This document shows, one piece after another, positions 1 through 24,000 of a DNA stretch of 24,000 nt. The stretch covers positions 124,158 through 148,157 of the forward strand of contig CAVUDO010000006.1 in assembly GCA_963740255.1 (NCBI GenBank), in the 5' to 3' direction. Within the stretch, counting starts at the first letter, position 1, and each line of letters begins with the position of its first letter. A model generated the notes under the pieces. It did no database searches and had not been told where the DNA came from. It saw only the letters and a list, made by a program, of their open reading frames with translations. A program made the position numbers and the translations under genes. Source of the DNA: an uncultured Actinomycetota bacterium. Its GTDB lineage: Bacteria; Actinomycetota; Actinomycetes; Mycobacteriales; Cryptosporangiaceae.

Positions 1-384
1 CATGGCCCGGGCGGCGAAGGCGTACGCCCGGATCCACGCGTCGCGGGTCTCCTCCGTCCAGGCCTCGAAGGAGTACTCGCGCACCGCCGCGAGCAGCGCG
101 TCCAGCAGCACCTCGTAGTGCTGCTCGACGACGCCGAACCGGCGGTGTCCCCGCCCGAGCCGCTGCAGGTACGGAAAGAGCAGGTCGGGACGTTCGATCC
201 CCTGCACGATGTGGATGATCGAGCTGAGCAGCCGGTCGCGCTGGGTGTCCAGCACGAGCGGAAACATGGCCCTGAGCCCGGGGTTCCGGATGAAGATCCG
301 GGCGTAGAAGTACTGCGTGACCTTCGCCGCGTGGGGCTCGATCGCGGCCAGGCTCTCCTTCAACAGTTGGGCATCGTTCGCCAT
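1..384 (-). CDS. Globin-domain protein, first 128 codons (3' end runs off the left edge of the window)
   Basis: Not in the supplied track because there is no stop in the window. My reverse-complement translation from ATG 384..382 gives MANDAQLLKESLAAIEPHAAKVTQYFYARIFIRNPGLRAMFPLVLDTQRDRLLSSIIHIVQGIERPDLLFPYLQRLGRGHRRFGVVEQHYEVLLDALLAAVREYSFEAWTEETRDAWIRAYAFAARAM. This is a globin layout: an FY..F...P.....F helix and an LG..H...GV proximal-His region. A GAAGGGG SD lies 5 nt upstream. The + strand ORF 118..411 is its antisense shadow. Confidence 0.75.
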   Translation of the reverse strand, partial: MANDAQLLKESLAAIEPHAAKVTQYFYARIFIRNPGLRAMFPLVLDTQRDRLLSSIIHIVQGIERPDLLFPYLQRLGRGHRRFGVVEQHYEVLLDALLAAVREYSFEAWTEETRDAWIRAYAFAARAM

Positions 385-583
385 CACGACCCCTTCGCAG
401 CGCATCGCTGAGCCCGACGCAGTCGCCGTTCCCGGGTCGCCACCTGGAACGTCGACGCCCCGACCGTACCGCCTGGAACGGGCGATTCTGGCCGGTTCCC
501 GGCACGGCGGGGCCGAAAGCGACAAGCCGTGACGTTCCGCAGTCGGCCCGTCGCCCTGAGTCTACGAAGGGTCCGAGGGTGGC

Positions 584-1369
584 TCAGCCGGTGGCCTGGA
601 CGGCCAGCACCGGGACGACGTGCACCCGGATGCCCCGGTCGGCCAGCGCGGTCACCACCGTGCGGGGGGCAGCCGAGTCGGTGACGACCGCGGTGAACGC
701 GGTCAGGTCGCAGACCCGCAGGGAGGCCACCCGGCCGAGCTTGTCGGCGTCGGCCAGCAGGTAGCGCTCAATCGCGCGCTCGAGCATGACCTGCCGGGAC
801 GCCACCTCCGCCGGGCGGAAGTCGGTGAGCCCGACGTGCGGGTGCACGCCGCCCCCGCCGAGGAACACCACGTCGGCGTAGACCGACGCGAGGAACTCCT
901 CGGTCGCCGGCCCGGACATCGCGTCCTCGTCGCCGTGCGGGGTGCCGGGGGCGAGCTGCACGTCCAGGCCGGCCCGGCGGGACAGCTCCTCGGCGGTGCG
1001 GGCCGAGGTGGTGACGGCGTGGCCGGTCAGGCCCGCGGGGATGGCCCGGGCCGCCTCGTAGACGGTCGTGCCGAGGTCGTAGAGCACGGTCTGCCGGGGC
1101 TGCACCAGGCTGGCCGCGAACCGGCCGATCGCCTGCTTCGCGGCCTGGCGCAGGCGCCGACGGCTCTCGTACGGCGGCTGCTCGGTGCGGGAGGCGCGGG
1201 TGGCGCCGCCGTAGATCCTGGTCAGCTCGCCGCGCCGCTCCAGCTCCTGCAGGTCGCGCCGGATGGTCTCCAGCGAGACGCCGAGCCGCTGCGCCAAGTC
1301 GTCCGCGCGGACCATGCCGCGGGTGCCCAGCGTGCTGACGATCTGCTGACGGCGCTGTTCGGGAAGCAT
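584..1369 (-). CDS. DeoR/GlpR-family transcriptional regulator
   Basis: 261-aa ORF. The N-terminal HTH reads QRRQQIVSTLGTRGMVRADDLAQRLGVSLETIRRDLQELERRGELTRIYGGA, typical of DeoR regulators, and is followed by a DeoR C-terminal sugar-phosphate-sensor-like domain. It is divergent from the hydrogenase operon. Confidence 0.9.
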   Translation of the reverse strand: MLPEQRRQQIVSTLGTRGMVRADDLAQRLGVSLETIRRDLQELERRGELTRIYGGATRASRTEQPPYESRRRLRQAAKQAIGRFAASLVQPRQTVLYDLGTTVYEAARAIPAGLTGHAVTTSARTAEELSRRAGLDVQLAPGTPHGDEDAMSGPATEEFLASVYADVVFLGGGGVHPHVGLTDFRPAEVASRQVMLERAIERYLLADADKLGRVASLRVCDLTAFTAVVTDSAAPRTVVTALADRGIRVHVVPVLAVQATG

Positions 1370-1724
1370 GAGGTCACGTCCGGTACGTGGGGGGTTCCGG
1401 TACCGAGTGAGAGTCCCACAACACGCGAGGGCCGCGTCCTTAAATTTCCCCAGCGTCCAGGCGCCGATCCGGGTGGATTTCTGGCACAGTCCTCGGTGGG
1501 CGCCGAGGTGCCCAAGGCTCCCCCTGGTGGAGTGGTCGGGCCATCTTCCGGGCCCCCCGTCCCAGGGGTTGAGCAGCGGCCGTCACCAGCAGGTAGCTGG
1601 CCGGCGACCCTAGGTGAGTGGCGCACTTACCGGGGCGGCGAGCCGGGTGCTAAAACCGACATTCTCCGGTCGCGCGGCGGGCCCGCCCGGGTACTGGCGC
1701 GGCAGAGAGCCTCGGAGGAGACGA
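1370..1724. promoter_or_regulatory. 355-bp divergent intergenic region between the DeoR gene and hhyS; promoters and operators presumed
   Basis: Contains CCGGTAC twice, 17 bp apart (1380..1386 and 1397..1403). CGGTAC (1381..1386) and GTACCG (1400..1405) can also pair. There is an unusually AT-rich CCTTAAATTTCC patch at about 1438..1450, a 6-bp stem CCTCGG/CCGAGG at 1491..1508 and a second AT-rich patch GCTAAAACC at about 1639..1647. No promoter hexamers could be assigned confidently. Confidence 0.4.
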
Positions 1725-2783
1725 ATGTCAACGGTGACCGAGAAGCCCGAGACCGACGAAACAGTGGTTCACATCCTGTGGATCAACGCCGGGTTGAGTT
1801 GCGACGGCGACTCCGTCGCCCTGACGGCCGCGACCCAGCCGAGCATCGAGGAGATCGCGCTCAGCGCGCTTCCCGGGCTCCCGAAGATCGCGGTCCACTG
1901 GCCGCTGATCGACTTCGAGTGTGGGCCCGAGCAGGGTGCCGACAACTTCATCGAGTGGTTCCACAAGGCCGACCGCGGCGAGCTGGAGCCCTTCGTCCTG
2001 GTGGTCGAGGGATCGATCCCGAACGAGAAGATCAAGCCCGAGGGCTACTGGTGCGGTTTCGGCAACAACCCGGAGACGGGCCAGCCGATGACCACCAGCG
2101 AGTGGCTCGACCGGCTCGCCCCCAAGGCGTTGGTCGTCCTCGCGGTGGGCACCTGTGCCACCTACGGCGGCATCCACGCGATGGCCGGCAACCCGACGGG
2201 CGCCATGGGCGTACCGGACTACCTCGGCTGGGACTGGAAGTCCAAGGCCGGCATCCCGATCGTCTGCGTGCCGGGCTGCCCGATCCAGGGCGACAACCTC
2301 TCCGAGACGATCCTCTACCTGCTCTACCAGGCCACCGGCCAGGCGCCGATGATCCCGCTGGACGACGCGCTGCGGCCCACCTGGCTGTTCGGCGCCACCG
2401 TCCACGAGGGCTGCGACCGCGCTGGGTACTACGAGCAGGGCCAGTTCGCCACGGAGTACGGCTCGCCGCTGTGCCTGGTGAAACTGGGCTGCTGGGGGCC
2501 GGTCGTCAAGTGCAACGTGCCCAAGCGCGGCTGGATCAACGGGGTGGGTGGTTGCCCGAACGTGGGCGGCATCTGCATCGGCTGCACGATGCCCGGCTTC
2601 CCGGACAAGTTCATGCCGTTCATGGACGAGCCCCCGGGCAGCAAGATCTCCGCGGCGGCGAGCGGGGTCTACGGCGGAGTGATCCGCAAGCTCCGCACGA
2701 TCACCCTCGCCACCGTCGACGAGGAACCGAAGTGGAGAAAGAAGGGCCGCGAGCTGGCCACCGGCTACAAGCCGCCGTGGTGA
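1725..2783 (+). CDS. hhyS: [NiFe]-hydrogenase small subunit, group 1h/5 type, no Tat signal
   Basis: Track ORF 1614..2783. I place the start at ATG 1725, which has a GGAGGAG SD at 1714..1720 with a 4-nt spacer. The protein starts MSTVTEKPETDETVVHILWINAGLSCDGDSVALTAA. FeS-ligand Cys clusters typical of small subunits are present: GTCATYGG, VPGCPIQGDN, GCWGPVVKCNVPKRGW and GGCPNVGGICIGCTMPGFPD. Confidence 0.93.
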   Translation: MSTVTEKPETDETVVHILWINAGLSCDGDSVALTAATQPSIEEIALSALPGLPKIAVHWPLIDFECGPEQGADNFIEWFHKADRGELEPFVLVVEGSIPNEKIKPEGYWCGFGNNPETGQPMTTSEWLDRLAPKALVVLAVGTCATYGGIHAMAGNPTGAMGVPDYLGWDWKSKAGIPIVCVPGCPIQGDNLSETILYLLYQATGQAPMIPLDDALRPTWLFGATVHEGCDRAGYYEQGQFATEYGSPLCLVKLGCWGPVVKCNVPKRGWINGVGGCPNVGGICIGCTMPGFPDKFMPFMDEPPGSKISAAASGVYGGVIRKLRTITLATVDEEPKWRKKGRELATGYKPPW

Positions 2784-2838
2784 TGACGCGGCACCACTCC
2801 CCAATCTTCGACGACGGCACCAGAAGGGGTCCGAAACC

Positions 2839-4629
2839 ATGACGGCCACGCAGGAAAGAGGCGCCTCCAGCGGCGCCGACAAGACCAATCTTGTCGAGAT
2901 GAACTGGGACCCGGTGACCCGCATCGTGGGGAGCCTGGGCATCTACACCAAGATCGACTTCGCCCAGAAGAAGGTCGCCGAGTGTTACGCGACCTCTTCG
3001 ATCTTCCGCGGCTACAGCATCTTCATGAAGGGCAAGGACCCTCGGGACGCGCACTTCATCACGAGCCGGATCTGCGGGATCTGCGGCGACAACCACGCCA
3101 CCTGCTCGGTCTACAACCAGAACATGGCCTACGGTGTGCGCCCGCCGCACATCGCCGAGTGGATCATCAACCTCGGTGAGGCCGCCGAGTACATGTTCGA
3201 CCACAACATCTTCCAGGAGAACCTGGTCGGGGTGGACTACTGCGAGAAGATGATCTCGGAGACCAACCCCGGCGTCCTGGAACTGGCCAACCGCACCGAG
3301 TGCAACGGTGCCGCCGCCCATGGTTACAAGTACATCGGCGACATCATGCGCGCGCTCAATCCGTTCTCCGGTGAGTTCTACCGCGAGGCGCTCCAGGTCA
3401 GCCGGTACACGCGCGAGATGTTCTGCCTGATGGAGGGTCGCCACGTGCACCCCTCCACGCTCTACCCGGGCGGCGTCGGCACGGTCGCGTCGATCCAGCT
3501 GATCACCGACTACATGAGCCGCCTGATGCGGTACGTCGAGTTCATGAAGCGGGTCGTCCCGATGCACGACGACCTGTTCGACTTCATGTACCAGGCCCTT
3601 CCCGGCTACGAGATGGTCGGCTACCGCCGCACCCTCACCGCCTGCTGGGGAAGCCTGAACGACCCGGACTACTGCAACTTCGAGTACAAGGACATGACCG
3701 ACTGGGGACGCAAGATGTTCGTCACCCCCGGTGTGGTCGTGGACGGCCGGCTGGTCACCACCGACCTGGTGGAGATCAACCTGGGCATCCGCATCCTGCT
3801 CGGCAGTTCGTACTACCAGAGCTGGGAAGACCAGGAAATGTTCGTCACGCGCGACCCCCTGGGCAACCCGGTGCACCGCGACCACCCGTGGAACCAGACC
3901 ACGATCCCGGCCCCGCAGAAGCGGGACTTCGACGACAAGTACAGCTGGACGATGTCGCCGCGCTGGTTCGACGGCACCGACCACCTCGCCCTGGACACCG
4001 GCGGCGGCCCGCTCGCCCGACTCTGGCCGACGGCGCTCGCCGGCCTGGTGGACATCGGCTACGTGAAGTCGACCGGCCACAGCGTGCAGATCAACCTGCC
4101 GCGCACGGCCACCAAGCCCGAGGTCAGCTTCGAGTGGAAGATTCCCCAGTGGAGCAACGCGATCGAGCGTAACCGCGCCCGGACGTACTTCCAGGCCTAC
4201 GCGGCGGGGTGCGCGCTGCACTTCGTCGACAAGGCTCTGGAGGAGGTCCGTGCCGGCCACACCAAGACGTGGGAGTCGTTCAAGGTGCCGGACGAGGCCG
4301 TGAGCGTCGGCTTCACCGAGGCCGTGCGCGGCGTGCTGTCGCACCACATGGTCATCCGCGACGGCAAGATCGCCAACTACCACCCCTACCCGCCGACGCC
4401 CTGGAACGGCAGCGTGCGCGACAAGTTCGGTACGCCCGGCCCCTACGAGGACGCGGTGCAGAACACGCCGATCTTCGAGGAGAACCCGCCGGACAACTTC
4501 AAGGGCATCGACATCATGCGGGCGGTGCGCAGCTTCGACCCGTGCCTGCCGTGTGGTGTGCACATGTATCTCGGCGACGGGAAGGTCGTCGACAAGATGC
4601 ACTCTCCTTCCATGCTCAACCAGATCTGA
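2839..4629 (+). CDS. hhyL: [NiFe]-hydrogenase large subunit, group 1h/5 type
   Basis: 596 aa. N-terminal NiFe-ligand motif TSRICGICGDNHATCS and C-terminal motif SFDPCLPCGVHMY, followed by a 21-residue tail (MYLGDGKVVDKMHSPSMLNQI) that is the expected endopeptidase-cleaved extension. Confidence 0.97.
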   Translation: MTATQERGASSGADKTNLVEMNWDPVTRIVGSLGIYTKIDFAQKKVAECYATSSIFRGYSIFMKGKDPRDAHFITSRICGICGDNHATCSVYNQNMAYGVRPPHIAEWIINLGEAAEYMFDHNIFQENLVGVDYCEKMISETNPGVLELANRTECNGAAAHGYKYIGDIMRALNPFSGEFYREALQVSRYTREMFCLMEGRHVHPSTLYPGGVGTVASIQLITDYMSRLMRYVEFMKRVVPMHDDLFDFMYQALPGYEMVGYRRTLTACWGSLNDPDYCNFEYKDMTDWGRKMFVTPGVVVDGRLVTTDLVEINLGIRILLGSSYYQSWEDQEMFVTRDPLGNPVHRDHPWNQTTIPAPQKRDFDDKYSWTMSPRWFDGTDHLALDTGGGPLARLWPTALAGLVDIGYVKSTGHSVQINLPRTATKPEVSFEWKIPQWSNAIERNRARTYFQAYAAGCALHFVDKALEEVRAGHTKTWESFKVPDEAVSVGFTEAVRGVLSHHMVIRDGKIANYHPYPPTPWNGSVRDKFGTPGPYEDAVQNTPIFEENPPDNFKGIDIMRAVRSFDPCLPCGVHMYLGDGKVVDKMHSPSMLNQI

Positions 4630-4653
4630 TCCACCGGGAGGCGAGAGGCAATC

Positions 4654-5235
4654 GTGATGGCTGAAGACGCGCGGAGCGTGGGCGAGAAGATCGAGGCGCT
4701 GCTGGACGACGTCGGTCAGACGGGTGACACCGTCGCGGCCGAGGCCAGCGCCGAACTCGCCCGGCTGCTGATGGAGTTCTACGGTGCCGGGCTGGCCCGG
4801 GTGGTGGACCTCCTGCGCGAAAGCGGCGATCACGGCGAGGAAGTGTTGATGAAGCTGGCTGGCGACGGTCTGGTCGCCAGCCAGCTCATCCTCCACGGGC
4901 TCCACCCGCAGGACACCGAGACCAGGGTGCTGGCCGCACTGGAGAAGGTGCGTCCCTTCCTCGGCTCGCACGCCGGCGGGGTGGAGTACCTGGGGATCGA
5001 CGACGAGCTGGTCGTACACCTGCGGCTGCAGGGCAGCTGCGACGGCTGCCCGTCCTCGGCGTTGACCGTGAAGATGTCGATCGAGAAGCAGATCGGCAAC
5101 GACGCCCCCGAGATCGCCCGGGTGGACGTCGAGAACGTCACCGAGGCCAAGCCCGCGGGCGGGCTCCTGCAGATCGGGTCCAAGCCGCCGCTCGAGCAGT
5201 GGAGCGAGCCGTGCCCGGTTCCGGCGGCACTGTGA
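4654..5235 (+). CDS. hhyE: NifU-like iron-sulfur protein associated with the hydrogenase
   Basis: Start is GTG 4654 or ATG 4657, after a GAGAGG SD. The C-terminal NifU-type module reads VRPFLGSHAGGVEYLGIDDELVVHLRLQGSCDGCPSSALTVKMSIEKQI (CxxC). The symbol is assigned from its position directly after hhyL and its domain type, from memory of the mycobacterial Hhy locus. Confidence 0.8.
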   Translation: MMAEDARSVGEKIEALLDDVGQTGDTVAAEASAELARLLMEFYGAGLARVVDLLRESGDHGEEVLMKLAGDGLVASQLILHGLHPQDTETRVLAALEKVRPFLGSHAGGVEYLGIDDELVVHLRLQGSCDGCPSSALTVKMSIEKQIGNDAPEIARVDVENVTEAKPAGGLLQIGSKPPLEQWSEPCPVPAAL

Positions 5236-6041
5236 CCTCGACCTCCGGCGACACCTCGACCTCCAGCAGTGCGGTGACGTCGGGTGACGCCGTAACCTCG
5301 GGTGCCCCCGGCACGGCGGGAGCCGCCCCGATGGCGGGCGCCGCGGTGCCACCGGGTGCCGCACCGGGCGGCACGGGGAGCCCGAACGCGATCCTGCGCC
5401 GGCTGCTCACTCCGAAGCCCGCGCCGAAGATGGGCGAGCGCTGCGAGATGTGCGGCGAGATGCTCGCCGAGAAGCACGGGCACGTCGTGCACCTGGAGAA
5501 CCGCGCGCTGATGTGCGCGTGCCGGCCGTGCTCGCTGCTGTTCACCAACAAGGGCGCCGGCAGCGGCCGGTACCGGATGGTGCCCGAGCGCGTCCTGCAC
5601 GACCCGGACTTCGCGTTCACCGACGTGCAGTGGGGCGAGCTGCAGATCCCGGTGCGGATGGCCTTCTTCTTCAACAACTCCGACGCCGAACGGGTGGTGG
5701 CGTTCTACCCCAGCCCGGCCGGCGCCACCGAGAGCGAACTCTCGCTGGATTCGTGGGACTCCACGCTCGGCGCCAGCCCGATCGCCCGGGAGCTCGAACC
5801 CGACGTGGAGGCGCTGCTGATCTGGCGGATCGGCGACACCTACGACTGCCTGCTGGTGCCCATCGACTCGTGCTACCACCTGGTCGGCCTGGTGCGGCTG
5901 CACTGGAAGGGCTTCGACGGCGGCACCGAGGCGTGGGAACACATCGAGGCCTACTTCGCCACGCTCCGCGACCGCAGCGCACCGCTGCCGCCGCGGGCGG
6001 ACGATCCGGCCCCCCCGGCCGGTCCAGCGGACGGTGGTTGA
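5211..6041 (+). CDS. Conserved hydrogenase-cluster protein of unknown function (DUF5947-like; probably what the literature calls hhaA)
   Basis: Track ORF 5199..6041. GTG 5211 is preferred because a GGAGCGAG SD ends 2 nt before it; 5199 and ATG 5331 are alternatives. It overlaps the hhyE 3' end. There is a low-complexity T/S/G/A/P N-terminus, then a Cys cluster CEMCGEMLAEKHGHVVHLENRALMCACRPCSLLF. High third-position G/C runs throughout. Confidence 0.75.
   Translation: MPGSGGTVTSTSGDTSTSSSAVTSGDAVTSGAPGTAGAAPMAGAAVPPGAAPGGTGSPNAILRRLLTPKPAPKMGERCEMCGEMLAEKHGHVVHLENRALMCACRPCSLLFTNKGAGSGRYRMVPERVLHDPDFAFTDVQWGELQIPVRMAFFFNNSDAERVVAFYPSPAGATESELSLDSWDSTLGASPIARELEPDVEALLIWRIGDTYDCLLVPIDSCYHLVGLVRLHWKGFDGGTEAWEHIEAYFATLRDRSAPLPPRADDPAPPAGPADGG
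5232..5303 (+). repeat. Four imperfect 18-bp (hexapeptide) tandem repeats inside the 5' end of the DUF5947-like gene
   Basis: ACCTCGACCTCC occurs exactly twice (5235..5246 and 5253..5264). GTGACGTCGGGTG and GTAACCTCGGGTG follow with the same 18-bp period. The encoded peptides are VTSTSG, DTSTSS, SAVTSG and DAVTSG. Confidence 0.6.
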
Positions 6042-6042
6042 G

Positions 6043-6684
6043 ATGTCCTCGGCGCTCTCGTTCTCCTGTACCGGAGCGCGACCCGAGCAGTACGCGTCCA
6101 GCCCCACGATGATCTTCGACCTCAAGATCAAGGAGAGTTCCGGCGTCCGGGTGCACACCGCGCTGCTCCGGGCCCAGCTCCGGATCGAGCCGCACCGCCG
6201 CCGGTACTCCGCCGAGGAGGCGGCGGGCGTCGACGACATCTTCGGCGAGGTGTCGCGGTGGGGCGAGACGCTCAAGCCGATGCAGCTGGCGATGGCCAAC
6301 ATCCAGACGCCGTCGTTCACCACCGAGATCGACGTTCCGCTGCCGGTCTCGTTCTCCTACGACATCGAGGTCGCGTCCAACAAGTACCTGCACTCGATGA
6401 AGGACGGCGAGATCCCGATCCTGATCCTGTTCAGCGGCTCGGTGTTCTACCAGACCGAGAACGGTGTGCAGATCGACCCGGTCGCCTGGCACGAGGAGGC
6501 GAACTTCCGCCTGCCGGTGGCCACCTGGCGGCAGATGATGGACCTGCACTTCCCTGGCCAGAGCTGGATCCAGATGCGCGTGGACACCGTCGACAAGCTC
6601 CGCCGGTACCGCGCCAAGGAAGCCGACCTGACCTGGGACCACACGATCGAGCGGCTGCTCAAGGCCGCGGGTGAGCCGACATGA
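6043..6684 (+). CDS. Conserved hydrogenase-cluster protein of unknown function (DUF6084-like; probably hhaB)
   Basis: Track ORF 6034..6684. ATG 6043 lies 1 nt after the upstream TGA (6039..6041); GTG 6034 is an alternative. The protein starts MSSALSFSCTGARPEQYASSPTMIFDLKIKESSGVRVHTALLRAQLRIEPHRRRY. It has good coding bias and no motif I can assign to a function. Confidence 0.75.
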   Translation: MSSALSFSCTGARPEQYASSPTMIFDLKIKESSGVRVHTALLRAQLRIEPHRRRYSAEEAAGVDDIFGEVSRWGETLKPMQLAMANIQTPSFTTEIDVPLPVSFSYDIEVASNKYLHSMKDGEIPILILFSGSVFYQTENGVQIDPVAWHEEANFRLPVATWRQMMDLHFPGQSWIQMRVDTVDKLRRYRAKEADLTWDHTIERLLKAAGEPT

Positions 6685-8324
6685 CCGCCGACGCCGACGT
6701 CACCCGCGCGGGCATGACCAGTGCCGAGGTGACCAGTGCCGACGGCGTCATGGCCGACCTCACCGCGGCATTGGACGAGGTCAACCAGATCGCCGACACG
6801 GTGCTGCTGGAGGGCTACCTGCTCTACCCGTACCGCGCGTCCGCCCAGAAGAACCAGCTGCGCTGGCAGTTCGGGGTGCTGGCGCCGCGGTCGTACGCCG
6901 AGCAGTCCAGCGAGAACTGGTACACCCGCACCGAGTGCCTGCTCGAACCCGGCGAGAACGCGGTCGTCCAGGTGCGGATGCGGTTTCTGCACCAGCAGAA
7001 GCGGGCCGTGGAGAAGGCCGTCGGGCCCGACGAGTTCGCGCACACCGACGAGCTGGCCGTCGACAACCGCCTGATGAGCGCCTGGGACGAGGGTGTGCCC
7101 GAGCAGGTGGACATCGCGGTGCCGCTGGCGTCGCTGCTCGCCGGCGAGCACGTCGAGCCGTTCGACCGGCCCGCCACCGAGACCGTCGAGCTGGTCACCG
7201 ACACCGAAGGTGTGGTGCACGGCCGCCTGGTGCGGACGTGTTCGCCGGTCACCGGCGTCATCCGGATGTCGGCGTCCCCCGTCGACGGGCCGTACGGCGC
7301 GGTACGGGTGCGGGTCGTGGTCGAGAACACCACCGAGTACGCCCCGGCCGACGCCGACCCGCAGCAGCGCAGCCGGGACGCGGCCATCCCCGCCTCGCTG
7401 ATCGCCGCGCACACGATCCTGGCCGTCTCGGCCGGCTCGTTCGTCTCCACGGTCGACCCGCCGGAGTGGGCCAGGGCCGCCAGCGCCGACAACGCGAACG
7501 AGAACACCTGGCCCGTGCTGGCCGGCCCCGAGGGCCGCAGCGACCTGATCCTGTCCTCGCCGATCATCCTGCCCGAGCATCCGCAGGTGGCGCCGGAGAG
7601 CCCGACCAACCTCTTCGACGGCTGCGAGATCGACGAGATCCTCAGCCTGCGGACGCTCACCCTGACCGACCGGGAGAAGGCCGAGGCCCGCGGCACGGAT
7701 GCCCGGGCCGCCTCGATCATCGACGGCATCGACAACATGCCGCCGGAGGTGTTCGAACGGCTGCACGGCGCGATCCGGTACCTGGAGGGCACACCCGGCC
7801 AGCAGGCCGCCGCCGGCCCGACTGCCGCCGGCCCGCCGGCCACGTCGACCGGCGCCCAGGCGGCGAATCCGTTCGGCGACCCGTTCACCCAGCCGCTGCC
7901 CGGCATGCCGATGTACACCGCCGACGGCGAGGTGACCGCGCCGGTGCCGGGTGCGGTGCCGGCCGCCCGCGACCCGTTCGCCGACCCGCTGCTGCCCGGT
8001 GTGCCGACGTTCACGGAGGTCAACGACGCGCCGTGGTGGGATGAGGCCAAGGAGGCCGCGGTCTCGCCGGAGACCGACACGATCCTGGTCGGAGGCGTCG
8101 AGGTGGGCAGGGGCACCCGGGTGATCCTGCACCCGGGCGGTCGTACCGACGCCCAGGACATCTTCCTGATCGGACAGTCCGCCACCGTCGAGTCGGTCAT
8201 CCACGACGTGGACGGCCAGATCCACCTCGCGGTCTCGATCGACGCCGACCCCGCCCGGGACATCCAGTCCTCGCACGGCCGGTTCCGGTACTTCCGCCCG
8301 GAAGAGGTCGAGGTGGCGCGATGA
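6681..8324 (+). CDS. Conserved hydrogenase-cluster protein of unknown function (probably hhaC), 547 aa
   Basis: ATGA overlap with the upstream stop (6681..6684). Conserved-looking N-terminal block LLEGYLLYPYRASAQKNQLRWQFGVLAP. A Pro/Ala-rich linker at about 7790..8040 leads to a compact C-terminal domain of about 85 aa (TILVGGVEVGRGTRVILHPGG...RFRYFRPEEVEV). Confidence 0.75.
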   Translation: MTADADVTRAGMTSAEVTSADGVMADLTAALDEVNQIADTVLLEGYLLYPYRASAQKNQLRWQFGVLAPRSYAEQSSENWYTRTECLLEPGENAVVQVRMRFLHQQKRAVEKAVGPDEFAHTDELAVDNRLMSAWDEGVPEQVDIAVPLASLLAGEHVEPFDRPATETVELVTDTEGVVHGRLVRTCSPVTGVIRMSASPVDGPYGAVRVRVVVENTTEYAPADADPQQRSRDAAIPASLIAAHTILAVSAGSFVSTVDPPEWARAASADNANENTWPVLAGPEGRSDLILSSPIILPEHPQVAPESPTNLFDGCEIDEILSLRTLTLTDREKAEARGTDARAASIIDGIDNMPPEVFERLHGAIRYLEGTPGQQAAAGPTAAGPPATSTGAQAANPFGDPFTQPLPGMPMYTADGEVTAPVPGAVPAARDPFADPLLPGVPTFTEVNDAPWWDEAKEAAVSPETDTILVGGVEVGRGTRVILHPGGRTDAQDIFLIGQSATVESVIHDVDGQIHLAVSIDADPARDIQSSHGRFRYFRPEEVEVAR

Positions 8325-9019
8325 CCGCCGGGACCCCCGGGACCCCCGACACCGGTGTGCGGACGCCGCCGAAGATCCTGGTCGCGGGCGTCGGCAACAT
8401 CTTCTTCTCCGACGACGCGTTCGGTGTCGAGGTGGCCGGCAAGCTCGCCCGCGAAACGCTGCCCGCCGGCGTCCAGGTGCTCGACATCGGCATCCGCGGC
8501 GTCCACCTGGCCTACCAGCTGCTCGACGGCTACGACGTGCTGATCCTGGTCGACACCACTCAGCGCGGCGGCCCGCCGGGCACCCTGTACGTGATCGAGC
8601 CCGACATGGCCCGGACCGACAACCCGGACCCGGGGATCGAGCGCCCGCTGGTCGACGTCCACGGCATGGAGCCCGACACGGTCTTCGCCCTGCTCGGCTC
8701 GCTGCGGCGCGGCGTCGGCATGGAGGACAGCTCGGTCGGGCGGATCCTCGTGGTCGGCTGCGAGCCCTCGTGCATGGACGAGGGCATGGGACTCACACCG
8801 GAGGTGGAGGCAGCGGTCGACGGCGCGGTGCGGACCGTCGTCGATCTCGTGAAGGAATTGCAGACCGAGACAGGGAAAGGAGACTCCGATGCTGAAACGA
8901 TTCGTGTTGGGCGCGCTGCTCGTGGGCGTGGCGACGGTAGTGGTGCAGTCGCTGCCGGACGTGGCGCGGTACCTCAAGATCCGGGAGATGTGACGGCCGA
9001 GGTCGGAGGCGCGCGATGA
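8321..9019 (+). CDS. hupD: [NiFe]-hydrogenase maturation endopeptidase (HupD/HyaD/HybD family)
   Basis: ATGA overlap with the upstream stop. Core sequence KILVAGVGNIFFSDDAFGVEVAGKL...VLDIGIRGVHLAYQLLDGYDVLILVDTT...VDVHGMEP carries the family's Asp/Asp/His metal-ligand pattern. The frame stays open to TGA 9017..9019, but from about 8888 it loses coding bias (see findings). Confidence 0.85.
   Translation: MTAGTPGTPDTGVRTPPKILVAGVGNIFFSDDAFGVEVAGKLARETLPAGVQVLDIGIRGVHLAYQLLDGYDVLILVDTTQRGGPPGTLYVIEPDMARTDNPDPGIERPLVDVHGMEPDTVFALLGSLRRGVGMEDSSVGRILVVGCEPSCMDEGMGLTPEVEAAVDGAVRTVVDLVKELQTETGKGDSDAETIRVGRAARGRGDGSGAVAAGRGAVPQDPGDVTAEVGGAR
8889..8993 (+). CDS. 34-aa single-helix membrane peptide (sORF, absent from the ORF track)
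   Basis: ATG 8889 is preceded by a GGAAAGGAGA SD (8874..8883). Translation: MLKRFVLGALLVGVATVVVQSLPDVARYLKIREM, stop TGA 8991..8993. By hand count, 3 of 34 codons end in A/T, against 25 of 43 in the overlapping hupD frame. Confidence 0.55.
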   Translation: MLKRFVLGALLVGVATVVVQSLPDVARYLKIREM

Positions 9020-9531
9020 CGCGCTTCACGGTGGTGCCGGAACGCTCGGTGCTGACCGCCGAGGCCCGTTCGAACGTGCACCCGATCCACGGCGAGGGCC
9101 GCGGGCTGACCGGCTACGTCGACGTCGACGTGGTCGACGGCCGGATCGACCCCGCGTCCAAGCCGACGGTCCACATCGAGCTGCAGACCGAGGACCTGAA
9201 GGCGGAGAACTCGCTCTATGACCGCGAGATCCAGAAGCGGATCAACGCGCGCAGGTACCCGACCATCCGTGGCGAGGTCCGCGAGGTGCGGGAGACCTCG
9301 CCGGGCCAGTACGACGTGGCCGGGGAGCTGTCCTTCAACGGCGCCACCCGGGCTGTGGACGGCACGGCCCGGGTGTCCGTGGTCGACGACCGGACGCTGC
9401 AGGTGGACGGCGATCTCACCGTCGACATCCGCGACTTCGGCCTCGAGCCGCCGAAGATCCTGATGCTCAAGGTGTTCCCCGACGTGGCGATTCACGTGAA
9501 CCTCGTCGCCGAGCGCGAAGGCGGAGACTGA
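9016..9531 (+). CDS. YceI-like (polyisoprenoid/lipid-binding beta-barrel) protein
   Basis: ATG 9016 overlaps the hupD stop (ATGA) and follows a GGAGG SD (9005..9009). The YceI-like layout is: SVLTAEARSNVHPIHGEGRGLTGYVDVD...; ENSLYDREIQKRINARRYPTIRGEV; YDVAGELSFNGATRAV; VDIRDFGLEPP...DVAIHVNLVAE. Confidence 0.8.
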   Translation: MTRFTVVPERSVLTAEARSNVHPIHGEGRGLTGYVDVDVVDGRIDPASKPTVHIELQTEDLKAENSLYDREIQKRINARRYPTIRGEVREVRETSPGQYDVAGELSFNGATRAVDGTARVSVVDDRTLQVDGDLTVDIRDFGLEPPKILMLKVFPDVAIHVNLVAEREGGD

Positions 9532-9588
9532 GCCTGAACCCAGTGAGTTCTGAGCGGGACGATGTACGTGGAAGGAAGTGGTCTTCAA

Positions 9589-9840
9589 ATGGGCGCGCTG
9601 GCAGGTTTCCTGCTCGGCTACTGGCTGGGCACCAAGGCCGGTAAGCACGGCATCGAAGAGATGATCACGGCGGGCAAGCAGATCGCCAAGTCCGACGAAT
9701 TCAAGTCCGCTGTTGCCGGTGCCACCCAGATGGCCGGCAGCATGCTCTCGGCCGGCGCCTCGATGGCGGCGGGCCGGCTCGGCGGCGGAGCGCACGAGGC
9801 ACCGGCAGGGAACGGCCGCGCGAGCATGCGGGCCGTGTAA
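9589..9840 (+). CDS. Small Gly/Ala-rich protein with hydrophobic N-terminus (83 aa), unknown function
   Basis: Track ORF 9562..9840. The first 9 codons have poor third-position G/C, so I start at ATG 9589, with a GGAAGGAAG SD 10 nt upstream. The protein is MGALAGFLLGYWLGTKAGKHGIEEMITAGKQIAKSDEFKSAVAGATQMAGSMLSAGASMAAGRLGGG. The stop is TAA. Confidence 0.55.
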   Translation: MGALAGFLLGYWLGTKAGKHGIEEMITAGKQIAKSDEFKSAVAGATQMAGSMLSAGASMAAGRLGGGAHEAPAGNGRASMRAV

Positions 9841-9859
9841 GTCTTGTTCTCGACGGTGG

Positions 9860-9885
9860 CGGCAGCGGCTGGAAAGTCGCTGCCG
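9860..9885 (+). other. GC-rich stem-loop between the small protein gene and hypC
   Basis: CGGCAGCG (9860..9867) pairs perfectly with CGCTGCCG (9878..9885) around a 10-nt loop GCTGGAAAGT. There is no U-tract, so it is not a canonical intrinsic terminator. Confidence 0.25.
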
Positions 9886-9963
9886 GCGCCGGGCCACCAC
9901 GGGCCACACGGAGCACGCCGGAACCCGGCACCATGCTCGACCTGACGGAAAGGAGACCCCCTC

Positions 9964-10236
9964 ATGTGCCTCGGGATTCCCGGCGAACTCGTCGAGCGGA
10001 GCTTGGAACACAAGGACCTCGCGATGGTGGACGTGGCGGGCGCCAAGCGGATGGTGAACATCGGCCTGCTGGAGGACGAGGAACTCAACGAAGGCGACTG
10101 GGTGCTGATCCACGTCGGATTCGCTCTCTCCAAGATCGACGAGAAAGAGGCGCAGCACGCCTTGAAGATGCTCGAAGGCATGGGCCAGGCCTACACCGAC
10201 GAGCTGATCGCACTGGCCAAGTCCGACATCGTCTAG
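9964..10236 (+). CDS. hypC: Hydrogenase maturation chaperone HypC
   Basis: Begins MCLGIPGELVE, with the essential Cys at position 2, and contains GDWVLIHVGFALSKIDEKEA. An AAAGGAGA SD lies upstream. Confidence 0.95.
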   Translation: MCLGIPGELVERSLEHKDLAMVDVAGAKRMVNIGLLEDEELNEGDWVLIHVGFALSKIDEKEAQHALKMLEGMGQAYTDELIALAKSDIV

Positions 10237-10293
10237 CACCAGACGTTCCAGTCAGTCCGTTGACGGCCCCACACAGCGAGGAGGTGGTCGGGA

Positions 10294-11421
10294 ATGCGTT
10301 TCGTCGATGAGTTCCGCGACGCCGAGAAGGCGCGCGTGCTTTCACACCGGATTGCCGAGCTCTGCGAGCCGGGCCGGCACTACAAGTTCATGGAGGTGTG
10401 CGGCGGGCACACCCACACGATCTACAAGCACGGGCTCGAGGACTACCTGCCCGAGCAGGTGACGCTGGTGCACGGCCCCGGCTGCCCGGTGTGCGTGATC
10501 CCGATGGGCCGGGTGGACGACGCGATCGCCATCGCCGAGGAGCCGGACGTCATCATGACCTCGTTCGGCGACATGATGCGGGTGCCGGGCGGGCGCGGGT
10601 CGTTCTTCGACTCGATGGCCAACGGCGCCGACATCCGGATGGTGTACTCCCCGCTGGACGCCCTGAAGATCGCGCGGAACAACCCGAACAAGAAGGTCGT
10701 CTTCATGGCGATCGGGTTCGAGACCACCGCGCCGTCCACCGCGATGACCGTGATGCGGGCGAAGGCCGAGGGACTGGAGAACTTCTCGATCTTCTGCAAC
10801 CACGTCACGATCATCCCGGCGATCAAGGCCATCCTCGACTCGCCCGACCTGCGGCTGGACGGCTTCCTCGGCCCTGGCCACGTGTCCACCGTGATCGGCT
10901 GCCGGCCGTACGAGTTCATCGCGCGCGACCACGGCAAGCCGCTGGTCACCGCCGGCTTCGAGCCGCTGGACATCCTGCAGTCGGTGTACATGCTGCTCAT
11001 GCAGCTCAAGGAGGGCCGTTCCGAGGTCGAGAACCAGTACGCCCGGGTGGTGCCGTGGGACGGCAACCCCAAGGCGCTCGAGGTGATCGCCGAGGTGATG
11101 GAACTGCGGCCCTACTTCGAGTGGCGCGGGCTCGGCTTCATCTCCCACTCCGCGCTGCGGATGAACGACGCCCACGCGTCCTTCGACGCCGAGAAGATTT
11201 TCTCGGTGCCCGGGGTGCGGGTCGCCGACCCCAAGGCGTGCCAGTGCGGCGAGGTGCTCAAGGGCGTCCTCAAGCCGTGGGAGTGCAAGGTGTTCGGCAC
11301 GGCGTGCACGCCCGAGACCCCGATCGGCACCTGCATGGTGTCCTCGGAGGGCGCGTGCGCCGCGTACTACAACTTCGGCCGCTTCAGCCGGGAGCGCGTC
11401 AAGGAGGCGACCCGCACGTGA
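10294..11421 (+). CDS. hypD: Hydrogenase maturation protein HypD
   Basis: 375 aa with motifs FMEVCGGHTHTIYKHG, HGPGCPVCV and GFETTAP, and a C-terminal Cys cluster CQCGEVLKG...C. A GAGGAGG SD lies upstream. Confidence 0.97.
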   Translation: MRFVDEFRDAEKARVLSHRIAELCEPGRHYKFMEVCGGHTHTIYKHGLEDYLPEQVTLVHGPGCPVCVIPMGRVDDAIAIAEEPDVIMTSFGDMMRVPGGRGSFFDSMANGADIRMVYSPLDALKIARNNPNKKVVFMAIGFETTAPSTAMTVMRAKAEGLENFSIFCNHVTIIPAIKAILDSPDLRLDGFLGPGHVSTVIGCRPYEFIARDHGKPLVTAGFEPLDILQSVYMLLMQLKEGRSEVENQYARVVPWDGNPKALEVIAEVMELRPYFEWRGLGFISHSALRMNDAHASFDAEKIFSVPGVRVADPKACQCGEVLKGVLKPWECKVFGTACTPETPIGTCMVSSEGACAAYYNFGRFSRERVKEATRT

Positions 11422-12656
11422 CGGATCGGGTCGCCCGGACGCCGGTGGATGTCGCGATCGAAAGGCGAGGGACCGTGAACCTCGAGCAGGAGCAGAAGGA
11501 GACCACCGCGGCCTGGGCCGAGGAGGCCGTGACCGAGTCCGAGCAGGACGAGGACGGGCCGCACCACCACATCGGGCAGGAGCACCGCACCCGCGAGCAG
11601 CAGGTGCTCGACCGGATCGACCGGGCCCGCCGGCGCAAGCCCCGGGTCAAGGAAGAACGCATCACGCTGTCGCACGGGGCGGGCGGTAAGGCCACTCACA
11701 CCCTGATCGACGCGATCTTCCTGGAGGCGTTCCGCAACGAGCAGCTGGAGCAGATGGAGGACGGCGCGACGCTCAGCATCGGCGGTGCCAGGTTGGCTTT
11801 CACCACGGACTCCTACGTGGTCTCGCCGCTGTTCTTCCCCGGCGGCGACATCGGCGACCTGGCGGTGAACGGCACGGTCAACGACCTCGCCGTGTGCGGT
11901 GCCCGGCCGCTGTACCTGTCCTGCGGCTTCATCCTGGAGGAGGGGTTCGAGGTCGCGAAGCTGCGGCAGATCACCGACTCGATGGCGGCCGCGGCCAGGG
12001 CGGCCGGAGTGCAGATCGTCACCGGCGACACGAAGGTCGTGCAGCAGGGCAAGGGCGACGGCTGCTACATCAACACCGCCGGCGTCGGCCTGCTCGACCG
12101 GCCGACCCCGCTCAGTGCCGCGTCGGTCAAGCCGGGGGACAAGATCCTGGTGTCGGGTCCGATCGGCGACCACGGCATCACGATCCTGCTGGCCCGGGGC
12201 GAGCTGGACATCGTCGCCGACATCGAGTCCGACACCGCGCCGATGCACGAGCTGATCGCGGGGCTGCTCGACGCGGTGCCCGGTGTGCGGACGCTGCGCG
12301 ACGCGACCCGGGGCGGCGTGGCCACCATCCTCAACGAGGTGGCGGTGGCGTCCCAGGTCGCGGTGGTGGTGGACGAGGCCGCCGTGCCGGTACGCGCCGA
12401 GGTCAACGGCGCCTGCGAACTGCTCGGCATCGACCCGCTCTACGTCGCCTGCGAGGGACGGCTGGTCGCGATCGTGGACGGCTCGATGGTCGACGACGCG
12501 CTGGCCGCGCTCAAGGCGCATCCGCTCGGCGAGGGAGCCGCGGTGATCGGCACGATCAAGGACGACCCGCCCGGGCTGGTGCTGCTCAAGACCACGTTCG
12601 GGGGCACCCGGATCGTCGACATGCTCGTCGGCGACCCGCTACCGCGGATCTGCTGA
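11418..12656 (+). CDS. hypE: Hydrogenase maturation protein HypE (carbamoyl dehydratase) with an unusual N-terminal extension
   Basis: GTG 11418 overlaps the hypD stop (GTGA) and follows an AAGGAGG SD (11401..11407); GTG 11475 and GTG 11604 are alternatives. The conserved core starts at ITLSHGAGGKATHTLIDAIFLEAF (11661) and ends with the canonical PLPRIC C-terminus. Confidence 0.93.
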   Translation: MTDRVARTPVDVAIERRGTVNLEQEQKETTAAWAEEAVTESEQDEDGPHHHIGQEHRTREQQVLDRIDRARRRKPRVKEERITLSHGAGGKATHTLIDAIFLEAFRNEQLEQMEDGATLSIGGARLAFTTDSYVVSPLFFPGGDIGDLAVNGTVNDLAVCGARPLYLSCGFILEEGFEVAKLRQITDSMAAAARAAGVQIVTGDTKVVQQGKGDGCYINTAGVGLLDRPTPLSAASVKPGDKILVSGPIGDHGITILLARGELDIVADIESDTAPMHELIAGLLDAVPGVRTLRDATRGGVATILNEVAVASQVAVVVDEAAVPVRAEVNGACELLGIDPLYVACEGRLVAIVDGSMVDDALAALKAHPLGEGAAVIGTIKDDPPGLVLLKTTFGGTRIVDMLVGDPLPRIC

Positions 12657-12678
12657 GAACCACGAACGGAGGTGTCCG

Positions 12679-13164
12679 ATGTCCTCTACCGAGTTCTTGA
12701 GCACCTACCTCAACGACCACCTCGCCGGGTCATCCGCCGCGGTCGAGATGATCGAGAGAAGCTGTGGGCGCAACGCCGGCACCCCGACCGGGGACTTCCT
12801 GGCGGAGCTGCTGCGCGACGTCGAAGCCGACCGGGCCACGCTGCGGAGCCTGATGAAGCGGCTCGGCGTCGAGGAGAGCATGTTCAAGCAGTTCGCCGGC
12901 GCCGCGCTGGAGAAGGCGAGCCGGCTCAAGCTCGCCGAGCCGATCACCGGCAGCCCGCACCTGACCCGGCTGATGGAGCTGGAGACGGTCTTCCTCGGCG
13001 TCGAGGGCAAGCACGCGTTGTGGCGGACGCTCAAGGCGCTGTCGGACGACGATCCGCGGCTGGCCGAGACCGACCTGGAGGGCCTGATCGACCGGGCCGA
13101 CCACCAGCTCGCCGGCATCGAGAAGCACCGGATCGAAGCCGCCGTCGCCGCTTTCACCGCCTGA
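12679..13164 (+). CDS. Helical protein of unknown function (161 aa), last gene of the + strand operon
   Basis: A GGAGG SD lies 6 nt upstream of the ATG, 22 nt after the hypE stop. The protein is MSSTEFLSTYLNDHLAGSSAAVEMIERSCGRNAGTPTGDFLAELLRDVEADRATLRSLMKRLGV.... It has good coding bias and I recognise no family. Confidence 0.7.
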   Translation: MSSTEFLSTYLNDHLAGSSAAVEMIERSCGRNAGTPTGDFLAELLRDVEADRATLRSLMKRLGVEESMFKQFAGAALEKASRLKLAEPITGSPHLTRLMELETVFLGVEGKHALWRTLKALSDDDPRLAETDLEGLIDRADHQLAGIEKHRIEAAVAAFTA

Positions 13165-13182
13165 TCCACGGCGGCCGGACGA

Positions 13183-14403
13183 TCAGATCTCCAGGGCGCC
13201 GGGCGGGGTGCCGTCGCGCCGGCCGAGCGCGGTCAGGGCGAGCACGCCGTGTCCTTCGAGGCGGGTGTGCCGGCCGACCCCGGTGGGGTCGACCGAGGCG
13301 CGTGCCGCAATGTGCGTGGCGTCGCATCCGTCCAGGGAGCCGTCCTCCGGACACACGGCATAGCCCGCCTCCGCGGAGTGTGGGGTCCGACCTGTTCTTC
13401 TTCGCTGTAGTAGCGGATGACCTCGCCGCGCTCCGCGATGCACCACTCGGTGAACGCCTGGCAGAGGCAGTACCAGTGGGCGGCGCCGAACCGGCGACTC
13501 AGCGCGGCGCAGCTGTCCTGGATCCGGTCGCCGTCGGAGTCCGCCGACGTTTCGTCGTCGGGGAGGTTCTCGAACACCAGCGTCCACCCGTCGAGCACCG
13601 GGCTGACGTACGTCCGGGAACCGGGCCAGGCGTCGAAGCGGAGGTGGTCGTGGAGCCAGGCGTGCGTGCCGAGCCGCATGGTCACGGGCATGGCGTCGGA
13701 CAGGTCGAACGCGTCGAGCACGGCCGCCTGGTCGCCGGTGGGCAGGGCGTACCAGCCGCCGCACACCTGGGTCGGTGCGGGTACCTCGTGAGCCAGCTTG
13801 ACCCGGATCAGCCGTTGGACCACCGCCTGGTCGTACGCGTCGAGCGCGTCCCAGCCGCCGACCTCTGCCAGCGCGGCGAGCACCTCGCGCCGGTGCGGTC
13901 CCGGCGTCCGCCGCACCCCACGGAGCACCGGGATGACACCCGGCCCCATCTGCTTCAGTGCCGATACGGCGCGTACCTGGACCTCGTCGTCGGGGTCGGT
14001 GAGCAGCGGGAGGAGCGCCGACGCGTAGGGCAGCGCATCCGCCTTCCAGCTCTGGAGGGCGCCCGCCGCCCTGTTCCGCACGTTCGCGCTGGGGTGCCCT
14101 AGCAGCGGCAGGTACCGGGCCCGGTCGGAGACCTGGAGGCCCTGGAGCGCGTTGCCCGCATGGACGACCACCGGCCACGAGTCGGTGTTCGCGATGAGGT
14201 CCACCAGGGGTTCGAACGCCGGTTCGCCGATGCGGTGCAGGACGGCCGTCCCGAACCACAACACGTCGTGCTCGGCGTGCTCGTCACCGATCACCGCCAT
14301 CAGCGGTTCCACCGCCGCCTCACCGGCCTGCACCAGCGCGTCGCCCGCAGCCTGCCGCGCCGACGGCTCGGCGAGTTGCCGTACCAGGAAGTCGAGGTCC
14401 ATG
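13183..14403 (-). pseudogene. HEAT-repeat protein with an unknown C-terminal domain; reading frame broken near 13370..13395
   Basis: Starts at ATG 14403 (MDLDFLVRQLAEPSARQAAGDALVQAGEAAVEPLMAVIGDE). HEAT/PBS-lyase-like repeats are present (HPSANVRNRAAGALQS; LLTDPDDEVQVRAVSALKQMG). The frame of track ORF 13233..16775 is convincing down to ...EVIRYYSEEEQVGP. Downstream of that, the frame of track ORF 13183..14259 looks coding (SAEAGYAVCPEDGSLDGCDATHIAARASVDPTGVGRHTRLEGHGVLALTALGRRDG...). Confidence 0.6.
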
Positions 14404-14579
14404 GCCGCGAAGAGTACCGCTGCAAACAGCTGGGCGAGGGCGTGGTCGGGGTCGTAGGATCTGCGGCATGACCTGGCGACATTGATCCAGAGCGAGAGGT
14501 CGCGGCGCGGCACGTTGCCGCGGACCACCGGGAGAGCCCGACCGTCCCGAGTCCGCCATCGTCCCCGTGGGAAGACCTC
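14404..14579. promoter_or_regulatory. Divergent intergenic region between the HEAT-repeat gene and the MFS gene
   Basis: A 176-bp gap between two divergently oriented starts. No specific motif was assigned. Confidence 0.3.
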
Positions 14580-15890
14580 ATGATCCTTTCTGTATTCCGT
14601 GTCCCGGACACGCGCATCAAGCGGCTGACAGCCACGATCTACGCCTACGCGTTCTTCGACGAGCTGATCCTGCTCTATCCGGTGTACACGCTGCTGCTCG
14701 CCGACAACGGGCTGTCCGTTGCCGAGATCTCGTCGCTGTTCATCCTCTGGTCGCTGACCTCGATCGTGCTGGAGGTCCCCTCCGGGGCGCTGGCCGATGC
14801 CGTCTCGCGGCGCCGGGTGCTGGCCGTCGCGCCGTTGCTCGCGGCGGTCGGATTCGCGATGTGGCCGGTCACGTCGTCGTACTGGGTGTTCGCACTGGGC
14901 TTCGTCCTCTGGGGAGTGCAGGGCGCGCTGCAGTCCGGTGCGTTCGAGGCGCTCGTGTACGAGGAGCTCGACCGGCTGGGAGCGGCCGACCGGTACGCCC
15001 GCATCATGGGCCGCAGCCGCGCGTGGGGTGTGGCGGCGGTGATCGTGGCTCTCACGGCCGGAGGTCCGGTGCTCGCCCTCGGCGGCTACGCCGCGGTGGG
15101 CGTGGCGAGCGTGCTCGCGTGCGTGGTCACGGCGGCTGTCGCGCTGGCGTTGCCCGAGCATCGTCGGCGGCGTTCGGCGGCGCTGGTCGGGTCGCCTTCG
15201 GCGGGGGAGCCGGTGGCGACGTCGGCTGGCGTCGGGCCGGCCGCTGCCGCGACCGGTGTCCTGCCGGTGACCGCACCTCCGGACGACGAGGTGGAGCTCG
15301 GGTACCTCGCCACGCTGCGGGCCGGCCTGGCCGAGGCACGCCACAGCCGCTCGGTGCGGTGGGCCCTGGTGGTGGTGCCCGCGGTGACCGCGATCTGGGG
15401 TTCGCTGGAGGAGTACGTGCCCCTGCTGGCCGTGGAGACCGGTGTGCCGAATCACCTGGCACCGTTCATGTTGCTGCTGGTCTGGGGCGGCGTGACGATC
15501 GGCGGCCTGCTGGCCGGGGTCGGGCAGCGGATGAACCCGACGACGCTGGCCGGCGCGCTGGCGCTCGGCGCGTTGGCGATGGCGGCCGGTGCGCTGAGTG
15601 GGGTGCCGGCCGGGTTCGTGCTGATCGCGGTGGCGTTCTGCGTGTTCCAGGTGGTCAGCGTCGTGGCCGACGCGCGGCTCCAGGAGCGGATCACCGGGCC
15701 GAGCCGGGCCACGGTGACCTCGCTGGCCGGGCTCGGCACCGAGCTGGCCGCGGTGGCTGTCTACGGCGCCTACGCGGCGGCGTCGGCGATGAGCCACAGT
15801 ACGGTCTTCGCGCTGTTCGCCGGGGTGTACGTGGTGATCGCGGTCGGCCTCGCGGCCGGTGGCCGGGGTCCCCGCGTCGCGGGGGTGTGA
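14580..15890 (+). CDS. MFS-family transporter
   Basis: 436 aa with about 12 hydrophobic segments. An MFS loop motif GALADAVSRRRVL follows TM2. There is a central cytoplasmic loop (PEHRRRRSAALVGSPSAGEP...). A GGAAGA SD lies 5 nt upstream. Confidence 0.85.
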   Translation: MILSVFRVPDTRIKRLTATIYAYAFFDELILLYPVYTLLLADNGLSVAEISSLFILWSLTSIVLEVPSGALADAVSRRRVLAVAPLLAAVGFAMWPVTSSYWVFALGFVLWGVQGALQSGAFEALVYEELDRLGAADRYARIMGRSRAWGVAAVIVALTAGGPVLALGGYAAVGVASVLACVVTAAVALALPEHRRRRSAALVGSPSAGEPVATSAGVGPAAAATGVLPVTAPPDDEVELGYLATLRAGLAEARHSRSVRWALVVVPAVTAIWGSLEEYVPLLAVETGVPNHLAPFMLLLVWGGVTIGGLLAGVGQRMNPTTLAGALALGALAMAAGALSGVPAGFVLIAVAFCVFQVVSVVADARLQERITGPSRATVTSLAGLGTELAAVAVYGAYAAASAMSHSTVFALFAGVYVVIAVGLAAGGRGPRVAGV

Positions 15891-15999
15891 ACCCCTGGCC
15901 AGACCACCGGCCGGCTGGAATCCTTGCCTCGGTGCCGGGAGGTCGGCACGCGGGAACGGCCCGCGGGAGTACGGCCGCCCGGGTCGGAGAGGTGCGTTC

Positions 16000-16266
16000 G
16001 TGGAGTCTCCGTTGCAGGTCTTCGAACGGTTGCGCCCGCGCGGGCTGTACCGGGGCGTGGGTGCCGGTGCGCTGGTGGTGGACGTCGACCAGGACGGTCG
16101 GATCGACCGGGTCTGGCTGGCGCCCGACATCGTGCCGTACATGCAGGTCGAGGAGCTGGAAAGGGCCGTCGTCGAGGCACACGCGCAGGCCCGGGCGCAG
16201 GCGTTCGACGCCGCGCAGGAGGCGTGGACGATCGCGACGGACGGACACCGGGAGCGGGTGGAATGA
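16000..16266 (+). CDS. YbaB/EbfC-like small protein (88 aa)
   Basis: GTG 16000 lies 7 nt after a GGAGAGG SD (15986..15992), inside track ORF 15859..16266. The YbaB-like core is GVGAGALVVDVDQDGRIDRVWLAPDIVPYMQVEELERAVVEAHAQARAQA. Confidence 0.6.
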   Translation: MESPLQVFERLRPRGLYRGVGAGALVVDVDQDGRIDRVWLAPDIVPYMQVEELERAVVEAHAQARAQAFDAAQEAWTIATDGHRERVE

Positions 16267-16913
16267 GCGCCTACGACGAGTACGCGCTGCGACGGGAGGC
16301 GGCGATGCTCAGCCGGCAGCTGGCGGATCGGCTGGTCGCCGAACGGGTGCACGCCCAGGCGCCGGGCGGGGGCATACGGGTGACGTTGCGGCTGGACGGC
16401 GGCCTGGAGGAGGTGGGCATGGACCGGGAGATGCTGCGGGCACAGGGCGCCGAGCGGGTCGGGGAGTTGCTGACGGAGGCAATCCGGGCCGCGGAGGAGC
16501 AGATCGAGCCGCGCACCCGTGCCCTGATCGCCGGCTGCACGCTTCTCGACCAGTCGATCGGTCAGCTCGGCAGCTCCGGCGAGGACGCGGTGAGCGCGCC
16601 CGGGGGGTTCACGGTTCTCATCGACGCGCTGGTCGCCAGCAGCAAGAAGTTCGCCGACGAAGCCACGGAGCTGGCCACCCAGCAGTCGGCGGCGAACGGC
16701 CGGAACCTGAGTCGGGAGATCTTCAGCGATCCCGGCCACGCGCTCGCCGAGGCCTACCGGCAGGCGCAGCAGCACGTCACGGACCAGGTCGCTGATCTGC
16801 AGGCACGGGTGAAGGACACCGCGGAAGGACTCAAGACCGCCGCTGACCTGTACCGCCTCGACGACCAGACCGCCGCGGACATCGTCAGCAACAGCGTCTT
16901 CCGTGAGCGTTAA
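16263..16913 (+). CDS. Two-domain protein: N-terminal YbaB-like domain plus C-terminal helical EspC/WXG-type (type VII secretion-associated) domain
   Basis: ATG 16263 overlaps the upstream stop (ATGA). N-terminal half: GGGIRVTLRLDGGLEEVGMDREMLRAQGAERVGELLTEAIRAAEEQ. C-terminal half is helical and ends in LKTAADLYRLDDQTAADIV, resembling the A..Y...D motif of EspC-like proteins (from memory). Confidence 0.7.
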   Translation: MSAYDEYALRREAAMLSRQLADRLVAERVHAQAPGGGIRVTLRLDGGLEEVGMDREMLRAQGAERVGELLTEAIRAAEEQIEPRTRALIAGCTLLDQSIGQLGSSGEDAVSAPGGFTVLIDALVASSKKFADEATELATQQSAANGRNLSREIFSDPGHALAEAYRQAQQHVTDQVADLQARVKDTAEGLKTAADLYRLDDQTAADIVSNSVFRER

Positions 16914-16915
16914 CC

Positions 16916-17929
16916 ATGGGTTCCGGGGTGCCAGGAGGGTTCGAAGTCATCGCGGGTTGGGCGTCGTTCTTCGGTATCGGCATGGACGACACCCGCCAAC
17001 AGCTCGTCGGGATCATGAAAGGAGACCAGCCGACACTGCTCCAGGCCGACGGCGCGGAATGGGCAAAGATCTCGGCGGCGCTCGAACAGACCGGCACCGA
17101 CCTGGAGAACGCGAAGAACGCACTCCAGCCTCCCGTGTGGGACGGCGAGGCGGCCAAGGCGTTCACCCGCAGGTGGTCGGCGCTCAACAGATCCCTCACG
17201 CCGTTGGTCCCTCTCGCGAGCAAGCTCGCCACCACCCTGCCCCCCGCCGCCGAGGCCATCGGGAAAATCAAGGACTCCGTCACCACCCGCACCACCCTGA
17301 CCGAGGCGATCCTCAACGCACTCGAACTGGCCAGCGGCGGCCTCCGGGTGCTCCCGACGACCTTGGTCGTGGGAGCCCAGGTGGTGACGAGGTACCGGAC
17401 CGACACGGCGCTGGACTGGCTCGCCCTCGAATCGAGCCTCAGCGGGCTGGCCGACCAGATCTACGCCTCGGGCGGGCCGCGCCAGGCCGCCACCAGGGCC
17501 GCCCAGGTTCCCGGCGGGTGGCCGCCGCCGGCGGTCACCGGGCAGGACCTGGACCACGTCACGAAAGGCACGTTCAACGCGGACGGCGTGCCTGTCGGCT
17601 GGCATCACCGGCAGGACGGCGTGGACCCGCCGGGTCGCCGTCCCGGCGTCCTGGTCACCCCGCCGGACGCCGACGGCGTCTACACCGCTCGTGGCCTGGA
17701 GTTCGAGCGGCCCGACGGAACCTGGGCAGTGAAGAAGTACGACACGACGTTCTTCCCCGACAGTTGGTCGGAGCCGCAGGTGAAGGCGGCGGTGCAGGAG
17801 GCGTGGAACGATCCCTCCGGAACCCGGAACTCCTCGGGCCGGGCCTGGACCGGCCAGGGCGGGGGCATCCAGATCAGCGGTTACTACGATCCGACGACGG
17901 GCGAGTTCCGCACCGCGTTCCCGTCCTGA
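16916..17929 (+). CDS. Polymorphic toxin: WXG100-like N-terminal domain fused to a bacterial EndoU-type ribonuclease C-terminal domain
   Basis: ATG lies 2 nt after the upstream TAA. The helical N-terminus carries a W-x-G motif (PPVWDGEAAKAFTRRW). The C-terminal ~120 aa read HVTKGTFNADGVPVGWHHRQDG...KKYDTTFFPDSWSEPQVKAAVQEAW...GIQISGYYDPTTGEFRTAFPS. This matches my recollection of the EndoU_bacteria pattern: GGHH-type His pair, K..FP..WS, and a TAYP-like C-terminus. Confidence 0.8.
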   Translation: MGSGVPGGFEVIAGWASFFGIGMDDTRQQLVGIMKGDQPTLLQADGAEWAKISAALEQTGTDLENAKNALQPPVWDGEAAKAFTRRWSALNRSLTPLVPLASKLATTLPPAAEAIGKIKDSVTTRTTLTEAILNALELASGGLRVLPTTLVVGAQVVTRYRTDTALDWLALESSLSGLADQIYASGGPRQAATRAAQVPGGWPPPAVTGQDLDHVTKGTFNADGVPVGWHHRQDGVDPPGRRPGVLVTPPDADGVYTARGLEFERPDGTWAVKKYDTTFFPDSWSEPQVKAAVQEAWNDPSGTRNSSGRAWTGQGGGIQISGYYDPTTGEFRTAFPS

Positions 17930-17946
17930 GACCAGGGAGAGTCGTC

Positions 17947-18294
17947 GTGGAGTTCACGTGGAGGCCGAACCGGGACGTCGCCATCGACGGCGCCCCGGAC
18001 GATGCCGTGCTCACCTCCTTCCTCTGGGGTGACGTGGGGCGGACGCCGTCGTCGGTCGAGTACGTGATGCGGACGATCGAGGAACAGCGCGACGACCCCG
18101 ACGACGACGAATGGATGACGGGCAACGGCTACTCGCTCAGAGTCCGGGACGGCGACGTCCTGATCCGGAGCAACTTCGACCAGTTCCCCGAGACGACCTA
18201 TCCGGTCGAGCGGGTGCTCGGCGCGCTGCGGGAGTTCCGGGACTGGCTGCGCGACAACCCGCGGCCGCCGGTGGACACGGCGTCAGGAGGGTGA
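17947..18294 (+). CDS. Putative cognate immunity protein (115 aa), family not recognised
   Basis: GTG 17947 lies 6 nt after a GGGAGAG SD and 17 nt after the toxin stop; it is the only convincingly coding part of track ORF 16903..18294. The protein is acidic: VEFTWRPNRDVAIDGAPDDAVLTSFLWGDVGRTPSSVEYVMRTIEEQRDDPDDDEWMTGNGYSLRV.... The call rests on position and size only. Confidence 0.55.
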   Translation: MEFTWRPNRDVAIDGAPDDAVLTSFLWGDVGRTPSSVEYVMRTIEEQRDDPDDDEWMTGNGYSLRVRDGDVLIRSNFDQFPETTYPVERVLGALREFRDWLRDNPRPPVDTASGG

Positions 18295-20607
18295 GGCCGG
18301 GCCGGCGGCTGCCCGGTCGCGGGCTCCGGCGACGGCGGCCTGGCCGAGGCTGATGCCGCCGTCGTTGGGCGGCACCCGGGAGTGGACGAGCACCCGGAAG
18401 CCCCGTGCGGTGAGCAGGGTGGCCAGGCGTTCGAGCAGGGTCAGGTTCTGGAACACGCCGCCGGACAGCGCGACCGTGGCCAGGCCGGTGTCGGCGCGGA
18501 CGGCGTCCACCGCGTCGGCCAGTACGGCGGCGAACCCGTTGTGGAACCGGGCTGCGACGATTCCCACGGCCACGCCGGCCGAGACGTCGTCGACCACCGC
18601 CCGGATCAGGTCGCTGCCCAGGATCACCCCGGCGTCGGAGACCCGGGCCGGGTAGCCGCCCCGTTCGTCCGGGTCGACGCGCTGCTCGAATTCGATGGCC
18701 GCCTGGCCCTCGTAGTGCACGGCGTCCCGGATGCCGGCGAGCGCGGCCACCGCGTCGAACAGCCGGCCCGCACTGGTCGTCACCGGGGCGCTCGTCCCGG
18801 TGCGGGCCAGGCTGGTGACCAGCGGCCACTGGCCGGAGTGGCGCGCCGCCACGGCCAGGCCGGCCGGGACCTCTTCGCCGTACGCGTGGAACAGGTGCGA
18901 CGCGGCCATCCGCCACGGCTCGCGGATCGCGCTGGCGCCGCCGGGCAGCCGCACCGGTTCGAGATGGGCGACCCGTTCGTAGCCGGCCAGGTCGGCCACC
19001 AGGATCTCGCCGCCCCAGAGCGTGCCGTCGTCGCCGTAGCCCGTGCCGTCGCAGGCGACCCCGATCACCGGCCCTGCCTCGCCGTTGTCGGCCAGGCAGG
19101 AGGCGATGTGCGCGTGGTGGTGCTGGACGCCGACCAGATCGACGCCTGCCGCGCCGGCGCCGTCCGCGGCGTGATCGCCGTACGTGTCCAGGGCGTACTT
19201 GGTGGACAGGTACTCCGGGTGCAGGTCGTAGGCGACCACCTCGGGGGTCACGTCGAACAGCCGCTGGAAGTGCTCGATGCCGGTGGTGAACGAACGCAGC
19301 GTCTCGAAGTTCTCCAGGTCGCCGATGTGGTGGGACAGGAACGCGCGTTCGCCCTTGGCCAGGCAGAAGGTGTTCTTCAGCTCGGCACCGCAGGCCAGCA
19401 CCGGCCGCGGGAAGCGCCACGGCAGCCGCAGCGGGGCGGGCGCGTAGCCGCGGGACCTGCGCACCGGCAGCTCGCGCCCGTCGACCACCCGCACCACGGA
19501 GTCGTCCGTGCGCATGTGGATGGGCCGGTCGTGCACGAGGAAGCCGTCCGCGATCGGCACCAGCCGTTCCAGCGCGTCGGCGTCGAGGTAGGCGATGGGT
19601 TCGTCCGAGACGTTGCCGCTGGTCAGCACGAACGGCCCGGGCAGTGCCGCGGCGAGCAGATGGTGCAGCGGCGTGTAGGGCAGCATCACGCCGAGGAACC
19701 GGTTGGCGACCGTGACGCTCGGCGCCGGGCCGGCGTCGTCGCGGCGGCGGAGCAGCACGATGGGCCGGCGGCGCGAGGCGAGCACCCGTACCTCGGCCGG
19801 CGTCACCTCGCACCACGCGCGGACGGCCGCCAGGTCCCGGGCCATCACGGCGAACGGCTTGTCCTCGCGGTGCTTGCGCGCCCGCAGCGTGGCCACCGCA
19901 TGCTCCGAGGCCGCGTCCACCGCGAGGTGGTACCCGCCCAGCCCCTTGACGGCCAGCACTCTGCCGGCCGCCAGCCAGGACGCGGCCACCGCGACGGGGT
20001 CGCCGTCCACGGCCCGCCCGGAGGCGTCGAGGAACCGCAGCGTCGGCCCGCAGGCCGGACAGCACACCGGCTGGGCGTGGAACCGCCGGTCGCCCGGGTC
20101 GTGGTACTCGGCCGCGCACTCCGCGCACATCGCGAAGCCGGACATCGTGGTCGCCGCCCGGTCGTAGGGCACCGACTGGACGATCGTGAACCGCGGGCCG
20201 CAGTTCGTGCAGTTGGTGAACGGGTAGGCGTACCGGCGGTCGTCCGGGTCGGCGATCTCGGCCAGGCAGTCGTCGCAGGTCGCGGTGTCGGCCGAGACCA
20301 GGGCGTCCCGCGGCCCGGCGGACGAGCTGGTGACGATGACGAAGTCACGGTCGCCGTTGGGAACGGCCGGCGCGGCGACGACCCGTTCGACCGAGGCGAG
20401 CACCGGCGGGCGCAGCCGCAGCGCCGCGACGAACGCGTCGAGGGCCGTCGGGTCGCCCTCGGCCTCGATGAACACCCCGGCCTCGTCGTTGCCGACGAAG
20501 CCGCCGAGCCCGTACTCGCCGGCCAGGGCGTGGACGAACGGCCGGAAGCCCACGCCCTGCACGATGCCCTCGACCCGGATCCGGGAGCGCACCCGCGCGT
20601 CGGTCAC
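18283..20607 (-). CDS. hypF: Carbamoyltransferase HypF
   Basis: 774 aa with an acylphosphatase domain (RIRVEGIVQGVGFRPFVHALA), two zinc-finger pairs (CDDCLAEIADPDDRRYAYPFTNCTNCGPRFT; CAECAAEYHDPGDRRFHAQPVCCPACGP), a YrdC-like domain and a Kae1-like C-terminal domain. Confidence 0.97.
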   Translation of the reverse strand: MTDARVRSRIRVEGIVQGVGFRPFVHALAGEYGLGGFVGNDEAGVFIEAEGDPTALDAFVAALRLRPPVLASVERVVAAPAVPNGDRDFVIVTSSSAGPRDALVSADTATCDDCLAEIADPDDRRYAYPFTNCTNCGPRFTIVQSVPYDRAATTMSGFAMCAECAAEYHDPGDRRFHAQPVCCPACGPTLRFLDASGRAVDGDPVAVAASWLAAGRVLAVKGLGGYHLAVDAASEHAVATLRARKHREDKPFAVMARDLAAVRAWCEVTPAEVRVLASRRRPIVLLRRRDDAGPAPSVTVANRFLGVMLPYTPLHHLLAAALPGPFVLTSGNVSDEPIAYLDADALERLVPIADGFLVHDRPIHMRTDDSVVRVVDGRELPVRRSRGYAPAPLRLPWRFPRPVLACGAELKNTFCLAKGERAFLSHHIGDLENFETLRSFTTGIEHFQRLFDVTPEVVAYDLHPEYLSTKYALDTYGDHAADGAGAAGVDLVGVQHHHAHIASCLADNGEAGPVIGVACDGTGYGDDGTLWGGEILVADLAGYERVAHLEPVRLPGGASAIREPWRMAASHLFHAYGEEVPAGLAVAARHSGQWPLVTSLARTGTSAPVTTSAGRLFDAVAALAGIRDAVHYEGQAAIEFEQRVDPDERGGYPARVSDAGVILGSDLIRAVVDDVSAGVAVGIVAARFHNGFAAVLADAVDAVRADTGLATVALSGGVFQNLTLLERLATLLTARGFRVLVHSRVPPNDGGISLGQAAVAGARDRAAAGPASPS

Positions 20608-20617
20608 GCGGTCATGC

Positions 20618-21298
20618 CTAGGCGCCGAGGGCCTGCTGGGTGAGCTCCCACAGCACGTCGTACGTGGTGGCCTGCGTCTCCTGGATGCGGTGCACCGACA
20701 CCGACGGCACCGAGAAGAGGTAGTCGATCGTGCCGGCCTCGGCCATCTTGCCGCCGTCGTAGCCGGCGAAGCCCACCGTGACCATGCCGATCCGCTGGGC
20801 CTCCTCGAAGGCGCGGAGCACGTTGGCCGAACCGCCGCTGGTGGACAGGCCGACCGCGATGTCGCCCGGCTTGGCCTTCGCGGCGAGCGGACGGGCGAAG
20901 ATCACCTCGAAGCCGACGTCGTTGGAGAGTGCGGTGAGCACCGCGACGTCGGTGGTCAGCGCCGCGGCCGGCAGCGGACGGGCACCGGGGCCGGGGTTGA
21001 GGAAGAGCTGGGCCAGCGCCTCGGCGTCCGTGCTGCTGCCGCCGTTGCCGAACGTGTAGAGCCACCCGCCCGCGGCGAACGACTCGGCCATGGCCGTCGC
21101 GCACGCGGCGAGCTGCCCGCCGTACCTCTCCACCATCTTCTCGCGCACGGCGACGATCTCCGCCGCCTTCTCGGTGGTGGAGCGCTGGACCTCCGCCAGC
21201 ACGGCGTCGAGGTCGGACGCACCGGAATACAGGAACGGGTAGAGCGACTCGACACCCCCGCCACGACCCCCGCGACCACGGGGTGCGGGTTCGGTCAT
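20618..21298 (-). CDS. SIS-domain protein (GmhA/DiaA-like), hydrogenase-cluster paralogue B
   Basis: Track ORF 20618..21505. I start at ATG 21298, which forms an ATGA overlap with the upstream gene's stop. SIS motifs present: TFGNGGSSTDAEALAQ, GDIAVGLSTSGGSANVLRA and TVGFAGYDGG. Confidence 0.85.
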   Translation of the reverse strand: MTEPAPRGRGGRGGGVESLYPFLYSGASDLDAVLAEVQRSTTEKAAEIVAVREKMVERYGGQLAACATAMAESFAAGGWLYTFGNGGSSTDAEALAQLFLNPGPGARPLPAAALTTDVAVLTALSNDVGFEVIFARPLAAKAKPGDIAVGLSTSGGSANVLRAFEEAQRIGMVTVGFAGYDGGKMAEAGTIDYLFSVPSVSVHRIQETQATTYDVLWELTQQALGA

Positions 21299-21597
21299 GC
21301 AGGAGCCTCTTCGGGCCGGATCACGGCGATCGCCTCCTTGGCGTGCACCAAGACTACGTCGCCGACGACGGCGTCCACCAGCGCGACGCTGACCTCGTCG
21401 GTGCCCTCGCCGGTGTCGACCAGCGCGAGTCCGAACTCCTTCAGCTCGGTGATCGTCACGGCCACGGCCTCGTCCGAGCAGGTGATGCAGTGGTCGCCGT
21501 AGCACTCGGCCGGACCGGGCGGGCTCACCGCCACCATGGGCGCCGGCCCGCCGGTGAACCCTTCGGGGCGCGGCCCGATCGTCACGTCGTCGCTCAT
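21295..21597 (-). CDS. Atypical HypC/HupF-like protein with internal CxxC instead of an N-terminal Cys
   Basis: 100 aa. After a 30-residue Pro/Gly-rich leader comes DHCITCSDEAVAVTITELKEFGLALVDTGEGTDEVSVALVDAVVGDVVLVHAKEAIAVI. The segment GDVVLVHAKEAIAVI aligns by eye with HypC's GxWVLVHVGFAxxxI. Confidence 0.7.
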   Translation of the reverse strand: MSDDVTIGPRPEGFTGGPAPMVAVSPPGPAECYGDHCITCSDEAVAVTITELKEFGLALVDTGEGTDEVSVALVDAVVGDVVLVHAKEAIAVIRPEEAPA

Positions 21598-21619
21598 CGG
21601 CCCGCCCCGCTTCGCTCGC

Positions 21620-22237
21620 TCATCGGATGACCCCCGGGTCGAGTACGCCCGGTTGTTCGAAGAAGACGTGCACCAGCTCCCAGAGCAGGTGGTAGGTGGT
21701 CACGTGGATTTCCTTGACCACCCGCGGGTCGTCGGAACGGGCGACGAAGGCGTGGCCGGCCAGGTTGTCACGGGCGATGGCGCCGCCGTCCCCGCCGGTC
21801 AGCGCGACCGTCAGCAGACCCCGCTCGCGGGCCACCTCCAGCGCGCGGGCCACGTTGCGGCAGTTCCCGTCCGGCGAGATGCCCAGCGCGATGTCGTCCG
21901 GGTGGCCCATCAGCGCCAGCTGCGTCGCGAAGGTCTCGTCCATCCCGGCCGACGCGGCGATGCCGGTGGCGGTCGAGGCGTCGTTGGCCAGCGAGATCGC
22001 CGGCAGGGCGCGCTTGCCGACGATGACCGGGTGGACGAACTCCACCACCACGTGCTGGGCGTCCGTCGCGCAGCCGCCGTTGCCGAAGGTGACGAGCTTG
22101 CCGCCGCGGTGGAAGCGCAGCGCGATGTCGTAGCAGGCGCGGCCGACCCGTTCGGCGTCGGCGGCCAGCGCGTTGCCGGGAGCGATCCGGCGGGCGAACG
22201 CCTCCGCGGCGCGCGCCGCCGTCACCTCGACCGTCAT
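21620..22237 (-). CDS. SIS-domain protein (GmhA/DiaA-like), hydrogenase-cluster paralogue A
   Basis: Track ORF 21620..22426. I start at ATG 22237, which forms an ATGA overlap with the padR stop. The protein contains TFGNGGCATDAQHVVVEF. The second SIS motif is degenerate (ALGISPDGNCRNVARA instead of S-x-S-G-x-S). Confidence 0.85.
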   Translation of the reverse strand: MTVEVTAARAAEAFARRIAPGNALAADAERVGRACYDIALRFHRGGKLVTFGNGGCATDAQHVVVEFVHPVIVGKRALPAISLANDASTATGIAASAGMDETFATQLALMGHPDDIALGISPDGNCRNVARALEVARERGLLTVALTGGDGGAIARDNLAGHAFVARSDDPRVVKEIHVTTYHLLWELVHVFFEQPGVLDPGVIR

Positions 22238-22647
22238 GCCTGTTCGCGCTCCTCCAGCTCTGGTTCGGCCACATCGGCACCGGACACGCCCGCGTACCGC
22301 TTGAGGAAGTCCTCGATCATGTCGCGGGTGGCCTCCAGGGCGCAGGCCCGGCCTTTCAGGCTCTCCAGGCCCCGCGCGGTGAGGTGGTACGTCCGCCGTG
22401 CCGGCCCGGCGGTGGACATCCGCCACGACGACACGACGAGCCCCTGGTGCTCCAGTGCCCGCAGGGCGCGGTACACCCCACCGGCGTCGATCTCGGATCC
22501 GGCGAAGGCGCGGAGTCGGTCGACGAGGTCATAGCCGTGGTCCGGCCGCTCGTAGATGAGCAGCAGGAGACACGGCTTGAGAAAATCTCGTGGCTCGTAC
22601 TCGAGCATCGACACGCCTTTGTGTGGACGCGACAGGGGGAGATCCAT
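22234..22647 (-). CDS. PadR-family transcriptional regulator
   Basis: Winged-helix core LKPCLLLLIYERPDHGYDLVDRLRAF...GGVYRALRALEHQGLVVSSW...RRTYHLTARG. Start ATG 22647 follows a GAGGA SD 4 nt upstream; ATG 22608 (AAAGG SD) is an alternative. The upstream part of track ORF 22234..22755 is not needed. Confidence 0.85.
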   Translation of the reverse strand: MDLPLSRPHKGVSMLEYEPRDFLKPCLLLLIYERPDHGYDLVDRLRAFAGSEIDAGGVYRALRALEHQGLVVSSWRMSTAGPARRTYHLTARGLESLKGRACALEATRDMIEDFLKRYAGVSGADVAEPELEEREQA

Positions 22648-22888
22648 TCGATCCTCGCACCCGGACCTACCCCAGACAAGGCCGTACACGGCCCGTCGCT
22701 CCGCCACATTCGTCCTGGATGCGACATAGCCGACCAGTCGATCCCGACGTCGCACGTTCGTCCTCGCCGCCGCGCACCAGCACCCTCAGCGGTCTCGGGA
22801 GTTCATCCGACAGCACGTGCCCGGCGAGAATGCCGGGCGCTCGCCGGGGCCTTTCGGCGGACCCGGCCGGCTCTCCTATCGTCGGGGA
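22648..22888. promoter_or_regulatory. Divergent intergenic region between padR and the GNAT gene
   Basis: Contains an inverted repeat GCCGT-AC-ACGGC (22681..22692) and a 12-bp direct repeat CACATTCGTCCT (22705..22716) / CACGTTCGTCCT (22753..22764) with 11 of 12 bases identical. Confidence 0.35.
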
Positions 22889-23449
22889 ATGCTGCGTCCG
22901 GAGTATCCGATCGAGACCGCCAGGCTGCTCCTCCGACCGTTCGCCGGCCGTGACCTCGACGACCTCTACGACTACCAGTCGCGGCCGGACGTGGTGCGGT
23001 ACCTCTACTGGCAGCAGCGCGACCGGGGCCAGGTGGCCGAGGCGCTCGTCCAGAAGATCGGGCAGGCCACGATCGAGAATCCCGGCGACAGTCTCGTCCT
23101 GGCCGTGGTGCGGCCCGAGATGGGCCGGGTCGTCGGCGAGGTCAACCTGCACTGCCGCAGCCGCGACCACCGACAGGGTGAGTTCGGGTTCGTCCTCCAC
23201 CCGGACCACCACGGCCGGGGCTTCGCGACCGAGGCGGCGCGGGCGGTGCTCGACCTGGGGTTCGGTCCGTTGGGACTGCACCGGATCGAGGGCCGCTGCG
23301 ACGTCCGCAACACCCCGTCGACCCGGGTGATGGAGCGGCTCGGCATGCGCCGGGAGGCGCACTTCGTGCACAACGAGATGTTCAAGGGCGAGTGGGGCGA
23401 CGAGTACGTCTACGCGCTGCTCGACCACGAGTGGACGGCGGGCGCCTGA
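22889..23449 (+). CDS. GNAT-family N-acetyltransferase (RimJ/RimL-like)
   Basis: ATG 22889 follows a GGGGA SD. The protein starts MLRPEYPIETARLLLRPFAGRDLDDLYDY. The acetyl-CoA-binding region is GFVLHPDHHGRGFATEAARAVLDLGFGPLGLHRIEGRCDVRNTPSTRVMERLGMRRE. Confidence 0.9.
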   Translation: MLRPEYPIETARLLLRPFAGRDLDDLYDYQSRPDVVRYLYWQQRDRGQVAEALVQKIGQATIENPGDSLVLAVVRPEMGRVVGEVNLHCRSRDHRQGEFGFVLHPDHHGRGFATEAARAVLDLGFGPLGLHRIEGRCDVRNTPSTRVMERLGMRREAHFVHNEMFKGEWGDEYVYALLDHEWTAGA

Positions 23450-23513
23450 CGGTTGCGGTGGCCGACCGTTGCGGCTGGCGGCTGCACGGCTGACGGTGGC
23501 GCGGCCGTCCGGC

Positions 23514-24000
23514 TCAGTCGCTGCAATTGCTCCGGCGGGAGACGTAGCTGGGCGCGCTCAGCGTGTCCCGGCCCTGCCCGTCGGCGGCCCGGCCGCCGTA
23601 CCCGATCGACTGGTCGTACGGCAGTCCGCCGATGACGACGTGGTAGCGCCCGCCGCCGTCGTCGGTCGCGATCTGCTCGGCGGTGCTCCCGTCCTGGAAC
23701 CACCACCGCGCCCACACCCTGGCCGGCGTGCCCCCGCCGACGTTGATGTAGATGACCGCCGTCCAGCCCGGCGGACAGCCCTGGGTGGTGTCGGCGAGCG
23801 AGGACGTCACGGTGAGCCCGGGTACCGGCCGACCCGGTGGCTTGGGCGGCCGGGGTCGTCCGGTGACCGTCGCGTGGGTGGGCGTGGGGCGGACGGAGGC
23901 GCTCGCGGACGGCGTGGGGGTGCCCGACGCGACGCCGAGCCCCGACCCCGGGGACTGTGCGGTGGCGCTGGCCGGGGTCGTGCCCGTGTCGACGGTGGGG
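23514..24000 (-). CDS. Partial Pro/Thr/Ser-rich protein with a Cys-bracketed C-terminal domain (5' end beyond the window); possibly secreted
   Basis: The track lists 23514..23810, but the same frame is open to the window edge. My translation of 23999..23811 is PTVDTGTTPASATAQSPGSGLGVASGTPTPSASASVRPTPTHATVTGRPRPPKPPGRPVPGLT, with good coding bias. The C-terminal domain is QGCPPGWTAVIYINVGGGTPARVWARWWFQDGS...SNCSD. I recognise no family. Confidence 0.5.
   Translation of the reverse strand, partial: PTVDTGTTPASATAQSPGSGLGVASGTPTPSASASVRPTPTHATVTGRPRPPKPPGRPVPGLTVTSSLADTTQGCPPGWTAVIYINVGGGTPARVWARWWFQDGSTAEQIATDDGGGRYHVVIGGLPYDQSIGYGGRAADGQGRDTLSAPSYVSRRSNCSD

What the first reader, a model, noticed from the sequence alone, without database searches (positions are those of the whole stretch)
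9016..9840. YceI-like lipid-binding protein plus a small hydrophobic-headed protein embedded in the hydrogenase operon: a possible quinone or membrane link
YceI-family proteins are lipocalin-like barrels known to bind polyisoprenoid chains. Here one is start-stop coupled to hupD, sits upstream of hypCDE and has no signal peptide. An 83-aa Gly/Ala-rich protein with a hydrophobic N-terminus (GALAGFLLGYWLG) follows it. Group 1h enzymes are cytosolic or membrane-associated and must pass electrons to the (mena)quinone pool, and the adaptor for Hhy-type enzymes is not established. My inference is that this pair may shuttle or present an isoprenoid quinone, or tether the enzyme to the membrane.
Basis: inference. 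Interest (0 to 1): 0.6.

Follow-up and report, generated by a model that had tools for sequence, protein, structure and literature searches.

The report
Optional lipid-barrel cassette in hydrogenase operon
A leaderless YceI-type lipid-binding barrel and a small glycine-zipper protein really are encoded inside this air-hydrogen-scavenging hydrogenase operon and recur there in one branch of such operons, but only about one in ten such operons has them, so they are an optional extra (probably a menaquinone or isoprenoid binder), not the enzyme's general link to the membrane.

Summary
Both genes are real. ORF 9016-9531 is a YceI-family protein (Pfam 48 bits; AlphaFold pLDDT 91; TM 0.82 to the polyisoprenoid-binding TT1927b) with no signal peptide. 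ORF 9589-9840 belongs to a conserved family of about 75-90 aa that has no family or structure match. It has an N-terminal glycine zipper that is too short to be a classical membrane helix.

The true upstream neighbour is a 34-aa DUF6893 membrane peptide (8889-8993). The hupD/YceI ATGA overlap exists only because hupD's frame runs on through that peptide.

Of 48 genomes of the phylum that carry a 1h-type HhyL, 5 have this YceI, always between DUF6893 and hypA/hypC. The closest HhyL relatives lack it. The link is still not chance: 57 of 79 nearest relatives lie in 1h loci, the carriers fall in one HhyL subclade, and Acidimicrobiia add a PadR::YceI fusion beside hhyS.

Best reading: an optional isoprenoid/menaquinone-binding accessory of Hhy. 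The universal-adaptor idea is rejected. Ligand and role are untested.

This scan noted the same motif before on other DNA (40 notes, at least 27 genomes). The paper library held no relevant paper with both YceI and NiFe.

The parts
8321..9019 (+). hupD-type hydrogenase maturation endopeptidase. The catalytic domain ends near 8880. The last ~45 codons of the open frame look non-coding and overlap the next gene.
   Evidence: Pfam HycI and TIGR00072. GC3 in this frame falls from ~1.0 to 0.33-0.5 after 8840. Relatives' hupD is ~169 aa and stops before DUF6893.
8889..8993 (+). 34-aa DUF6893 single-helix membrane peptide, the true upstream neighbour of the YceI gene
   Evidence: Pfam PF21833 E 3.1e-14, 53 bits. 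RBS GGAAAGGAGA. KD(19) 2.07. Found in the same place in many 1h loci.
9016..9531 (+). Leaderless YceI-family lipocalin-like barrel (171 aa) with the subfamily motif HPIHGE
   Evidence: Same slot in L004, L006, L034, L035, L058 and about 55 further loci.
9589..9840 (+). 83-aa helical small protein: glycine-zipper head (G2, G6, G10, G14, G18), conserved S-(D/E)-E-(F/V) motif, disordered tail. Alternative start at 9562.
   Evidence: No Pfam, NCBIfam or PDB relative.
9854..9891 (+). Stable RNA hairpin in the 124-base spacer between the small gene and hypC (perfect 8-bp core at 9860-9867 / 9878-9885)
   Evidence: Fold of 9838-9966: -64.1 kcal/mol against -49.5 +/- 3.9 for shuffles, z -3.76. No T-run follows, and the terminator scan found nothing on this strand.
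9964..10236 (+). hypC, the first of hypCDE. In relatives hypA lies between the cassette and hypC; here hypA is on another contig.

Best explanation
The YceI gene and the small gene after it form an optional cassette added to the group 1h (Hhy) hydrogenase operon in one branch of these operons. It sits between the DUF6893 membrane peptide and the hyp maturation genes. The YceI protein is a soluble cytoplasmic eight-stranded barrel with an apolar interior. It most likely holds a long isoprenoid lipid, and in this organism the obvious candidate is menaquinone or menaquinol, which is Hhy's ultimate electron acceptor. Made together with the enzyme, it would hold or present that lipid near a hydrogenase that has no cytochrome b or membrane subunit. 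The glycine-zipper small protein would be its helical partner. Shown here: the family and fold, the cytoplasmic location, the conserved slot, inheritance alongside HhyL in one subclade, and the pairing with the small protein. Inferred: the ligand, any contact with Hhy, and any effect on electron transfer. The cassette is dispensable for Hhy function in general, because most Hhy operons lack it.
For: Family and fold. The strands have one apolar, more conserved face (mean KD +1.71) and one polar face (-1.98). No export signal. Same slot in metagenomic and genomic loci whose YceI is only 42-52% identical. 57 of 79 nearest relatives from species-representative genomes lie in 1h loci, and the other 22 share no common neighbour. 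The stand-alone proteins form one clade (100/98) with the non-hydrogenase copies nested inside it. On the HhyL tree all carriers fall in one subclade (95), including 26 of 26 Acidimicrobiia rows. The small protein was found only in loci that also have a YceI: 0 of 33 YceI-less 1h loci, and it occurs next to YceI genes of both clades and in a duplicated pair in L004. YceI relatives bind octaprenyl chains, menaquinone and ubiquinone-8 (PMC5350466). The genome has two MqnA/MqnD-type genes, so its quinone is probably menaquinone. The electron route from Hhy to menaquinone is unresolved (PMC6883350).
Against: Only 5 of 48 1h-bearing genomes in the phylum sample carry it, and the nearest HhyL relatives and all deeper HhyL clades do not. 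It lies in the maturation half of the operon, not beside hhySL. About a quarter of its closest relatives are outside hydrogenase loci. One locus has YceI without the small protein (L058), and in 16 loci the small gene sits between hypC and hypD instead. The octaprenyl ligands in crystal structures may be purification artefacts (PMC5350466). No ligand, interaction or expression data could be obtained.
Confidence: 0.45

Rival explanations
1. Regulatory role: the barrel senses or buffers a lipophilic signal (for example the redox state of the quinone pool) and acts with a PadR-type regulator of the hydrogenase genes.
For: Acidimicrobiia 1h loci carry, divergent from hhyS, a PadR DNA-binding domain fused to a YceI domain (Pfam PadR E 7e-15 plus YceI E 1e-11). 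The window has a stand-alone PadR at about 22291-22593 (- strand) that is 40% identical to that PadR domain (E 5e-19). In L004 a second YceI/small pair follows a PAS sensor protein upstream of hhyS.
Against: The fused YceI domains form a separate clade (98/87) and lack the HPIHGE motif. Acidimicrobiia have both the fusion and the stand-alone protein, so the two are not simply interchangeable. The stand-alone gene sits inside the structural/maturation operon, which is unusual for a sensor.
Confidence: 0.2
2. Maturation or protection helper: the barrel assists aerobic assembly or stability of the enzyme, for instance by sequestering a hydrophobic or reactive compound, or by delivering an antioxidant quinone. 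It has no role in electron transfer.
For: The position is between the maturation protease and the hyp genes. Two nearly invariant histidines (H22, H25) mark the stand-alone clade. Bacterial lipocalins have been linked to stress and antioxidant roles (PMC5350466).
Against: No known maturation step needs a lipid carrier. Most 1h operons mature without it. H22 corresponds to a histidine I recall as generally conserved in the YceI family (from memory, not checked here).
Confidence: 0.12
3. Passenger: a general-purpose cytoplasmic lipocalin that happened to lodge in the operon and has no hydrogenase-specific role.
For: Patchy distribution. Nested copies occur outside hydrogenase loci, such as Sphaerisporangium at 50-52% identity.
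Against: The slot is fixed over deep divergence (YceI down to about 42% identity), the gene is kept in every Acidimicrobiia row of the HhyL tree, it occurs in two phylum-level groups (Actinomycetota and Binatota), and paralogues are recruited into the same loci.
Confidence: 0.1
4. Universal adaptor: this pair is the general, so far missing, link between group 1h enzymes and the quinone pool.
For: The same evidence as for the best explanation.
Against: Not found in 43 of 48 1h-bearing genomes searched whole. The slot holds only hypA, hypB or hypF there. In contrast, HhyE, DUF5947, DUF6084 and the 547-aa protein are in every locus.
Confidence: 0.03

Closest known systems
TT1927b, polyisoprenoid-binding protein of Thermus thermophilus (PDB 1WUB)
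   Same: Best fold match (TM 0.82, E 4e-11) and best profile match (E 1e-6). Similar length. Aligns from the N-terminus, so it also appears to lack a leader.
   Different: Only 18% identical. No hydrogenase context is known from the papers searched. It lacks the second histidine of the HPIHGE motif in the profile alignment.
BcnA/BcnB of Burkholderia cenocepacia (5IXH, 5IXG), PA0423 of Pseudomonas aeruginosa (7BWL) and E. coli YceI (1Y0G): bacterial lipocalins
   Same: Same barrel (TM 0.73-0.80). BcnA binds menaquinone and tocopherol with high affinity and crystallised with octaprenyl pyrophosphate (PMC5350466).
   Different: BcnA is produced and released by the cell and captures antibiotics extracellularly (PMC5350466); from general knowledge the others are exported too. 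The window's protein is cytoplasmic and operonic with a hydrogenase.
Neisseria meningitidis GNA1030, a ubiquinone-8-binding YceI protein (cited in PMC5350466)
   Same: Precedent for a YceI barrel holding a respiratory quinone.
   Different: Known to me only through that citation. It was proposed to deliver ubiquinone-8 to the membrane or periplasmic space, and binds ubiquinone, not menaquinone. It was not compared by sequence here.
HucM of the group 2a hydrogenase Huc (Mycobacterium smegmatis; PMC10017518)
   Same: What the cassette may work like: a non-catalytic subunit giving a soluble, high-affinity, O2-insensitive hydrogenase a hydrophobic chamber that brings menaquinone to the enzyme.
   Different: HucM is a helical coiled-coil tube and scaffold, not a barrel. 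No homology is claimed or tested. HucM is required for the Huc oligomer, whereas the YceI cassette is optional among Hhy operons.
HhyE (NifU-like) and MSMEG_2717/PHG067, the published candidate electron acceptors of Hhy (PMC6883350)
   Same: Encoded in the same operon. They address the same open question.
   Different: The window's NifU-like protein (4654-5235) and the DUF5947, DUF6084 and 547-aa proteins are present in all 38 loci examined, where the contig allows. The YceI cassette is not.

Membership tests
YceI family (Pfam PF04264) | Match to the family model above the curated threshold, over the full length | tested here: met
   48.0 bits against 23.7, profile positions 2-150 of 150. All homologues carry PF04264.
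YceI family (Pfam PF04264) | Extended eight-stranded lipocalin-like beta-barrel | tested here: met
   AlphaFold2 pLDDT 91.3. The top 20 Foldseek PDB hits are all YceI structures, TM 0.68-0.82.
YceI family (Pfam PF04264) | Apolar tunnel inside the barrel | tested here: inconclusive
   Proxy only: alternate residues of the predicted strands give one apolar, conserved face (KD +1.71) and one polar face (-1.98).
YceI family (Pfam PF04264) | Bound polyisoprenoid or quinone ligand | not testable with these tools
   Needs purification and LC-MS, or docking on coordinates.
Exported YceI/Bcn lipocalins (E. coli YceI, BcnA type) | N-terminal signal peptide | tested here: not met
   A strand begins at residue 2, and the most hydrophobic 19-residue window is at the C-terminal strand, not the N-terminus.
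Core gene set of group 1h hydrogenase operons | Present in essentially every 1h locus | tested here: not met
   5 of 48 1h-bearing genomes. The HMM search of 38 fetched loci confirms it. The core genes are in all of them.
DUF6893 (PF21833), for the 34-aa ORF at 8889-8993 | Match above threshold and position after hupD | tested here: met
   53.2 bits against 24.6. Same position in L004, L006 and L020-L025.
Any described small-protein family for the 83-aa protein (YtxH-like was the resemblance I had in mind) | Match to a curated model or a solved structure | tested here: not met
   No Pfam or NCBIfam family is significant for any of six members. Profile against PDB: best E 0.18. The model is low-confidence (pLDDT 60).
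Single-pass membrane anchors, for the 83-aa protein | Hydrophobic helix of about 19 or more residues | tested here: not met
   The uncharged run is a constant 15 residues. KD over the first 19 residues is 0.66 in the window and 0.1-1.7 across the family. DUF6893 scores 2.07.

The most novel reading that the evidence does not exclude
DUF6893 (membrane helix), the leaderless YceI barrel and the glycine-zipper small protein together form a menaquinone hand-over and docking device for the soluble Hhy enzyme in one branch of 1h operons. It would be a non-homologous counterpart of HucM. The PadR::YceI fusions beside hhyS would use the same barrel to read the quinone pool and set hydrogenase expression.
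Probability: 0.15. Interest if true: 0.8.

Novelty: new variant of a known kind. Interest (0 to 1): 0.45.

Why it matters
How group 1h hydrogenases, the main biological sink for atmospheric H2, pass electrons to the respiratory chain is unresolved (PMC6883350). For the group 2a enzyme the answer was a dedicated menaquinone-carrying subunit (PMC10017518). A cytoplasmic quinone-type lipid barrel kept inside one large branch of 1h operons, with a paralogue fused to a DNA-binding domain next door, gives concrete and cheap-to-test candidates for lipid delivery and for regulation of this enzyme. Because the cassette is optional, it cannot be the general mechanism. At best it shows one lineage's solution, or an add-on. 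Searching the paper library for YceI together with NiFe returned two papers, both on enterobacterial gene expression and neither about this association.

Tried and rejected
2. The word-based homologue search with the 83-aa protein found only one near-identical protein. Homologues were recovered with an HMM on fetched loci instead.
3. Pfam, NCBIfam and PDB profile searches for the small protein found nothing. Its AlphaFold model is too weak (pLDDT 60) for a fold search.
4. I looked for a common neighbour of the 22 YceI relatives outside hydrogenase loci. The largest shared cluster was 5 loci (a short-chain dehydrogenase), so there is no consistent partner.
5. I looked for an analogous lipid-binding gene in the same slot of YceI-less loci. 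Only hypA, hypB and hypF lie there.
6. My first guess for the window's PadR ORF (22356-22727, - strand) was the wrong frame. tblastn placed it at about 22291-22593.
7. No paralogue of the YceI gene exists elsewhere in this genome, so the window's genome has no PadR::YceI fusion.
8. The idea that the hupD/YceI ATGA overlap means translational coupling of those two genes was rejected.
Full report
**What is in the sequence.** The window (about 70% GC; contig 6 of a 3.69-Mb, 95.6%-complete genome) carries a group 1h-type [NiFe]-hydrogenase operon on the + strand. The gene order is:
- small subunit, 1614-2783
- large subunit, 2839-4629
- NifU-like protein, 4654-5235
- DUF5947, 5199-6041
- DUF6084, 6034-6684
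- a 547-aa protein with no family, 6681-8324
- hupD protease, 8321-9019
- the two genes of the finding
- hypC, hypD and hypE, 9964-12656

ORF 9016-9531 matches Pfam YceI over the whole profile (48 bits against a cut-off of 23.7). The only family NCBIfam lists for it is YceI, and sources name its homologues YceI or polyisoprenoid-binding protein.

The second ORF is best read from ATG 9589 (83 aa), which has GGAAGGAAG ten bases upstream. An in-frame ATG at 9562 is also open.

**A correction to the anatomy.** A sliding GC3 plot shows that the hupD frame stops looking like coding sequence after about 8840. Another frame takes over and holds a 34-aa ORF (8889-8993) with its own strong ribosome-binding site. 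That ORF is a DUF6893 small protein (E 3e-14) with a real membrane helix (KD 2.07).

In relatives hupD is about 169 aa and stops just before DUF6893. Here the hupD frame simply has no stop until 9019. The ATGA overlap with the YceI start is therefore real as letters, but it is not good evidence of hupD-YceI coupling. The YceI gene follows DUF6893 by 22 bases and has its own GGAGG.

**The YceI protein.** With an alignment of 43 homologues (A1), AlphaFold2 gives a confident model (pLDDT 91.3, pTM 0.83).
- Foldseek against the PDB returns only YceI-family barrels in the top 20. The leaders are the polyisoprenoid-binding TT1927b (1WUB, TM 0.82), BcnA (5IXH, 0.80), PA0423 (7BWL) and E. coli YceI (1Y0G).
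- A profile search of PDB sequences finds the same proteins at E 1e-6 to 4e-4. It is therefore a distant but clear member of the family.
- The model begins with a strand at residue 2 and there is no hydrophobic N-terminal stretch, so the protein is cytoplasmic.
- Along the predicted strands, one face is apolar and more conserved (mean KD +1.71, conservation 0.72) and the other is polar (-1.98, 0.60). That fits a soluble barrel with an apolar interior. It is only a proxy, because I had no coordinates.
- Most of the nearly invariant residues (S11, H22, G33, D69, the Y-P pair, G-x-L-x-F-x-G-x-T, R-x-F) seem to me to correspond to the general YceI signature. That is a judgement from memory, not a comparison made here. 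The second histidine of HPIHGE and the PPKILMLKV segment appear to be specific to this clade.

**The small protein.** It has no Pfam or NCBIfam family, and a profile search of PDB sequences found no relative. Homologues are easy to find next to YceI genes, and 32 were aligned (A3).
- All have an uncharged N-terminal run of exactly about 15 residues with glycine at every fourth position.
- This is followed by G-x-(E/D)-G, a helix, a conserved S-(D/E)-E-(F/V) motif and a variable tail.
- The model is three helices at low confidence (pLDDT 60).
- Fifteen residues with a KD of 0.1-1.7 is short and weak for a transmembrane helix. An in-plane anchor or a helix-packing interface seems more likely than a tether. 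That is inference.

**How often it occurs in 1h loci (unbiased sample).** I searched 401 representative genomes of the phylum whole, with HhyL and with the YceI protein.
- HhyL identities split cleanly into 61% or more (48 genomes including this one) and 43% or less (other [NiFe] groups).
- Only five of the 48 have a strong YceI match: this genome, G059, G325, G267 and G122.
- I fetched 38 hhyL loci plus two continuation contigs and mapped all operon proteins. I then ran an HMM built from 60 YceI homologues on their six-frame ORFs.
- The core, from hhyS to hupD, is in every locus. YceI is only in the same few.
- In G059, G325 and G267 the YceI gene sits in one slot: DUF6893, YceI, (small protein), hypA, hypC. 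In G122 it lies at a contig edge followed directly by hypE, so its slot could not be confirmed.
- The loci with the most similar HhyL (84-87% identity, L020-L025) read DUF6893, hypA, hypC with no room for anything else.
- Where other loci have a larger gap, it holds hypA, hypB or hypF.

**How specific it is (sample anchored on YceI).** A scan of 185,579 species genomes with the YceI alignment gave more than 220 relatives, of which 79 loci were kept.
- 57 of the 79 lie in 1h loci and 22 do not. The 22 share no neighbour.
- Carriers are mostly Acidimicrobiia (Ilumatobacteraceae, Acidimicrobiaceae, Microthrixaceae). Others are Mycobacteriales and Streptomycetales MAGs, Egibacteraceae, Longispora, and Binatia or 'delta proteobacterium' MAGs.
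- On a YceI tree the stand-alone proteins form one clade (100/98, 84 rows), with the non-hydrogenase copies nested inside it. Some of those come from genomes that also have a slot copy.
- On an HhyL tree all carriers fall in one subclade (support 95; 42 with, 13 without). The label needs about six changes, and at least three are forced by well-supported branches. Thirteen rows in two deeper clades and a few more basal rows have none, while 26 of 26 Acidimicrobiia rows have it.
- These carrier rows were chosen by the feature, so the tree shows coherence, not frequency.

Taken together, the cassette is rare overall (about 10%), but it is inherited with the operon over long spans. That is hard to explain without a hydrogenase-related function.

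**Pairing with the small protein.**
- In the unbiased sample the small-protein HMM hits only loci that have YceI: none of 33 YceI-less loci at E below 0.1.
- Among the 57 hydrogenase-linked loci it is directly after the YceI gene in 13, between hypC and hypD in 16, and undetected in 27. Outside hydrogenase loci it is found in 2 of 20.
- L058 has YceI but only 48 bases before hypA.
- L004 has a second YceI/small pair upstream of hhyS, after a PAS protein.
- Several Acidimicrobiia loci have a small gene right after the other YceI clade.

The two families are linked, but not rigidly.

**PadR::YceI fusions.** Earlier scan notes pointed to PadR::YceI fusions, and I tested this. The divergent YceI hits upstream of hhyS in Acidimicrobiia loci are long ORFs with an N-terminal PadR domain (E 7e-15) and a C-terminal YceI domain (E 1e-11).
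- They form their own clade (98/87) and have GP(I/L)SFG where the stand-alone proteins have HPIHGE.
- The window has no such fusion. It does have a stand-alone PadR at about 22291-22593 that is 40% identical to the fused PadR domain.
- This shows that a YceI barrel is used as a ligand-binding module in the regulation of these operons. It keeps a regulatory role for the stand-alone protein alive as a rival.

**What is known.** Hhy has no cytochrome b subunit. Its route to menaquinone is unresolved, and the published candidates are HhyE and MSMEG_2717/PHG067 (PMC6883350); the window's NifU-like protein, presumably the HhyE counterpart, is in the universal core here. For the group 2a enzyme Huc, the helical subunit HucM builds a hydrophobic chamber and tube that carries menaquinone (PMC10017518). 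YceI-family lipocalins crystallise with octaprenyl chains, BcnA binds menaquinone with very high affinity, and GNA1030 binds ubiquinone-8. The authors caution that the crystallised lipids may be artefacts (PMC5350466). This genome has two MqnA/MqnD-type genes and no classical menA hit, so menaquinone made by the futalosine route is its likely quinone. Searching the library for YceI together with NiFe returned two papers, neither about this association, and I found no Hhy structure with partner proteins.

**Verdict.** A quinone- or isoprenoid-binding accessory tied to Hhy is the best reading (about 0.45). The idea that it is the adaptor of Hhy-type enzymes fails on distribution. The rivals are a regulatory ligand role (0.2), a maturation or protection role (0.12) and a passenger (0.1).

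The protein is a member of a known family in a new, recurrent context, with an undescribed partner family. I file it as a new variant of a known kind. The same motif has been noted repeatedly elsewhere in this scan (40 notes, at least 27 genomes).

Noticed in passing
window 8840-9019: The hupD frame has no stop until 9019, although its last ~45 codons look non-coding and overlap the DUF6893 ORF in another frame. Relatives' hupD stops before DUF6893. This is either a lost stop codon giving a junk tail or an assembly error.
   Followed up: partly
window 9854-9891 (within spacer 9841-9963): Very stable RNA hairpin between the small gene and hypC (fold z-score -3.76, no shuffle as stable) with no T-run after it. 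It could be an attenuator or an mRNA processing/stability element separating the hhy block from hypCDE.
   Followed up: partly
L086, L088, L089, L096, L107, L130, L131 (first ~1100 bases, - strand): PadR::YceI fusion genes divergent from hhyS in Acidimicrobiia 1h loci. The YceI domain forms its own clade and lacks the HPIHGE motif. They are candidate lipid- or quinone-responsive regulators of hhy.
   Followed up: partly
window about 22291-22593 (- strand): Stand-alone PadR gene next to the SIS / hypC-like / SIS / hypF genes. It is 53% identical to the PadR of L006 and 40% identical to the PadR domain of the fusions.
   Followed up: partly
window 9840-9964; G000:C5:167721-168041: hypA, which lies between the cassette and hypC in relatives, is missing from this locus. 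The only hypA in the genome is on another contig.
   Followed up: partly
L004:998-3082: A triple-PAS protein, a second YceI (181 aa) and a 99-aa relative of the small protein lie directly upstream of hhyS in a soil metagenome contig. The YceI/small pair is duplicated as a unit.
   Followed up: partly
L079, L084, L086, L088, L089, L097, L098, L100, L107, L109, L112, L117, L118, L122, L130, L131: In these Acidimicrobiia loci the small glycine-zipper gene sits between hypC and hypD rather than after the YceI gene.
   Followed up: no
window 6681-8324 and 12679-13164: The 547-aa protein has no Pfam or NCBIfam match but is present in every 1h locus examined. The 161-aa protein after hypE has no family either.
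   Followed up: no
L062, L063, L068 (Sphaerisporangium): YceI relatives at 50-52% identity lie outside any hydrogenase locus, next to an acyltransferase gene. They are nested within the hydrogenase-linked clade.
   Followed up: partly

Follow-up and report, generated by a model that had tools for sequence, protein, structure and literature searches.

A four-gene actinobacterial locus with a predicted EndoU ribonuclease toxin, its putative immunity protein and YbaB-fold partners

Gene organisation and domain content of the locus

Four tightly packed genes on the same strand, here called g1 to g4, occupy positions 16003-18294 of the window, by which we mean the whole 24-kb stretch of high-GC actinobacterial DNA that was analysed (Table 1). 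A preliminary description of this DNA had reported an ATGA overlap, a 2-nt gap and a 17-nt gap between successive genes, and all three are present: the g1 stop and the g2 start share ATGA at 16263-16266, g3 begins 2 nt after the TAA stop of g2, and g3 and g4 are separated by 17 nt. A Shine-Dalgarno sequence (GGAGAGG, 15987-15993) lies 9 nt before the GTG codon of g1, and GGGAGAG (17935-17941) precedes g4. Third-position GC content (GC3) is 0.88-0.90 across the four genes (0.88 for g1), which in DNA of 70% GC is typical of real genes. Two long ORFs in the region were rejected as high-GC artefacts, namely a 463-aa ORF at 16903-18294, for which homologues exist only for the last 115 codons (that is, g4), and a 1180-aa minus-strand ORF at 13233-16775. 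The gene hypF follows g4 directly on the opposite strand. HMM searches recovered every domain that the preliminary description had assigned, with the EspC match falling marginally below its threshold.

Table 1. Coordinates of the genes, domains and motifs discussed in the text
Feature	Position	Strand	Description
g1	16003..16266	+	87-aa YbaB-fold protein; GTG start
g2	16263..16913	+	216 aa; YbaB-fold domain and helical EspC/PE-like tail
YxxxD motif in C-terminal region of g2	16851..16865	+	Y197-R-L-D-D201, found by regex; candidate T7SS export motif
g3	16916..17929	+	337 aa; WXG100_2/CpnT-N-terminal-like helical domain, Pro/Gly-rich linker, C-terminal EndoU RNase
WXG100_2 domain core of g3	17051..17344	+	aa 46-143; Pfam PF25547, 31.5 bits (cut-off 27)
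W75-D-G77 of g3	17138-17146	+	within the WXG100_2 core
EndoU RNase domain of g3	17546..17923	+	aa 211-336; H214, H230, K273, T277/T278, T333
g4	17947..18294	+	115-aa acidic protein; GTG start; predicted cognate immunity protein

As judged from profile, alignment and structural model, the C-terminal domain of g3 has a bacterial EndoU fold carrying the His-His-Lys active-site residues. The match to the EndoU_bacteria family (Pfam PF14436; Tox-EndoU of Zhang et al. 2012) scores 64.5 bits (E=1.6e-17; cut-off 25.3) and spans profile positions 4-127 of 129. All of the peptides on which the toxin had originally been recognised are found in g3, these being VWDGEAAKAF (aa 74-83), GWHH (aa 228-231), KKYDTTFFPDSWSEPQV and GEFRTAFPS. 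Compared with the reference signature H, H, K, [SNT],[SNT] (PMC3482391, PMC9086364), the residues H214, H230 and K273 are at least 90% conserved across 21 aligned relatives, T277/T278 lie within a TFFPD motif, and the five closest sequences all agree in T333. Moreover, the human EndoU segment FEHVFSGEV..GFHN aligns with DHVTKGTF..GWHH of g3, matching both histidines, and the His-His spacing of 16 is that of H162 and H178 in XendoU. The AlphaFold2 model has pLDDT values above 90 over residues 205-337, and its sole significant fold match in the PDB (Foldseek, E<=0.001) is the CdiA-CT EndoU toxin 5hkq_A (E=6.3e-4, probability 1.00), a match of moderate quality with a TM-score of 0.47 on the target and 16% identity. 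Clustering at 90% identity leaves the protein a singleton. A search of 1.84 billion representative proteins gave 422 relatives, and in the best 150 of them the match is confined to the EndoU part.

The WXG-type helical N-terminus ascribed to the toxin was likewise recovered, as a match to WXG100_2 above the Pfam cut-off (Table 1). Classical WXG100 (22.2 bits, cut-off 27.3) and NCBIfam WXG100_ESAT6 (18.4 bits, cut-off 44.85) stay below threshold, as do the PPE and EspA_EspE families, which also match this region. The domain is colinear with WXG100_2 proteins 164 aa long from Actinoplanes and Glycomyces, which carry the UniRef name 'Outer membrane channel protein CpnT-like N-terminal domain', and W49, W75, G77, A82, F83 and W87 of g3 are invariant in the alignment. 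Among PDB sequences the best match of the WXG100_2 profile is a mycobacterial WXG100 protein in 3q4h, and it is weak (E=0.074). AlphaFold2 models the N-terminal domain with low confidence (pLDDT 34-64); the WxG motif falls between helices 63-69 and 78-94, where pLDDT is only 50-64. No hydrophobic segment of transmembrane (TM) grade occurs in g3, the maximum 19-aa Kyte-Doolittle value being 1.21.

Both upstream proteins have the YbaB/EbfC-like cores attributed to them, with matches to YbaB_DNA_bd (Pfam PF02575, cut-off 25.5) of 28.6 bits for g1 (aa 19-79) and 29.0 bits for g2 (aa 19-90, nt 16317-16532), and no pairwise similarity between g1 and g2 is detectable. The EspC/WXG-like tail proposed for g2 is upheld in part: residues 117-207 (nt 16611-16883) match T7SS_ESX_EspC (Pfam PF10824) over profile positions 6-97 of 100, and a YxxxD motif lies 16 residues from the C-terminus, but the score of 22.9 bits (E=1.2e-4) is 0.6 bits under the cut-off of 23.5. 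The tail can fairly be described as an EspC-like helical hairpin, although the match falls short of placing it in the EspC family itself. WxG and YxxxD/E together form a composite export signal (PMC13444075), and the presence of YxxxD in the g2 tail as a complement to the WxG of g3 strengthens the assignment to type VII secretion.

Related cassettes and the predicted immunity gene

A conserved cassette of five genes, new here and uncharacterised, is present in Micromonosporaceae and Glycomyces (Glycomycetaceae), encoding a YbaB protein, a PE-like partner, a WXG100_2 protein, an EndoU protein and an immunity protein. The order of parts is that of g1-g4, and homology to the corresponding cassette proteins can be demonstrated for the N-terminal and EndoU domains of g3 as well as for g4. 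The five-gene cassette differs in having one YbaB gene rather than two, and in keeping as separate genes the partner and the EndoU toxin, which at the g1-g4 locus are fused to YbaB and WXG100_2, respectively; in addition, a hydrophobic stretch of TM grade occurs in its WXG100_2 protein, and its immunity protein is extended by a C-terminal WEExWGRxHPYRGRLF tail. The two natural, Rosetta-stone-type fusions at the g1-g4 locus argue for contacts between YbaB and partner and between carrier and toxin. In the PE-like partners, [YH]xxx[DE] stands at the place equivalent to the YxxxD of g2. The similarity of g1 and g2 to the YbaB protein and PE-like partner of the cassette is no higher than that of shuffled controls, so for these two proteins it is gene order and family membership at the Pfam level that carry the parallel. 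A YbaB gene lies upstream of every WXG100_2-EndoU cassette found and at no EndoU locus without WXG100_2, an association that counts as roughly one independent observation since the cassette loci are orthologues.

Beyond these cassettes, EndoU relatives are carried by T7SS_signal and PT-TG proteins and by proteins of 900-2000 aa. Some related loci are decayed: L010 is frameshifted, and in L019 a deletion has brought EndoU and the immunity tail together. The label "polymorphic" that had been given to the four-gene cassette is borne out by the family and less so by the locus. As in polymorphic toxins generally (Zhang et al. 2012), g3 and g4 combine an N-terminal trafficking domain, a C-terminal toxin and an immunity gene directly downstream, and the same toxin-immunity pair occurs on different trafficking modules elsewhere. 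The locus itself, however, is not visibly polymorphic; orphan modules of toxin tip and immunity gene are absent from it because hypF follows g4 directly, and sequence searches found no protein in which the g3 N-terminus is joined to another toxin domain or C-terminus.

In the preliminary description g4 was a small acidic ORF with its own Shine-Dalgarno sequence, standing where an immunity gene would be expected. Its pI is 4.3, and both homology and gene adjacency back the call. An HMM trained on the fifth gene of the related cassettes, with g4 excluded, scores g4 at 28 bits, while the best of 1000 shuffled sequences reaches 6.8. Genes of this family lie 12-40 nt downstream of the EndoU ORF in every locus that has them, and none was found away from EndoU genes in about 230 kb of fetched loci. 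They accompany EndoU in Actinoplanes, Paractinoplanes, Winogradskya, Micromonospora, Catenuloplanes, Longispora and Glycomyces, as well as in two planctomycete loci (L001 and L018). In addition, they follow EndoU in L027 and L028, the loci with the closest EndoU relatives, which there sit on other trafficking domains, and they do so twice in L028, where the order is toxin, immunity, orphan toxin tip, immunity. This homology, together with conserved adjacency to EndoU in unrelated lineages, strongly supports the prediction that g4 is the cognate immunity protein of the g3 EndoU domain. The strict placement of the family after EndoU toxins, in both Actinomycetota and Planctomycetes and with several trafficking domains, is new here.

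The g4 protein is modelled by AlphaFold2 with a pLDDT of 81.5 and a pTM of 0.77. It has no Pfam family above threshold, and a Foldseek search of the PDB with the model gave no match at E<=0.001. Membership of UPF0231/YacL (Pfam PF06062) was rejected at 13.4 bits against a cut-off of 25. Four of eight members of the g4 family give sub-threshold to weak matches to UPF0231/YacL (best E=2.4e-5), however, and a planctomycete member is named YacL by IMG, so that g4 is at most distantly YacL/UPF0231-like. An immunity protein of the CdiI(STEC_O31) type was also rejected, given that 5HKQ is not among the 50 best Foldseek matches and that the order of secondary-structure elements differs.

Proposed function and alternative readings

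We think it reasonably probable that g1-g4 encode an antibacterial RNase exported by a type VII secretion system (T7SS), together with its antidote and a YbaB chaperone resembling EspD, EspH and EspL. The four genes would form one operon. The EndoU domain of g3 would act as a metal-independent His-His-Lys endoribonuclease, most likely cutting tRNA anticodon loops by analogy with CdiA-CT(STEC_O31), and would kill cells that lack the antidote, whereas g4 would remain in the cytoplasm of producer and sibling cells, where it would bind and block the RNase. The WXG100_2 helices of g3 and the helical tail of g2 may assemble into a four-helix bundle like those of PE/PPE or EspA/EspC, in which the WxG of one protein and the YxxxD of the other would present a composite signal to an ESX/type VII ATPase whose gene would lie elsewhere on the genome. 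Finally, the YbaB-fold domain of g2 may dimerise with g1, giving a chaperone that would stabilise the effector in the cytoplasm and keep it competent for export. The preliminary description had regarded YbaB-like neighbours as lacking a defined role, which needs correcting: EspD, EspH and EspL of ESX-1 have the YbaB fold, and stabilisation of EspA/C and EspE/F by them has been either proposed or demonstrated (PMC6107294, PMC6319747). Moreover, an operon of the SigM/ESX-4 regulon in M. abscessus combines a PE-like protein and an effector with two YbaB-like proteins (PMC13491425).

The chaperone step is the one most directly questioned by an alternative that retains toxin, partner and immunity protein but makes g1 and the YbaB domain of g2 small DNA-binding regulators of the nucleoid-associated type, acting on the cassette or on ESX genes as classical YbaB/EbfC would. 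That both proteins exceed the Pfam threshold for a family defined as DNA-binding is consistent with such a role. DNA-binding YbaB proteins need basic helices, however, and g1 and g2 are both acidic (pI 4.8-4.9). The nucleoid YbaB/EbfC equivalog of NCBIfam (TIGR00103) gives no match for g1 and only 15 bits for g2, below its cut-off of 49.45, so that a housekeeping identity was rejected for these proteins in spite of their YbaB fold; in addition, fusion to a tail resembling a secretion partner, as in g2, would be odd for a regulator. A transcriptional role for EspH was the first to be considered by its authors, yet they report direct binding of EspH to EspE in the cytosol and took this as chaperone activity (PMC6107294). 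On balance, we regard a regulatory function for g1 and g2 as unlikely.

Export itself is in question if the cassette is an intracellular module, either toxin-antitoxin-like or responding to stress or phage, in which g4 would hold the EndoU domain until its release in the producer and the WXG-like domain and helpers would serve in regulation or membrane tethering. In agreement with the preliminary description, no T7SS core gene, eccC or other, is found among the coding ORFs of the 24-kb window, so that no secretion machinery accompanies the cassette there. Moreover, the five-gene cassette keeps one EndoU toxin family-wide with no swapping, which, like the lack of orphan modules at the g1-g4 locus, is atypical of polymorphic toxins in an arms race, and its EndoU protein is separate and without an export domain while its WXG100_2 protein has the TM-grade segment. 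The defence-system and phage libraries PADLOC and PHROGs, however, hold no model that matches the cassette, and both the pairing of WxG with YxxxD and the PE/EspC-like partner are characteristic of T7SS substrates. The occurrence of the same EndoU-immunity pair on T7SS_signal, PT-TG and ~2000-aa carriers is also what would be expected of exported polymorphic toxins, and the gene order of L028 is classic for them. We consider an intracellular role quite unlikely. It is highly improbable that the cassette is an inactive remnant, neither expressed nor functional any more, in an island between hypE and hypF: although none of the collections searched contains a close relative of this singleton and some related loci (L019, L010) are visibly decayed, all four ORFs are intact, with high GC3, translational-coupling spacing and Shine-Dalgarno sequences, and g3 keeps every EndoU active-site residue.

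Comparison with known systems

The structurally characterised antibacterial EndoU toxin CdiA-CT of E. coli STEC_O31 (PDB 5HKQ) has the same His-His-Lys active site as g3 and is an anticodon nuclease that acts on tRNA(Glu) without a metal requirement (PMC9086364). The two domains share only 16% identity, CdiA-CT is delivered by a type V (CDI) system of a Gram-negative host, and its immunity protein CdiI (5HKQ chain B) is unlike g4 in fold. The LXG toxins of T7SSb with their Lap/DUF partners (TelA-LapA3-LapA4, EsaD) are closer in layout, with a helical N-terminus, small helical partners encoded upstream that confer export competence, and downstream immunity (PMC10801868, PMC9600955, PMC10653861). 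They belong to Bacillota, however, their domain is LXG and not WXG100_2, and a YbaB-fold component is not known to take part.

In M. tuberculosis, the esxF-esxE-cpnT-ift locus (CpnT/TNT with IFT) likewise has small helical partner genes upstream, a toxin whose N-terminal domain belongs to the same Pfam family, WXG100_2, a C-terminal toxin domain and an immunity gene directly after it. CpnT secretion requires WXG100 partners and ESX systems (PMC7810871; PMC13444075), a route similar to that proposed for g3. By contrast, its payload is an NAD+ glycohydrolase rather than an EndoU RNase, it has two WXG100 partners instead of an EspC/PE-like tail fused to YbaB and a second YbaB protein, and g3, from a host that is probably a non-mycolate actinobacterium, is without a TM-grade segment. 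At family level, a single HypC cluster hints at Cryptosporangiaceae for this host. M. abscessus EatA and its Tap partners (ESX-4; PMC13444075; bioRxiv 10.64898/2026.08.24.746431) also combine an N-terminal helical bundle with upstream helical partners and downstream immunity, and the predicted role, interbacterial competition through T7SSa, is the same; 'eat-like' loci with nuclease payloads are reported to be widespread in Actinomycetota (PMC13444075). EatA acts outside the cell on arabinogalactan, whereas the g3 RNase would have a cytoplasmic target, and in g2 the partner is joined to a YbaB domain, a name absent from the EatA paper (PMC13444075).

The ESX-1 modules espA-espC-espD and espE-espF-espH, with EspL, unite three roles, those of a large substrate of the WXG type, a small helical partner of the EspC type and a stabiliser with the YbaB fold (PMC6107294, PMC6319747), and they are echoed in the sub-threshold EspA_EspE and PPE matches of g3 and the near-threshold EspC match of g2. 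The likeness to g1-g3 is drawn at the level of these three roles, not of sequence orthology. The present locus differs in that its substrate bears a nuclease of antibacterial type and is followed by an immunity gene, and in that there are two YbaB proteins, one of them fused to the partner; the YbaB-like region of EspH, moreover, is at residues 65-135 (PMC6107294), whereas that of g2 is N-terminal. Published precedents exist for WXG-EndoU toxins (2012), YbaB-like chaperones of ESX-1 (2018) and antibacterial T7SS toxins of Actinomycetota (2026), and g1-g4, whose helper and antidote families are still uncharacterised, would represent a fused variant of this recognised bacterial weapon.

Layout and genomic surroundings of the toxin cassette

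Third-codon-position GC analysis of the window (GC content ~70%) picked out four consecutive plus-strand genes with GC3 values of 0.88-0.90, which encode an 87-aa YbaB-fold protein (g1), a 216-aa protein combining a YbaB-fold domain with an EspC/PE-like helical tail (g2), a 337-aa putative toxin (g3) and a 115-aa predicted immunity protein (g4). The tight packing of these genes reported in the preliminary description, with an ATGA overlap and gaps of 2 and 17 nt, is borne out by their coordinates (Table), and all of the peptides quoted there for the toxin are found in g3. Overlapping long ORFs at 16903-18294 (+) and 13233-16775 (-) were rejected as high-GC artefacts. Scans for consensus promoters and terminators over positions 15700-18500 found nothing, which is uninformative because the DNA is 70% GC, and PADLOC and PHROGs scans of g1-g4 gave 0 matches. 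The window also proved, as had been stated, to hold no T7SS core gene. Overall, the original observation is confirmed and its interpretation is supported with minor corrections.

Table. Genes of the window cassette (g1-g4) and of related five-gene cassettes in other genomes (L numbers denote related loci with their own internal coordinates)
Feature	Position	Strand	Description
g1	16003-16266	+	GTG start, GGAGAGG upstream
g2	16263-16913	+	start overlaps g1 stop as ATGA
g3	16916-17929	+	2-nt gap after g2
g4	17947-18294	+	GTG start, 17-nt gap after g3, GGGAGAG upstream
Cassette loci	L004-L011, L017, L020-L026, e.g. L004 5213-7431		Micromonosporaceae and Glycomyces
Cassette gene 1			YbaB-fold, 138-142 aa
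Cassette gene 2			helical protein, 107-111 aa; sub-threshold PE and WXG100 matches
Cassette gene 3			WXG100_2 protein, 164 aa
Cassette gene 4			separate EndoU protein, 165-169 aa
Cassette gene 5			g4-family gene
In-frame WXG100_2/EndoU pairs	L004 5974-6969; L023 4001-5008; L025 4001-4999; L017 5338-6357
Micromonospora pair	L020 4001-5012		WXG100_2-EndoU spacer of 7 nt, out of frame

Elsewhere, the window is occupied by a cluster for [NiFe]-hydrogenase and hyp maturation (1722-12656 and 18283-22258), which encodes small and large subunits, a NifU-like protein, DUF5947 and DUF6084 proteins, HycI protease, HypC, HypD and HypE, together with HypF, two SIS-domain proteins and a second HypC-like protein on the minus strand. 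The toxin cassette sits between hypE and the convergent hypF, in a 5.6-kb stretch (12649-18294) whose additional content of a 171-aa ORF without assignment, a HEAT-repeat gene and an MFS transporter suggests that an island has been inserted among the hyp genes. The stretch has an only slightly lower GC content (0.69-0.70 vs 0.72-0.75). HypC of the window shares a cluster, at 90% identity or more, with a protein of a Cryptosporangiaceae MAG, a tentative pointer to that taxon. Two ORFs inside or beside the hydrogenase cluster, at 6675-8321 (+; 549 aa, GC3 0.95) and 12649-13161 (+; 171 aa, GC3 0.93), are clearly coding and match no Pfam family at E<=0.1. The HEAT-repeat protein (13236-14567, minus strand) has a C-terminal region of ~220 aa without a Pfam family, and the true 3' end of its gene may differ because the GC3-rich coding signal stops near 13356 while the ORF continues to 13233. 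Polymorphic toxin systems include HEAT-repeat immunity proteins (Zhang et al. 2012); a role for this neighbour as an Imm-HEAT-type immunity protein was dropped, given that no family matches its C-terminal domain and that the gene lies on the other strand with no link to the cassette.

The EndoU toxin and its predicted immunity family

The C-terminus of g3, for which an EndoU RNase domain had been proposed, matches the Pfam profile EndoU_bacteria at 64.5 bits (E=1.6e-17, aa 211-336). In an alignment of 21 relatives, H214, H230 (within GWHH) and K273 are at least 90% conserved, as is D282, while P281 is invariant, the TFFPD motif is kept in most sequences, and T333 is invariant within the five closest sequences only. 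These active-site residues fit the EndoU toxin signature of H, H, K, [ST] and [ST] (PMC3482391; PMC9086364), and the two histidines line up with the human EndoU motif FEHVF...GFHN. Moreover, the domain is modelled by AlphaFold2 with pLDDT >90, and the sole PDB chain matched by this model at E<=0.001 is 5hkq_A (probability 1.00), the CdiA-CT EndoU toxin of E. coli STEC_O31, which is a metal-independent tRNA(Glu) anticodon nuclease (PMC9086364). Since profile, conserved residues and modelled fold all agree with the proposal, we assign the domain to the bacterial EndoU toxin family, with a predicted RNase activity.

The toxin is a singleton at 90% identity, exact cluster look-ups place g2, g3 and g4 in unnamed singleton clusters, and word-indexed homologue searches with g2 and with g3 returned the query alone. 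Nothing was found by tblastn searches of PLSDB plasmids with g2 and the g3 N-terminus, or by two metagenome scans for relatives, one with g3 alone as query and one with aligned g4-type proteins. HMMER, run in full against 1.84 billion representative proteins, recovered 422 relatives of g3; the match is confined to aa ~190-336 in the best 150 of these, and the top relative among the matches listed is 46% identical.

The assignment of the small acidic ORF (g4, pI 4.3) as a gene for an immunity protein, predicted to neutralise the toxin, gains support from homology and from adjacency to EndoU. A hidden Markov model built, without g4, on the genes next downstream of EndoU in related loci scores g4 at 28 bits, compared with 6.8 bits for the best of 1000 shuffles, and g4 is its sole match in the window. 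A scan of every ORF in all 28 related loci (~230 kb in total) placed each family member 12-40 nt downstream of a same-strand EndoU ORF and detected none elsewhere. The family is present in seven actinobacterial genera, in two planctomycete loci (L001, Gemmataceae; L018, Pirellulaceae), and in L027 and L028, the loci of the closest EndoU relatives. Because the EndoU carriers differ between these loci (T7SS_signal, PT-TG and very long proteins), the sequences indicate that EndoU toxin and g4-type immunity protein travel together, in the manner of polymorphic toxin systems. Classic polymorphic-toxin features surround the closest EndoU relatives: a g4-type immunity domain is fused to a MafI2 immunity domain at L027 5617-6363, and L028 reads toxin, immunity, orphan EndoU tip, immunity, with the orphan C-terminal fragment and the g4-type immunity genes on either side of it at 5596-6613.

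No Pfam family matches g4 above threshold, and its UPF0231 match is weak; weak UPF0231/YacL matches occur in four of eight family members (best E=2.4e-5), and IMG gives the name YacL to one member of the family. The g4 model (pLDDT 81.5) has the order beta2-alpha2-beta3-alpha and no significant match among solved PDB structures, a PUR-alpha repeat being the top hit (E=0.034); it is also unlike CdiI, the immunity protein in 5HKQ. The g4 family is thus an addition to Imm-SUKH, Imm-SuFu and Imm28, the EndoU immunity families listed by Zhang et al. (PMC3482391). The immunity proteins of the five-gene cassettes (L004 6988-7431 and equivalents) share a conserved C-terminal tail, YRPDLPxWQ...WEExWGRxHPYRGRLF, that is missing from g4 and from the planctomycete, L027 and L028 members.

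Predicted export handle, YbaB-fold proteins and the five-gene cassette

The WXG-type N-terminal domain ascribed to the toxin is recovered above the Pfam cut-off as WXG100_2 (31.5 bits, cut-off 27, aa 46-143), with WXG100, PPE and EspA_EspE matches that are all sub-threshold; the AlphaFold2 model of this region is of low confidence. BLAST-level relatives of the g3 N-terminus are absent among EndoU toxins. Actinoplanes-type loci, however, found by genome scan, align to g3 residues 20-329, and g3 is colinear with their 164-aa WXG100_2 proteins, W75xG77 being invariant. As UniRef names these aligned proteins "Outer membrane channel protein CpnT-like N-terminal domain", the g3 N-terminus is tied to M. 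tuberculosis CpnT, secretion of which requires WXG100 partners and ESX systems (PMC7810871; PMC13444075).

The YbaB-like core described for both upstream proteins is likewise recognised by Pfam, in which YbaB_DNA_bd (cut-off 25.5 bits) scores 28.6 bits for g1 and 29.0 bits for g2 (aa 19-90), with no similarity found between g1 and g2 in a pairwise comparison. Because neither protein reaches the threshold of the NCBIfam equivalog model for nucleoid-associated YbaB/EbfC, we class both, from sequence, as YbaB-fold proteins distinct from the housekeeping nucleoid-associated protein. The EspC-like helical tail of g2 held up in part: a T7SS_ESX_EspC match is present (22.9 bits, aa 117-207) but misses the Pfam threshold by 0.6 bits. 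Y197-R-L-D-D lies close to the g2 C-terminus, and its position is matched by [YH]xxx[DE] in the cassette partners; in the composite T7SS signal, one chain supplies WxG and the second chain YxxxD/E (PMC13444075).

The conserved and as yet uncharacterised five-gene cassette is found in Actinoplanes-type loci, in Micromonospora, Catenuloplanes and Longispora (identified by Pfam labels), each with a different genomic neighbourhood, and in Glycomyces (L017). A YbaB gene lies upstream of every WXG100_2-EndoU locus and of 0 EndoU loci without WXG100_2. Since the cassette loci are orthologues, they amount to about one independent observation. The EndoU toxin is the same throughout the cassettes, an unusual trait for a polymorphic toxin system. 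Orthology of g1 and g2 with the cassette YbaB protein and PE-like partner found no support, HMM and profile-profile scores being no better than those of shuffles.

In most cassettes, the WXG100_2 stop codon is followed 1-3 codons later, in the same frame, by the EndoU start. Programmed read-through of this stop was rejected, since the spacer in Micromonospora breaks the frame and every EndoU ORF has its own ATG, and we read the two ORFs as coupled genes. The stand-alone WXG100_2 protein (L004 5974-6465, residues ~88-130) has a TM-grade hydrophobic stretch with a maximum Kyte-Doolittle value of 2.46 over 19 residues, whereas such a stretch is absent from g3 (maximum 1.21 over 19 residues); where carrier and toxin are separate proteins, the carrier may act on membranes. 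L019 5860-6342 looks like a decayed copy in which a deletion joins the N-terminal part of EndoU to the immunity C-terminal tail. Two further copies look decayed, with WXG100_2 and EndoU parts in different, overlapping frames (L010 5499-6342) or just the last part of the WXG100_2 gene in frame (L015 1814-2927). In L028, a 190-aa protein without a family (3432-4004) lies between a small helical partner and a T7SS_signal-EndoU toxin, in the position of the YbaB protein or partner of WXG100_2 systems, and may be a different type of accessory protein or chaperone.

Proposed mechanism and comparison with known systems

Compared with the five-gene cassette, the window unites the YbaB domain and helical partner in one gene (g2) and WXG100_2 and EndoU in another (g3), with an extra YbaB protein (g1) preceding the fused genes and no detectable sequence similarity between the YbaB and partner proteins of the two arrangements. 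By Rosetta-stone logic, these two fusions predict contacts between YbaB protein and partner, and between carrier and toxin, in the unfused systems. That g3 and g4 form a toxin-immunity pair with a T7SS-type handle is very probable, while the case for the chaperone wiring is evenly balanced. The mechanism that we consider likeliest, and hold with reasonable though not high confidence, is that the EndoU RNase of g3 would be exported via a T7SS, that g4 would serve as its cognate immunity protein, and that a YbaB chaperone resembling EspD, EspH and EspL would be fused in g2 to the export partner.

A more general reading, which taken as a whole is possible but rather unlikely, extends this mechanism beyond the window. 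YbaB-fold proteins would form a dedicated class of chaperones or adaptors for WXG100_2 (CpnT-N-terminal-type) T7SS effectors across Actinomycetota, and would be no mere quirk of mycobacterial ESX-1. The fusions would record the wiring, in which a YbaB dimer holds the PE/EspC-like partner and WXG100_2 holds the RNase; in unfused cassettes, free EndoU would be carried, without covalent attachment, by a membrane-active WXG100_2 protein. Finally, g4 would define a new family of EndoU immunity proteins with a relationship to YacL, an RNA-polymerase-associated protein. If true, EndoU riding on WXG100_2 would suggest a T7SS nuclease route into the target-cell cytoplasm. For the chaperoning of actinobacterial T7SS toxins and the entry of cytoplasm-acting payloads into target cells, the window cassette and its five-gene relatives offer a compact, testable system in which two natural fusions predict which components touch. 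Confirmation would change many Actinomycetota annotations as "YbaB/EbfC nucleoid-associated protein" or "hypothetical protein"; otherwise, the locus is an ordinary polymorphic-toxin module, correctly recognised.

WXG-headed EndoU toxins of Actinobacteria were catalogued in 2012 (PMC3482391), and helical-bundle toxins, nucleases included, with upstream partner and downstream immunity genes are reported to be widespread in Actinomycetota (PMC13444075). The first experimental demonstration of actinobacterial antibacterial toxins exported by a T7SS came in 2026 with the ESX-4 toxin EatA, in a text from which the word YbaB is absent (PMC13444075). EspD, EspH and EspL have the YbaB fold, and a role for them in stabilising EspA/C and EspE/F of ESX-1 has been proposed or shown (PMC6107294; PMC6319747), and earlier evidence for YbaB-fold secretion chaperones comes from ESX-1 virulence loci only. 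Three features are new here. A toxin locus of antibacterial type contains a YbaB pair and a YbaB fusion, linking YbaB-fold proteins with a nuclease toxin beyond Mycobacterium; its genes are fused where those of the conserved five-gene cassette are separate; and its immunity protein belongs to a YacL-like family, an uncharacterised EndoU immunity family spanning two phyla. Among published loci, the closest counterpart to the pair of YbaB proteins in the window is an operon of the M. abscessus SigM/ESX-4 regulon that encodes a PE-like protein, an NlpC/P60 effector and two YbaB-like proteins, a combination on which its authors make no comment (PMC13491425).

Follow-up and report, generated by a model that had tools for sequence, protein, structure and literature searches.

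In proteobacterial aerobes a second HypC-type gene, hupF or hoxL, occurs besides the canonical hypC, and HypX/HoxX, the aerobic CO-ligand synthase, is an accessory maturation factor found in aerobes only and encoded beside hyp or structural genes. SIS domains, for their part, act as sensor modules in RpiR/MurR regulators. GmhA, a zinc-dependent isomerase built of such domains, is a homotetramer with four identical sites, each made from three chains (PMC11056994). One monomer contributes His, Glu and His to the Zn site and a neighbour contributes Gln (PMC5387315); the Gln has been assigned to the same monomer as the phosphate loop, and the Glu to a different one (PMC7705670). The sites are paired reciprocally across two subunits and show half-of-sites reactivity, with one site per pair working at a time (PMC5705639). 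The fold has also been recruited to protein assembly in DiaA, likewise a tetramer, which is a DnaA-binding adaptor (PMC4697000).

Next to hydrogenase genes, GmhA-like proteins have been recorded in passing. In Mycobacterium smegmatis the "gmhA" gene MSMEG_2706 lies between hypE and hypF and, along with hyp/hhy genes, is tabulated as regulated in a microarray data set (PMC5445863), and in A. ferrooxidans GmhA increases together with Hyp proteins (PMC7735108). We found no functional study of such a module in the literature, where "gmhA" as a neighbour is the only mention, in agreement with a sequence-only reading of the locus, which knew of no demonstrated role. Here we analyse a window (the whole 24,000-nucleotide stretch of DNA examined) in which two GmhA-like paralogues, SIS-A and SIS-B, flank a HypC-like protein, a relative of the iron chaperone HypC. 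With a probability of about 0.5, we propose that the three form one complex, accessory to HypCDEF in building the Fe(CN)2CO-Ni centre in aerobic Actinomycetota.

Organization of the locus

Five genes, all called real, follow one another in the same direction on the minus strand in the order padR, SIS-A, HypC-like, SIS-B, hypF, and the hydrogenase and remaining hyp genes are found on the plus strand of the same window:

padR, 22234..22608, minus strand: PadR-family regulator, 124 aa (Pfam PF03551, 63.1 bits against a cut-off of 27)
SIS-A, 21620..22237, minus strand: GmhA-like protein, 205 aa (SIS_2, 54 bits; TIGR00441, 114.8 bits)
HypC-like, 21295..21597, minus strand: HypC-like protein, 100 aa (PF01455, HupF_HypC, 40.2 bits against a cut-off of 28.5)
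SIS-B, 20618..21298, minus strand: GmhA-like protein, 226 aa (SIS_2, 70 bits; TIGR00441, 118.2 bits)
hypF, 18283..20607, minus strand: carbamoyltransferase, last gene of the unit (TIGR00143, 764.6 bits against a cut-off of 466.1)
hhyS and hhyL, 1725..4629, plus strand: the only [NiFe]-hydrogenase of the genome, with a single large-subunit locus (Pfam matches)
hypC, 9964..10236, plus strand: canonical hypC with MCLGIPG (PF01455, 83 bits)
hypD, 10294..11421, plus strand: HypD (517 bits)
hypE, about 11418..12656, plus strand: frame read, ending in PRIC

The reading of the sequence confirmed the order, strand and spacing claimed at the outset: ATGA overlaps join padR to SIS-A (22237..22234) and the HypC-like gene to SIS-B (21298..21295), with gaps of 22 nt between SIS-A and the HypC-like gene (21619..21598) and of 10 nt between SIS-B and hypF (20617..20608). 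A scan of 18000..23500, of a kind that is uninformative in a high-GC actinomycete, returned no promoters and no terminator-like sites between the five genes. HypF carries its full domain set (acylphosphatase, Zn fingers, YrdC-like, Kae1-like). The divergent GNAT gene at 22817..23449 was considered as a further member and rejected, having no counterpart in the 80 loci compared. The translated large subunit contains the motifs TSRICGICGDNH and SFDPCLPCGVH, which we take to be those of group 1h/5, and NifU-like, DUF5947 and DUF6084 accessory genes (Pfam) are present with the hydrogenase locus.

Complementary half-sites in SIS-A and SIS-B

The two SIS proteins are 39% identical and share the fold of GmhA (Burkholderia pseudomallei 2X3Y/2XBL/5LTZ, Neisseria gonorrhoeae 5I01; phmmer E-values 1e-26 to 1e-32). 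Aligned to these structures, SIS-A keeps the metal and catalytic residues H62, E66 and H183, with H69 and H190 also present; the phosphate loop of SIS-A has degenerated to SPDGNC, and K175 occupies the position of the GmhA Gln. SIS-B keeps the substrate-binding residues (GNGGS, ND, STSGGS, the trans-acting Q206, and E207), bears an LYPFLY motif at its N-terminus and, relative to B. pseudomallei GmhA, has His64 replaced by Ala, Glu68 by Leu and His183 by Asp. The four Zn ligands (His64, Glu68, Gln175 and His183 in B. pseudomallei numbering) thus read His/Glu/Lys/His in SIS-A and Ala/Leu/Gln/Asp in SIS-B; neither of the two polypeptides has all four, and the set is complete only when both proteins are combined. 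Together the two hold every residue of one GmhA site.

The same split is seen in roughly 75 pairs of orthologues and at 20 loci that are more distant. Among 77 SIS-A orthologues, H62 and E66 are each found in 75 and H183 in all, and none has the phosphate loop. Conversely, GNGGS, ND and STSGxS occur in 72/72 SIS-B orthologues and Q206 in 70/72; there the equivalent of Glu68 is Leu or Met and that of His64 is variable. The motifs STSGGSANV of SIS-B and SPDGNCRNV of SIS-A, from which one active and one adaptor subunit had been deduced, are indeed present, but the deduction itself does not hold: catalytic Glu and metal-binding His are both missing from SIS-B, and SIS-A has them but is without the phosphate loop. 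Since the halves of a GmhA site are supplied by neighbouring subunits, each paralogue should represent one half of a single composite GmhA-type site, and pairing SIS-A with SIS-B should restore that site in full. The reciprocal site is predicted to be dead in the lineage of the window, given K175 in SIS-A and the Ala, Leu and Asp of SIS-B. An A2B2 geometry is only inferred, because the placement of the phosphate loop on the Gln-donating monomer comes from a modelling paper and each GmhA site is built from three chains (PMC11056994).

The HypC-like protein and natural fusions

The HypC-like protein, compared with 972 homologues, consists of a Pro/Gly-rich leader followed by C32-x4-C37-x2-C40-S-D and an OB-fold region containing H85. 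Leaders are variable among homologues, and the true start may therefore lie downstream of 21597. It shares the HupF_HypC domain with HypC, HybG, HupF and HoxL, and the aligned Cys and His are common to all: C37 aligns with HypC Cys2 and H85 with HypC His51 (alignments A1 and A2). H85 is invariant in both alignments and in the 120 fusions described below. In contrast to these chaperones, the N-terminal signature M-C-[LI]-[GA]-[IV]-P around Cys2 is absent, the aligned Cys being residue 37; the Cys motif is internal (C-x-x-C, here C-x4-C-x2-C) and stands behind a leader or, in fused relatives, an entire SIS domain, so that an N-terminal Cys role is excluded. The C-terminal helix is also missing, and on TIGR00074 the protein reaches 20.3 bits against a cut-off of 48.

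Natural fusions strengthen the proposal, first made from the motifs, that SIS-A and SIS-B form a heteromer. In 17 of 20 distant loci, from other Actinomycetota, SIS-A and SIS-B are a single ORF, and a tri-Cys HypC-like gene occurs in each of the 14 clusters checked that have a fused SIS pair as well as hypC/hypD on the stretch examined. In M. smegmatis, MSMEG_2706 is the orthologue of SIS-B and adjoins an SIS-A::HypC-like gene. At locus L098 all three parts, in the order SIS-A/HypC-like/SIS-B, make up one protein of 467 aa; at least 120 protein clusters fuse the three, the best 120 relatives of the L098 protein all having SIS and HupF_HypC domains. In fused relatives no more than about 12 residues separate the Cys motif from the preceding SIS-A helix, the one with the metal-binding His. 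Triple fusions do not conserve the first Cys of this motif, which we count against the model proposed here. An AlphaFold2 model of the triple fusion (pLDDT 91, pTM 0.90) retrieved only single-domain GmhA matches with Foldseek, at TM 0.8-0.9 for one SIS domain; from this search of the model, the fused architecture appears to be without a solved structural analogue. Two-SIS proteins such as GlmS were rejected as analogues, aligning poorly (rmsd about 7 Å). In the modelled fusion the SIS-A residues of the composite site are H58, E62 and H169, and the SIS-B Gln and phosphate loop are Q452 and S398-S403.

These data bear on two other explanations. The agreement of fold with GmhA, together with the top database name "D-sedoheptulose 7-phosphate isomerase", would suit ordinary biosynthesis of D-glycero-D-manno-heptose-7-P for an envelope or glycoprotein by genes that are mere neighbours of hyp. 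We regard this as extremely unlikely, as neither SIS protein has a full site, both score well below the equivalog cut-off (115-118 bits against 209 on TIGR00441), and the genes always belong to hyp clusters, sitting inside hyp operons in different classes, and in many lineages are joined to a HypC domain. The genome also lacks the heptose pathway: SIS-A and SIS-B are its only GmhA-like genes, both under the family cut-off, no match exceeds the TIGR00441 cut-off of 209.45 bits that a true gmhA would pass, and no GmhB was found with TIGR00213 at E <= 0.001 in an assembly that is 95.6% complete.

Alternatively, the pair might be a non-catalytic, DiaA-like heteromeric scaffold that organises the HypC-like protein, HypD and/or the large-subunit precursor, with a structural metal and no turnover of phosphosugar. 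DiaA demonstrates that the GmhA fold can turn into an adaptor (PMC4697000), and both SIS proteins match it at 82 bits. The low equivalog scores, the fusion to a chaperone-type domain and the additional invariant His residues of SIS-A (H43, H69, H162 and H190), which are unrelated to isomerase chemistry, point the same way. Yet in DiaA the catalytic Glu is gone and the phosphate loop has changed (PMC7705670, PMC4697000), whereas here one composite site (S-T-S-G-x-S, Asn, Asn-Asp, Gln, Glu) is strictly kept and invariant across classes, which is hard to explain without ligand binding. A pure scaffold thus seems to us unlikely, though the metal at the composite site could be purely structural, a point that also weighs against our own model.

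Distribution and linkage to hydrogenases

Of 80 independent genome loci, 70 show the order SIS-A/HypC-like/SIS-B, always adjoining hhy or hyp genes, and the 4-nt overlap of the HypC-like gene with SIS-B is found in 39 of these 70; the arrangement is far from chance, and the supposition of a conserved, hydrogenase-linked module was well founded. The suspected tie to group 1h large subunits stood as a linkage and failed as a specificity. The module occurs in hyp operons of group 1h, of roughly 40%-identity and of 3b-like hydrogenases, and it is no universal requirement, since about 8 of the 47 1h-bearing genomes sampled lack it. HypD proteins of 72 module loci, that of the window included (71-89% identity), form a clade apart from the HypD of three loci lacking the module (48-53%); the module travels with a distinct HypD lineage.

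An equal frequency of the triad in genomes without hydrogenases had been named as one result that would speak against the module, and no solid case emerged from 65 genomes with at least two SIS matches (tallies by hand). Twelve of these have no match to the 1h large-subunit query, nor has one further genome (G219), though a HypC-like gene is present in it. Among these 13 candidates a Pfam large subunit is above cut-off in five and weak in one more; of the other seven, five are metagenome-assembled genomes of 130-390 contigs and in the last two, G163 and G101, the SIS matches are all weak, as is typical of ordinary GmhA.

This distribution is also relevant to the possibility that the composite site binds a sugar phosphate of the pentose-phosphate pathway and gates the HypC-like protein, and with it maturation, according to carbon status. 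Such a metabolic sensor would fit the starvation-induced expression of high-affinity hydrogenases, the intact phosphosugar-binding half and the weak matches of the SIS proteins to RpiR/MurR regulators; in addition, mycobacterial hydrogenase expression is reported to be under catabolite control (PMC13098282). The invariant catalytic Glu/His and metal ligands would be needless for a pure sensor, and the module is linked to a 3b-like hydrogenase as well; we consider the idea quite unlikely.

A further proposal concerns cofactor chemistry in air. Here a GmhA-type metal-enediolate formed from a sugar phosphate would provide two electrons, or even carbon, for the CO ligand, or would act as Fe(II) donor, with the product passed to the Cys-x-x-Cys HypC paralogue in a HypX-independent route of Actinomycetota. 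The composite metal/enediol site does not vary and is physically attached to a HypC-type domain, and the genome of the window is without HypX: its three formyltransferase domains belong to Fmt, PurN-PurH and one other short-frame protein, none of them in a frame of HypX size that also carries a crotonase domain. Moreover, two Streptomyces-like genomes lacking the module have a gene of HypX architecture (formyltransferase plus crotonase, a fold unrelated to the module) beside hhyS or hypE. Against this, HypX and the SIS pair occur together in three of the eight HypX-positive genomes, four 1h genomes without SIS genes showed no HypX among the three candidates scored per genome, the module accompanies the 3b-like enzyme too, and we know of no chemical precedent for CO from heptose phosphate; we judge the proposal very improbable. 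HypX and the module as mutually exclusive alternatives were likewise set aside, their distributions not being cleanly complementary (401 genomes, three candidates scored per genome, eight HypX-positive).

The PadR regulator

Conservation among the window PadR and 13 orthologues, all encoded directly upstream of the module, begins at the Met of 22608 (MLEYEPRDF...), which is a more likely start than the 22647 given previously. The protein is a small, single-domain winged-helix type, like its family, but falls below all curated NCBIfam equivalog cut-offs, the best match being PhaQ (TIGR02719, 78 bits against 139). Its orthologues constitute an orthogroup of their own with the N-terminal motif M-x-x-C-E-P-R-N-F...P-C-L-L, in which the window protein has Tyr at the first Cys.

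Only 13 of the 80 loci have padR next to the module, and only where the module heads the hypF operon; padR is an optional, lineage-restricted addition. The earlier suggestion of a PadR-coupled, small-molecule-responsive control circuit for maturation retains its ATGA coupling, finds no support for its small-molecule part and loses generality, given this restriction and the lack of a conserved operator: exact inverted repeats in the 250 nt upstream of 14 padR genes were GC-rich chance palindromes only. Three loci have in common a loose GTGCAAC-N-ATC word upstream of padR, of which the window has a copy with two mismatches. Where this arrangement exists, in a minority of lineages, PadR might act as a dedicated local repressor or activator of the padR-SIS-A-HypC-like-SIS-B-hypF unit.

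A proposed composite site in hydrogenase maturation

Overall, we suggest that the SIS proteins are diverged copies of GmhA, each retaining a complementary half, so that two paralogues with half a site each would stand in place of a homotetramer. His62, Glu66 and His183 would come from SIS-A, and SIS-B would add Gln206, acting in trans, together with the phosphate loop (S-T-S-G-x-S) and the Asn and Asn-Asp that bind the sugar, to form one metal-plus-phosphosugar site per A:B pair. The HypC-like protein would dock at this complex and, possibly through its Cys motif, take up or hand over iron, or an iron-ligand intermediate, to or from HypD.

Hhy and Huc are high-affinity, oxygen-insensitive hydrogenases that constitute the main biological sink of atmospheric H2 and are wanted as catalysts. 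A poor grasp of their maturases has been called, in a recent review, the obstacle to producing enzymes of this type (PMC10657181), and of the unexplained parts of their assembly operons the module is one of the best conserved. Our analysis recasts a vague "gmhA neighbour" as a single three-part unit, with one presumably rebuilt GmhA-type site, which allows specific and cheap experiments. SIS-A and SIS-B would, in addition, provide a clean natural case of a half-of-sites enzyme whose duplicated copies have each lost the complementary half.

Operon Structure and Genomic Context

The window is high-GC actinomycete DNA (64-75% G+C) from a 3.69-Mb assembly of 7 contigs (completeness 95.6%), and the nearest relative of its HypC-like protein belongs to a Cryptosporangiaceae MAG. 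Its plus strand carries a hydrogenase locus of group-1h type; the module (SIS-A, HypC-like, and SIS-B) lies on the minus strand.

22608..18283, minus strand: padR, SIS-A, HypC-like, SIS-B, and hypF (family assignments firm)
Plus strand: hhyS and hhyL, group-1h-type locus
Plus strand: NifU-like gene, DUF5947, and DUF6084, hydrogenase locus
6681-8324, plus strand: unknown 547-aa ORF between DUF6084 and hupD
Plus strand: hupD and YceI-like gene, hydrogenase locus
Plus strand: canonical hypC (MCLGIPG), hypD, and hypE, hydrogenase locus

The ATGA overlaps (22237..22234 and 21298..21295) and the gaps of 22 nt and 10 nt described for the five-gene unit in the sequence-only reading proved exact on rereading, and the window scan found no terminator-like site within the unit. 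The padR start is best set to 22608, since the 13 orthologues compared are conserved from that point on. For hypE there are two candidate starts: a GTG at 11418, which shares GTGA (11418-11421) with the hypD stop and would yield 412 aa with a 60-residue acidic, His-containing N-terminal extension, and one at 11604, which would yield the standard 350 aa. The 547-aa ORF (no Pfam family found) keeps its position in most Hhy loci examined, at 27-55% identity and often as two separate hits. The window lacks hypB and hypA; the genome carries them together on a different contig (G000:C5:166850-168041).

Complementary Half-Sites in SIS-A and SIS-B

SIS-A and SIS-B are 39% identical and score 115 and 118 bits with the gmhA equivalog, about half the cut-off of 209. 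Ordinary heptose synthesis is a rival reading of these GmhA-like proteins, to be set beside the window's genome, where neither GmhB nor any further GmhA-like gene was found. Residues were compared with B. pseudomallei GmhA, whose zinc ligands are His64, Glu68, Gln175, and His183 (PMC5705639).

GmhA site features in the two paralogues
His64 equivalent: SIS-A His; SIS-B Ala
Glu68 equivalent: SIS-A Glu; SIS-B Leu
Gln175 equivalent: SIS-A Lys; SIS-B Gln
His183 equivalent: SIS-A His; SIS-B Asp
Phosphate loop: SIS-A S-P-D-G-N-C, degenerate; SIS-B S-T-S-G-G-S, intact
GNGGS and Asn-Asp contacts: SIS-A lost; SIS-B kept

The contrast between a degenerate (SPDGNC) and an intact (STSGGS) phosphosugar motif, first drawn from the sequence alone, is borne out here. 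Across 80 independent loci (77 SIS-A and 72 SIS-B sequences), SIS-A retains His62 (75/77), Glu66 (75/77), and His183 (77/77) and never the phosphate loop (0/77); SIS-B retains GNGGS, ND, and STSGxS (72/72) and the Gln (70/72), with Leu or Met replacing the Glu. Twenty much more distant Actinomycetota loci show this division too. Judged by these residues, SIS-A and SIS-B are complementary halves of GmhA. In GmhA itself, one monomer contributes His, Glu, and His to the zinc and its neighbour the Gln (PMC5387315); in a modelling study, the monomer that bears the phosphate loop also provides Asn and Gln, and the catalytic Glu comes from a different one (PMC7705670); and sites form reciprocal pairs between two subunits, one active per pair at a time (PMC5705639). 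Therefore, if this geometry carries over, an A:B pair should rebuild exactly one complete site, from the metal half of SIS-A and the substrate half of SIS-B; the reciprocal site would be dead in the window's lineage. In a half-of-sites enzyme of this kind, loss of complementary halves by the two duplicates is presumably cost-free. Rival readings are a DiaA-like scaffold and a carbon-status sensor; given the conservation of both halves, we consider it probable that the composite site retains ligand binding or catalysis.

The reciprocal site is not dead in the fused SIS-A/SIS-B proteins of loci L089-L106, where Asp, Asp, and His occupy the metal positions of the SIS-B domain and the SIS-A domain contributes Gln, plus conserved His and Asp in the former phosphate loop; together these could make a second, different metal site. 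Lys175 and Leu replace this candidate in the window's clade.

Natural Fusions and the HypC-Like Protein

A search with the HypC-like protein gave 80 genome loci, and at 70 of them SIS-A, HypC-like, and SIS-B keep the same order on one strand, with a 4-nt HypC-like/SIS-B stop/start overlap in 39 of the 70. Natural fusions, stronger evidence than gene order, support the reading of the three proteins as one unit. Of 20 loci in other families, 17 encode SIS-A-like and SIS-B-like domains as a single ORF (394-546 aa); in Mycobacterium-type loci SIS-A is joined to a HypC-like domain; and a 467-aa ORF in the hypC-hypD interval of genome G247 joins SIS-A, HypC-like, and SIS-B in one chain. Its best 120 relatives (425-488 aa), from Solirubrobacterales and an Acidobacteriota MAG, all combine SIS with HupF_HypC and bear generic database names only. 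AF2 gives the triple fusion a compact, high-confidence model (pLDDT 91, pTM 0.90), whose SIS domains match GmhA chains at TM 0.8-0.9; no solved structure with the whole architecture was among the fold-search matches. A separate tri-Cys HypC-like gene lies between hypC and hypD in 14/14 checked clusters that had a fused SIS pair and hypC/hypD within the fetched stretch. In the window, two stretches resemble remnants of linkers: the Pro/Gly-rich leader that precedes the HypC-like domain and the N-terminus of SIS-B, which is rich in Gly and Arg. Of the proposed heteromer with one active and one adaptor subunit, the fusions support the heteromer; the active/adaptor split gives way to complementary half-sites.

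The HypC-like protein passes Pfam (40 bits) and fails the NCBIfam HypC model (20 vs 48), and is additional to the canonical HypC that the window's genome also encodes. In alignments, HypC Cys2 and His51 have invariant counterparts in its Cys37 and His85; yet, whereas Cys2 is N-terminal, Cys37 is internal (C32-x4-C37-x2-C40-S-D), and the protein therefore cannot take the part of a HypC with an N-terminal Cys. What all fused forms share comes down to the C-x-x-C pair and the His. That the Cys pair handles iron or an iron-ligand is a tentative suggestion.

Linkage to Hydrogenases

In an even set of 401 Actinomycetota genomes (tallied by hand from tables), 14 gave a strong HypC-like match: in 12 of them a large subunit shares 60% identity or more with HhyL, and the other 2 carry other [NiFe] large subunits on the same contig. 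A 1h-type large subunit occurs in 47 genomes, 39 with at least two SIS hits; exceptions include Streptomyces-like genomes whose Hhy loci lack SIS and CxxC HypC-like genes. Among genomes with an SIS pair or HypC-like protein and no 1h large-subunit match, no convincing example emerged of the module in a hydrogenase-free genome. The module is not specific to 1h, the group named in the sequence-only reading: it also lies in hypF-hypC-hypD-hypE clusters adjoining hydrogenases 37-40% identical to HhyL and, on one Thermoleophilia-type contig, beside a locus with 3b-like gene content (435-aa large subunit, small subunit, NAD-binding/DHODB subunit, and Fer4 subunit). The HypD proteins of 72 module loci, counting the window's own (71-89% identity), make up one clade, and those of a small sample of three SIS-less loci (48-53%) fall outside it.

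An unlikely rival reading has the module supply CO, reductant, or Fe(II) by a route that does not need HypX. HypX was not found in the window's genome, and two Streptomyces-like genomes without the module encode the HypX architecture (Formyl_trans_N + Formyl_trans_C + ECH_1, 593-595 aa), directly upstream of hhyS in G054 and directly after hypE in G264. Across the 401 genomes, with three candidates scored in each, 3 of 8 HypX-positive genomes also carried the SIS pair, and several SIS-less 1h genomes gave no HypX match.

L113:9173-10954: HypX-architecture gene of G054, module-less Hhy locus
L119:2067-3854: HypX-architecture gene of G264, module-less Hhy locus

The mycobacterium-like locus L107 (G231:C1:2943000-2962000) keeps hupD, hypF, SIS-A::HypC-like, SIS-B, hypE, hypC, and hypD, with only two short hhyS fragments (67-80% identical) and no hhyL, and looks like a decaying Hhy locus; other [NiFe] large subunits are encoded elsewhere in that genome. 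At G225:C9:98940-100696 a 1h-type large-subunit gene is fragmented and contains several in-frame TGA codons, so that it is a pseudogene or else reflects faulty assembly.

Published accounts contain the same association. That 'gmhA' often adjoins hydrogenase genes of groups 1h and 2a is noted in one paper, which cites a thesis (PMC11879354), and in a figure legend of another (PMC5900883), and an SIS cluster is counted among conserved neighbours (PMC12727194). M. smegmatis MSMEG_2706 'gmhA' lies between hypE (MSMEG_2705) and hypF (MSMEG_2711), and a microarray table lists it with hyp and hhy among regulated genes (PMC5445863); the surrounding gene order matches mycobacterium-like locus L108. A. 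ferrooxidans GmhA was counted among induced maturation proteins (PMC7735108). In the literature on the module, we found no paper testing function, recognising the paired half-sites, or describing fusions.

An Optional PadR Regulator

PadR orthologues (42-61% identical) occur at 13 of 80 loci, always directly upstream of the module, and only where hypF follows it or where the order is the variant padR, HypC-like, hypF, SIS-A, SIS-B; padR and SIS-A overlap stop to start in 5 of 9 measured cases. PadR is therefore optional: a regulator dedicated to a single operon architecture and standing outside the module proper. Module-linked PadR proteins share an N-terminal motif, M-x-x-C-E-P-R-N-F...P-C-L-L. 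Its two Cys, present in orthologues (L009-L080), may be a redox- or metal-sensing feature lost in the window, whose copy (22569-22608) has Tyr for the first. No conserved operator was found upstream of padR genes; a GTGCAAC-N-ATC word 60-70 nt upstream at L023, L059, and L080, with a two-mismatch version in the window (22649-22661, minus strand; GGTGCGAGGATCG), is too weak to call.

Proposed Role

We propose that the SIS proteins form an A2B2-type heteromer (a dimer where the chains are fused) with one intact GmhA-type metal-plus-phosphosugar site per A:B pair, and that this assembly would bind the CxxC HypC paralogue and act alongside the HypCDEF machinery. That the complex exists and has a role in maturation we put at roughly 85-90%. 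The module is real and strongly conserved, a new arrangement of known folds, and a tractable model organism exists for the decisive experiment on it.
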